Source: Gonapodya sp. JEL0774
Taxonomy: Eukaryota
Direction: 5' to 3'
Assembly (NCBI GenBank): GCA_027604505.1
Contig: JADIIX010000110.1
Span: 1-64,000, forward strand
DNA length: 64,000 bases
Below, piece by piece: positions 1-64,000 of the stretch. Numbering within the stretch: the first letter of the stretch is position 1; each line of letters begins with the position of its first letter. The translations under genes and the position numbers were made by a program. Below the pieces are notes generated by a model that was not told the DNA's origin, ran no database searches, and worked only from the letters and a program-made list of their open reading frames with translations.

Positions 1-341
1 TCCCGGGGCGGGCCGGGGGGGGGGGGGGGGGGGGCGGGGCCGGGAGGGGAGACAGGTATGGGAGACAGGGAGGGGAGGGTGACAGAAAAGGGACGTACCA
101 GGGGATGCGACTCCATTGGCGGAGTCTGCTGAGTCTGTGTGCGGGGGTGTGGGGCAAGGTGGGTTGGGACAGGGTGCAGGGTGCAGGGTGGAGTGAGGGA
201 CTGATCGACCACAGCTGTGTCCCCACTCCTCACCCCACACTCACTCGCTCACACCCACACTCCTCGCAGACAGTCTGCCCGCTCGCGTTCTGCCCTCCTT
301 CATCCCTTCCTCCCTTCCTCCCTCCCGCCTTCCCACACCCC

Positions 342-3300
342 CTGTCGGCCCCTCGCAACATCAAGGTCTGTCCATCCCCCTGTCTCCCACTCCCTCCCCA
401 TCTCCCTGTCTCCCACTCACACGCCCCTCTCTGTCTCCCTGCCCTCCCATCTCCATCCCATCCCCATCCCCATCCCCATCCCCCCAGGTCGAGATCCTCC
501 AATGGGTCAACGCCATCGCTCTCTTCGACCAAGGAAACTTCCAAGGCGCCCTCGAGCTCTTCTCTGTGCGTGCGACCCCTCCTTGTCTGCGCTCTCCGCT
601 CCCTCCCTCTCTCACTCCCATCTCTCCCCCTTAACACCACCTTGCACCACGTAACACCTCCCTCCACTCCTCCCCTCCCGCTCCCCTCCAGACAATCGCA
701 GACAACTCCAAAATGCACTTCAACATCGCAATGACCTATCTCAACTTGGGCATGATGGACGAAGCGGTACTCTCTCTCTTGTTCCCTCCTCCCCCTCTCT
801 CTCCCCAATCCCCTCTCTCACCACCTCCCGCCCCCCCTCCCCCCCCTACCCCACTCCCTACACCCCTCCCCTCCCCTCCCACCTCCCAGATCGCCTCCTT
901 CACCACCGCCCTCCACGCAGACCCCTACCTCGCCGCGGCCTACTTCCAGCGCGGCGTCTGTTCCTACTCCATGAGAAACTTTTCAGCCGCACTGCAGGAC
1001 TTCACCGATGCCATCGCGGTACGTGTGCCGAGCCGTCGACGGCGAGCGAGATATCCCCCCATAGGTGTCCTGGGGGCCGGGGAGGTTGGGGCAGGCCCGA
1101 GGGGAGGGAGCTACAGCGAGCCCAACGCCAGCGAGATGTCCCACCTGTGTCATTGAGTGTCGTAGTTTACTTTGTGCCGTCTGTTGCTGCTATCCCGGGG
1201 GGGCCCAAAATCTCCCTTCCCGGCCCTTGTTTTGTGTCCTCGGTTTGCCCTCACATCGGCCCCCCCCCCCCCCCCCCCCCGCCGCCTTCTTTCCCCCCTA
1301 CCCCTACCCCCTATTAGTCCCTCCGCGGCAACATGGTCATCGACTACCACCAACTCGGCCTCCCCCACCGCCTCTACTCGTGCGAAGCCCTGTACAACCA
1401 CGCCCTGACCCACCTGGCCCTGGGTCTCGACGTGGCCACGGGGACACAGGAACTCGTGCAAGCCTGCAAACTGAAACCCGTGCTCGACCGGCCCGCCGAG
1501 TACTACGCCAACATCGATCGGGCCATTCGGCTCGGTGGGCAGGCCCCCTTGCAGTTGGATCTCTACATGGTGCCTCTGGGGTGTATCTACAGGCCCGCAG
1601 AGCAGAAGGTCAAGGTGGCAAGTCAGATGGGCGGGGGCGGGGCGTTGGGGGTGGGGGTAGGGGGATTGCAGCAGCAGCAGCGGCAGCAGGTGCCGAGTAT
1701 GGCGAGGCAAGGGGGCGGCGCGGGGCAGATGGGGCAGATGGGGGGAGCAGGTGGGATGGGACAGATGGGGGGAGCAGGCGGGATGGGACAGATGGGACAG
1801 ATGGGATCGATGGGACACATGGGGAACATGGGACAGATGGGGCAGATGGGCGCGCAGATGGGCAACCAGATGGGACAGATGGGCGGGCAGATGGGGACCA
1901 TGGGTAACATGGGTAACATGGGACACATGGGCAGCACGGGACAGATGGGCGGCGTGGGTCAGATGAACCAACAAGCCTACTTCCAACAACAACAACAACA
2001 GCAACAACAATACCAACAGGTACGTTTCCCCTCCCTCCACTCCACTCCAACTCCACACTCACCCGCACTCACCACCGGCCCGCCCCCCTCCCAAGTCCCT
2101 CCCCGCCCCCCCTACACCCCCCTCAGCCCCCTCGTCCACATCTTCCACCATGCGCCGCGCCCCGCCACCACCCGCCGCACCCGCACCGCCCACCGCGCCC
2201 CGGCCGCCCGCGCAGCAGGGACCGGCACAACGCGCGACCGCACCACCACCCCCACCGCCGCCTGGGCCCGCGGTCAGGAGGGGGATGGAGCAGGAGGAGG
2301 AGGCGGGAGAAGGAGAAGGAGAGGGAGAGGAGGAGGAGGAGGAGGAGCAGGACAGGACGAGGCCGGCGAACCCGTTTGCAGGGGGGCTGGCGAGGTTGAA
2401 GAAGGCAGGGGCAGGGGCAGACACGGGGACGGGTGCGGGCGGGTCACAAGTGCAGGCGGGGAGGGCGGCCGGTGCGGGGGCCGGTGTGGGTGCAGGTGCC
2501 GGGGCAAAAAAAGCGGGCGGAGTCGGGGCGCCGCCACCCCCACCCCCACCGCCGCCTCCTGGAGGTGCGGGTGCGAGGGGGGGTGGCAAGGCGAGACCCA
2601 CAGCGCCACCGCCTGCGCGGAGACACGAGGACGAGGACGAAGTTGAGGAGGACGGCGACGGGGACGAAGACGTGGTAGTGGTTGTGGTGCCCCCGCCGCC
2701 GCCGCCGGGGGTGGCCAAGGCTGGGAAGGCGAAACCAGGCGGTGGTGGTGGTGTGCCGCCTCCACCGCCACCGCCGCCGCCACCGCCGCACGTCGGGGGG
2801 AAGAAGGCACCGGCGGCGGGGAGGAAGCAGCAGCAGGATGAGGAGGAGGACGAGGACGGGCCAACGGCGCCGCCGCCGCCACCACAGATGGGGAGACCTG
2901 TGGTGGGGAAGAGCGGGGGCTTGGGAACCGTCAAGGGGCCGCCGCCGCCGCCGACGGCGAAGAGGCCGCCCAGGCCAGCCAGAGAGGAGGAGGAGGACGA
3001 CGAGGAGGAGGATGAGCCGGCGCCACCGCCACCGCCTCGGCCGACGCAGCCTGTGGCTAAACCGGGATCTGCAAAGGCCGGGACGGGGACGGTCAAGGCC
3101 GGTGCGAGTATGGTGAAGAAGCCGCCGGCACCGCGTCGAGATCAGGATCAGGACGACGACCAGGACGACGACGCGGGGTTTGCGCCCCCGCCTCCGCCGC
3201 CTCCTCCTGTGGGAGGTGGGGGCGCCAAGGCGGGCCCGAAGACGGCCGTCAAGAAATCGCCACCACCACCTCCCGAGGACGACGACGACGACGACGAACC

Positions 3301-5042
3301 CGCGCCACCACCACCGCGGCCGCCCGTGCTCAAGGCTGCGGCCGGAGCGGGCAAGACTGGGACAGGGACTGTCAAGGCCGGCGGCACCACCGTGAAGAAA
3401 CCGCCTCCTCCGCCTCCGGCAGACGAGGAGGATGAAGTGCGCCCCACACCGGCCGGTCGGGCTGGTGGAATCCCGCCGCCGCCTCCGCCACCACCCCCGC
3501 CCGGAGGAATGGGAACGGGAGCGTCCAAGGCCGCACCCAAGGCCGCCGCCGCCGCCACGGTGGCAAAGCCACCTATGAAGAAACCGGTCGCTCGGAACGA
3601 CGACGAAGAGGACGACGACGTGCCTGCACCTCCACCTCCGCCGGCCAAATCCTCCGCCGGGGCCGGGAAACCTGGCGCCGTCTCCAAGGCGCCGCCACCA
3701 CCGGTCAAGAAACCCACGCGGCAAGACGAGGACGACGATGTGCCGTCGGGAGGTGGAGGGGGAATCGCGGCGATGGTGGCGGCGCGGGCGGCCAAGAGGA
3801 ACGCGGCGCAGGCTCCGCCGCAGGATGAGGACGAGGATTCTGCTCCGGCGCCGCCGCCTCCCAAGGCGGTCGCGGGCGCGGGAAAGGCACCGGGGAAGAT
3901 TGGTGGTGGGATTCCGCCGCCACCTCCGCCACCGCCAGGTGCGGGGAGGGCGAAACCCTCTGTGGCGTCTGCGTCTGCGGACGACGAAGAGTCTCCACGG
4001 CCGGTGCTGGGCAAGGGCAAGCTGGGTGCATCTGTGTCCAAGCTTTCGAAACCCAATGTAAATCGCGACGAAGATGAAGACGCTCCACCTCCGCCGCCGC
4101 CGGTGAAGAAGGCGACGTCACCAGCGACCAAGGCGAGGCCGCCACCGAGAGTAGAGGAGCCGTCTGATGACGAGGACGCGGCACCTCCACCGCCTCCAAT
4201 GCCCAAGCCAGCCGTTTCCAAGGTGGTTCCCAAGGCTCCACAACCGCCAGCACCGCCTGTCATGGCAAAGAAGCAGCCCTCGAAACCAGCCTACCAGGAG
4301 CCAGAAGAGGAAGAGGAGGATGAAGCGCCTGCACCCCCGCCACCTCCCAAGGCCAAGGCCGGAACCGCGAGCAAGTCGCCTGCGGGCACAATGAAAGCTC
4401 CCACTGCACCTCCCCCGCCGCCAGCCATGCAACGGAACGCACGCGCGCCTCCTCGAATGCAGGAAAAAGAAGAGGCAGAGGAGGAGGAGGAGGAACCGCA
4501 GCCCAAGCCTCTCAAGAAGGCGGCGAAAGGGCAGGTACCGACACTCAAGGGGAGCGTGGGCAACCTAAATTCGGAAACGGAGGGGAGTACGCAGAGCGTG
4601 GCGAATGATGGGGAGAAGGTGAGGATTGTAATTTTTCTTTTAGGTGCAAGTTGGTGCGGGCATCGTGAGCTGATAATGTGAATGGCTGAACGTCGTTTGT
4701 GTTGACGGCGATCTCACAGATGAAGATCAAGGTAAGTCTTGGTGTCTCGAAGTGCATTGACTTCCGTGATACGCTATCCTAATTGACTCCCTCTCACATT
4801 TCCTTGCCGATTTCGAACAGTGCCATTTCTCCGACACCCGGATCGTCACATGCGACATGCCACTTGTATTCGACGACGTTCAGAAAAAGATCCAAAAGAA
4901 ATTCGCGAGCCCTCGACCATTGCGGCTCAAGTACAAGGATGAGGACGATGAGTTGGTGTTGATCATGGACCAAGATGACCTCGACGGGTTCTGCGAGAAG
5001 ATGAGCGGGGAGACCAAAGTGGATCTGTGGTGTTTTGTTTAA
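342..5042 (+). CDS. noxR: NADPH oxidase regulator NoxR/p67phox-like: N-terminal TPR domain, Met-Gly-Gln/polyQ region, very long proline/acidic linker, C-terminal PB1 domain (multi-exon; 5' end uncertain)
   Basis: Spliced exons read VEILQWVNAIALFDQGNFQGALELFS / TIADNSKMHFNIAMTYLNLG / DPYLAAAYFQRGVCSY / LRGNMVIDYHQLGLPHRLYSCEALYN, matching the p67phox/NoxR TPR region. The end (12-nt exon 4720-4731 plus 4821-5042) reads MKIKCHFSDTR...LRLKYKDEDDELVLIMDQDDL...DLWCFV, a PB1 domain with OPCA motif. Confidence 0.85.
1729..2019 (+). repeat. Coding low-complexity repeat: (ATG GGN CAG)n = MGQ repeats followed by (CAA)n polyQ
   Basis: Directly visible 9-nt periodic repeats and a CAA tract inside the NoxR exon. 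Confidence 0.9.
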
Positions 5043-5303
5043 ATATCGCTACAAGTTATGTAATGAAATAAAATGAGAGATTAAATACATTGATTTGCGC
5101 CTTAGTAAATACCAATAACCTCGTGCAGTGCGGTCGTGGAGACTGAACAGAGCGGAAAGGGGGGAAAGGAATCGGGCGATCCACGATCCCGACACATGAA
5201 AACGGCACTTCACCGACTGCGCGCCCTCGTTCCGCATCTTTCCCATCGTAATTCATTTCGTTCTTCGCACTCGGAAGCTCCCGTGTGGCCATCGCCCCTT
5301 TCT

Positions 5304-6786
5304 ATGAACCAATTGTCGAGCTCACCACCAAAAGATCCTCGGAGTGTCGCTTGCTTGATCATAGGTGAGTGGGTTGTTGGAACCGCAGCTCACCATGTAC
5401 AGATAATCGTGTCGTGAGACCCGATGCAGTGTTCCGTGTGTATTGAGTGTTTCCCTTGTGCCGTGATTGACTTCAATTTCAACATTCTCTTTGAAGGGGA
5501 TGAGGTCCTCGGAGGCAAGACTCAGGATTCCAATAGTCACTATGTTGCTGTTAAATGTTTTGCGAACGGATTGAACCTCCGTCGGTAGGCATCAGCTCAA
5601 GTCGTCTCCGGAACCTGATTAAAAACGAAATGTTTTTACACTCTACAGTATCGAAACTGTTGCAGACGAATTCGATGATATTATAGAGCGTGTACGGTAT
5701 CTCTCAGAGAGGTACGCACACGTTATAACGTCAGGTGGAATCGGCCCAACGCACGATGATCTTACAGTAAGTCCTCTATAGTTGAGCAAAACTGCTGGTT
5801 GCATCGCTCCCCTAACATCTCTGCTCGGGTTTGTCGCTGCCGGAAATCCATAGTGTTTGTAGCCTCCCGATGTTGTGTCGTATCGACGGATGACATTGTT
5901 GACTAACTGCCCACTCTCGAATTCAAGACGAAGCCATCTCCCGCGCTTTCGATCAACCTCTCGCCTATCATCAACCAACAATTGAAAGAATGACCACCTG
6001 GAACGCGGAGAGGATCAGAGTTGCGAAAGAACAGCACGAAGCAGCGGTCGCCAAGGCGAAAGCTGAAGGACTGGAGCCTCCCAATCCTCCCGAACTCAGG
6101 TCGCTGGAAATGAATGAAAGTAGAAAGAGGATGGCACTGTTACCGACTGGGGACAAGAGCCAGGTTCGTTCTCTGTATCGATCTCTTGTGTTCGCCCTTC
6201 ATGTGGACGATCCATGTTTCCCTGCTCCAGGCTTTATATCCCGCACCGTCCTTATGGGTGCCTGTAGTTGTCGTAAATGGAAACGTTGCAATCTTGCCAG
6301 GGGTTCCTCGTCTGTTCCGAGAACTTTTAGATCGCTAGTGAGTCCAAGATTTCCTGCTTCTCCCCGTTTGACCGGCCTCCGATTTTTACATACATTGCGG
6401 TAATGAAACTTTCATCCTGGTTACACTCCATCAGCATTGAAAACCACATCGTCCCTGGCCTCCCCAAAGATGACGTGGACGCCCGTCCATGGATTCGCAA
6501 GCTCGTTGGAACCTCGAAGTTTGAGGGAGATATCGCCGATACACTCACTGAGATTCAGGAAGCAGTGAAGGAACTCGGGATCAAAATCGGGAGTTATCCA
6601 AAATCGCCCCCAGCGGCTGGTGCAGTTACGAATGTCTCCAGCACTCTGCAAAATTCCTCGTGGAAACTAAAAGTAGTCGTGTCGTTGGTGGGAAAAGAAG
6701 AGGAAGAGCTTCAAAAGTGGGCCGACGTAGCGCAGCGGAGGTTGGATGGCTGGTTTTTGACCGAGGAAGAAGCGAAGGGAGAATAG
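5304..6786 (+). CDS. Molybdopterin-binding (MoCF_biosynth/CinA-like) domain protein, FAD pyrophosphatase-like (multi-exon)
   Basis: Spliced VACLIIG/DEVLGGKTQDSNSHY, IETVADE...VITSGGIGPTHDDLT, RMALLP, ILPGVPRLF, GEGDIA-like, KIGSYP motifs. Confidence 0.85.
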
Positions 6787-7056
6787 AACTATTGTATCAG
6801 CGTCCAACCTTCACTTTCAAGAGCTTGTTGATATGTAGGCTAATTGCAAAATTGAGGTTGAAGGCGTGTGCAATTGCTTTCCGTCCTTTCCAGAATACTT
6901 TTGTTTATTTCTATCGAGTTCTAAGTTCGGTGACGCCATTCTCTTCTCACGTCACTATCTCCCAGCTTAAAAGCCGCTAAAAGCCTCTTCTCCACCTTCA
7001 CACTTTCCTGAAATCATTTCGCTCCCTTTCTCACTTCATCTTCAACTTGACGCTCA

Positions 7057-8835
7057 ATGCTACTTCTAGCAACGATCCTCTTCCTAAGTGTGCACCTCCT
7101 TCCCTTCACCTTCGGCCAGGTGCAGTCGCCCTTTGTCAGAGGGGGCATGTCATGCCTTTACTTGCCCCAGCAAAATGAGATTCTGATAGCGGGGGGCTAT
7201 CCTTTGAACATCAATGGAACTCCATCAACGGTATGTCGGGGGGTGTCGGTGTGCGGGGCGGTAGCGTGGGGACAGAAACACTACTGACGTCATATCTTCC
7301 ATAGGAGAACTCCACATTTTGGTTGTACAAGCTCTCGAACAACTCTTTCACTCGTAGGGACGTTTCTGGAGCTCCACAAGATCTGTCTACCAGTTTGTAC
7401 CACTCGTCTGCCTCAGTCACTGGCGACGCCGTTTACTTCTTCTACGATACGGCCAAAAACTTCGCACTTTTAAACACAACGACGTGGAGTTGGCAAACTT
7501 TGAATGGTAACACGGTTGATCTGACAAATGAGACTTCTCAACGGACAGGTGATGCTGCGACGGAGAAACCCGACGTACTCAGTGAGCACCGACTTACGCT
7601 TCGATAAACATTCCACAATAGATCTTTCCTCTGCTTTTGGGCTTAGTGGAACCCCGAATTCAGACATCCTCTACTTCGCCGGTGGAGTGATGAACCCTCC
7701 CAATTCGTTTTCACAACAAGTGTCCGAATCTTTTTCTTACAACACACGGACCAACACATTCAGATCACTTGTGGTAAGAGGAATCTAGTAAAGCTACATA
7801 GCATCGTTTATGTAACATCCCTCTTCGATCAAAAGGTTCCTGGTGCAAGCGGGCAGCCAAACACTCGCGCCCCACAAGGTCGGTTTGTCTTTCCTTTGTT
7901 AACTAACATTACTTCTGCAAAGTGTGCTCCTGTTGAATTCGCAGGCCCCACTAGAGGCGTGGTTCTCGGCGATTATTTTATAATAATCTCTCCCAGTGTG
8001 AACGCTCAGGTAAGAGGAAGAAACTCCGCGATGTTTTTTGAACGTTTGTTGAAGAACTGATCTGGGTTTTGAAGCGGACTGAACTGTGGGGTGCGAACTT
8101 GCGATCAGCATCTGAAAACGGAACCGTGCAATGGAAGATGTTGAATATCACTGGTGGAGAGGTACTCTTGAGAACGGGGAGGGTACATCAGCTGGTGACA
8201 TCGAATGGCAGCGTGGCGTTCTTTTACGGAGGGGAGGATGCGGCGCAAGATTCATCAGGTGCAATCACGATATATTCTGATCTTTGGGTACTGGATACGA
8301 ACGGTCAACCCGGTGATACTTCTGCGTGGTAAGTGAGATCGTGTTTTCATTCCGTTTGCTTCATCCTAATTAAATATTTCTCGGATTCGAAGGCGATGGA
8401 CGACCACTAACCCGGTAGTGCCCTACGCATTGCCTGATACAACAAGGCCAAACGAGCGCAGTGATGGGTGCTTTGTTTACTTACCTGGCTCCGGGAAGAT
8501 TTGGATGTGGGGTGGAAAGGTGAGTCTAGACTCACGTGCAAACCCGCACGGGAGTTACCACACTCTTTCATACACTCTTGTCTCCAGATTATCGGCAGTG
8601 TATCGACGACCCAGATGGGGTTTGAAGGGGATCCATCGGTGTATCTTCTGGACACAACGTACCCGGGCGGTAGGTTTTGAAGCCACGATACGTCCGTTCC
8701 CCCAACCTCATATGTATCTTTTTTGAAGGTCAATGGATCGATCGCTACACTCCAACACCAGGTTACAACGCCGCACGCAGCCGTCGTGACAGGGTTCTCT
8801 GGCCTTCTTTTACATTCCTCCATGCAAATACCTAG
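7057..8835 (+). CDS. Secreted Kelch/galactose-oxidase-repeat-like protein (multi-exon)
   Basis: Signal peptide MLLLATILFLSVHLLPFTFG; repeated Kelch-like motifs ILIAGG, LYFAGG, FFYGG...SDLWVLD, IWMWGG. 3' end inferred from splicing. Confidence 0.6.
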
Positions 8836-9274
8836 ACAATATGTAGAGGCAATAAACGGGCTTTGTAGAGGAAAGGTCCCGTGAATCGATGTGGTCCCCT
8901 CTTTCTGGCGCACGGAGTTGACCTTCTGAGCTACCCATCCAGTTGATCCGATGATAAAACCCCCCTTCCCCCTTTTAAGTTTGTTGCGGGATTAATTGAA
9001 TGCGCTGGAAGGCTTGTCGCTACCTCTCATCTGGGATTTGCGATCAGGCATCCTCCCCTGGTGTGGCACAGCGGCGTGGGAGGCACTCCTCATCTTCAAG
9101 CACCAACATTTCACAAGTTATGCCTGCAACCCAGAACGGAGTACGCAAGAGATCCACTGTCGGTAACAACAAGCGAGGCGCCGGAAATGTGACTGATGAC
9201 GTGGTCCAGCGTCGCGCCAGCACTACTGTTCCGAGAACCTCTGGGGGTTGGTACATCACAGGTAATTGTGTCTC

Positions 9275-10823
9275 ATGATGAATCGCCATCAGAAGTGTAC
9301 CACTCAATCTTCTTTCAAAGCAACCATCTTCGTCGTGGTGGCGTTGGGAGCGATCTTCTTGGTGTTTGGCCGAGGCGAATACAATGGGCGCCACGGAGCT
9401 CATCGAATTCAAAAGCGGGCGGTGATCCCCATGATGCATCGGCGTGCTGTCGATGGTCCTGTTCCGCCGTTGGAGAGTCGCCAACTTTTCTCGACAGCGT
9501 GGAAAGCCCAAGACTTCCCGGTCTTGACTATTTCAGAGCCACAAAACGCGGCCCTTCTCCTAAACAGTACATCGCTGGCTGTTAGGTTTACGCTCGCAGA
9601 TAAGTCGTACGGTGTCTGGTCGAATGATCTGAAATGTGGGTTGGACCGTGTTTTGGTTTGAAATATAACGGAGGAACGCAGATAACTTGTGCCACGGCTC
9701 ACCACTCCAAAGGTGACGCTACTCTGTACCGAAATCTCTGGGTTACTGCCGGAACCACACCATCCCAAGGATGGGATGATGCATACGCTCTCGTGACGGG
9801 GCTCGTGGCGGACCTGAGTTCTCCCACTTCGGAGATCTCATTCGCCTACAGTGGAACATCACTTACATTGGACCGTCGCAGCATTTACACGGTACGTGTA
9901 AGCTGCACTTCACCAACATTACCGTATCCGGGGTAAGTTGAAATCGTTGTCTGCGAACAATCCAACGGAGTGGTGCTTGATATGGCTCTTTCGGCAGCAA
10001 CCCCACAATTTCGGGCATAAGCCGGCCTTTCGCGTTCGCATTTAATTCATCGGTACCCATGAAAGCTGGCAAAACTATTTCAGACACCGGAATTTGGGTC
10101 TCTACGGAGGCCCAGGCGTTCAAGGTCAATCAGCCCACTGGAGGAAATTACATTCTCGTGGGAGAGATTTCCCAAATATCTTTCCAAAGCCTCTCTTCAC
10201 TTGCCTCTGTTCCAACCGTCACTGATGTCAAATATTGCGCAATCACCGTGTACCGAGACCTCTCCGACATCAGCACAAACGGCACAGTGCTCCCTGCATG
10301 GTCACTCTCGGCATCCCTCTTTTCTGGTATCACACCGTGGCAGACTTCTGCATCCGTTCCTCTGTACGCAACTGTGCCCCTCAAGTTCGAGTCCGCGCAG
10401 TACGACCGCTTCTCCATGTACCAACTTAAAATCGCGTGCAGAAACTCGTCCAACTCCGAGGGAGGCACAGTTTACGTGGGATTATCGGAGCCATTCAAGC
10501 TCTACGATCCAGTTGGATACGGGCCGTGGAATTGGGCCGACTACTTGAATCCCCCAAAGACTTCGACCCCAGCCGCGGCTGCTTCCCCGTCCTCACCACC
10601 TGCCACAGGCCCTGTCGCCGGTGCAGCATCTGTGACTCAGAAGTCGTCCTCAACGGCGATAACCGGCCAGCCTCCGTCTTCAGGAGCAGTATCCTCTCCT
10701 GCATCTACCACGGAAGATGTTTCGACAGGGAGCAACGTGAAAGCTTCTTCAGGGCGCAAAGCAACACAAACGGGCTACTTTGCCCTGGCTTTGACCATTC
10801 TTGTTCTTGGGATGCTCCAGTAA
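9275..10823 (+). CDS. Putative secreted/GPI-anchored surface protein (multi-exon)
   Basis: N-terminal hydrophobic stretch IFVVVALGAIFLVFG, Ser/Thr/Pro-rich stalk, C-terminal SSG..GYFALALTILVLGMLQ GPI-like signal. Confidence 0.6.
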
Positions 10824-10912
10824 AGAAGTGGCGAGTCAATTCAGCATTGTCGTGTGTACAATATCCCTCGCATGCTTTGCGGAAAAGGGTTACTCTATGT
10901 ATGCAGTCTACC

Positions 10913-11527
10913 TCATCGCCCAATGTGAATCAAGTAACCTTGGGCTATTAGGTGTTCAACATCCGTTCTTAGAACATAATCCTGCTGACCTTTCTTCAGT
11001 TCGATAGTCGCACCACTCTCGGTCACAATTTCACCCAAGTCCACTAAAGCCCGTACATGAATAAAGAGATCACGCGGTGGCACGAGCGTCGCAGAAACGA
11101 GATTCGCCTGGCTCCCGCCTGATGCCTCGGAGTACTCTCGCAATAGGTCACAATACGACTCAAAGAATTCAAGTTCCTGCTGGCTCATATTACGTTTAGC
11201 GTCCGTAGATAGTGCACGGAGGCCCTGGGCCTCCCAGGCAAGGGTTTTAATGAGTTCCAAGCGGAACTTGTGATACGCGAGGAGACATCGTTTGTTCCGC
11301 CGCAAAGCACGCTGTATGATCATAAGCGCGGTAACGATGCCTCGATAAGCAGGATCTTCTGCGTGCTCATAGATGTCCGGGTGCTCTCTCTGCATAGCCA
11401 ACAGCTCCGAGTTGATGTGATTGACCTCATTGATGACGGATCTGACAAGATCAGTGTTGTAAGGAATGAGGACTTGGCTCCGTTTGCACTCTCGGATAAG
11501 TTTTGATGCCTCGTCACCGTAGACCAT
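10913..11527 (-). CDS. PSF1: GINS complex subunit Psf1 (intronless)
   Basis: MYGDEASKLIRECKR-type start, RRNKRCLLAYH, PPRDLFIHVRALVDLGEIVTESG, DVEHLIAQGYL. Confidence 0.95.
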   Translation of the reverse strand: MVYGDEASKLIRECKRSQVLIPYNTDLVRSVINEVNHINSELLAMQREHPDIYEHAEDPAYRGIVTALMIIQRALRRNKRCLLAYHKFRLELIKTLAWEAQGLRALSTDAKRNMSQQELEFFESYCDLLREYSEASGGSQANLVSATLVPPRDLFIHVRALVDLGEIVTESGATIELKKGQQDYVLRTDVEHLIAQGYLIHIGR

Positions 11528-12493
11528 GGAACGATGGGGGATAGATGCGTTGGGTTGGGTCCAACGAAGACGCAGTCAGGACGCTGGGGTTTTCACTTTC
11601 CCAGCTTGAAGGGGAAGAGAACTGAAGGTGATGGCGGAGATGACGGTGGTTTTTGGCAGAATCGAGGTCAGACACGCAAGAATCAATCCGGTTCTCGCCG
11701 TTCTCCCTGCAGGCTGTGGTCGCCGATCTCTGCCATAAGCTTGGGCGCTACAAGATTCCCGGTCAAATCGAGAAGCTAACCGGTTCTTGGACTCCGCGCG
11801 GCATAATGTCCATAGCACTCCTAGATCCTGCCGCGTGGAGAGTGGTTTGGACATCATGCCCCGCTTACCCGCTTCAATAGTACATCTAAGATTTACGAGC
11901 TGCTCACACGACTGATGATTTCATAGAAAGTGGCTTTTTGTTCATCGATTCTCCTCATCAGCCTCTCAGGTACAATGAAAACTTGCTACTTGTCTCGTTC
12001 TTCTTTGCTTTGTCCTTTGCTCCTTCAGCCAAGGGGAATTTCAACACTTGCGAGAATATGCTTTGCCATTACCCACAGAGAATGGCTTAAGAGGAGAACT
12101 TCCTTGGACAGCGTGCCACGCTACACATTTACAATAAGATGGAGAGATTACGGTGTATAGTTACGGTATGGGGCTGGACATCACACTGCTTTGTAGTGTT
12201 CACGAAATAAAGAAGTGAAATGCAATGAAACAGAAAATAGCAAACAAACGAATGTGACAACATTGGTGGCTGTTTATAGGTTACAGGAGTAATACGTCAA
12301 ATGCGTCCCTCTTTCCTATTCAAAACGGGTTATTTCTGTGCATCACAATATCCAACGTTGAACAGTGGGTGATGATATCAAAAGTCTGTTCGTAGTTCGT
12401 CAAGTTACAATTTTTCATTTCATGCTGCTTTGCAAACCTATCGTACCACATAGTAGGAAATAGCAATCGCAATTAGAACAACAACCAAGGAGA

Positions 12494-15023
12494 TTACCAA
12501 TCCCCACTGCCAAAACGACCAAAAACTTTTCGGCTAGAAAACACCGTGGTTATGAAACGTGATACGTCGAGCTCGATGTCGTCTACAGACTCTCTCACCT
12601 GCGCAACCTCGGTAACTCTCGGAGGCGATGTTTTTGTCAAGGTGCCATCGGACTCTTTCTTTGAATTGAACATGTTCCGGTAAACAGTTTTCTCCTTCTT
12701 TTCCGCAATACGTTGCCTCTTCTGGATTTCCGTCATGAGGGAGCCGAGCTCCTTTTCAAACTTGGCTCCAGTTTTCACATCTTCATCAATGGCCTTTTGG
12801 AGAGCCTCTTGCGAATCATCCAGATTTTTCAAATAGAAGAGAGCCTGGGCACGACGGTAGAGACCTTTGACGTTCATCGGTGCCAATTCTAGTACCTTGT
12901 CGGCTTGCTCCAGGACCTCATCCCACATCCCCTCTCGCGCAAACCAATTTGTCAAATTAAGGTGCAACGTTACTCTGAAGGCATCTTCACGGTCCTTCCC
13001 CCCATCGGGATACGTTGGCATATGCTGGAAAAAGTCCATTGCAGCCACCCATTTCTTCCCCGCCCATCTATATCGCCCGGCCTTCCACAGATCGTTGCCC
13101 CACGACTTGAGTCGCTCAGCCTTGGAAAGGCGCTCGTCAGATGATAACTCTTTGATGTCTTTCCCTCTCACGAAGTCAATAAGCTGCAATTCGATTTCCA
13201 ACTCGTCGGACTCCCTAGCGTTCCACTCAAACTTCTGCAAGCCGGCCATTGTAAAGCCATACGAAGGCGAGGCAGTCACCAGAACTTTAGAACTCTTAAG
13301 CATTTGAGGGAGCACAAAACTGTCTAGGGATTCGGGAAGAAGGCCTGATCCTAAGTCGTACTCAAAAGGATCGCCAACTGAGCCAATGGAAAGCTGCGGG
13401 GTGGATGGGTTGGAAACGGATTTGATGCTCGCAACTATCCGTAAAGTCTCTCCGTCTCGTGGCATTTGCCAACCAGTTCCTTGCTCCAGAATCTTTTTGC
13501 GGATCTGAATGACAAATATCGGTGATCACATAGCATCCAAAATTGGCACAGTGCTTCGATTCGCACCATACAATACCTTACCGCCCTCAATTTCAACCAC
13601 TTCAAAAGCGGATACCAGCTCCACATCGTACACACAAGCCTCATTTGCATCGACGGGTACCCCAAGCTTTCCTTGTGCCAACTCCAAAGGAACATCATAT
13701 CTTCCTGCCTCTGATGTTCGGAGTTTCCTTACTGCTGCGGATAGGAATGGTGGTAGATGGGGTGGGTTGGTGTACGCGTCGAAATCCACAGCTCGCGGCA
13801 GAGTGAACACAAAGAGTTCAGAATTCGACGGGAGAGAATGAGCCGAGGATGAGTCGAAGGGAATTGTGGAGCTCTTTAGTCTGGCCTGATATTTCACTAA
13901 ATAAAAACGGCAAATGTAGTGACAACATCGTTCCCCGTGGTTTGAGCCGCCTCTCAAGAAACCCACCGGTGCATTCCCACCCATCTTTTGGCTGCTTTTG
14001 ATTCTTTAAATCTGCGGCCTCTCTTGTTTTCAGAAAGCGCACCCTATTTTCGCGATCTAGTGACGAGGCGGATCTCCAATCTGAGTGCATGTGAATTGAA
14101 TATGGGATCTATCTTTGGCAGCGAAGTTCACGACAAATCACCTCACCTAAAAGCTCAATTTCAAATTCAACCGTGGCATTGCGTGGGACGGTGGGAGGCA
14201 TGCCTTCTTCGCCATAGGCAAAGTCCGGTGATAGAGTCATGAGGCACCGTTCTTTCTTTTTCATCGAGCGCACTGCGATATTCCACCCATTAATTACAGT
14301 AGCTGCTAGTAGAGATGCATCAATCGGGATGATAGGGATAAAAGAGAGTGATGATCACGAGAACGAACCTCGTCCAACAATAAAGTTGTAGGGGACGTTC
14401 CTGTCCACATGCCGGTCAAACTCCTTTTTCGAATTCACCAATCGTCCAACAAATGTTATGGCAACCTCGTCACCTTGCTCAGGGAACTGCCAACCGATCC
14501 CCCGCCGTAGAAGTTTCTTTCTGACACCCTTGACAAGTTCGAGCTCCTCGCCTTCTTCTAGCACAGGATCCATTGGTGGAAGTTCACTTTCCATCTCCTG
14601 TTCCGAAACCGCTGGGGGTTCCGGATCGGACGGCGAGATTTCGGGTTCTTGGGGTGCCCCGACATTTGCAACATGGTTCATGGTCTTCATGGCGTCCTGC
14701 TGCTTCAAGGCCTTTACAGCAGCTTCCTCCGCTTCGTACTCCTTGATTTCCTTATTAATGTCATCAACTGTTACGGTTTGGTCTGGTGAGGATCACTTCG
14801 GCATCATCAAATTCAAATCAGGAACGCATACCACGCTCCTGGAGTGATCGAAAATGAGATTTTCATTGAGTTTCGAATGATGATGAGTGACTTCGCGGTT
14901 ACCCCTGACTCAGTCAGAATCACGATTCTGTCTACTCACGACGTTCTTAGTCCACGGTTTCTTGCGGGCCTGCTCTGGGATTTCACCACTTGGAAGCGAA
15001 CTTTGGTTCGTAGGAACCGGCAT
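12494..15023 (-). CDS. Multi-domain FKBP-type peptidyl-prolyl isomerase (3 FKBP domains + TPR; multi-exon)
   Basis: GVRKKLLRRGIGWQFPEQGDEV.../VINGWNIAVRSMKKKE...PDFAYGEEGMPPTVPRNATVEFEIELL; two further degenerate FKBP repeats; TPR motifs KSWGNDLWK, LHLNL, NVKGLYRRAQA; EKTVYRNMF tail. Includes a 7-nt exon at 14832-14838. Confidence 0.85.
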
Positions 15024-15310
15024 CGCACTGAGCCGGGGCGAATGGCGGGAGGAGGGGTTTCTGAAACCTTCAACTAAGGGTTCCAAGTCAGGAAGCACCA
15101 GACTTCTCAATCAGGACTGCCGGCTTTGAATGTCTAACACCGGGCTCGCAATACTAAGATTCTTGTCGCTAGTAATCTATACGCAACTCTTAGACAGGTA
15201 TCCCGCTAAGAATTGATTCTATTAATTGAGTAAAGATAAAATACGTGGAATACAACAGCAAGCAGAATGAACACCAATCAGAGGTCCATAATCTAGCGAT
15301 GTACTGTTTA

Positions 15311-18090
15311 TCAACGAATCAAGCTTGTCTCCGGGAAGACCATTCCATCCTCATCAACGGCTGAAAGCGAAAGGCAGTTAGACGTTAGTTGATCTACACG
15401 ACAGACGACTGGGCATTTCCACTTACCTTGAGGGTTGTACATTCGTGCCGTAATGTACCTGGGAGTAGGTGTGACCCACGTGAGTTGGGAGGGGAGGGTG
15501 CAAAGAGGACGTCGAAAGGAGCAACATAAGAAGGCCGAAACGTGGTACCTACACCAGCAATTTCTCTTCCTGTCCTCGTGCAACCATGTCATTCACGACA
15601 CGACTGCGGGAGAGTCCGCTGAGGACGGCTTCGCGTGCGACGTCTCTTGCGACCATGGCGCTGATCTCCCGGATGCGTTCGACACGAGGGCTAACGATTG
15701 TCTAGTGAGTCAAGAGAAAAGCAGGAAAATGAAAGATGTCACGTACAATAACAAATTTTCAGATAATTCATTAGGTGTTAAATGTGTTGCAAGACTATTC
15801 GCCGCAGTATAAATCTGAAGGGGAGGAAAGATCGAATCTGTTCTCGCTCAAAGGGATCGATCATCTCTCTTACAAGATCATCAGTGATGTGCGCACATTT
15901 GGAGAGCACGGCACCGAGGCCAAGACCAGGGAATATGAACACTGAAAAAGGTTCGAGAGGTCGCCGAGGTGAATCAAACGCAACTGTCATTCCGTGAGAT
16001 GTCGGCGCCACTCACTATTGTTCCCCTGCCCCGGTGACGTCTTCTTATTAGTCACTGGGTCTATATAGTCGGGGAATGCAGTCCCCGAGGCGAATAGAAC
16101 GCGATTGTCAGAATGTTCCATAGCCTCCGCAAAGGTGCACTCGCAATTGGATATCGGATTGGACAGAGGCATGATAATCGGTCGCTTATTCAGCGTGGCC
16201 ATCTTCCGGATGATGTCAGGTGTGAATAGTCCCTTGATCGTCGAGAAGCCGATCAAGACCGTCGGTTTTGCCCAGTCGAGCACTTCGTCGAGGGTTTTAA
16301 ACTGCTCCCCGTCATTGTCCGAACGGGCAAGGGACTGCGCTTGTTCGCCCAAGCGCTGGAAGTCGCTCCTGTCCTGCGTAAGGAGTCCGTTAATATCCAT
16401 CATGTAGAAGTGCGCGCCTGCATCTTGAACGTTGATCCCGAGATTTCGCTGGAAGTGCATCCGTAAAGTGCTTGCGACACCGACACCTGCAGCACCAGCG
16501 CCCACGAACAAGAGACGATGGTCTTCGAGAGGTACTCCCGAAAGTTGAATTGCTCGAATCACTCCTGCCATGACGACGGCCCCAGTACCTTGAATGTCGT
16601 CGTTAAAATGGAGACTGAGAAAGAGAGAAAGGAGGAGAGAAAAGGAGAAATAGGGATAGCAGGATACGAGGAGAGATATCAACGAACTGGAGGGGGGGGG
16701 GGGGGGGGGGGGGGGCTACAACCACACCAAAACACGACATTTAGTNNNNNNNNNNGTAAACACAAGAACTCACAATTTATGGCGATAACGATTCAAGCAA
16801 CCCCAAGCTCTGTCCGATCTGAAATCTTCGAATTGAACGAGCGACGTGGGCCACTTGTCCGTCAGCTCCTCCATGAATTCGTCCATGAAGGAGTACCAGT
16901 CGACATCGTCGGGTCGCTTTTGTTTGAGACCGACGTAGTGAGGAGCGTTACGAACGGCGTCGTTGTCGCAACCCAAGTCGATCAAGATGGGGAGGGTATT
17001 TTCCGGGAAGAAACCTCCAGCTCCGACGTAAAGAGCGCACTTTCCAACTGGTATGAAGAGCAAAAAGCTTTATGTGGCGGTGTCCATGGGAGGAACAGGG
17101 TGGGAACACTCACCGGGGATAGGCATTCCATTTGCGCCCAAATCACCCAGCCCCAGCACACGCGAACCGTCAGTAACAACGACCAGATCAGGATTTGGCA
17201 TCGGCCAATTATCGAGGACTTTTCGGATTTTTCCTCGATCTTCCCAACTTATAAACAGGCCCTCTACAAGTCCCGACCGATATGTGCGACTATAATAGAG
17301 GCAAGCTTCTCCCACGGTCGGTGTATAAATGAGTGGCACGATTTCCTTGCTGTACTTGACGAGACATCGATAGAACAAGGAAGAGTCGGAGTATCTGGCA
17401 AAATCGATTAGTGAGATGACTATCCTTCCCCAGGTCGCAAGAACACGTACTTCATATGGCGAAGGAACAGGTTTTTCTCCCAGGCAGAGTCCTTTGAGCG
17501 CAGCTCGGTCATTAAGCGATCCTCCTGCTCTCTTTGATCTTCAACAATAGGGGGCATCAGACCACGAAGATTGAGACGATCGCGAGCTTCTTTACTGAAC
17601 AGGGTTCCACGGTTTTGGTGGGGGTCTCGAATTGTGGTATAGTTTTCTGAAAAAGGGGAATTATTTGTCGGACCGAGGACTGCATACCTCGAAGATGGAT
17701 CACTCACCAGGAAGCTGGCGGTCAACAAAGTGATTGAATCTTGTTAGAGCGGCTTCGTAGCCATTCCTCGCTGTTTGCGTGCTCCTCGGGCCATAATGAA
17801 TAGAGTTCGTTCCCATTCTGCCTGCCCCTCCGTCGTGATACTGGACAACGGGATGCGCGCGGTCACCAAACGATCGTTTGGCTACATGGATGCGAATTTC
17901 TCGAGAGTCCCTGGTACTGAGTGAGCCGATCACAGATGATGAAAAGAAAAGATTGAGAAGCGGACCCTGAATGGGTGAAACTGAGGGGACATCCTCACCC
18001 AGTTACCGGAAGGTTGGCGACGATCGCTCGCGTAGTGCCTCGCACAATCGCATCTGAGCGCCGCACATGCAGAACACATAGCATCTCCAT
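15311..18090 (-). CDS. NAD(P)-dependent malic enzyme with Arg-rich presequence-like N-terminus (multi-exon; spans an N gap)
   Basis: NRGTLFS..R.RLNLRGLMPP, PLIYTPTVGEAC, VVTDGSRVLGLGDLGANGMPIP, VQFEDF, FNDDIQGTGAV, GAGAAGVG, PLSNP, GQGNN, IFPGLGLGA. Start at 18090 is inferred from an in-frame upstream exon. Confidence 0.93.
16746..16755. other. Assembly gap (10 N)
   Basis: N run near a poly-G tract; the same pattern recurs at 33716-33725 and 51356-51365. Confidence 0.99.
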
Positions 18091-18497
18091 ATGTTATTGT
18101 TTGTGATGGGAGGGCCGGCTGAGGGGAAGAGTTGTCCCGGAGGTTTTTGGTTGGAACCCCAAAAGAGGGGCTGCCGAGGAAACTCTCGGCCACTTTCCCT
18201 CGCAGGGGTTTGACGAGACTTGCAGCTTTTTTTATAAATGGAATCGACACACGAATTTATACGAGCCACTGCGCTGAAACAAATTCCCCGGTGGAGGAGT
18301 CACTACATGCACTTTGCTCACTACAGGGCCCATTGCATAATTGACAAAATACATCAATTGTGTCGGTGTGATTGTGAACCAGGAATAGTCAGTATGTGTT
18401 TGTTGTTTGTTGGCTCGAACTGATCGCTGTGGTCACAGCCCCGAGATATGGCTCCCGAAAACAGCTTGCTCTCACTCCCCCCATCTCTCTCGCCAGA

Positions 18498-21400
18498 ATG
18501 GATGCCATTTTGAGCACTGTGGACCCTCGCCATCGATATTCTTTACCAATCGAATTCGTCACCGCAACCTTCAATCGTGTTTCTCCAACCTCGGACTCTT
18601 CTGCTCTGCCCAAAACAGCCAACGTCATCTTTTCCATTGTGTATGGCGAAGACAAACGTGGCCAAGATGAAGCAGCGTATGTTTCTCACTGTAGCTCTTT
18701 CCTCCTCCCTCCACCGGTCACCTTAAATTCGTTGAAAGGATCTTTTTATGGCGCCGGCGGCGACTGAGAGGAGCAAACACATTCCATTTGCTGATGGTTT
18801 TGCCACTTCAAAGTGGAATGCAATTGGAGTCCTCAGGAAAGCTACGGGTCTCCTTCAAAAGTGCGGAAATCCGAACGGAGCTTGAATTCCCGCCAAACGC
18901 ACCAACAGGAACAGTTGAAGAAATTCGGCGTCTCGTGCATGTCGCTCGATACTTTCCCAAACCTTCCACTGGATTCACATTTCTGTGGACGTCTTTCTAT
19001 CTTACCTCCCCTTACCTCGATGGCCCATCTGAGCCTGTGTCTGCGGGAATCTCGGTGAACCCATTCATTGAACAGTATTTTCCGGTGCCGCAAATCCATC
19101 ACAAACTCGTCAAAGACGTCTACACTTCTCACATTCTTCGACGAGAAGAGCCCCGTTTCCTCACTCTGAGTGAACCCCGCATTCTGTGGGTTGGAACATA
19201 CAACGTCGGAGGGGTTCTCCCGGCGGAGGATCTTTCCCCGTGGCTGGATGTTGATTCTGACGCCGATGAACCGGCAATCTATGTGATTGGGCTCCAGGAA
19301 ATGGACCTGTCCACCGAAGCATACCTCTTCACAGACGCTGGTGCACGAGAAGAAGCGTGGTGTCAGCGGATAGAGGCGGCTCTCGGGAAGAGGAAGGCTT
19401 CTTACACCAAAATTGCTTCGAAACAACTCGTCGGACTTCTCATCGTTGTCTACGCGCAAAAAGCTGATTCCAACTCCATCTCCGATGTCAGTACCTCGTC
19501 GGTCGGAGTCGGGTTCCTCCGCATGGGGAACAAAGGTGCCACCGCGGTGCGCTTTCGTTGGCACGACTCGTACGTAACTGTCGTCAACTGCCACCTGGCA
19601 GCGGACACGTCGGCATTAGAACGCAGAAATCAGGACTTTCAAGAGCTTATACGGAAAGTCACTTTTGAACACAATACTATTGGGTCGAAGTTTGGTGAGA
19701 AGGAGGAAGTGAATAGGAGAGGGGACAAGGATCATTGTATTCAACTGCTTCCTTTCTTTCCATGCGTGCAGGCAACGCCCATTACAATCCATCCAACACA
19801 CTTGTTTCAACTGTCACGGGAAGCTTTTACGAACAACTACTTGCCACTCACCTGCGATCGGATGCTCCCATTCCAGAAGGTGCCCCTCCCATTCCCGAAT
19901 CTGCGACACTTCTAGGGTACCAACCACGAGCCACAGCCACTGTAATGGACGGAGAGTCAGTTGACACTACGTTGATTCATCGTTTTACTCTCTCATCACC
20001 TTCATTTCACTTCCCCTGAAGCCACCTCATTTTCCTCGGCGATCTCAATTACCGCCTCGCACTTCCTGTTGATAAACCCGCACTCAGCTCGACTATAAAG
20101 AGCATGCTTATCCGCGGTGAGATCCCGCAACTCCTCGAATCGGACCAGCTGAAAACCGAAATCGCAGCGGAAAGGACCTTTGTTGGATTCCACGAGGCTC
20201 AAATCACATTTCCTCCTACGTACAAGTATGACGTCGGAACAACAGAATTCGACTCCAGCGAGAAAAACCGGGCTCCGGCTTGGTGCGATCGGATACTCCA
20301 CTTCGCGCCTGACGCATCCCAATCCACCCTTCCCTCTGCCCCACGGCCCACATTGACACCAGTTCTGTACACTTCAACACCAGAACTTGTGGGAAGCGAC
20401 CACAAACCTGTTAAGTGCGTGTTCGAGGTCCGATGTCGACGGATAGAAGAACAGCGGTTTGGGGAGGTTGTTCAGGAAGCTGCAAGGGACTTGGATAAGT
20501 GAGTTTTGGGAACGCGTCCCCTTGCTTCCCGAGAAGCACACATCATAAACCGAGATTGACTTGATGTGAAGGTTCGAAAACGAAGCAGTCCCTGCTCTCT
20601 CGCTTTCCACCAACTCACTCGACCTTGGCGTTGTCTCCTATGGTATGCCCGTCACGCGAACCCTCACCATAGCAAACACAGGTCTTGTTGCCGCGAAATT
20701 CCACTTTGCTCCTCCGACACCGGACTCGTCATTTGTAAGCCCACCTTGGTTGTGGCCATGCCCAGCAGGAGGTGCTCTCCTCCCCGGCGAGTCGGTTACA
20801 GTCCGTGTCACGGCATTGGTCGCAGGCAACGATGCGGGTAACATGACAATGGGCAAAGCTGCACTGGACGAAATTTTGGTGGTGAGGTGTGAGGACGCTC
20901 GGGACGCTTTTGTGGCGGTTCACGGAGAATGGCAATCCTCGTGTTTTGGACTCCCTTTGCGGGTTCTGTGCGCCCTGCCTGAGCCGGCGAGGTCGTTAGG
21001 AGTAGAGCGTGTGAAGAAGGTGGCCGAGGAGTCCAACAAGCCAGAAAGTAAGAGTGGGGCGAATTTTCCGAGAGAGATGTGGCGGCTGGTGGACTTCATT
21101 TTTCGATACAGGGGGGAGTGTGAAAGCGTATTTCTTAAAGGTGGAGATTCAGGATTAATGAAACACTTCAGAGATTGTTTGGATACTGGCGAGGAGTTTG
21201 ACGTGGTGAGATTATTTGGCGTGGAGGGGGAAGGCGGTGATGGGGAAGATCAAGGAGCTCCAGAGGGAGATCACACCACTTCGGAGTCTGCCTCCCGATC
21301 ATCCACCGCTTCTGACACCACTACAACCGCCGAGAACGTTTCCAGAGTACCTCCCAGCCGTCCACGCAGCTCCTCCCTAGCAGCTCTACGCCGTGACCTC

Positions 21401-22023
21401 GCCGTCCACTCCTCCGCTCAAACCCTTCTCATGATGCTCGACGCTTTTCCCGGTGGCTTGGTACCCCAGGAATATTTTGCAGCATGCGTGCGTGAGGGAG
21501 GTCGGTTGCTAGCGGTTAATCAGGCCGGGATTCAGGGACTTGGGAGTGAGGCCAGAGAGGTGGATGTGATGGAGAGCGGTGTGGGTGAGACGTGGTACAA
21601 TGTGAGTTTATTTTCGCGCGCATTCGGTTGTTTTGGGATGCAAGGTCGTCGTGCTTATGAGATAACTTGGTTTCCCTTGTAACCGCCAATCCAATGTCGA
21701 ACCCAACTTAGGTCTGGGTCAATCTCTGCACGCTGATACGCGATGTGGCAGAAGATGGAATCAATAGGGGTAATGCTGCAGCTGTTGATGAACTGGGTAT
21801 GTTGACTATGCCGCTTTTTGAGTCTTCCTGTTCCGTCTGACCAACCAAACCCCCCCCCTCTCCCCCTCGCCACCCCCATCTCCGGCCCGGCCCATGCTCT
21901 GATATCGTACCAGCATGTGTGTTTGCACCCATACTGCTTCGGCCACCTTCGACTGCAACGGTCGATGACGTCGGTCAACAATGGCGACGTGCATTTTTTG
22001 CAAAGCAATTTCGCAGCACATAA
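18498..22023 (+). CDS. OCRL/INPP5B-type inositol polyphosphate 5-phosphatase (5-phosphatase + ASH + RhoGAP-like; multi-exon)
   Basis: VGTYNV, YVIGLQEMDLS, MGNKGATAVRF, VNCHLAA, GDLNYR, FPPTYKYD, PAWCDRIL, SDHKPV; ASH-like TLTIANTG; PREMWRLVDFI; terminal LACVFAPILLRPP. Confidence 0.9.
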
Positions 22024-22298
22024 ATTTTAGTACTACTTTATTCGATTTATTTTCTGAGTGATGGAAGAAAAAGGATGTAGTGAAAAGGGACAAAGCGCTG
22101 CGGGTCGCGGCAGGGTTAGTGCCTCGAGGCCATGAAGATCGTGTGTAGCACGCAACATCCAAACACTCTCCAGTGAACTCAGTGTGGCCGTCGGCCATTC
22201 CAGTTGACAGTTTTGACGCTTGAGACGCTGGAGACGCTTTGTGGCGAGGGGTACCGGAAGCGTGACCCGAGTGAAAGCCGGCAAGATACACACACAAC

Positions 22299-24398
22299 AT
22301 GTCCTTCCTTTTTCGTCGCGCGCAACCGACTGCGGAGAACCCTTTCCTGGACGCACATGGTCACTCCGCTCCTGTCCAACAACTTCATTCCGCAAACTCA
22401 ATGGTCAAGGCGAACCGCGTTTACTCCGCTCCCGTGCCGGCATCAGACTCTCTCAGCGGGCTGACTTTATCGGACCACTCGGACGGCTCAGATGCAGCAA
22501 ATGACTCTTTCTCGCTGCACTCGAACTCCGCCGCAACAATGTCTGCTCAGAAAGAGGACGAGATATTGGAGGAGAACACACTACTGAGACAACAACTTGT
22601 GAGACTGGCAGACCAAGTCGCTGCAGACGAAGAGCGGAAGGAATTTGAGTTTGCTAGAAAGCTCAAAGAGGTCAGTACACGCACTCTTGAAAACGGGAGC
22701 GGAGTCGCCATTGCACTACGGAATTTTGTATTGGAGAAGTCCATGCGAGGCATCGCAATCCCAAGCCATCAACAAGATCTGTCTCCTCAAATTAGGGCGA
22801 AACATTTTCGGGAGACTTGTCGCTCGCGTATGGATGTGCACAACCTCAGTGTTCAAATGAACAACCATGTGAACAATAATTTCATCAAACTCCCGTACTC
22901 ATTCTGTCGGCGGGACCTCTTATTGCGCTGTTCTCAACCCCTTCACTCTTTACCTGACCGTTACTCACCACCTTCCCCGTCACCGACACCAGGTGCAGCT
23001 AGAGTACCAAAAGGACCTCGACGAGCTGAATGCTGCGCACGAGCAGGAGGCATCCGAGTGGCAGAAAGAGGTACGTAGCTCAAGGCGACAGTGGCTGAAG
23101 TTGTGCGATAGTAGTTATTGGAACATGGCCCCGCCTTGATTTGTGGAGGAAAAGCATGACGCCTTGTGATATCAAAAGGAAAGACTCAACATCAATCGCC
23201 TCACTCGTTTGCCCCCGTCAATGTTACCATATGCTTTTGTCTCGCGTACATTTTCCAAATCCCAGATGCACCACCTTCGCGCCGAACTTCAAACCAGTCA
23301 GTCTGAAGTGTCCCGACTATCTGCTCGTGCGGCCCACCTAGCAGACGATCTCGACCAAGCCCGGGAGAGGTGTGGTGTGCTGCAGGGACAAGTGGAGGGG
23401 ATGAGAAGGGTGAGAGATGAAACGGTGAGAGTTGTAGCTCCATTGGAGAGAGTACTCGAATCTCAACCACTGCCCAAAGATTGCCCGGCTGGAAGCGGAA
23501 GCGGAAGATCTTCATTCAAAACTCGCTGACGCACACCGGACGAGAATTCAGGCGCAGGCAGGATTGAAGCAACAAGAAGAGTTAGTGGAGAGCTTGAAGG
23601 TGAGCGGCTGATGGACTGTCTTTATTGTGCGAGGATCCCCCAAATGGGTCGGTCTGGAAGCATGACGGTTCATACCATTGTTGTAGTCGCAGAGATCTAG
23701 CTTTCCGGATTCGATGAGGACAGTCCTGCGAAATGTGAAACTAAACACTGTTCTTTGTTCAGGTCAAGTACGGTGCCGTCTCCTCGCACCTCATTGAGCT
23801 CCGCGAAGATCATAATCGACTACTGCGAATCCTTGAAACCGTTCGCCCAAGTGTCCGCGTCACGGACCACTCCCCCGCCCCAAACCTGTCGCTCGACCGT
23901 CGACGGGCAGGCAGCCCAACTTCATCCCGTGCACCAAGCCCGTCTGACCCGTCCTTTTCGCCAGTTTCCACTGTGTCCTCCTCTGCCGAAAGTTTCTGGT
24001 CCCATCAGCCGAGTGTCTCGAGCAACAGTGCCGCACCCGCATTACCTGCCATTAGTCCGGTAAACACATCAGCTCCTGCATCGCCCTCTCGTCAGCCTGG
24101 CGATATTCGCCGTGCTTACACACTCCGTGTCGCCACTTCGCGGTTGCAGGACCCGTCGCTAGCTGAGCATGGCGTGACTTCCACCTCTGCGGCAGGTGCA
24201 GGCACACTGCACTTAGGTGGGGCCAAGTTGATGCGGAAAGGTTCAGCGAGCATTCCAAGACGGAGGCACTCGCCGGGGAAGGCAGCAATGATGGCGGCGG
24301 CAGATGCAGTGTCACCTGTGGGGCCTTCCCCTGGTCCTATTGGAGGGTCGGCTGGAGAAGGAGATAAGGCGGCGGTTTTAGATGTGGTGCAGCTGTAG
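22299..24398 (+). CDS. Uncharacterised coiled-coil protein with Ser/Pro-rich C-terminus (multi-exon)
   Basis: Consecutive + strand exons with heptad/charged composition (EENTLLRQQLVRLA, LEYQKDLDELNAAHE, LRAELQTSQSEV) and GT-AG junctions; no recognised domain. Confidence 0.5.
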
Positions 24399-24588
24399 GA
24401 AGAGGGAGCACGTTTCGATTACGTGAGGGGAATATTGGAAGGAGGCGGAGGTTGGCGGGCTGACCTTCAGAATTTGTTTATCGGTTGGCGGGCTGACCCT
24501 CAAAGATTGTTTATCATAATCATGAACTTATATATATCGAGGTATCTGCAGTGCATAAGCCGTGTTACAACTTGTGAAGCTGGGCTGC

Positions 24589-26626
24589 CTACGTTTCTGG
24601 TACTCTCGGAACAGCAACTCCCACCAACATATCACGGGTAATAAGACCTCGCAGCTTCTCCTCTGACCATTCCTCGGTACCTGTTGGTCGTGTCGGAATG
24701 ATGATGTACCGCATGAGTTAAAACGTGGGGGAAAGAGGGGGGAAGAGGAAGTACCTTTTGGTCGTGCTGGAATGACGATGTACCGCATGTCTGCTGTTGA
24801 ATCGCTACACGTGGGGGCAGGTGGTACATTTCACAACTTTTCGCAATGACAATCCCCCCTTCCAAAGCAACTCACTGCACACGCAATTCCACGTCTTCAG
24901 GGACAGTGAGCCCGAAGCTCTCATGCAAAAGACCTCTAGGGTCTGTGACGCACCTGCTTCGACTGTGAAAAGTAGTGACCAGAATGCTCAAACACAAGGA
25001 AAGAACAAGCCTACCCACTAAGAGCGGGACTTGTACCAATCAGGTGGGAGTCCCAACACCGAGCGAGGGTAGCACGAGCAGAGAGTGCATACAATTATCT
25101 GTGGCCAAGAGAATATCAAGTTATCACCTCAAAACAACGACCAGGAGGCACGAGGAAAGAAGGTGCAACGCACGTTGTGGACCTTTTCAGTGTTCTCCAC
25201 GGCCAATAGTTCGGTTTCCAAAGGGACCATGGGAGAAACAGCCTTGACTGCATCCTTCAACAGGAGAGCTTTGAATTCCGGATCCACCCATGCCTTGGCG
25301 ACAATGGTTGGCCCGTATCCTGAAGAGAAATAACAAAACCGATCTGGTTTGTGACAACAGTACACACAGCATGTAACTCATGATATTTCACCTCGCCCCT
25401 CAATTGCGTCCCTTCGTTCGACCAGCTCAGCAAGCTGCGCAGGCGTCGTGATGCCCTTCGTGATGCACGCCGCCAACAGACATTTGGCGAAATGCTCGTC
25501 GGGAGATTCGGGGCCCTCTCGGTCTACCGCCGTCTGTTCAACTTGAACTCGAGACTCGTGGACGTGGGGTGGGCCGCCGTCATGTGAGTGTGCGTGAGCA
25601 CTCTTTGCCTCCGAGTGGGAGTGATCATGGGATGAGTCATGATCGTGGGGTGCAGCGCCGTGAGCGTGCTCGTGGGGACTGTGATGATCGTGGGACCCAG
25701 AGCCGTGAGCGTGCTCGTGGGGACTGTGATGGTCACTTGCTTCGTTTGCGGTGCCTCCATCGATTTCCAACCAGTGCTGATAGATTTCGACATCTATGCT
25801 GTCGTTTTTGGGACCAGGGTAGGCTTTCCAGACCTCGCTCATAGGGAATCGCACCCTGTATAGCGGCTGTACTGCATCTGTGTTCACATTAAACGCAAGT
25901 GCCTCGGGATTTTTGAATACACCACAAACTCGTTCAATGACACCACGGGCGTTGTAGATGTAACCTGGCACTCTCAGATGAGGTTTCCGCCATCGTGATT
26001 TTGTTTGCTCTGGCTTGACTCGGACCATCTGGCCTTCAGAGAAACGAACAGTTGAATCGGAGGCAGGTGGGCCAAGCTGATTATCGAGGTCTGTTTGCGT
26101 CAAAGCGCCACTTTCCAAGAGCATACGACAGATAGAGGCTGCCCATTTTCCTTGAGGTGGGGGTGAAAGGGGGGGGGGAGATGAGCAGAGAGAGGGGAGA
26201 ATTGAATGTTTAACGAACCGTAGTAAGACCAATCTCGGTAAGTCTCCGGTTCAAGCCTATCGCAAATTACATGTATGAGCCACCGGAAACAGAGTGATCG
26301 AAGGGTGACAGACGTACTGTTCAACCCCTCTGCGGAGCATGTCGACGGTCATGTAACCCTTCGCTTGGGCTATTCCACGCAAGGCGTCAATCTGCTTTTC
26401 CCACAGTGCTTTCACATGATTGTCCAGTTTAAGCTCGGGTTCACTTGCGTTAACGGATTCATAAAGATTTGTTGGAGAAATTCAAAAGTGAGCTCACTCT
26501 GTGAGGACAACCCTACCCGTGTCTTGGGACGTGATAAGGAAACCAGAAGTGAGCTCACTCTGTGAAGACAACCCCACCCGTGTCATGGGGTCCACCAGTC
26601 GCTGGATTCCCAGGCCCTTGTAACAT
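24589..26626 (-). CDS. Fused nitrile hydratase (beta subunit, His-rich linker, alpha subunit), cobalt type; 8-9 introns
   Basis: Beta: [54 protein letters not shown]. Linker with 21 His. Alpha: [82 protein letters not shown]...TRDMLVGV. The frame is open through all GT-AG junctions. Confidence 0.95.
24677..24789. repeat. 39-bp direct repeat (35/39 identical, period 74 = intron length) across the last nitrile hydratase intron
   Basis: 24677-24715 vs 24751-24789, aligned by eye. Confidence 0.9.
26486..26589. repeat. 43-bp direct repeat (40/43 identical, period 61) duplicating the exon-1 end and 5' splice site of the nitrile hydratase gene
   Basis: 26486-26528 vs 26547-26589, aligned by eye. 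Confidence 0.9.
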
Positions 26627-26737
26627 TTGTACCCAAAATTCTGAGGTTTCAGGGGCTTCAAACGAGTATAGGAGACGGGGTTTGGGTGCAGCCAGCCGAC
26701 ACACCGTGACCACGGTTACAGGATTACATATCCCGCA

Positions 26738-28153
26738 ATGCATTACACCATTCGCTGGAGCTCGCTCTTACTATTCGTCTTCGGATTGAGCGGCACTCTC
26801 ATAATCCTGAATCGTTCCGTGGATTCGTACCCACTCCTCACCAGAATAAAAAGGGATCCACGCGACTCTGAAGCAATTAACAGGAAAGAATCTCGTGATC
26901 AACAAAGACTGCTTTCTGATCAAATCAACGGACACGGAAACGATTGGAACAGAAGGGATCAGGTTCAGAATGTTGCAGGTACCGATCTTTCCCAAGATCG
27001 ACGCGTCACAGAGCCATCGCCAAAAGCCGATTCTGTATCGAGCGACAAGCAAGCTCGCAAGGAGACATTGATTTCTATCTCAGATCAACCCAAACGCTTC
27101 GCTTACGTGTTTTACGCTGCCGAGGACAATTGTGCGTGGACGAATCATAATTTCAATCGATTTACAATGCCCAACTTCGATTCCAAAACCTAGATGCATG
27201 CTCCGCTCTGCTTAATATCCGGCGTCTCATGCGATTTAGCGCAAGTGGCTCCCCGAGTCGGCACCCGCGAATGAAAGATGCCACCAGCGACAATGAAAAG
27301 GAGATGTCAAGCGACATCGACTATGTTCTCCTTTATGTTACAGGTTTGGTATCGGATCCGCTTCTTGCACGGGCGAAGAGTCTCGGGGTTCGAGCAAAAG
27401 CGGTGGAAACAGTGCAAGGGCCATCCAACGGAATGAGTTACTATCATGATGTTCTTGTGAAGTAAGCGAGGTTCAGAAATTGGCGTCCACTTATTCCAAA
27501 TAATTATTCTCCTCTCTCGTACTCCAGACTGCGGGTGTTCCAACTCACTGAATACGAACGCGTTATATTCATGGACAGTGATACAATCAGTAAGTCATAC
27601 AGCAAGGTTGGGCTATTGTGAGAAGTTGAATCATCATCTCTCTACAGTTTTGAGATCGTTAGATCATCTCTTTGGCCTTCCATCGTGTGATCTTGCCGTG
27701 CCTCGCGCGTACTGGATAAAGCAACCCTTTTTCACCTCCATCCTGCTCATAGTCGAGCCGTCTGAAGGCCTTTGGAATCGCTTGCAGAAGCATATCGATG
27801 AACGAACGGAGAACGCGTACGATATGGACATCTTGTGAGTTGGATCCCGGTTTGGGAAGATCAACGACATTCAATAGATCCCTTTTCACAGAAACGAAGA
27901 ATTCGGCAACGAAGCGCTTATTCTTCCCAACATCTATGGTCTTCTGAACTCACATTGGGAAGTCAATGACACCACTCCTTTTGGAGATTTGGATCGCCTT
28001 TATGAGACTGCCTATTTCGCACACTTTACCGCACTCGGTAAACCTTGGACATACCGACCTGACACTATCGACTCCATGCGTCCGAATGCGCATAAAGTAT
28101 TTCGGATACTTTTCGAGATCTGGTGGGAAGAGCGAGAAGCAGTCGCGTGCTAG
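26738..28153 (+). CDS. Glycosyltransferase family 8 (Gnt1/glycogenin-like), type II membrane protein (multi-exon)
   Basis: N-terminal TM segment; FAYVFYA, KLRVFQLTEYERVIFMDSDT (DxD), LDHLF..P...LAVPRAYW, YDMDILN, HFTALGKPW. Confidence 0.85.
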
Positions 28154-28362
28154 GTCGCCATCCTCACAAACGCGAATACATAAATGGATTAAATTATGTA
28201 AAGACAATTAGACGTCATTGTATAAATTCAAGATGCAATCTCTAGAAGAATCTGTCTCGCGCCACGTTGGCGAAAGGGAAGGTGGAGAAGGACACTCCTC
28301 ATGCAATGTGAAGATTCACCACAAACCCAAACTTTTCGTCATCACACCAGCCGCGCCCTCAC

Positions 28363-30375
28363 ATGAATGATAAAACTCTGATAAGAGATGCTCTTTGCGC
28401 CCCCAAATCACCTCTTGAGGAAGAGATCGTCGATGTGGACCTCCTCGACTTGCTCAATGGCACTGACCTCCAACCAGTTGATCCAAGACCTGTCGCAGTT
28501 TCCGCGGAGCGAGCGCGAAATCCGGATAGCCACCATCGTCGGCAGAGGAAACGAGTATCACAACGAGCTCCCGCCGCCCCTAATCCCAAAATTTCGGAAA
28601 CGGAGGAGCCCACTGAATATGAAGTGAGCCAGAAATACAGAGCCCGACAGCTTGTACGACGATTTCATCGATTTCGCTCTACAGGTAGAGGCTATCAAGG
28701 GTAAGAAGGTGGAGAAGGTTGGGGGGAAGGTTAGTATGGGACCGCGATTTCGATTCTGCAATTTTACGACGATTTTGACGATGTGTTCAAGGCAAAAACT
28801 TTCTATTTGGTAATGTGGAAAGGATATGACCGGAACCATGACACATGGGAGGTGAGTGGACCGCAAATTTTGGTTTGTCGATTTACTTGTCATGTGGCCC
28901 TACGAAAAACCAGGTGGCTGCCAACCTCGCGGGCTCACCTGAGCTTGTCAACAAGTTTGAGAGAGTTTGGAAGCTGAAGCAAAGGACGGAAATCAAGTAT
29001 GGAGTGCTGGAACACCCAGTCAGTTTGTCCTCGGGGGAGGAGGACTCGGACGACGATGTCACGGTCCACTCTTTCGACTCGTTGGAGTCGGCGGGTACGG
29101 AAAAAACCGCGTCCACGAGTGAACCACGGCGTCGGTCGACAAAGAGGACGTCCAAGGGAAAGGAAATGGTATGTCTTATGTCGTTCTGATTTGCGTCAGG
29201 TTATAACTGATCCGTTTCGCGGTAAATTTTGCATCTAGGCGGTGGATGCTCCTCCAAGCTCTGCGGCTGAGGCTCGTGCGGCTCATTCCGAGGGTGTCCC
29301 CCGACGTTTTCCCCTTGTTGGTGGCGGGTATCGGTTGGATCTATCGCACCCACCTTCTGACCTAACGAATCAGCAGCGAGAGTGGCTAGTGGTGCTGGAA
29401 GGGGCTAAACTTGAGGCAGGTCGGACCTATGTGGCAAATGAATTCGACTTAGATGGTCCTCCCGACCACTTCACCTACATCACGGACCTCGAGTTTGCCA
29501 AGGGCATTGAGCGACCCTCCTCTCAATTTCTGGCAGGATGCGCGTGTGAGGCTTGTGATGTCGCGCACCCTGAGGCTTGTGATTGTCTCAAAGAGGACGA
29601 GATGAACAGTTTCGCCTACACAGCCACAGGGAAACTCATACGAAATAAAGGATGTGCCATTTTCGAATGCAATGTCAATTGCGCTTGCAATGTGGATCGA
29701 TGCTGTAATCGTGTGGTTCAGAAGGGCCGAGTCGTTGATCTCGAAATATTCAAATCCGACACAGACAAAGGCTGGGGTGTTCGTGCCCGGCAAGCGATAT
29801 CCAAAGGGACTTTTGTATCCGAGTACGTTGGAGTCGTCATCAAAAGAGCGACATATCAAAGGAAGACTCTGGAGAATCCCTACGACCCATCGGTGAACTA
29901 TGTGTTCGATATGGATTTCTTTGAACAACCCGTGAGCATCCGGCAGACTCGGTTGCTTTTTATTGTGCCAACTTCCTCGTTCTACCAGAAACATGCCATT
30001 GACGCATACGCTCGGGGCAATATCTCCCGCTTTTTGAATCATTCCTGCGAGTCGAATCTTCATGTACAAACCGTGTTTACAGACACAATCGCTGGAGATC
30101 TGCACCGTCTCGCGTTTTTTGCGTCGCGAGATATCGAAGATGGTGAAGAGCTGACTTTCGATTATCAGGGCGTGTGGGCAGCCTACGGGGATGAGGCGGA
30201 CGATGAGGAGCCGAGTGGCTTGAAGAAGCGGAAGAAAGCCGGGAATACTACCAGTCCCGTCAAGAAGCGCAAGAAATCGACGAAAGCAAAATCAGCGGGC
30301 GAGTCTTCAACCTCAAGAAATAGGAGCTGCATGTGTGGGAGTCAAAACTGCAGAAAAACATTGTGGTTCTCTTAG
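28363..30375 (+). CDS. clr4: Histone H3K9 methyltransferase Clr4/SUV39 type (chromodomain + pre-SET + SET + post-SET; multi-exon)
   Basis: EYEVEAI...YLVMWKGY...DTWE chromodomain; Cys-rich pre-SET, CCNRVVQKG, KGWGVRA, RFLNHSC, ELTFDY, CMCGSQNCRK. Confidence 0.9.
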
Positions 30376-30471
30376 TGGTGTTTCATAGTGGTATTGACAT
30401 CTGATTTGATTATATGATTCATTTTCTTCTGTCCCCTATATTTGTGCACTGGAACTCGGGGAGGGGACGGG

Positions 30472-32289
30472 ATGAAAGAGAACTCAATGTCTTTCAGCCA
30501 ACAAATCAATGCACCGTTGGATGAACAATTCGAGCAGGGGATCCGCATCATACGAGATGCGTATCAGAAGCGGGTCAGTTTCTATAAGCGAAAGAAGGAC
30601 GGATTCCAGGAGGACCCGTTCGATCCAACGATTGTCGATCGAATCACCAAGGCCAGATCCAAGGATGAACTGATACGTGCTCGTAGACTATATGAGTGTC
30701 CACTTTGGACTCCGGGGAATGTCGCGTGTGTGTTGAAATCGATACGCGTGGAACGGAACACGCAACCAGAACCGAGCCCACCCGCCGAATCATATATCTT
30801 GGATGTCAACTTTCGCATCTTGATATGGTTGAACTGCTTGATGAAGCTTTGTTGGCTGATCAGCTCCGAATCCTGTGTTGTTCCCTTTCCCGCAACGAAG
30901 CTCGCAAACAAGGACGCCGAAGTGCTCCACTTGCGATCGGAATCAATGAAAAAAGACACGGAGATCAAAAGTGAGCAGCCGTCGCTTCGGAATTGTGGAT
31001 TGCACCCTCTCATCAGGGAACAATCCTAACCCCATTTGCCCAGACTACCAGCTGCGTACATCCCAGCTGGAAATGCAACTGTCACGGTATGCGAGCTTTA
31101 CGTCAGTTGCATACACAACTGTGATCCCGGACTCACGACTTCACCACACCCGCGTCACGTGAAAGAGCTGACAAACGAATCGCCGAGCTCACCCGCTCTG
31201 CCCACAAGCTTGCGTCATTTAAACAATCTGTGCTGCAATCCTTTGCTGAAGAGGATCTTGAAGATGTGCGAGACCGGGTATTGAACGGAGCCGGTGGCGC
31301 GGCTGGAACTGACGCTGTGGACGATATTTTGGAGAGGGTTAAGGGGTTCGGGGGTAGTGGAGAGTTTTTGGGCGGTATTGTGAGCACTCTTTGGTTTTTC
31401 TTGCAATGGATTCGTGTTTTTCGGCAGTGGAGACGTGGGGACTCACTTCGTCGTGCCGCGCGTGTGGTCAGAACTTCCAGGACCAAGCACACCCTAGCCC
31501 AGCGCGAACACTAGAAAATCCCGCTTCGCTCGATCAGTGAGTAGACCAAACACCTTCACCTTCACTTTGCTTCCCTGACTTTCCATCCACATTCCACGAC
31601 GCACATACTCTTCCCGCCCGACCTCCCACCGCGACCAGGCTCACCCAACCCTTCCTCGCCTCACCCCCAAAATACGTCTCCCCATCTCGCTATTCGAGTC
31701 CACCCGAACACCCCGTCCCCTCCACCATGGCCATTCCCAATTCCACCGGTGGACGGCCACACCAGCAATCACCTCACCAGAAACCGCCCGCGTACGAAGG
31801 CGGTAGCGGTGGTGGTCGTGGAGGTGCAGGAGGGAGGAACACGAACGCCACGGTGCTCGGGACGGGAGTGGGCGGCGGCGGCGGTGGTGACGAGACCGGG
31901 GGTACGCCGAGGCCTGCGGGCCCCAAGGGGCAGAACACGGTGGATGGGAGGGAGTTCTTCAAGACAGCCAGGAGCGTGTTGTCGTACGATGAGGTGGGTG
32001 CGGAGTGGAACATCGTTCGCTATTGGTGTTTCTCACTCTGTGCCTCTCAACCCCCCTGACCCGTGACCCTCCCCAACCCCACTCCGCCCCTTCCGCCCCT
32101 TGGCCACGCCACCAGTTCACCCAACTCCTCACAAACGTCAAAGCCTACAACAACCGTGAACAGAGCCGGCACCGCACGCTGGAGAACACTCGCGCTCTGC
32201 TGGGAACGAAGCACCAGGACGTGTTCGAAAACTTTGGAAGGCTGTTGGGGGTGGGTGCAGCAGGGGTGGGGATCGGTGCGGGGCAGTAA
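30472..32289 (+). CDS. At4g15545-like coiled-coil protein (multi-exon)
   Basis: N-terminal coiled coil, KLASFKQSVLQSF, and C-terminal VDGREFFKTARSVLSYDE/FTQLLTNVKAYNNREQSR, recalled as characteristic of this family. Confidence 0.65.
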
Positions 32290-32665
32290 CGGGTCGGCTC
32301 TGTATGTGGTGGATGGGTGGAGAGGGGAACGGGGAGGGTGGAAGGATTTCCTCTTTTTGATTCGTTCTTCGATTCTTTTTTTTGCTGTGTGCTTTTGTAT
32401 TCTGTTGATTTTGGTGGTTGTGAGTGGGGTAGGGTGTCAAACGTTCCGTACTGTGTTGTTGAAACTGGGATACCCTGTTCGCCGCGAACAGTTTTGCATT
32501 CACTTTGTACCTTAACGCACTTTTAGAAGAGATGACTCTGTATTGTGTTTCGAGGGAATGTCCATGATACCATGGGTTGTTGACAGATTCTCTTTCGTGT
32601 TCTGACTATTATCACCTTGACACACCCTTATTGTCTTCACAAACGCGTATCCAACGCGGATTGTT

Positions 32666-35227
32666 TCACTCCACCCCATCGTACACCGAAATCGCTTTGT
32701 TGTCCAGCCCTGCCTTGATCTTTGCCGCCATGGCTTGCAGGCGGGCCTTCTCGGGGTACGGCGTGCCGGCGAGAGGGTAGTCCAGACCGAGTTCTTTCCA
32801 TTTCTGGGACAAGGCAAGGTATAGGGTGGGTTTCGGAATGTGTGATCCGTCAGTTCCACACTCCACCACCGTCTGACCACCACCGACAGCCCCCTTCCCC
32901 CCCCAACCCGCCCCCCGCACCCCCAACCCACATGCTCCCCCAACGTATGATAGGGCAGCAACTCGACCCTCTCGCACCCCTTCCCCCGTGTGTTGATCAT
33001 CTCCACCAGCTCGTCCACGTCCGTCTCGCGGTCCGTGAGGCCCGGGACGACCACGTAGCGGCACCACCAGGGGATCCGGCGCTCGTCGAGGTTGGAAATG
33101 AAGGCGTGGAGGCGGGAGAAGGAGCGGGAGGGGGTTTGGGTGATGTGGGAGTAGGTGGTGGGGTTGGTGCCTTTGATGCCTGGAGGGGCGGGGCGGCGGG
33201 GGCGGTGGGGCAAGGGGCAAGGGGGAAACCGGGAGCGGGGCAACGACAGGGCAAACACAACACGGGTCAGGCTCGTCTTTGGGCCCGAATAAAGCTCAGA
33301 CACCTTGTCTCTTCCCCCGCTCTGACAAGCTCCAGTGACCGACGACTCTTTGGTTCCCCCGCATCCCCTTGCCTCCTTCACCTCTCCTCACCCCCCCTTC
33401 ACCCTCCCTGCCCCCCCGCCCCCCGCCACCCAACCCCCCAACCCCCCAACCCACACAACAACACCAAATCCGTCCACGGCAACACCGTCTCCACGGCCCT
33501 CCTGGTGCCCAACCCGGTGGTCTCCACACACGTGTGCAGCCCGAGCTCCCTTTTGGCCGCGTACAAGAAGGCCGCGAGGAAATCGTGCTGGACCAGCGGG
33601 TCCCCGCCAGACACGGTCACGCCCCCGGAACCTACGGAGCGGGTGTAGTAGGGGAGGAGGCGGCGGGCGTGGGAGATGAGTTGGGAGACGGGCTGGGGGG
33701 GGGGGGGAGGGGGCANNNNNNNNNNGCCCCCCCCCCCCCCCCCCCGCGCGGCGCGTGCGCCCCGCCCCCGCCCCCGCCGCGCGCCCCCTCTCCCGGCCCG
33801 GGCGGGGGGGGGGGGGGGAGGGGGCAGAAGGCCCCGGACAAAAAACAGGCACACGTGCACGTCTGTCCCCACAAGCACACAATCGGGGCGAACCCGGTGG
33901 GCGTATCTAGTGGGGTGGGGGGCATTGCGCCGTCGTGGTGGCGTGGGGTTCAGTGCGTTGGGAGGAGCTCCACAGCGGCCTCAAGGACGAGAACGTGAAA
34001 AGATAGAAATAGGCGCACACGACGGCACGAGCATTGAAAAGAATGGCCCCAGCACAGAAAATCCCAAACCCACGCACCACAACCAAAAGGAATCGAAAAC
34101 CACATCCGCAACCGCGACCATAACCACACACAAAATCCGAAACCAAAACCAAAACCAAAACCAGAAACCCGAAACCAAAATAATAATCCCAAAGCAAAAC
34201 CACAATTGAAACCTAAATACAAACCACAACCAAACCACACCAAACAAACCAAACCCCAACACCAAACGCCAAACAAACCAAGCGCACCCAAATCAAAACC
34301 CCCCTACCCCCTACCCACTAATGCCCCACAAACAAACAATAACCACCACTCACGGTCAACTTCCCTCCCTTTTGCACGTCCCACGTGTCGGGGTTCTCGC
34401 AGTAGAGGCATCGGCACATGCAGCCTGGGAGTGAGGAGTGGGATTGGGGACGGGGGAGTGGGGATGAGGGGGATAAAATGAGTGTTGTGTTGGTCTTTCT
34501 CGGATGGGCAAGCCGGGACAATCTCCCCCAAAAAAAACAAGGGGTTCATTTGGTCCACATGGGCATCTCCGGCGCATCAGGCCCATATGGGCCGCTCCGG
34601 CAGCATCAGGCCCCATATGGACCGCTCACTCACTCACACTGCGGGGCAAAAATAAGCCCGAAAAGCCCGCCATCATCTCACTGACGTTGCTCGCACAAAC
34701 TGTCTGTCCATCAACAAAAAGGCAAGCGAGAGAGGCTCACCGGTCAAGAAGACGAGGAACCTGTTTCCGGGCCCCTCGAGGGAGCCCATGGACTCGGTGG
34801 AGTGGACGTAGCCCTGTACGTCCAAATAGTTGACAGCGGGCAAGGAGGGGTCGAATATGGGGTGAGAGGGGTCGTCGTGGGCGGGGTGGGAGAAGGCGAG
34901 GGCGTCGGGTGATGTGGCGGGGATGGGGGTGCGGAGGTGGGGGGAGACGGAGACGGGGTCGAGGTGGGAGGCGGGTGGTGGGATTGGGGAAGGGAGGGAA
35001 GGAGGAGAAGGGGAGGGAGGGGGCTCGTGAGCGAGGTGGATGGCGTGCGGGGAGAGAGGGATGATTTGCGGTGTGGAAGTGGGGGCAGGGGCGGAGCGAG
35101 AGAGGGGAGAAGAGGAGAGGAGGCGGAGGGATGAGGAGGGGGGGATGAGATTGGAGTTGGGGGGGTGGATGAGAGCGGAGAGGGAGCGGGATGCGCGGGG
35201 GGAGAGAGCGAGTGCGGATGCTTTCAT
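32666..35227 (-). CDS. pflA: Pyruvate formate-lyase activating enzyme (radical SAM) with long presequence-like N-terminus (5 exons; spans an N gap)
   Basis: GYVHSTESMGSLEGPGNRFLVFLTG/CMCRCLYCENPDTW (CxxxCxxC), GGVTVSGGDPLVQ, LHTCVET, RYVVVPGLTD, VELLPYHTLGEH/KWKELGLDYPL. Confidence 0.95.
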
Positions 35228-36494
35228 CTGTGCACCAAAGAAGGAATCAGGAAAGGGGGAAAGGGGGAAAGGGGGAATGGATTTGATGGGAACAGACAGC
35301 GCTGATGGTCCGACCTATTCTAACCTGTGCAGGTGGTAGTATGGGGTAGTATTGGGTAGTATGGGGTAGTACGGGGTGGGTGAGTCACGGGGTGTCACAA
35401 TCGCACCCCGCCATCAGCAACTCCCCCTCCGCCCCCCCGCTCTCCACTCTCAGTTCCCATCCGCACACGTTCAATTCCCGCTCTCCACTCTCTCCCTCTC
35501 TCTCCATTTTTTTTGTTCTCCCCTGCTTTCCATCTCCCCTCTCTCTTCCCCTTGTTCTTCTCTGGCTGTGGTCAAATGACTCACCAGCCCTCCCCTTCTG
35601 CCCGCCCGGCTCAAACCGCGTGTCCTTGATTGCACTCCTCTCAATACTTATCATCCTCGCCTTTTCCCCTTTCTCTCTTCCTCATTCTCTTCCTTTTATA
35701 TTCCTTCCTTCTCTCTCAACCCCCCTCTCCATGCTCAATTCAATTCTCCCTTCTCACTCTTCCATCCATTTCAATTCTATCGCTCCTCTCGCCGCTGCTC
35801 TCATCCCCCATCCTCCTTCCCCTATTCAATCTTATCCATCTCTCATCTCTCGTCTTCCTCGTCCTCTTCTCCCGCCGCCAAAGCCCTTCATCCCTCGCTC
35901 TGTCCTCTCCTCCTCCCCATTCTCATCATCCCCATCATTCAAGGTACGTCTATACAACTCTCACACCCCCATTTTAAACCCCCTTTCCCCAGCACTCTCT
36001 CTCCCTCTCTCGCACTCTCTATCCATCCACCCATCGCTTTCAGGACGCACAGCCCATCCCGATGACTCACCGGGCAACGGGTGGGTCGGGCACACCCCCG
36101 CCATCAGCACTCCCCCCGCTTTCAAATAATTGCACACATGTGCACGGACCACTCTCATGACTTTATGACTCATGGTCCGCAGGAACTCGGGATGCGAGGA
36201 GCTGTTTGGGAGATTTATCAATGGGCTGCGACTTTGTGTCGCCTGTTTTATTCGGGAGACGCTTTTTATTTTCAGTTCACCCTTGGCCTCTTCTGATCCT
36301 CACACAACTTTCTCTTTCTCTTCCCTCAAACTCTACTCCGCCCTTCTTGCTCTCATCCATCTCCAATCTCACTCCAAACAACACACTCAATCCCGCCTCG
36401 CCTCCTTCTCACACCTGCTTCACCCTTCACCCCTCAAACCAAACCCTACCCAACACCAACATCTACCCCGGTCCCAACCCTAATCCTCCCAAAG
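35228..36494. promoter_or_regulatory. Divergent pflA/pflB control region with four TGA(C/G)TCA sites, a duplicated CACCCCGCCATCAGCA module and a 10-bp tandem repeat
   Basis: TGASTCA at 35381, 35577, 36063, 36166; module at ~35404 and ~36093; (GGTAGTATGG)x4 at 35335-35376. Function is inferred. Confidence 0.5.
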
Positions 36495-39400
36495 TCCCGC
36501 ACCATGGCAACACTCGCCGCTTCCACCGTCACTCCCACGCTAGCCCAAGCAGCCCACGACCTCAAATACCCCCCGGGTCCCGAAATCAACGTGCAGAAGT
36601 GGAGTGAGTTGGGTTGTGGTTGCGGAAGTTGTTGTGTGTGTGATTGCGGGTTTGCGGGTTTGCGGTGGGCGGTCGTATTTTTTTGTTTCGGTGGAGGTGG
36701 TGTTGTCGGCTGGTGGTGGTGCGTCCACCAATGCACGTGCACATGGGACATGGGATATGGGACGGGGATCGCACGCGGCGCTCTGTTCCCTTGCCTTGCC
36801 TTGTCCTTGCCTTACCTCACCTTCCCTTCCCGTGTCTTCCCATCCCTTACCGCCCATCCCACCTCCCTCCCACCTTCCCTGCCCCCCCCCTCTAGTAAAA
36901 CAAAACTACACCCCCCACTCCACCGCGCCCACCTTCCTCGTCCGCACGCCGTCCCCTCGCACACAAGCCGTGTGGGCCAAGTGCACCGACCTGCTCGCGC
37001 AGGAGAGACAAAAGGGGGGCCTCTTGGACGTGGATTGGAAGACGCCCGGCACAGTGACCAGTCATGGGGCCGGTGAGTGAGGGGGGGTTCTGTCTGGGCG
37101 GTTTGGGGGGGGGGAGGGGGGGGGGGAGTGGTTTGGTGGTGGAAGAGCGGGAAATGGAACAAGTTGTGTGCAGTGGAGTCTGAAGCGAGTGGCATTTGAT
37201 TGGTCGGTCGACTCGGTGAGAGTCGGCCTGATCACTGATCACAGATGGACCGATGCGTGGATGTATGGAGACCATCTCCTTGCCGCGAATGGGTGTTTCC
37301 CCATCCTGCCGTGCCGCCGTCCCCCTGTGCTGTGCGCTGTTTGTGGCTCACCTCTCGTGCCCCTTCCCAACCATCCCCCATCCCCCGACCTCGTACGTAC
37401 GTCCACACCGCCACCGCCACCGCCACCGCGCACGCCCCACCCAACCACCCAACCACGCACCCACCCCCAGGCTACATCGACAAAGCCAACGAAGTCATCG
37501 TGGGCCTGCAGACCGACGCGCCGCTCAAGAGGGCCATCAAGCCGTTTGGGGGACTGGGGATGGTGAGTGTGCTGGGCACGATGCATGTGCGGGCTTTCGG
37601 CTCATTCTTTTGTGTTCTTCTCCCCCCCCATTGCTTCCGCCCGCCCCCCGACTCTCCCCCATAGGTCGAAGGCGCCCTCAAGGCCAACAACTACCCCATG
37701 GACCCTCTTGTGCACGAAATCTTCTCCAAGTACCGCAAGACCCACAACGAGGCCGTGTTCGACGTGTACACGTCCGAGATGAGGATGGCAAGGAGTAACC
37801 ACATCGTGACGGGATTGCCGGACGGGTACGGCAGGGGGAGGATTATTGGGGATTGTGGGTACTGCGTTGAGGAGGAGGGGGGGGGAAGTCGGAAGTGTGT
37901 GGTGGTGGCGCCCCCTCGTCGGGCTCTTGTTCTCATTCATTCCGTGGCACTCCCCCGTCAACACCACCCACCAACCCACCCAACCCACCCTACCCACCAA
38001 ACCCACCGCCCCCCCCTTCCCCCAGACCGCCGGGTCGCCCTGTACGGTGTCGACGCGCTGATCTCGCAAAAGCTTGCCGACAAGCACGCCCTGGGCCCGG
38101 TCTTCACGGACTCCAACATGATTGTCCGCGAGGAGATCGCCGAGCAGATCAAGGCGCTCAAACAGCTGAAGGAGATGGCCAAATCGTACGGGTTCGACGT
38201 GTCGAGGCCCGCGAAAGATGCCAGAGAGGCCGTGCAGTGGACGTATTTTGGGTACTTGGCCGCCGTCAAGGATCAGGGTGGGTAGTGGGGGTGGGGCGGA
38301 GGGCGGGGGGCGGGGTATTGGTTATGGGGGAGGAGGGGGGTGGACTGAAACCGTGAACAACGCATCAAACGGCTCACCCACCTGTCTGTGCGTTCTTGAC
38401 TGGATCGTGGGGATCTTTCTCACCCTTGCGATCTCTCCCACTCCGCATTCCACTGCCCCCCCCCTCCTTCCCCCCCCCCACAAAGACGGCGCCGCCATGT
38501 CCTTCGGCCGCGTGGACGCCTTCTTCGACGTGTACATCGAGCGCGACATCGCCGCCGGGAAACTCACGGAGGAAGAGGCCCAAGAGCTCATCGACCAGCT
38601 CGTGATCAAGTTGAGGCTTGTGAGGCATTTGAGGACGCCCGAGTATAACGGTGGGTAGGACAAGTGGTGGGGATCAGGGAAGGGAGGAGGGAGGGGTGTG
38701 TGTGGATAGGGGGACAAGGGATAGGTGGTGCGCGGGCAGGGCACGGGTTCTTGTTTTCTCGTTCGTCGTTCGATCGGCTGTGGATGTTGTTTCTAATTTT
38801 TGTCCCTTATGTTGTGGTTTGCTTTTCCGTGTATGTAGATCTCTTTGCCGGTGATCCGACCTGGGTCACCATGGTCATCGGTGGAGTGACCACGGACGGC
38901 CGGTCCATGGTCACCAAGACCGCTTACCGTATTCTCAACACGTTGTACACACTTGGACCTGCTCCGGTATGTGGTGCTGCTTTCTGCTTCTGTTTTCACT
39001 ACCTCTCGAATCCGCTCGGTGCTGACGGTTTCGTCGGGGGTGATCCGCACTCCTCCCTCCCATCCCACGCAAACCCCCAGGAACCCAACCTGACTGTCCT
39101 CTGGAACGACTCCCTCCCTGCCGACTTCAAACTCTTCGCGGCGCACACCTCGATCGACACGTCCTCGGTGCAGTACGAGAGCGACGCCCTCATGTGCGAA
39201 AGGTACGGAGACGACTACGCCATCGCGTGCTGTGTTAGCGCCATGACGGTCGGGAAGGATATGGTAAGTTTGGGCTCGGACTGGTGGGAGGGGGGGCTGG
39301 AGCGGGGGGGTGCCCGGGGGGGGTCCGGGGCTGAGGGAGAGCCCGTTGGATGGGCGTTGTAGAGGGTGTTACTTTTTTTTTTGTGTCGGTTGGTTTGACT

Positions 39401-41067
39401 GACTCCGTTCGTTTCTGTCGCCCAGCAATACTTTGGTGCCCGGTGCAACCTCGCCAAACTCCTCCTGTACGTGCTCAACGAAGGTCGCGATGAAGTGACG
39501 GGCAAGCAGGTTGGACCCGGATGGGGTCCTCTCTCCACCGGCGACGGTGCGCTCGACTTTGACGAGGTGTACGCCAAGTACGACAAGGCTATGGATTGGC
39601 TTGCGGCGTGAGTTGTTGTTGTCGCTCCACTTTGCGTGGACCTGGGATGGAAGGATTCGTGGGTTGACAATTGCGCCGTGCCAGGTTGTACGTCAACACC
39701 ATGAACGCGATTCACTGGAGTCACGACAAGTACTCGTACGAAGCGGTGCAGATGGCCCTTCACGACACCAAAGTAAGTTCGTCCGTGTTGCTCCATGTGG
39801 GAACAGTGATCCTAGTGTTAACGTCACCTGTCCACTTTCACTCCCAAGGTGCGCCGCCTCATGGCTTTTGGCATCGCTGGTCTGTCGGTCGTCGCAGACT
39901 CACTCTCGGCCATACAGAACGCCAAGGTGTACCCGATCAGGGACCCCAAGACTGGTCTGACAGTTGATTTCCGCGTGGAAGGAGGTGAGCCTGCCGCAGG
40001 ATTCTGGAACCTCGACTTTCAACGACAAGACGAGACTGACTCAATTGATTGTCTCGCCAGAGTTCCCCAAGTTTGGTAACGACGACGACAGGGTTGACAG
40101 GTTCGCGGCTGAGATTCCAGAGACTTTCCATGCGAAGCTCCAAGTCAACCCCACTTACCGCAGTGAGTGTAACACTATTATTTTGCTCTCAAATGCGAGT
40201 TTCTGTGCGAGCTCAATAATTTGCTACCTTGCAATAAAAGATGCGGTCCACACGCTCTCTGTCCTGACCATTACGTCAAACGTCGTCTACGTGAGCTCCA
40301 TACGTTTGAATCTTTTAACTCTTTCCCCCGGTTTAAATTCTTCCATCTTTCCAACCAGGGAAACGCCACCGGTGCCACTCCAGACGGTCGTAAGAGGGGT
40401 CAGCCATTCGCTCCAGGATGCAACCCAAGTAGGTACTTCGCAGCAATCTCCTTGTCGGTTGTAACGTGCATGTGACACTTTTTATGCTCCTTTAGTGCAC
40501 GGTCGTGAATTCTCGGGAGCAATTGGTGCGTTTCTCTGATCTGTCGAAGAAACCGTGCAGCAGAAATCTGCGTGCTAACTGCGGCCGTTACTTCTGACAA
40601 TTAGCGTCTCTAAACTCGGTGGCGAAAGTCCCTTATGATGCTTGCCGCGACGGAATCTCAAACACCTTCACGCTGGTGCCGAGTGTTCTCGGGCATCTTG
40701 CGGAAGAAAGGAACGCCAAGTAAGTTCAGTCTTCTACTTTTGAGCTTGTCGTTGCATCGTGAACTTTGTTTTGCTTGCTGTCCAAAAGCCTCGCCGCTAT
40801 TCTTGATGGTTACTTCCAGCAACACGCTTTTCACGTCAACGTCAACGTCTTGAAGCGCGAAACTCTCGAGGATGCCATGGCTCACCCCGAAAACTACCCC
40901 AACCTTACCATCCGTGTGTCTGGCTATGCTGTGAACTTCACCCGCTTGACACCGGCTCAACAACGCGAGGTCATTGCCCGCACGTGAGTGAACCGACCAA
41001 GTTTTTTGTTGAGGAACCGTCACCTGAAAGTCTCTGCGTTGTCAGCTTCCACGACCACATGCACTGA
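35731..41067 (+). CDS. pflB: Pyruvate formate-lyase (glycyl radical enzyme); core starts at ATG 36504, with an optional upstream presequence exon 35731-35943
   Basis: [79 protein letters not shown] (active-site CC), [15 protein letters not shown] (glycyl radical loop), VIARTFH. All junctions checked are GT-AG and in frame. Confidence 0.96.
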
Positions 41068-41438
41068 ACCGTTTGCTCGCGACGGTATAGATCGGTCACA
41101 TGTCAGCGTTTTTCCCTTTTCTGAACCACTCAACAAGAATAAGCATTTCGTTTCATGTCGCAAATTTCTTTCGATCTTCAGTGTAATCTGTAAATTAGAC
41201 CTTAAAAACAAGTATGATCCAAATTGTTGGTTGACCACCGGCGAAGAAAGTCCGTGCCACTTCCAGTTCCTGGGTGGTGGAGGCGGGGGAGAGATCACAA
41301 AGACGATTACCGTCATCAACATCTCATTAACAGCAGCTCATCAATCGTACACAAAAGGTCGCACACACTATCCCCCTACGAGTGGATTGCAGCCCTGCCG
41401 ACCATCTTTTACTACTCATCAGCAGCCTCGTACGGCAA

Positions 41439-42229
41439 ATGGATACACCCGCGGAAGATGATCTGTCGGTCATCCTCACAACGCAAGAAGGATTTGAGAA
41501 CTTCTGGCACTTCCTCGAGAAGGAAGTTGCTGTTGAGAACCTGATGGTGGGTTGGTTGGATCGCTTCATCAAATTGGGTTTGTCAGGAGGACCAACCCAT
41601 TGCCCGCCTTTAGTTCTGGAGAGAAGTTGAAGACTTCAGAGCGTACGCTGAAAAGGTGAGTCTGAGCATGGATCTACAATATCGAGATTCGTTGTTGCGT
41701 TCGTTGCGTTGGCTGCCATCTTCACCGCCAGCTGCCTGTCTCTGTTTACATACTTCACCAGGTTGTCCAATCCGCCAAAGACCGCGACGACATTGAATCC
41801 TCAGCACAAATTTTAATTCGTCGAGGACGCCCAATATTCGAAGAGTACCTCACTGCGGGATCCCGATACGAAGTGAACTGCCCGTCGTGGCAGCGAGCTC
41901 CCTTGCGGATGCTCTTCGAAAATCGAAAAGCTGGAACCCATCGAAAGCCCGCTCTCGAGGATTCCTTGCGAAAAACTACTGCCACTCGAATGAAGGATAC
42001 TGACTCGGATAGCATTTCCGTCAAGGATTCGGACAGGGATAGCCTTCGAAGTGTTGAGTCCATTGCTGCCGGCACCGAACGAGCTAAAGCTACGCCGGCA
42101 ATGTTCGACGCATGCCAAGCAGAAGTCTACAAAATGATGAATACCGACCTACGTCCCCGGTTCCTCAAGAGTCAGCACGGAGCAGCATGGAAGAAGGCGC
42201 GAGCCGAGAAGGGAACGTGGGAGCAATAA
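41439..42229 (+). CDS. Small RGS-domain protein (multi-exon)
   Basis: IL...EGFENFWHFLEKEVAVENLM/FWREVEDFR, IFEEYLTAGSRYEVN, MFDACQAEVYKMMNTDLRPRFLKS. Confidence 0.85.
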
Positions 42230-42738
42230 GAACTCCTTACATTATCATGTGCTCAAATAGAACCAGATATTTCGTGGGTAACTCCAGGGAGCTGATCCCC
42301 ATTCACTTCATGTTTGCCGGTCGCGAGTAGAGTTATCGTAGAATCGTAAGCACACGAATAAAAGTGCCTCATGAGACGGAGGGAACGGGGGAAGTACACA
42401 CTCCGAAGATCCTGAAGACATTACATAAGAGGTTCAAGCTCATCTTCACATCTATATGACTCGGATGGCCGTTCGTGCCTTCATTGGGGCCGCCTGGCGG
42501 GGGGGGGGTGGGGGGGGAGGGGGTGGGAAGAAAGTGAGGAAAGTTCGGTCAAGTCAGTATTAATGTAGTAGTTTGTCCTTTTGTGGTCCTGTGAGCGCGG
42601 GAGCAGACTCTCAAAAAAGGAGCGGGTGCCGGGAGCAATTCCACGCACTGTAAATCCCCGCGTAAGTCTGTTACTAGAACTCCATCCATCGTTCCAACCC
42701 CCCCGGAAATCCCCGAAGCATTAAATACACTCTTCACA

Positions 42739-45117
42739 ATGGCACCACTCATTTCCGCTGTCGAGGTGCGCGCGAAACCAAATCTCCATCGCGCTTGATG
42801 GCATGACTCACAACCGCAGGACGGCCGTTCGTCTTCCCTAGGTATCGAAACACAATACCAAGTCAGATTGCTGGGTGATTCTTAACGGAGAAGTCTACGA
42901 TTTGACAAACTTCTTGCCCGAACATCCTGGTTCGTCCGCCATCATCTTACTCATTCCCGCTTGTGAGACCGATTCACACCATTGTCAAACTTCTTCCCTT
43001 TCACCCCCGTCTGACAATCTGCACGCGGACGTGTTGCTGCTCTTGTCATGCTAAAGCTGGTGCAAATATTATTCTGAAGTACGCGGGAAAAGATGGCTCG
43101 AAAGGTGAGACAAGGACGGGATCTTCACTGCTGCAGAAACACGATCGAGTTCATATCTCTGCTCTCGATGGTACACGCAATCCGACGACAACAGCTTTCA
43201 ACCCAATACACCCTTCTGACATCATCCAGAAGTTGCTGCCGGCAAATGTTCACAAGGGAAAGGTTGACCCGAAAACGATGGGAGCACAAGTCGTGGAGAA
43301 GCCCTCACAAGAGGAGTTGGACCGCCAGAAAATGGAAGCCAACAAGCCCCCTCTCTCGCAGATGCTGAATATGTGGGACTTTGAAGCGGTGGCCAAGCAT
43401 GTTTTGAAGAAGGAGGCTTGGGCGTACTACAGTTCTGGCGCCGATGACGAGATCACTCTCCGGTACGTATAGACGAGTTCCAGCCATCTTCTCAAATAGC
43501 CATGTTAAGCTTCCTCCACTCTCAGGGAGAATCATGCTGCGTTTGGCCGCATATGGTTGAAACCGCGTGTCCTCGTTGATGTGGCTCAAATCGACATGTC
43601 GACAACCATTTTGGGAGTGAAGACATCCATCCCGGTGGGTATGCTAAGTTCACTTTATGCGATTAACATAATGTCCTTAGAAAGGGAACGCTCTTCACAG
43701 CTCTACATCTCTGCAACTGCATTGGGCCGACTTGGGCACCCTGACGGCGAGTGCAACCTCACGAGGGCGGCATACACACACGATATCATCCAGATGATCC
43801 CAACTCTGGCGAGCTGCACCTTTGATGAGATTCGTGATGCTGCTCAAAAAGGGCAACCTCAGTTTATGCAGCTGTATGTGAACAAAGTAGGTACTGCATC
43901 AATTTCGAAGTCTGCTATGTACAATTAATGAGAATCTTATTTTACAGGACCGCAAAATAACGGAAGCAGTTGTTAAGAAAGCGGAAGCCGCCGGTTGCAA
44001 GGGCCTTTTCATCACTGTCGACGCACCGCAGCTTGGACGAAGGGAGAAGGTATCGTGATGCTGATGTTACCTTTTTGGGAGCCTGACTCATGTTCTATGC
44101 CGTCTCCCAGGACATGCGAATGAAGTTTGCTGACGCCGATGACACAGCCATCCAAAAGAGTGTTGGGGATCGTGTGGAGCGTAACCAAGGCGCTGCTCGC
44201 GCTATTTCTTCATTCATTGACCCCAGCCTGAAATGGAGTGACATAGCGTGGTTCAAGTCCATCACCAAAATGCCCATCGTCTTAAAGGGCGTGCAGTGCG
44301 CGGAAGATGCTGTACTTGCTTACCAACATGGATGCGCTGGCATTGTCCTCTCAAACCACGGTGGGCATTTTCATTGAAGCACCATACAGGAGGAGTACGC
44401 TCCCTAATATTTGATTCGATTGAACTCTTCAGGTGGTCGTCAATTGGACTGGGCTCGATCGGGTATCGAAATCTTGCCGGAAGTAATGGATGGTGAGTCT
44501 TTTGAATTAAAAAGTCCACAACGAGCACGCAGTAACAGTCTATTTAGCTCTTGACGCAATTGGTGCTCGTGACAAGCTTGAAGTTTACGTTGATGGTGGT
44601 GTTCGGAGGGCGACGGATATCCTCAAAGCCGTCGCTCTGGGCGCAAAGGCAGTCGGAATCGGTGTGTGCTTGGGATTCAGCCTCGTTCAAAACTTTTCTT
44701 CGCTGATCTCAAGACTTGCTTTTGGGGACCAGGTCGTCCACTCTTATATGCAATGTCGGCGTACGGCCAAGCCGGTGTAGAAAGGGCTCTGGACCTTCTG
44801 AAGGACGAATTGGAAATGAACATGAGGCTGATGGGCACTCCCACGATTAAGGACATTACAAAGTCGCACGTTATCACTGACAACCTGAACAAGGTATTGA
44901 ATAGGCTGGACTTCGAGGAAGTAATACACCGGATTAACAAAGCTCCACCCATTAATGCCCTTGCAGCACATTTCGTTTGTAGAAGACTTCAGCTTGAATG
45001 GTGTGGTGAGTACCAAACCATGAAGGTGTTTTCCAATCTTTTGAATTTTGAATGTTGGTTTCCGATTTCTCGGAACAGTACGAACGAGCACCTGTCAGTG
45101 GGATTCCGAAACTGTAG
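42739..45117 (+). CDS. Flavocytochrome b2-like L-2-hydroxyacid (L-lactate) dehydrogenase: cytochrome b5 + FMN domain (multi-exon)
   Basis: [86 protein letters not shown]; ends ...SGIPKL*. Confidence 0.92.
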
Positions 45118-45173
45118 ACATGGGGTATGAGCATTCTAATCTAGACATCACGGACTGTACTAGAGCATATGAA

Positions 45174-46635
45174 TCAATTCACTCGCTTGACATTCGAAAC
45201 GCACACCTCCTGACTGGCCTCTAAGGTGTCCATCGGTGGTTCTCGACCACCCCACTTCGGCCAATGTTTACTCAGAGTAAAGTCAGTCCGTTCTTCTTCG
45301 GACCAGTCGGCCCAATTGAAGCTTCCCACTCGCATACGGTTTCGAATGACCGGTGTCTCCACTGGTTTGCCCGTTTTGGGGTTCACGAATCCTGTGACTT
45401 CGTATTGCTCCTTTTTGATCCATGTTCCATACAAAAAGCGTTTTGGGATCAATGAATTCGCTCCGAAAACCTCAAACTTAAAATCCTCGGCGAGAATTCG
45501 CAGCAGGTCCCTTGTTCCTCTGCTCTCGAGCCTCTTCTGAGCTCCTCTCGACGATTGATCCAGTGTCCTCATGACTTCGGCCCGTGCTATTTGTTGGATA
45601 GCATTGCGGAAACCATCAAAATTGCTGCGCCAGAAAATACACTCCATGAGCTGAGAGTTCGTGGAGCAGGGGATGACACGGGCATCAAAGTAAGCAACAT
45701 GAGCGTTCATGCGCTCCACGACTAGTCGTGGGAGAGGTGGTGCCGCTCGGTCGAGCAGCTGAGTAATGAAGTTAGTATTGGGTAACCCAAGTATACATGA
45801 CTTTTGTTGCCCACCTCCACCTTCTGCAGTTCGGGGGGCAGATCTTCCAATATGGGAGCGCCCTTGAAGCATCTCTGGAGATGAAAATTGAATCTGGAGG
45901 AGGCGTATCCAGCCATTACCGAGGCCAATTTTTGCACACGTCCTGAGTATATGTGAGGCCGTTGCACTTCTCGACGTTCCATTTTGGGCTTTTTGAGCGG
46001 CGGAGCTTCTTTCACATTACCACCGTCGCCCACTGAGTCAATTCCTCCATCCCCTTCACCCTGTCGCTTTCGATTGTTAGTGCTAAGTCCAGATCGCTCA
46101 GCAGCCTGTTGAGATTCGTCTGCGAAGACAGTTGTAGCTTTTGGTGTTTCACTGGCGAGTTCTCCTTTGACATCGGGTCCCCTCAACACGGTGCACAAAG
46201 ACAGGTCTCCCATTACGGCAGGGAAGACAAGAGATATTTCGTCCGACTGCGTGTAGCCGCAACTCGCATTAAACTTCTCCACTAGGTCCACCGAAGTGGC
46301 AACCATTGCATTGGAGAGACGACGATCGAACGGGCGTGGTAGATCCTTGGTGAACGTCGAGAACGCAACACCATCGAGACGAATGACAAATGGTTGGGTC
46401 GGTGGCACGGCAGAATCCATTTCGTTTTCCAGCCCCTTTATTCTATTGTCGAGAGGAAGACGAGCACAAGATTTGTGAGAACCAAGAAACAGGTGGTGAG
46501 AAGTTGAGGGGACGCAAGGCATCAGACTGGAAAACCTCACTTTGTGGCGAGCTCGTCGGCATACATTGAGTTGAGAGCAGAGTACGCAGAATCGGGCATC
46601 CCGTACAGACGAGATTGTTGTTGCTGACTGCTCAT
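45174..46635 (-). CDS. Thg1-like protein (TLP; 3'-5' RNA polymerase family; multi-exon)
   Basis: RIKGLE, FVIRLDGVAFSTFT...PFD, GYTQSDEISLVF, GRVQKLASVMAGYAS, FDARV, WRSNFDGFRNAI, YGTWIKKE. Confidence 0.9.
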
Positions 46636-46949
46636 CTTGACACGTTTTGACGAATTCAAACGAATGGATTGGGACTGAAGAACGGACCGATTTCTTGAGT
46701 GATGCAGTGTGTCGCTGATGACGATGCCGCGAATGCGGGCGAGTTGTGAAGTCAAGGGAGATGCCGTTGTGGAAGTAGGCTGGGCACAAGAGCGAGAAAA
46801 AGGCGAAGTCTGGAAGTTGTGACTGAGTCGGTGGCAGCAGAGGACAAGTCAAATGGATCATAATGGACAAGGGACTGACTGTGGTCTGATCACCAAAGGC
46901 CACCAAAGAAAAGAAGTAATTTGAATCCCACCAAGCTATCACTCCAACA

Positions 46950-49900
46950 ATGGGGAGCAAGCACAGGACCGTCCCATCGAAAGTCACCAACAAGAAAAAG
47001 CGCAGAGCAGCCGCGAAAGTTCTCGCTAAAGCACCAATCAAAGCAATTCGACTGGCAGCCAGTGGAGGTGGAGGAAGAAGTCAGGCTCAGGCAGTCGCAG
47101 CTATTGGTGCGGCGAGAAAGAGCTCCTCTGCTTCTCGCATCTTCAAGGTTCCTTCCCAGGATAGGTTTGGCAAGAAGAGTTTCAGTTCGTCGGGAACCAA
47201 GGATGCCACGGAAGATTCGATGGACAATGACGCTCAGTCTGACCTATCCGAGGAAGATCTCGACAATCTAAAGGAGTTTGCAGGTGGAGATGGAGCGGTA
47301 GGATTTCATTTTCTTGCTGGTATTTCCGAGGAAAGCCTGTCCAAAAAGTACGTCGGTGACGATATCTCAGTTTTGACCTTCCTTTGTACTTAATCAGTAC
47401 GTTCTTCATTTAGAGATGTTGCTAACCTTACCATGAAGCGCAATCGACGGTCTGCATCTCCATCTGATGGTAGCTCTACGGCGGATTCTGACAATTTTCT
47501 TAGCGAGAGCGACGCTGAATCGGATGACAGCCTCGGAGAAGAGGGTGCATCGCATGTGAATCTGGTTCACCAGTCTGTTGAAGAAGTCTCTAATGAGGAC
47601 GAAATGGATGGAGCTTCTGAAGAGGACGAAGCGGACTCCTCGACATCTACCTCCCCACCTCGGGAAGTGGTGGACAATGTTGTCGAGACAGAAGGAGAGA
47701 AATTGCCTGCGAACTCTATTATTGGTGTCGATTCGACCAGAGTGACGAACCCCAGCTCTCATTATACGCACGCTCCGGACATTCTACTTGCTCCTGACCC
47801 AGGTACAAATTCAGAACCTCTCCCTGGCGCCAAACGGAAGCGAGGAACCACCCTTGAACGGCGTGAAGACGAAGCTGGTGTTAGTGACGATGAAGAAGGG
47901 ATTGCGGCGTATGAGAAGAAACCACGGTTGCAAGTCGACTGGTCCAAACAGCAACTTGCAACACTGCCCATCAAAACTGCTGATGGCCGAATCATTTATC
48001 AGGCTCGTCCGGACTCCAAAGCACAAGAGGGCGTGTCAGCGAGTTTCCTCACAGGCATCCCAGCAGTTCCGGTAGGGAGGCAGGACAATCCCGACAACAA
48101 CAAACACACTATTCCCAATGGTGACGAAAGTCATATTACTAAGGACAAAATAGGAAATGACATATCCTTGTTCCGTGACGAGATATCTCTGAAAGAACAC
48201 CTATCGCGTGTGGCACGGAGGATCATAGAAGACCCTGAAGCCAACGTGCGTTGTCGTGATAATTGGTTGTGTTTGACGCTACAATCCGCATTTTCTCTGG
48301 TTTGACAGATTTCAGCGTTGAAGCCTCTGCTCAAATTTCTGTCAACGCCCGCATCAAAGAAACAAGATTTTCGGCAGTCATTTGTCATAGTATCCGTTCT
48401 TGCTATCTTCATTGACATCATTCCGGGTTATCGAATTCGTGTGAGGACAGATGTTGAGAAAGGATCAGCAGGCCAAAAGCAACAAGTTAGCAAGGATGTC
48501 CGAAATCTTTGGAACTTCGAAGAATCATTGATGGAAAACTACACCACGTTCCTCAACGCATGTGATCGTTTGTTGAAAGGTGAATGTTTTTTATTAGTGC
48601 TGAGATTACCCTCCCAGCAAAGACAATTGGGAAATCAAGCCATCTGAGGGTATTTGTAGTCCTTTGGATATCCTTCTCTGCACTTAGACTTTCATCTGTT
48701 TCTAAAATTGCCTTTCTCTTTTTGTCTCTGCACACATCAATTTTGTGGATTTGTTCCAACTTCCATCATCTCAAGAATATGTGTCTAACCAGGGAAAAGA
48801 TAGAGAGTCCACAGCACTGGCCAAACTTGCACATCACACTCTTTGCACTCTTTTGACTCAACATCCACACTTCAATTTTCGTACCAACATAATATCAACT
48901 CTTGTGAGATGTATCACTCAGCCAGTGTTTGTCACACAAACTCTGCAAACATTCTCTTCCATATTTGTGACTGACCGATCGGGGCAGGCAACATTTGAAG
49001 TTGTCCAAATGCTTGGAGCACTTGTAAAAACTCGCAAGCTTCATTTGCCTGCTGGTGTTGTTCAGTTGTTATCAAAAATTCCACTACAGGAGCATTCCAA
49101 TGTGATTGAGGATCATTCAAGGGACTCTGCAGTGATGCAGAAATCTAAAAAGCACAAGAACAATCATGCCACCAGACAGGCAGAGAAACTGAGAAAGATT
49201 TCCAAGGAGATTGATGAGCAGCTTAAAGAGGCTGAAGCAACTGTGGATGCAAAACAGAAGCAGCAACTGCAGACAAAGACATTGGAAATAGTGTTTGCCA
49301 CATATCTGAGAATACTGAAGGTTTGGACTGAGCAACAAGATCGTGGGAATGTCCACTGGGGCTTTGGAGTGAGTGGCAAACATGTTATTAGTGAAGTACT
49401 TGCAGGAACTGGAAAGTGAGTGGATTTTCCTAACTACCTCTTCCTGGTGACAATGACTTTATATTTCTTGTGAAGATTAGCAAAATTTGTATCACTTGAT
49501 TTTCTTCCAAATCTGCTCAGTCTCCTGCAAAAGACTGCTGTGAATCCAATCAGATCCTGGGCTGAGAAGACAACACAAGGAATCAGTCAAGTTGAACCAA
49601 AGCAGTTTGATTCTGGTCTTCTGAAAATCTCTGTGGATGCTGCCAAGGCAGCCATGCAACTATTAAAAGACTCCTCAGACACACTCAATATAGATGTTGC
49701 AGAATATGCCCATGTACTTTATGCTGCAGTAACAGCTGTAGAATGGCTGTACAACAGGTCAGATCAGTCCAACCAAAGCCTCTTATTCTCAATTTTATCT
49801 GCTCTGGAGCTCTTGCTTACCAGTGCAAACCAGGTATGTTATTGGTTCCAAGGAGGTGCAGAAATTGTGCTTAATCTTGTTGCTCTGTGTAGTCAAATGT

Positions 49901-50472
49901 TCATGCTGCTGCATTCTCAAAAAGGCTTCTGACCTTTGCATTAAGTTTCCATAGTCCCAATTATGTTCTTGCTGTTGTGGCATTTGTGCAGGACATTTTA
50001 CTGGTAATCTTGGATATTGCATCCAGGTATTTTAAAATTGCAGTGCTTTGACATTTTGTCTCAATAGCGAAATCCTCAATCACAACAACTTCTTGACCCA
50101 TCTGCAAGACGTGGTGGAAATATGTACAATGCATTTGTGGATGATCCAGATCTCTCTTACCCTTTTTGTTCTTCATTGTACGAAATTGGTGTCCTCTTGC
50201 AACATGTGCACACAAAGATTGGTGACCTTGCCCTTTCGGGGTTCACACAAATTGCTACCAAGGAGCAAATGAGTAGGAGAATGCAAAAACTTAAATGGAA
50301 AGATTTCTTCAAGGAAGAGGAACATGTCTGGGTCCTGAAGGAGGAGTCCAATCTCAGGAGGCCACACCAAAATAGAAGCCTCCCACCATCTTGCCATATG
50401 GGGAGTTCTTTGAGTGATATTGCTCATCAGGCAAACTTCTGGCTTGATATATGCAGTACTGATAAAGCATGA
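46950..50472 (+). CDS. NOC3: Nucleolar complex-associated protein 3 (multi-exon)
   Basis: Basic/acidic N-terminus, LPIKTADG, IIEDPE, FIDIIPGYRIR, HPHFNFRTNI, EIDEQLKEAEATVD, FATYLRILK, AAFSKRL, DDPDLS...SLYE. Confidence 0.85.
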
Positions 50473-52615
50473 CTGGGAGGGATCCTAATATATAGTACAC
50501 ACATTCCTTGTCAACTCCTTCATCAAAGTGTGGACAAGTACAAGCAAAGTCTATGGTGAGAGCTGCAAAAAGGCAGAGAGAACTGAACTGGGGAAAAAAA
50601 GCAAATATCAGGTGGAAGTCCAGGATAGGTTCTGTGATGTGGGAGCAGCAAGTGGTGTTGGATACATATTGTTGTGTGCATGTGTGTGTCATGTGTTGTA
50701 TATATTTGTATGATAACTCACTGCACATAGATGAGTGTGCCAGCTGTATATTATATTGAGTTCCACACAAGGAAGGGCACGTGTTTTCTGACAGGTTATG
50801 AGCCTGGAGTAATAAGGATTACTCCAATTGGAATACTGGAACAAACTATTGAATCACTTGATGTGATTTCCCCTGATTTCCCTCTTGCTGCAAATCCTTC
50901 TCAAACACTGGCATTGGTGCCACAGAAAACCACCTACACTCTTTATGTGTGAGCGTATGTTGAGAGAGGATCCTCCATATTCTCGCAACTGCCTTCCCCA
51001 CCAGCTAGGTCCGCATCTGAAAACTCCTCTGGACCCTGGTCATGCTGAGATGCACATACCCATCCCCATTCATCTCGCTGCCCATGGATGATTAGAACAC
51101 ATGGCTCCCCACCCTGAACACTCTCCAAAGGGTACTCTGCATCTGACTCTCCCCTGCGGAAACACTGAACCACGACAGCAAAGACAACTACTCAGAACTG
51201 GAGTACCACAATGACTGGCGCCAGGTCCAAGATTTTGAAGATTGATGGTCAACTGGGGGGCGGGGGCGGGGGGGGGGGGCGGGGGGGGGCGCGCGGGCGC
51301 GGGGGGGGGGGGGGGGGGGGGCGGGCGGCGCGGGGGTATATTTGATGGGGATGGTNNNNNNNNNNCCTGCCGACCACACTCCACACCCCAAAGGCACTCC
51401 CCCGCAATGCGCCTTTGCTCCGGCACACCTGCTCCACACCCGCCAAAACCCTGCCCCAAGAAACCAGCCCCCCTCTCTATGCTCACTGCACACCATTACC
51501 AAGAGAACCTTCCCCTCCCCCCCCAGCAACTGCTGTCCAACCAACTACCCTCTACCCCCTCTCCAACCATTGTCTATCTGCTCAGCACCACAACGTACTC
51601 ACCAACCCCCACACAACCCTTGCACACCATACCCCTCCCCTCCCACCAGACGCCCCTCCACGGACCCTTCCTCCCCCCAAACAAACCTCCTTCCACCACT
51701 CCCCTTTGCTTACTTCCATCCCCAACCACCGCTCCCACACCTCCTTGATCCTGACACAACCCAAGTGGAGGCACATATTACAAAGGCACAATTGGCAGCC
51801 CTGGATGAGTAACAAAGAGAAAGGAACAGATCTGGGAGGAAAGAAAACGGAACAAGGAGGCAGACACCTGCCGAGCAAGGTCATAGTGGAGCAGCAATGG
51901 GCCTGGACAAAGGTGTAAGAGGCACTCAGGAAGAAGATCACCATTGCAGAGCTCACCACGACAGGCGCAGTGGTGCAAGGTGTGATTTTTCTCTGGCTTG
52001 ACTCCCTTACTGCATCAGCCAACCCCCAGCCTCCTCCTTACTGAGTCCCCCCACCATCACCACTACTTGCCCCTATCAGGAACACATGCCTGCTCTGCCG
52101 TCACCCCAATCAAAGTGGACAACTCCTGATCTTCCCCCCTCAGGGAACCTGCCTCCCATATCCCCCTCCGTGCCAAGCCCCCATTTGGACACAGAAGGCC
52201 GCAGTACCATGGCCGTTGACCCCAACACCTCAGTGCCCTCCCTGTTTGAACGAGACATTGGAGGCACCTCCTGAAGTGAGTAGCCTTGGTCCCCCCTGAA
52301 CGCACACTTGAGAGCTTGCCACACTGGTTGGAACTCAAAGCACTGGAAAATGCGGTCCTGCTCTACATCTATGACATTCTCAGGAACATCATGATCAGCG
52401 TGAATGTGGACTACATTAACCACATCCTTTCCAAATCCTCCCTCCCCTCCTCCCCACTCAGCGCAGCCCCAGCCCTGACAAGCACCCAACTGCATGTACC
52501 TGAGCCGCACTCAGCCTCCCCAACCCCACAGACATGGAGGAAGTGGACTTTGAGGTCAACAAAAACATGCTGGAGGCATCCACAACAGCGACCCTTCACA
52601 GCCGGACCTGGGTGT

Positions 52616-52770
52616 GGCTGAGGACGTGTCCCGTGCACCTGTGTGCAGGCTTCTGACCACCTCTCCCTCACTATCGTTGCAGGTGGGATCCGCTGGGTCA
52701 GGGAGTTGGGGTGGATCTGACCTCTCCCTCACTATTGTCGCAGAGCGGATAGTGCGGGGTTTTTTGTTTC
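52616..52770 (+). repeat. Ngaro split direct repeat A1 (partner A2 at ~57131-57256)
   Basis: Shared GGCTGAGGAC...GCAGGCTT...TCACTATCGTTGC.GGTGGGATC...GGATCTGACCTCTCCCTCACTATTGTCGCAGAG.GGAT. Confidence 0.85.
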
Positions 52771-55700
52771 AGATCACCTCTCATGTTCTTCTTCCCCTTC
52801 CACCCATCTCTTCTCCCTCTCAGCACGGGGCTCGTTTTTTCTTCTCTATACCACCCAACACTGCTTTCTCATGCCCAACCTTCCTCACTTCCCCCTTTTC
52901 ACAGCTACTTCCGGCTCGAATCTCCCCCCTGCCAATGTCTCTGCACTCCCCTTCCAAACAACTTCTCCACCTCATACTACAGTGTCTAGACCAGGCCAAC
53001 ATGACCCACCAATCCTCAGAGATGTCTCGGCTTGCAACGGCTGTGCAGCAAGCTGAGCAGGAGCAGGTCCGTGATACACAGATTGCCACTCAAACCGCAT
53101 GGATCGACGCCCTCCAGGTGCAAGTTGAGATCCTTCTGAGCCTTCAGTTGCTGTCTCGCGACTCCGCGCCCCTGGTCCCTGGGGCGATCCCTCCTGCCTG
53201 TCCCAACCTTCTCTGCACATTTGATGATGTTCCCCTGGATTCCTTCTCTACCAATCCGGGCTCTTCTGATGCCGCCTCTGTGCCTTCTGGAACTTTGTGC
53301 ACCGCCAATCTGGCTCGGGACATTAACACAGCTGCTGTGGAGGTGCCGATCCATTGGGATGTGCCTTCTACTTCTGATACCACCCTGTTGGGTGGCCCAC
53401 AAATTGGTGAGTCGCTGACCTTTGCAGAGATCATGGATCAGCTCCCTCAATACCTTTGGAGCTTGCCGTATGTTCCAGATCCAATCCCGGCGGGGCCGTA
53501 CAAATGGGCAGATTGGGGAGATCTGAAAGACTTCTCTGTGGGCGCTGAGCTTGAAATCATTTTGTGTTGTGATCTTGACTTGGGTAATATCTCAGGGCCC
53601 TGTGCATCCATTATCAAGCACAGATCCCTGCAGTCGCTCTGGGTGGCCTCCAGCAACCTCATCTGCTCCCATAGTTCCTGTGGTGTCCCTTGAGGAGGTC
53701 AGCAGTCCTACTTGATCTGTCTCCAGCAGCTGCAGATGCACTACAGAATCAGATGGCAACAAATTGTCGTTCTTGACAATGATCTCCAGGCTGCCCAGCA
53801 CATTGCCGGCTTTGCCTTTCATGATCACCAAATCTGGACATCATTCGCTACTCTCCTCGTTGACACTCACAACAGTGCTCTATGGTCTGGGAGAGACATC
53901 GACAAGGCCAAGAAGCCTTCATATTGTCACAAGTACAATAGCGTGAATGGTTGCACAGTCGCCAACTGTAAGTGTCCTCACGTTTGCCGCAACTGTCGGG
54001 ATGGACACCCTGCTTCTGCATGTCCCGCCGCCACCCCTGGGGCCCCTCTGGGTGATCTTGTCGCTGGTGATGGGGCCCCTGTCACCGGTCTCCCTGCCAC
54101 TCAGCGCCCCACGAGGAGGAATCGGGGGCAGTGGCCTTCCTCCTGGGGTCTGCGCAGGGGCGTTTTGCCCATCTGGTGAGATTCCGCGTGAGCTGCTGCA
54201 TACTGGGGACTCTTTGAATTTGAACAGTTCGAATTTTGAGCTGAGTTGTTTGGATCGTCGTTTATTGTCCGCAGGAGAGATTGCAGATGTTGATTACGTT
54301 TGGGATGGGGTTTGATTTGGTTTTTGCACATTTGATTTTGGTATGGAAGAGCCATGCCCGCAGTTTGCTTTTGAAACAGATAACTTTGGTTTGACAGGAC
54401 CGGGCGGTGCGGCGTTGAAGGTGGCATTTGAGCAGGATATCGATAGTCAAGGACACATCAAAAGGTACATTCCGCATCATCACAGATTGCAGTAAGCCAG
54501 AGGGGCTAGCCCCCAACACTCGGTGTGTGGAAGCAGCAGTTGCCTATGAGAGGCACGACGTCTTGCGTCATGCTATTTTCGAGGCCGGTTGCAGCTGCCT
54601 CATTTCTGTTCGGGACATTTCAGCTGCTTACTGTCATGTTCACATTCACCCGGATGAGTACCTGTATTATTTCATTTTTCACCCTTCTTTTGGTTACTAT
54701 GTGGACCCTCGCTTGTCGTTTGGTATTTGCAAGGCATGCTTCACTTTTTCGGCAATTGGGAGGGTTATTTGGTTGATTTTGCGTTTGAACTACAGCGTTA
54801 CTTGGACTTTCATCTACTTGGATGATTTCCTTAATGTCCATTGTTCCCGTCCCTCTGCCTTGGCGGAGTTCCATATCCTTGGCGAGACTTTAGCTTTGCT
54901 CGGCTTGCCTCCTAACATCCCAAGGACCAACCTCCGAGCACTCAGGCACAGATCCTTGGTTTTGTCTACGACACTGCAGCACGGACCATCACACTCCTGG
55001 CTGGTTGTCACTCCCTTGTTCTCGATCTTCTCCACACCACTCTTGCTTAGTCCAAGGTGACTTGGCAACACCTCGAGCGTCTGCTTGGGTACCTTTCGCA
55101 TATCTCTGACATTGTCTACAGTGGCCACACCTTTGTTCAGCGCTTCATTGACCTCGCCACCAGTCTGCGCCGCCTGTTCCATGAAGTTCGCCTCACTGTG
55201 GACACTCGACGGGACCTCCAGTGGTGGATCAATTACTTGCCAGGTTCTCAGGGTGCCTGACCATTGTACAATCTTTCTCGCCCCTGGGCGGCAGGTGTGT
55301 TGCAGAGAGACACTGCTACGTCAGCTGGCTTTGGCTGGGTATAGCCCAAGTCATCTGGCAGTTCTCTGGACTCAAGTGGGACCCAATGGCTGAGGGGAAT
55401 TCACAACTCGGGATCCTCTCAACTTCACACGGTTGCCTCCCCCACGCCTCCCCATAGGGGTGAGGTATCTGGGTACTTATGTGCATGCAATTCAGTCACT
55501 GACTCTCTGCCTCCCTCTGTCCCTCTTTCTCCTATGATTGTCTGGCGTGGCAAGTACACGGGCCGGTGCACAGCTGACTTCCACTCTGGCTGGTTTCATG
55601 CTTACCTGGATGGAGCAAACATCAACATTCTCGAGTTGGTTTGTATCCATTTGGCAATCTCCGATCTGGTCCCCTCTCTCGCTGGAATGTGGATCTGGGT

Positions 55701-56976
55701 GCAAACAGATTTGGGAGTTGCACAGGCGTGGATCAACACAGGCATAGCACAGAGTGACCCTCATGCAATGGACCTTTTGCGCAATCTCTTCTACTTATCT
55801 GCCTGATACAGTTTCCATGTCTCCGCTGTGCATCTTGCGGGCGGATAACTCCCTGGCGGTTCTCAGAGTTTGCTGACTGTTGGTTTACTGCTTCCCCATT
55901 CCCTTTGTCCCTCAACCCAGCAGCCGAGTTTGGTGACGAGTCTGCCTTCTTTGCGACCTCCACAGCATCCTCATAGAAGACGCATCTCCACTCCTACATG
56001 CAGTTTTTTGTCCACTTTGCCATTCTCCCCGCCCTTCCAGCCCCTCTCCTTGCTGTCTGGTTGTGGGTCTTGCTCCTCTCTTGTTCTGTCAAGCCCACGT
56101 CAATCCATGAATACGTTGGCAGGCTCAAGGCGTTTCACCTGCGCCATTGCCTGCCTGCCCCCTGGGTCGGGGACTGGCAGCTTGCTCACTTCCTGAAGGC
56201 AAACCACCCAAGCATGCCGCTGTCCTCTCCATCTCCAAAGACTCCCATCTTCTTGCTGGCCTTGATCGCTCACAACTCGCTGACTCCGTCCTGTGGCCTC
56301 TATCGCAAGTCCAATCTTGGCGTCAAGTCCGCCAATCTCCAGTGGCAGGCTCTCAACTGGGATGACCTGTGGCTCTCACCCGATAGCTGCGTCCTCTGGT
56401 GCCATGTGTGTGGATCCAAGACTCTCCAGGACTGCTCCTGGGTCATCACTCATCTGCTGGTTGTGATCCCTGGCACACTCATTGATCCAGCCTGTGCCTA
56501 TTTGCACGTTTGTTCCTTCTCCTCTGCAGAGTCCGCTTTGCCTGTCACCTATCACTGGCTCGAGTCCTCCCTTTGTGCCGTTGTCACCCGCACCCGTGTG
56601 GCCCCGTCCTCCGGCATCTCCACCTGGCATAGCTTCCATGCCTTGAGGGCTTCTTTTGCTGTCTGTGTTGGGATGCCTGACAGCTGGATTCAGATTGTTG
56701 GAGATTGGAAATCCAATGTGTTTTTGGTCTACCTCTGGCTCTCCGATCAAGACAAGTTGGCGGAGGTGGAAAGGTTTGCCGCCCAGGCCAGGGGCGCTGG
56801 GGGCAAGTGCGTTGTAGTGCTGGTGGTTTGGGAGAGTGGGTGCTTGGGATGTGGCGCGGAGTGAGATGATGTTGGCGTCTGTGTGTGTGTTTACCTTCGT
56901 GGTACTGGTGTTCTTTCTTTCTTTTCTCTTTTCCCCTCTGTCTCCCCTGTTCTCTCCCTCTCTTAGTGGTGCCCTT

Positions 56977-57430
56977 GGTGACGGGAGGAGCTGGGGGACT
57001 ACCCTCGCCCTCCTGCCCGGTTTTAGCCAGCCTTGTGTTGTATCCCAGTGGCGTTTCCCACTGTTCCCTCCTCCTCTCTCGTGGACCGTGCACTAGGGCG
57101 TGTCTTGGAGCCATGGCCAGACCCAGAGGCGGCTGAGGACAGGCCCTGGGCAGGCTTGTCCCCACCTTTCCGTCACTATCGTTGCGGGTGGGATCTGACC
57201 TCTCCCTCACTATTGTCGCAGAGTGGATTGGGTGCCCTCGTGGGTTTTTGTTTTTCTCTGATGATACAATGGCGGCGTGAGGGGCTCAGGGATTACCTTT
57301 GCCCTCCTGCCTGGTTTCAGCCAGTCTTGTCCCCCTCCATCAGCATTGCGTTGTGTCCCAGTGGCGTTTCCCCACTGTTCCCTCCTCCTCTCTAGCGGCT
57401 TGCAGACTGTACACTAGGGCCTGTCTGACC
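56977..57430 (+). repeat. Ngaro 3' repeats B1 (~56977-57105), A2 (~57131-57256), B2 (~57271-57426)
   Basis: B copies share GCCCTCCTGCC.GGTTT.AGCCAG.CTTGT and CCCAGTGGCGTTTCCC(C)ACTGTTCCCTCCTCCTCTCT...CACTAGGGC.TGTCT. Confidence 0.85.
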
Positions 57431-57689
57431 CTTTTTGGTGCTGTCTCTGGATCGAGAACATGGTCGTCCTCCCAAACTGTAGTGGGGCTGTCACTACGTA
57501 TCAGTCTCAGCCCTGCATGATGGGATGGTGGCCTAGTGATAGGCCTAGAGTGTGGGATGATGTGAAGTGTGATCTAGATGTGCCTTATATACATGTGGAG
57601 GCTGTGGTCATGTGCAAGGTGTCAATACCACAACAGTAGTCTCCTGGCCTGTCCACAAAAGTCGAATTCCGCAAGCAATTGCTCAGTGA

Positions 57690-58221
57690 CTCCCAACACT
57701 CCTGCTCTTCCCATCGAGATACTCCACTGTATTTTCTCGTTCCTCCATCCTGCAAACATATTCAAAGCAGGGGGTGTCTGTAGTGCCTGGCGTGATGCTG
57801 CAAAGACAAAGTACGTTTGTGAAGCCGCATGTGTGGAACCCCTCAATTCCTTGAAAGCCAGCTGTTCAACGTTGAGAGACTTGACAGTGCAGCTTATTTT
57901 CCTGGATGCAAATCTGTTGACAAGTCAGCATGTTGTCAGGAACAGGGAGACAGGAAAAAATGGACATTAGGGTGTGGTGGAGGCTGAATCGGAATGGCTT
58001 GGTGATACAGTTGCGATGAGGGAATGCATACCTCAGCTCAAGAAATTGTTCACTACAGGCCTCTGCGGAACCCAGCATCGGACAATCTCGCGTCACCACA
58101 GCATCAACCCAATGTTAAAGATGTCATGGAGGAATTTCATCAGTTCACTGATCATGAAAAAGACTGCTCATTGTTGACATGGCATCACTACAAAGTGCAA
58201 GGATTTGCGGCAGTGTACTAA
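57690..58221 (+). pseudogene. F-box protein fragment, probably decayed
   Basis: ALPIEILHCIFSFL....IFKAGGVCSAWRDAA F-box motif; downstream frame broken; lies in the CpG-depleted block. Confidence 0.55.
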
Positions 58222-58879
58222 AATTCCCCGCAACCTGGTGAGACGGGCTGAGAATTTGTGAGGGTTGGGGCAATTGGGAATGTGCAGACAACAATGCCAT
58301 ATGGAGATACTCAGAGGACAAACGAGTCACGCGGAAAATGTGGTGTGATGCTGTTGGTTACTGATTATGGGATTCTTTCAATAAAATCAAAAGTTACTCG
58401 TTGCTTCCATTGCCTCTTGCTGTGATTGGAATGAGCGAGGGAGGCTGCGAGTTTTGCGCAAGGAGCAGAGACACTAGGGAGGTTGCGCACCGCATCTAGT
58501 AATTGTAATTTGCGAAGTGAAAAACAAAATAGCCGAGTGACCTTGCGCACTCAACCCCGCTCCCAACTTAACCAACCACTTTCATGGACAGGGACACCTC
58601 TGACTCCGACGATTCCTTTGCATTCGTTAGCATCGGACTGGAGAGGATCAGGAGAAGGCGCCGATTGTTGCTTGCGGCAAGTCCGCGTCTGCCAGAGCGA
58701 CTGGCGTTCCCTGCAGCACTTTCAGATGCAGACTGTCTTCATTGTTCTAGGTGAGTTGCGACTGCCATCCATAGCTCAGGACTGTGGACGTATTGATTTC
58801 TCACACCAATTACTAGGTTCAAAAAAGCCAACCTATTTCATCTCAAAGTGGCACTCGGGATTCCCAGAACCATCATCCT

Positions 58880-59774
58880 AGAAAACCAACTTGAATTTCT
58901 TGGAATTGAGGCACTCTGTGTGCTGCTTTGACGTTTTACCTTCCCAAATTGCCTTGCCGACATTGCCCTCACCTTTGGACGCTCTGCAGACAAACTCTCC
59001 CGCATTGTCTCTTATCTTGCAGATGAAATCACACGCAAATCAAAGAAAATTTTGACTTGGGATGCTGAGCGCTGACTCTGGTGCTGCTAAAGCAGTTTTG
59101 CCAGGCCATCCACACTGCTCGGTCGCTGCTTCAAACAGTCTTAGGATTCATCAACAGAACAGAGCGTCAAATAGCGCGACCAACACACCATCAGAGGAAG
59201 TTTTACAGTGGACATAAAGTCAGCATTTGCTGAAGTTTCAAGGAGTGGTCACCCTGGATGGCATTGTCATACATTGATGCAGACCTTTCCTGGGCCCGGA
59301 TCATGACATCACGATTTATAGGCTGAGTGGACTCAATGATATACTTGCACAGCGCGATGAGTGGATGGTTGAGTACAGTTACCTTGTCTACTCTCAAAGT
59401 TTTTCCAGTGGACAGCTTTTGGGCCAAACTACGAGCCATACCAAATCTAAGGAGACCCGGCCTACTTCCCTGGCAACAGCCATCTCGTCGGACCCTGGAA
59501 GCTGCCGCACTTGACACCAGAGTAGCAGCAGTATAACACGCCAAACAGTGCAGTGAGGGTGTCAATTGAGTGGGCATGGGACAAGCCAGCAACGCTTTTT
59601 GCGTTTTTGAATGACTATTGGACCCTGAAAGTGAAGCTATCACCAGTAGCGTCTTATTATCGTGTAGGCATTTTCTTGGCTAATGTTCATACATGTTTTC
59701 ATGGGTGCAAAACTAGTGAGAAGTTTGGGGTCAATCCCCCCTCAATTGAGACCTATTTGCAAGCATATATGTAA
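58880..59774 (+). pseudogene. Decayed PIF/Harbinger-type (DDE_Tnp_4) transposase
   Basis: EALCVLL*RFTFP, LGFINRTERQIARP..HQRKFYSGHK, LKFQGVVTLDG, RVSIEWAW, YYRVGIFLANVHTCFHG...FGVNPPSIETYL, with stops and frameshifts. Confidence 0.8.
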
Positions 59775-59797
59775 CAACTTTATATTGAAATACAATG

Positions 59798-61064
59798 CTA
59801 CTGTTTGTGGCTTACAAAACTTTTAAACATCTCCATTATCATCTGTTGGTTTGTGGTGGCCAACTTCCTCTCCCTCAGCTCCAACTCCTTCATTCTCCTC
59901 TCCTCTGCTTGCCTTGCTATTGCCAAGTATGCTTTCTTCTTGTGGCTGTCCTCCTTCAGCAGTTCCAGGCATCTTTCACGGGCCTCCCCCTTTTCTTCCT
60001 TTTTTTGATGTCGTCTGCTGTCCAATCCTCCTCCTCATCTCCCATTGCTAGCGGGCGCTTCTTGGAGAGTGTTTCCGTGGCGTTCTGTCTGATGTCTGAT
60101 GGGGAAGTCAGCCAACAACACTCCCACTCACCTGCTGCCGGCTTCATGTCACGTTTCCTATCAGCCAATGCATTTTCCTTGTTCTTGGCAAGTTTGGCGT
60201 TGAAGGTGGCTTGCTGTTGTAACACACCTATGTAATTGTGATATCCCAAACCGACCCCCAAAACGGATTGGATCATGTCACTCACCCCGTTGGCATAATC
60301 TTCCACCATCGCATCCAATGCCAACTCCTCCTTGTTCTTGCCTGTGAGCTTTTCAGAAGCTGTGTTCCGCTACTCCCAGGCAATCACGAGGGGCTTGACC
60401 CCGCGATCAGTGTTCTGGTGGGTGACCTTGGTGTACAGCACCAGGTTCTCTCTCCTCATGGCCTCTGCAATGTCCATCAAGCGCTTCCGCATCGTGTCCT
60501 GCTTTCTTGTTGCTTCGAAGGGCAGGATGATGTTGGCATGGCACATGAGGACAAGTGAGGAGGTGTGTTCCAAGTGAACTTTTTGCTGGCGGATATTTTG
60601 ACTGTGGTAGCAGCGGTTCCTGAGTCGATGGGCATTCTTGTAGTGGACGCTTGTTGTTGCGTATCCATGATGATGTTCTGTGCAATTGATTTGAGTCCAC
60701 CATGAATGGCTTTCATGGGGACCTGTGGACGAAGATGAAAAACCACCATATGAATCCTAAGTTACAATAAGAAACTTACCTCCTTCTCTTCTGCTGTCAT
60801 CTTAGTCCACATGTCTCCAATTGTACCTCCAACCATCCTGAATCCATACTCCGGATGATCCTTCATGACCTCCTTCTCCTTCGATTTCCGGAACAAGGCA
60901 AAGCTGGAGGGTGGTGGCTTTGCCTTTTTCTGTGACAATGTGGGTTTGTGTGGGTGGCTGGGTCTCTTTGAAAGAGCTCTGGGCTTGTGTGTTGGTGCTG
61001 ACTCAGTTGGCGCGTTGTCAGGTGCTGGGATGGCATCTGCAACACACAGAGACTGAGAAAACAA
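59798..61064 (-). pseudogene. Convergent partner ORF of the Harbinger element: HMG box followed by a degenerate helical/charged region
   Basis: KAKPPPSSFALFRKSK...KDHPEYGF..VGGTIGDMWTKMTAEEKE (HMG box), a GT-AG intron, then broken frames ending EERRMKELELRERKLA..QQMIMEMF. Confidence 0.6.
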
Positions 61065-61613
61065 GAAAACGCCACATTACCGTTTTTAGATTGTGATTGC
61101 TACTGAGAAATATTTTTCAATTGCGCTCTCACTGTGCAACACCGGGTCATTAGACTCGCTGCTGCACCCCATGAGATTTCCGCTATGATTTGGAACGCGT
61201 GGCACCTCTTCAACAATGTCGTTGGTGGATTAATATGTTTTGAAGCCTATGGAGGACTTTAAGGAATTCATCGCGATGTCTTGGAATGGAGAGTGTGGTC
61301 TGCGGCAGACGAAAACCAAGGGCTGCGTTGCAAGTGACTCATTTGTATTCGTCACAAATTGACTCATGTAATATAATCAGCGTTATCGTACTGCAGCAAT
61401 GTGAAAAAATGAGACCAATCGCATCCGATTTTACGAGTCAAACGAGCAGAGTTTTGTGCTCCCAATTCCGGCTCCAGAATTGGGAGGGCACCAATATTTT
61501 CCCCCGATACCTTGTGTGCACCAAAGTCGTGAAAACGGAATTCTGCGCAACCTCTCTTCTGAGCGGTGCTACAATTATCATGCAATTTTCCCAACAATCC
61601 CCAAACAGCCCCG

Positions 61614-63107
61614 ATGGCTGCTGCGAAGCCATCTCTCACGCAAAACACTTCATCACAATCTGCCGATAAGTTGTTCCCAACTCCTTCCGCCTCAAACCGT
61701 GTTCGTCGATTCTTCGTCCGTCCCACTCAAACCCATGATGCTCGTGAACGGGCACGGAAGCAGTCAGAAAGATCTCACTGGTCTTTTAGATCGTTGTTTA
61801 GCGCTGCGAAAACTGCGGTCGGGAAGATGTTTCGTCCATCCAGGCGTTCGTGGTCTTCGCTCCTCAAGCAACAGACTTCCCCCCCACGTGTCTCACCAGA
61901 TGCCCCACCTCTGGACCGAGTACCTGTGAGAACTGCTCGATTTTACTTTCGGCACCCTATTCATCTCCGATGTGGTTTCAGTGCTCCGCGACGGAAACCT
62001 GTGATTCCCCGGAACCGCCGCCATCAGTCTCTGACATGAACAGCTCCTTCACCGTCGTTGAAACCGCTTCTGTATCTACCTCTCTGAAATGTTCAATTCG
62101 GGATTCAGAAGACCATCTCGCGGATCAGGCGAATCACGGGGATCACGTGGAATGTTATCTCAAACTCGGGAGTGATGTTCTGATTGAAGCACCGGTACGT
62201 CTTCACATCTTACACCGTTCTTCTTCTTCATAGCTAAGACGTACTATAAGAGCAGTCCGTTTTCGTGACAAAACTGTGGGCATCGCGACTCCCTCCGGAA
62301 ATACTGGAAATAATATTTCGGCACATTCCCCTCTGTGAACGCTACTCCACTTTACGATACGTCTGCTCTTCGTGGCGTAGTTTTGTTATGGGTCTCGACG
62401 GTATACCCGCCAATATCAACATTCAAATCGTCAACGGATTCGCCAAACCTTCGCCTGTCGATCTCAAGGCTATGAAATTCGGTTTCAACATCGTGACTTC
62501 AAAACATAAACTCTTCGCGCACGACGGCTCTCCCATTCCACGGCACATGTACAAGCTCCAAATCGAGTACCACGAGTACTACCCAGTCCACCTTAGTCCG
62601 AGAGAGCTCGAGCGCCAATGGATCCCGAAAGACGATCTCTCCAAACCATTATATCGCGTGCCTTATCATATCGTCGATCTCGAGAACGAGGCCTGTACGT
62701 TTCTACGTTATGGGGATCCGAACTTTCCACTCCGGGCCGGAGAATGTGTTGCATGCGGACTTGTTGCCTGTCTCCGTTTATATTACAAGGAACCAGAACC
62801 TGGTGAATCAGCCGTGTGGACGGTTCAGGATCTTCAGGAGTTAGCCCTTCGTGCACTCGAGAAGGAATTTGGACAACATGTTTTGGGGCGCTTGTGTGAG
62901 ATTGGCATGCCAGACTGGAACAATCCGCAAATGTTGTTGGACATTGCGTTTTTTACAACAACTGCTGTTGAGATAGGTAGTTCGGGGCACTATGATTACT
63001 TGGACAAACATTGGAGGCGGTCAGGAGCGATTGATGGTATCACATATGAAATGTGGAGTAACCACCCAGTACAGAAGTACAGAAGGAATCAAACAATTGA
63101 AGAATAA
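61614..63107 (+). CDS. F-box protein (5' exons and 3' end uncertain)
   Basis: RLPPEILEIIFRHIP..ERYSTLRYVCSSWR in the 62265-63107 ORF; upstream open frames are joinable by GT-AG introns. Confidence 0.6.
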
Positions 63108-64000
63108 TATGAGATTATCTTGTAGAGTGGACGGTCAAGCCTGACCGCCCCGACCAAATCTGTCTACAGCGTTTGAATTTCGGATCGATGGAGACCCGGA
63201 GCAGTCAAGCTAGTACCAGGTACTTGAGAAGTGGATTTTCCGTGGTCGAGGAGCTCAAATCGATGTGATTTCTATCTGTGGCCATGTGCAACTTCAGCCT
63301 CAAAATACCCAGCACTGTCACGATCAGAGAGGATATCGTGCGAGGCTTGATTCGCAAGCTTGTACTGGTTCAATTTACGAGATATCTCTTTCATCATCCC
63401 GAAGCAGGACACGAAGCACGACTACGCCCAGCATATGAGAAAAGGTTCTATGAGGTCGTTTCCCGGATCATCCAAGAACAACTTCCGAAATCTATGACTG
63501 ACATTGAAAAGGATCAACTATTGAACGCTAAATATGAATACTTGAAACGCCTCGATGCCTATCGTGAGGCCAAACCTGGTCCTGACCCCACAACCCGTAC
63601 GAATTAGGCTTCGACATGCTCACAGAACACGCAATAGTGCTTTGAAGCATAGAGTCTGTATGAACCCGTTTCCATTTGCCAACAACAAGGACGTGCTGCA
63701 GTACTACCCTCTCTCTGATCAAATCGATGCCCATTTCCAACACTGGGTTCGCCCCAATGAATTGAACTCCGACCTTCCCCCACCAAAGAAGAAGCTCATT
63801 GCCTACACTATGGATCAGCTGAGAAATGAAAAATCATACCAAGGTGTCCATAGTGCTGACATTGGAGTTGACGAGGATAAATTAGACAAGGATTGGGAGA
63901 CAGAGTATCTTCCAATACGGACGCTGTTGCTCTTCTGGTGAGTACATCACCCAAACGCCACTGTGATTCTAATTGAGCAGGTCACCCTTAAAGGTGGAAG

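What the first reader, a model, noticed from the sequence alone, without database searches (positions are those of the whole stretch)
35731..36506. Hidden presequence exon on PFL: likely organellar and cytosolic isoforms from one gene
Seen: ATG 35731 opens 71 codons ([11 protein letters not shown]...SRLPRPLL...[17 protein letters not shown]; Ser/Pro/Leu/Arg-rich, no Asp or Glu) ending at a GTACGT donor (35944). A CTAAT branch site and AAG acceptor (36494) splice it in frame to TCC CGC ACC ATG, giving ...[10 protein letters not shown]..., with Arg just before the second Met as in mitochondrial processing sites. AAG acceptors are used elsewhere in this gene. The 551-nt intron holds its own promoter-like module and a CT-rich leader. 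Known: PFL is O2-labile and occurs in more than one compartment in anaerobic gut fungi and Chlamydomonas. Inference: alternative transcription starts give a mitochondrial and a cytosolic PFL.
Basis: partly seen in the sequence, partly recalled or inferred. Interest (0 to 1): 0.85.

Follow-up and report, generated by a model that had tools for sequence, protein, structure and literature searches.

The report
Hidden mitochondrial leader exon on PFL
In a water-dwelling fungus, the gene for the oxygen-sensitive fermentation enzyme pyruvate formate-lyase has an unannotated upstream stretch with good splice signals that would add a leader ending in a mitochondrial-type cut site, so the gene likely makes a mitochondrial form and possibly also a shorter cytosolic one, but no RNA evidence was available.

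Summary
The coordinates are right: ATG 35731, 71 codons, donor 35944, acceptor 36494, in frame with Met2 (36504) of an intact PFL gene in a Gonapodya-type fungus. The public model starts at Met2.

All three frames of this CT-rich stretch are open and free of Asp/Glu, and the peptide is no more presequence-like than shuffled sequence (z 0.12).

Better support came from elsewhere:
- The donor plus in-frame ATG is rare by chance (0.1-5%).
- Only 1 of 11 AG sites gives an open frame into PFL.
- The junction forms the only R-3-type motif in the N-terminus, spaced like the one in the Cladochytrium orthologue, whose model has a presequence.
- The divergent activase gene has an obligatory presequence-like leader in both Gonapodya species.

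A 14-nt element sits upstream of each start. A mitochondrial long form is about 60% likely and two forms about 45%. Leaky scanning rivals alternative transcription starts. No RNA run was listed and no relative's DNA could be read. The design is well known in fungi; four searches found no paper on it for PFL. The scan noted a similar exon on xylose reductase in another genome.

The parts
35731..35943 (+). Predicted unannotated exon 1 of PFL (71 codons), the candidate mitochondrial presequence; ATG in weak context (T at -3)
   Evidence: splicing and translation not shown
35944..36494 (+). Predicted 551-nt phase-0 intron: GTACGT donor (7.2 bits), CTAAT at 36480, AAG acceptor (5.8 bits); only 1 of its 11 AG sites gives an open frame into PFL
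36495..36506 (+). Ser-Arg-Thr linker and Met2 in strong context (ACCATGG); with the next residues it forms the only R-x-[FLYM]-[AS]-[TSN] motif of the long N-terminus
36504..41067 (+). PFL coding region from Met2: 18 exons, 758 aa, Cys418-Cys419 and glycyl Gly732; first 752 aa identical to public model P0121
35406..35419 (+). Copy A of a 14-nt exact repeat, with GGGTGGGT and TGACTCAC (reverse strand) just upstream; lies between the activase and PFL starts
36063..36172 (+). Intronic copy B of the module (TGACTCAC 36063, GGGTGGGT 36079, 14-nt repeat 36096, TGACTCA 36166); candidate second promoter. GTGGGT at 36081 also scores as a donor (9.1 bits)
36225..36503 (+). 279-nt ATG-free, pyrimidine-rich stretch following 7 ATGs; candidate 5' leader of a short transcript
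32666..35227 (-). Divergent PFL-activating enzyme gene, 5 exons, 393 aa, identical to public model P0152; about 135-aa N-terminal extension, next Met at 147 inside the catalytic domain
35228..35324 (-). Probable 97-nt 5'-UTR intron of the activase gene, ending directly at its ATG
   Evidence: not shown by RNA

Best explanation
The stretch 35731-35943 lies in frame with PFL across good splice signals and is likely a real first exon whose 74-residue product would carry PFL into the mitochondrion and be cut at the Arg-Thr-Met site, while Met2 likely also serves as a second start that would give a leader-less, cytosolic PFL. Shown: the splice signals, the frame, the two start contexts, the duplicated element and the activase leader. 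Inferred: splicing, import, cleavage (MPP after Thr, then removal of Met, the R-3 pattern) and use of Met2. The short form would come from a promoter inside the intron (duplicated element, ATG-free leader), from leaky scanning past the weak first ATG, or from both; I weigh these about equally. In the mitochondrion the enzyme would meet its activase, which is transcribed divergently from the same intergenic region, and make acetyl-CoA and formate from pyruvate when oxygen is low.
For: - The donor scores within the range of the real donors and is the only good one in 35400-36060.
- Donor plus in-frame ATG ORF arises in 0.1-5.4% of simulations.
- 1 of 11 AGs gives an open frame, and it has CTAAT at -15.
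- The junction creates the only R-3-type motif of the long N-terminus; Arg triplets are 2-3% of that DNA.
- The Cladochytrium orthologue P0002 (83% identical, sister to the two Gonapodya proteins, SH-aLRT 100 in a quick tree) has about 105 residues without Asp/Glu. Its motif lies 32 residues before the conserved INV, against 27 here.
- The activase has a leader with no downstream Met before its domain here, in G. prolifera (P0153) and in an unnamed relative (P0314). The window's activase leader scores above shuffles (z 1.9, p 0.03).
- For a second start: Met-Ala-Thr-x-Ala-Ala is kept in both Gonapodya proteins while the next residues diverge; ACCATGG context; 14-nt repeat; 4 of the window's 16 TGACTCA sites lie in this 1.3 kb (motif chosen after seeing it); 0 ATG in 279 nt after 7 ATGs in 165 nt.
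Against: - The 71-aa peptide is no more presequence-like than shuffles in any frame (z 0.12, p 0.44).
- It has no Arg/Lys before residue 41, 16 Pro, and a low hydrophobic moment in its first 30 residues (0.34, against 0.65 for the activase; though 0.36 for Cladochytrium).
- It is longer than the 20-60 residues given as typical (PMC7723863, passages).
- It has no similarity to the Cladochytrium leader (E 1.2).
- The intron has no G in bases 7-46, whereas the other 17 PFL introns have 10-68% G there.
- Three AGs in the intron score higher as acceptors (35992, 36107, 36043) and would put ATG1 out of use.
- Both public Gonapodya models start at Met2, and the Nowakowskiella PFL model has no presequence-like leader.
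- A single-start activase argues against a working cytosolic PFL unless another activase exists; the genome could not be searched.
Confidence: 0.45

Rival explanations
1. The intron is real but lies in the 5' UTR. Transcription starts downstream of ATG 35731, or that ATG is not used, and only the Met2 protein is made. It stays in the cytosol or enters the organelle without a cleavable leader.
For: An in-frame ATG upstream of a given donor arises in 20-35% of simulations. The peptide looks like chance translation of CT-rich DNA. The activase gene appears to have a 5'-UTR intron ending at its ATG. Gut-fungal PFLs were predicted cytoplasmic by DeepLoc yet are modelled in hydrogenosomes (PMC8561657, Table 3 passage).
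Against: It leaves the Arg two codons before Met2 (2-3% by composition) and its match in position to the Cladochytrium motif unexplained. It puts a leader-less PFL beside a leader-bearing activase.
Confidence: 0.28
2. Only the long, mitochondrial form matters. Met2 is just the residue at the processing site, and the intronic module is an enhancer shared with the activase gene, not a promoter.
For: The activase has one start and a leader. The Cladochytrium model has no Met between residues 5 and 168. Conservation of Met-Ala-Thr could reflect the cleavage site.
Against: Strong context at Met2 and weak at ATG1; ATG-free 279-nt leader; duplicated element inside the intron.
Confidence: 0.17
3. There is no upstream exon. 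PFL is transcribed only from the second module, the first module serves the activase, and 35400-36060 is intergenic CT-rich DNA with a chance donor, or a non-productive transcript spliced at other sites.
For: Higher-scoring acceptors and a second donor (36081) exist, and none keeps ATG1 in frame. The intron's 5' end is atypical in G content.
Against: A donor of 7 bits or more arises in only 1-15% of simulations, and with an in-frame ORF in 0.1-5.4%. Branch site and acceptor sit 9 nt before Met2.
Confidence: 0.1

Closest known systems
Single fungal genes giving mitochondrial and cytosolic isoforms by alternative TSS: Kluyveromyces marxianus BAT1 (10.1101/2022.04.27.489738, abstract read) and Cryptococcus MAE102 (PMC11302930, passages read)
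   Same: One gene, two in-frame starts separated by a targeting leader, and a downstream transcription start that skips the leader.
   Different: Those are shown by TSS mapping and fluorescent fusions. Here the leader is on its own exon, the second promoter would be intronic, and nothing is shown by RNA.
Dual-AUG leaky-scanning genes of Cryptococcus, e.g. aminoacyl-tRNA synthetases (PMC7049704, passages read)
   Same: Weak first AUG with U at -3, a leader, and a strong in-frame second AUG.
   Different: There the leaders are MitoFates-positive and ribosome-occupied. Here the leader scores like shuffled sequence on my composition test, and T/C at -3 is expected 80% of the time in this DNA.
PFL/PFL-AE of anaerobic gut fungi (Neocallimastigomycota) (PMC8665504, PMC8561657, passages read)
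   Same: Same fungal PFL clade (7 of 27 rows, SH-aLRT 99); PFL reported in both cytosol and hydrogenosome; the related activase P0314 has a leader.
   Different: Caecomyces has 21 PFL-homologous genes, so compartments may be served by paralogues; their PFLs have short N-termini. Here one gene would serve both compartments (copy number untested).
Chlamydomonas PFL1 (PMC3660698, PMC6856725, passages read)
   Same: One PFL reported in two compartments.
   Different: Mitochondrion and chloroplast, not mitochondrion and cytosol.
Cladochytrium tenue PFL model P0002
   Same: 83% identical sister protein with a leader and an R-3-type motif at a similar distance from the conserved core.
   Different: Its leader is Ala-rich, not alignable to exon 1, and the model has no second Met; it is a computed model too.

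Membership tests
Pyruvate formate-lyase (TIGR01255) | Score above the curated cut-off | tested here: met
   P0121 scores 1058 bits against a cut-off of 994; first 752 aa identical to my model
Pyruvate formate-lyase (TIGR01255) | Cys-Cys active site and C-terminal glycyl-radical motif | tested here: met
   Cys418-419 and Gly732 in the short model; Pfam PF02901 and PF01228 on exons
PFL-activating enzyme (TIGR02493) | Score above cut-off and CxxxCxxC motif | tested here: met
   271 bits against 231.75; motif at residue 164
Cleavable mitochondrial presequence | Net positive charge, few acidic residues | tested here: inconclusive
   5 basic and 0 acidic residues in 71 aa, but the other two frames are also acid-free with 3-4 basic residues
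Cleavable mitochondrial presequence | Positively charged amphiphilic helix near the N-terminus | tested here: not met
   No Arg/Lys in residues 1-40; moment 0.34 in residues 1-30; best window (0.73, residues 36-46) holds 3 Pro. Crude test; the Cladochytrium leader also scores 0.36
Cleavable mitochondrial presequence | R-2/R-3 processing motif before the mature protein | tested here: met
   The only R-x-[FLYM]-[AS]-[TSN] match lies at the junction. R-2/R-3 rule from PMC7723863; the exact pattern is my own, recalled, and it missed 3 of 7 comparison leaders
Cleavable mitochondrial presequence | Directs import and is cleaved | not testable with these tools
   No TargetP/MitoFates on hand; needs a reporter or N-terminal proteomics
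Alternative-TSS dual-localised gene | Two in-frame starts flanking a targeting leader | tested here: met
   In frame only after the predicted splice
Alternative-TSS dual-localised gene | Two mapped transcription start clusters | not testable with these tools
   No RNA holder was listed
Alternative-TSS dual-localised gene | Layout conserved in related genomes | not testable with these tools
   No eukaryotic genome DNA on hand; the metagenome scan gave 4 intron-less, bacterial-type loci

The most novel reading that the evidence does not exclude
One PFL gene in a free-living aquatic fungus switches between a mitochondrial and a cytosolic enzyme through two copies of the same promoter module, one shared with its activase. 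This would be a single-gene forerunner of the cytosol-plus-hydrogenosome PFL system of anaerobic gut fungi, and would mean that these mitochondria already run glycyl-radical fermentation in low oxygen.
Probability: 0.25. Interest if true: 0.6.

Novelty: new member of a known kind. Interest (0 to 1): 0.38.

Why it matters
If true, both public Gonapodya PFL models miss their targeting exon, and a monoblepharid fungus keeps PFL and its activase inside mitochondria. That bears on how hydrogenosomal PFL metabolism of gut fungi arose from ordinary mitochondria, and on how an oxygen-labile radical enzyme and its single activase are shared between compartments. The gene design itself (two starts around a leader) is common in fungi, so the gain is a new case and an annotation fix, not a new mechanism.

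Tried and rejected
- RNA: no RNA holder was listed for 35300-41100; this is no evidence either way, and no reads could be laid.
- Genome: none is held for this window, so PFL and activase copy number is untested.
- Metagenome scan with exon 3: 4 loci of 387 candidates, all continuous bacterial-type PFL frames.
- 50%-identity representative search: nothing on fungal leaders among the three sequences I retrieved from it.
- ESM Atlas: no usable hit for exon 1. Pfam: 0 families on it.
- Triplet periodicity could not separate coding from non-coding, because the positive control failed too.
- My first repeat test was dominated by a CT microsatellite; I discarded it and redid it with four-base words.
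- Asp/Glu absence, the open frame and the weak -3 base were rejected as evidence that the exon is real.
- A PTS2-like motif (consensus recalled) was not found in the long PFL N-terminus or the activases.
- The tree is a quick IQ-TREE run with SH-aLRT only; the careful search did not finish. It used 27 chosen proteins.
- Literature: PFL+Gonapodya (4 papers listed), PFL+Monoblepharid (1 paper, passages irrelevant), Gonapodya+anaerob+ferment+mitochondri and PFL+alternative transcription+targeting showed no report of this exon, judged from listings. Stairs 2011, Akhmanova 1999, Boxma 2004 and Gelius-Dietrich 2004 were not read; a related commentary was not held. No supplements were read.
- Earlier scan notes on this genome and on PFL held nothing on this locus.

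Full report
Setting. The window is eukaryotic. Exon joining by coordinates gives an intact PFL gene on the plus strand: 19 exons with the proposed first exon, 832 aa long, 758 aa from Met2, stop at 41065-41067. The first 752 residues of the short model are identical to public model P0121, named as from a Gonapodya species, which starts at Met2 and runs on into an RGS-like neighbour. P0121 passes the TIGR01255 cut-off. A PFL-activating enzyme gene is transcribed divergently from ATG 35227; my 393-aa model equals public model P0152 and passes TIGR02493. The G. prolifera PFL and activase have consecutive accession numbers, which suggests the same adjacency.

The observation. Several of the arguments are empty, though. 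The region is about 80% pyrimidine, so all three frames are open and free of Asp/Glu. Given the donor, an in-frame ATG of at least 20 codons appears in 20-35% of simulations. Against a composition model built from 7 comparison leaders, exon 1 scores like its shuffles (z 0.12), while the activase leader, left out of the model, scores modestly above them (z 1.9, p 0.03). Exon 1 has no Arg or Lys before residue 41 and 16 prolines. Periodicity was uninformative because the control failed.

What does exceed chance. With a matrix from 21 donors of the two genes, 35944 scores 7.2 bits and is the only good donor between 35400 and 36060. GTACGT also looks like the donor in the neighbouring cytochrome b2-like gene at 43463. 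Such a donor arises in 1-15% of simulations, and with an in-frame ATG ORF in 0.1-5.4%, depending on the region chosen. Of 11 AGs in the intron, only 36494 gives an open frame into PFL, though three score higher as acceptors. The 9 nt between acceptor and Met2 place an Arg two codons before Met; Arg triplets are 2-3% of this DNA, and the result is the only R-3-type motif in the long N-terminus (the rule is from PMC7723863 passages, the pattern is mine).

Comparative evidence. In a quick tree of 27 proteins the two Gonapodya PFLs group with a Cladochytrium PFL (SH-aLRT 100), within a fungal clade that includes the gut fungi (99). The Cladochytrium model has about 105 acid-free residues ahead of the core, and its R-3-type motif lies 32 residues before the conserved INV, against 27 in the window. 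The leaders themselves do not align. The Nowakowskiella and gut-fungal PFL models lack such a leader. The activase has a long leader with no alternative Met before the domain in the window, in G. prolifera and in an unnamed relative. Since PFL needs its activase in the same compartment (established knowledge; PMC6856725 passage for the requirement), a leader-less PFL beside a leader-bearing activase is a mismatch that exon 1 would resolve. This is the strongest argument for the long form, and it is indirect: the activase's location is itself predicted.

A second start. Met-Ala-Thr-x-Ala-Ala is kept in both Gonapodya proteins while the following residues diverge. Met2 has ACCATGG and ATG1 has T at -3, with no ATG between them after splicing. 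A 14-nt exact repeat lies at 35406 and 36096, reached by at most 1 of 300 simulations and 1 of 100 window block pairs. Each copy has GGGTGGGT and TGACTCAC nearby, and 4 of the window's 16 TGACTCA sites lie in this 1.3 kb (resemblance to AP-1/Gcn4 sites is recalled, and TGACTCAC is also the reverse complement of the donor consensus). Seven ATGs in 36060-36224 are followed by none in 36225-36503, as a second leader would need. This fits an intronic promoter, as in K. marxianus BAT1 (abstract) and Cryptococcus MAE102 (PMC11302930 passages), and equally leaky scanning, as in Cryptococcus dual-AUG genes (PMC7049704 passages). Against a useful cytosolic form: the activase gene seen has a single start, and I could not search for another. 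The two modules could also simply be one for each gene.

Weighing. Both forms 0.45; long form only 0.17; UTR intron with Met2 only 0.28; no upstream exon 0.10. These are judgements, not computed values. No RNA holder was listed and no relative's DNA could be read, so the two decisive checks remain open.

Novelty. One gene with two starts around a mitochondrial leader is a known fungal design, and PFL in two compartments is reported for gut fungi (PMC8665504 passages) and Chlamydomonas (PMC3660698 passages). Searches showed no paper on this exon or on monoblepharid PFL localisation, within an open-access library that lacks the main older papers.

Noticed in passing
window 40984-42229: Public model P0121 skips the last PFL exon (41046-41067) and fuses PFL to a downstream RGS-domain gene; the G. 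prolifera orthologue ends normally, so this is probably an annotation error.
   Followed up: partly
window 34830-35227 (-): The activase N-terminal extension (about 135 aa) has two blocks conserved with G. prolifera after the likely presequence (around residues 55-66 and 108-135), which suggests a retained part of unknown role.
   Followed up: partly
window 35335-35384: Four 10-nt tandem copies in the activase 5' region, next to the first promoter-like module.
   Followed up: no
proteins P0005, P0122, P0123: Gut-fungal PFLs carry a conserved N-terminal nonapeptide matching a PTS2-like pattern (consensus recalled), although they are described as cytosolic or hydrogenosomal.
   Followed up: no
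proteins P0002 and P0136: The Cladochytrium PFL groups with Gonapodya, not with the Nowakowskiella PFL, which hints at paralogy or transfer among zoosporic fungi (quick tree).
   Followed up: partly
protein P0165: An unnamed 1064-aa protein that appears to fuse PFL with a C-terminal activase domain (read by eye).
   Followed up: no
window 51300-57400: A broken element with zinc-knuckle-, reverse-transcriptase- and tyrosine-recombinase-like motifs (recalled), possibly a decayed DIRS/Ngaro-type retroelement; Pfam gave no significant match on 4 frames.
   Followed up: partly
window 42739-44900, 15990-17540, 25381-26250, 29239-30375: Neighbours: cytochrome b5 plus FMN dehydrogenase (cytochrome b2-like), malic enzyme, nitrile hydratase beta, and a Pre-SET/SET protein.
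   Followed up: partly
window 36604-39425: The 5' PFL introns are longer, mostly G-rich at the 5' end and C-rich at the 3' end, while the last nine are 62-79 nt and balanced.
   Followed up: no
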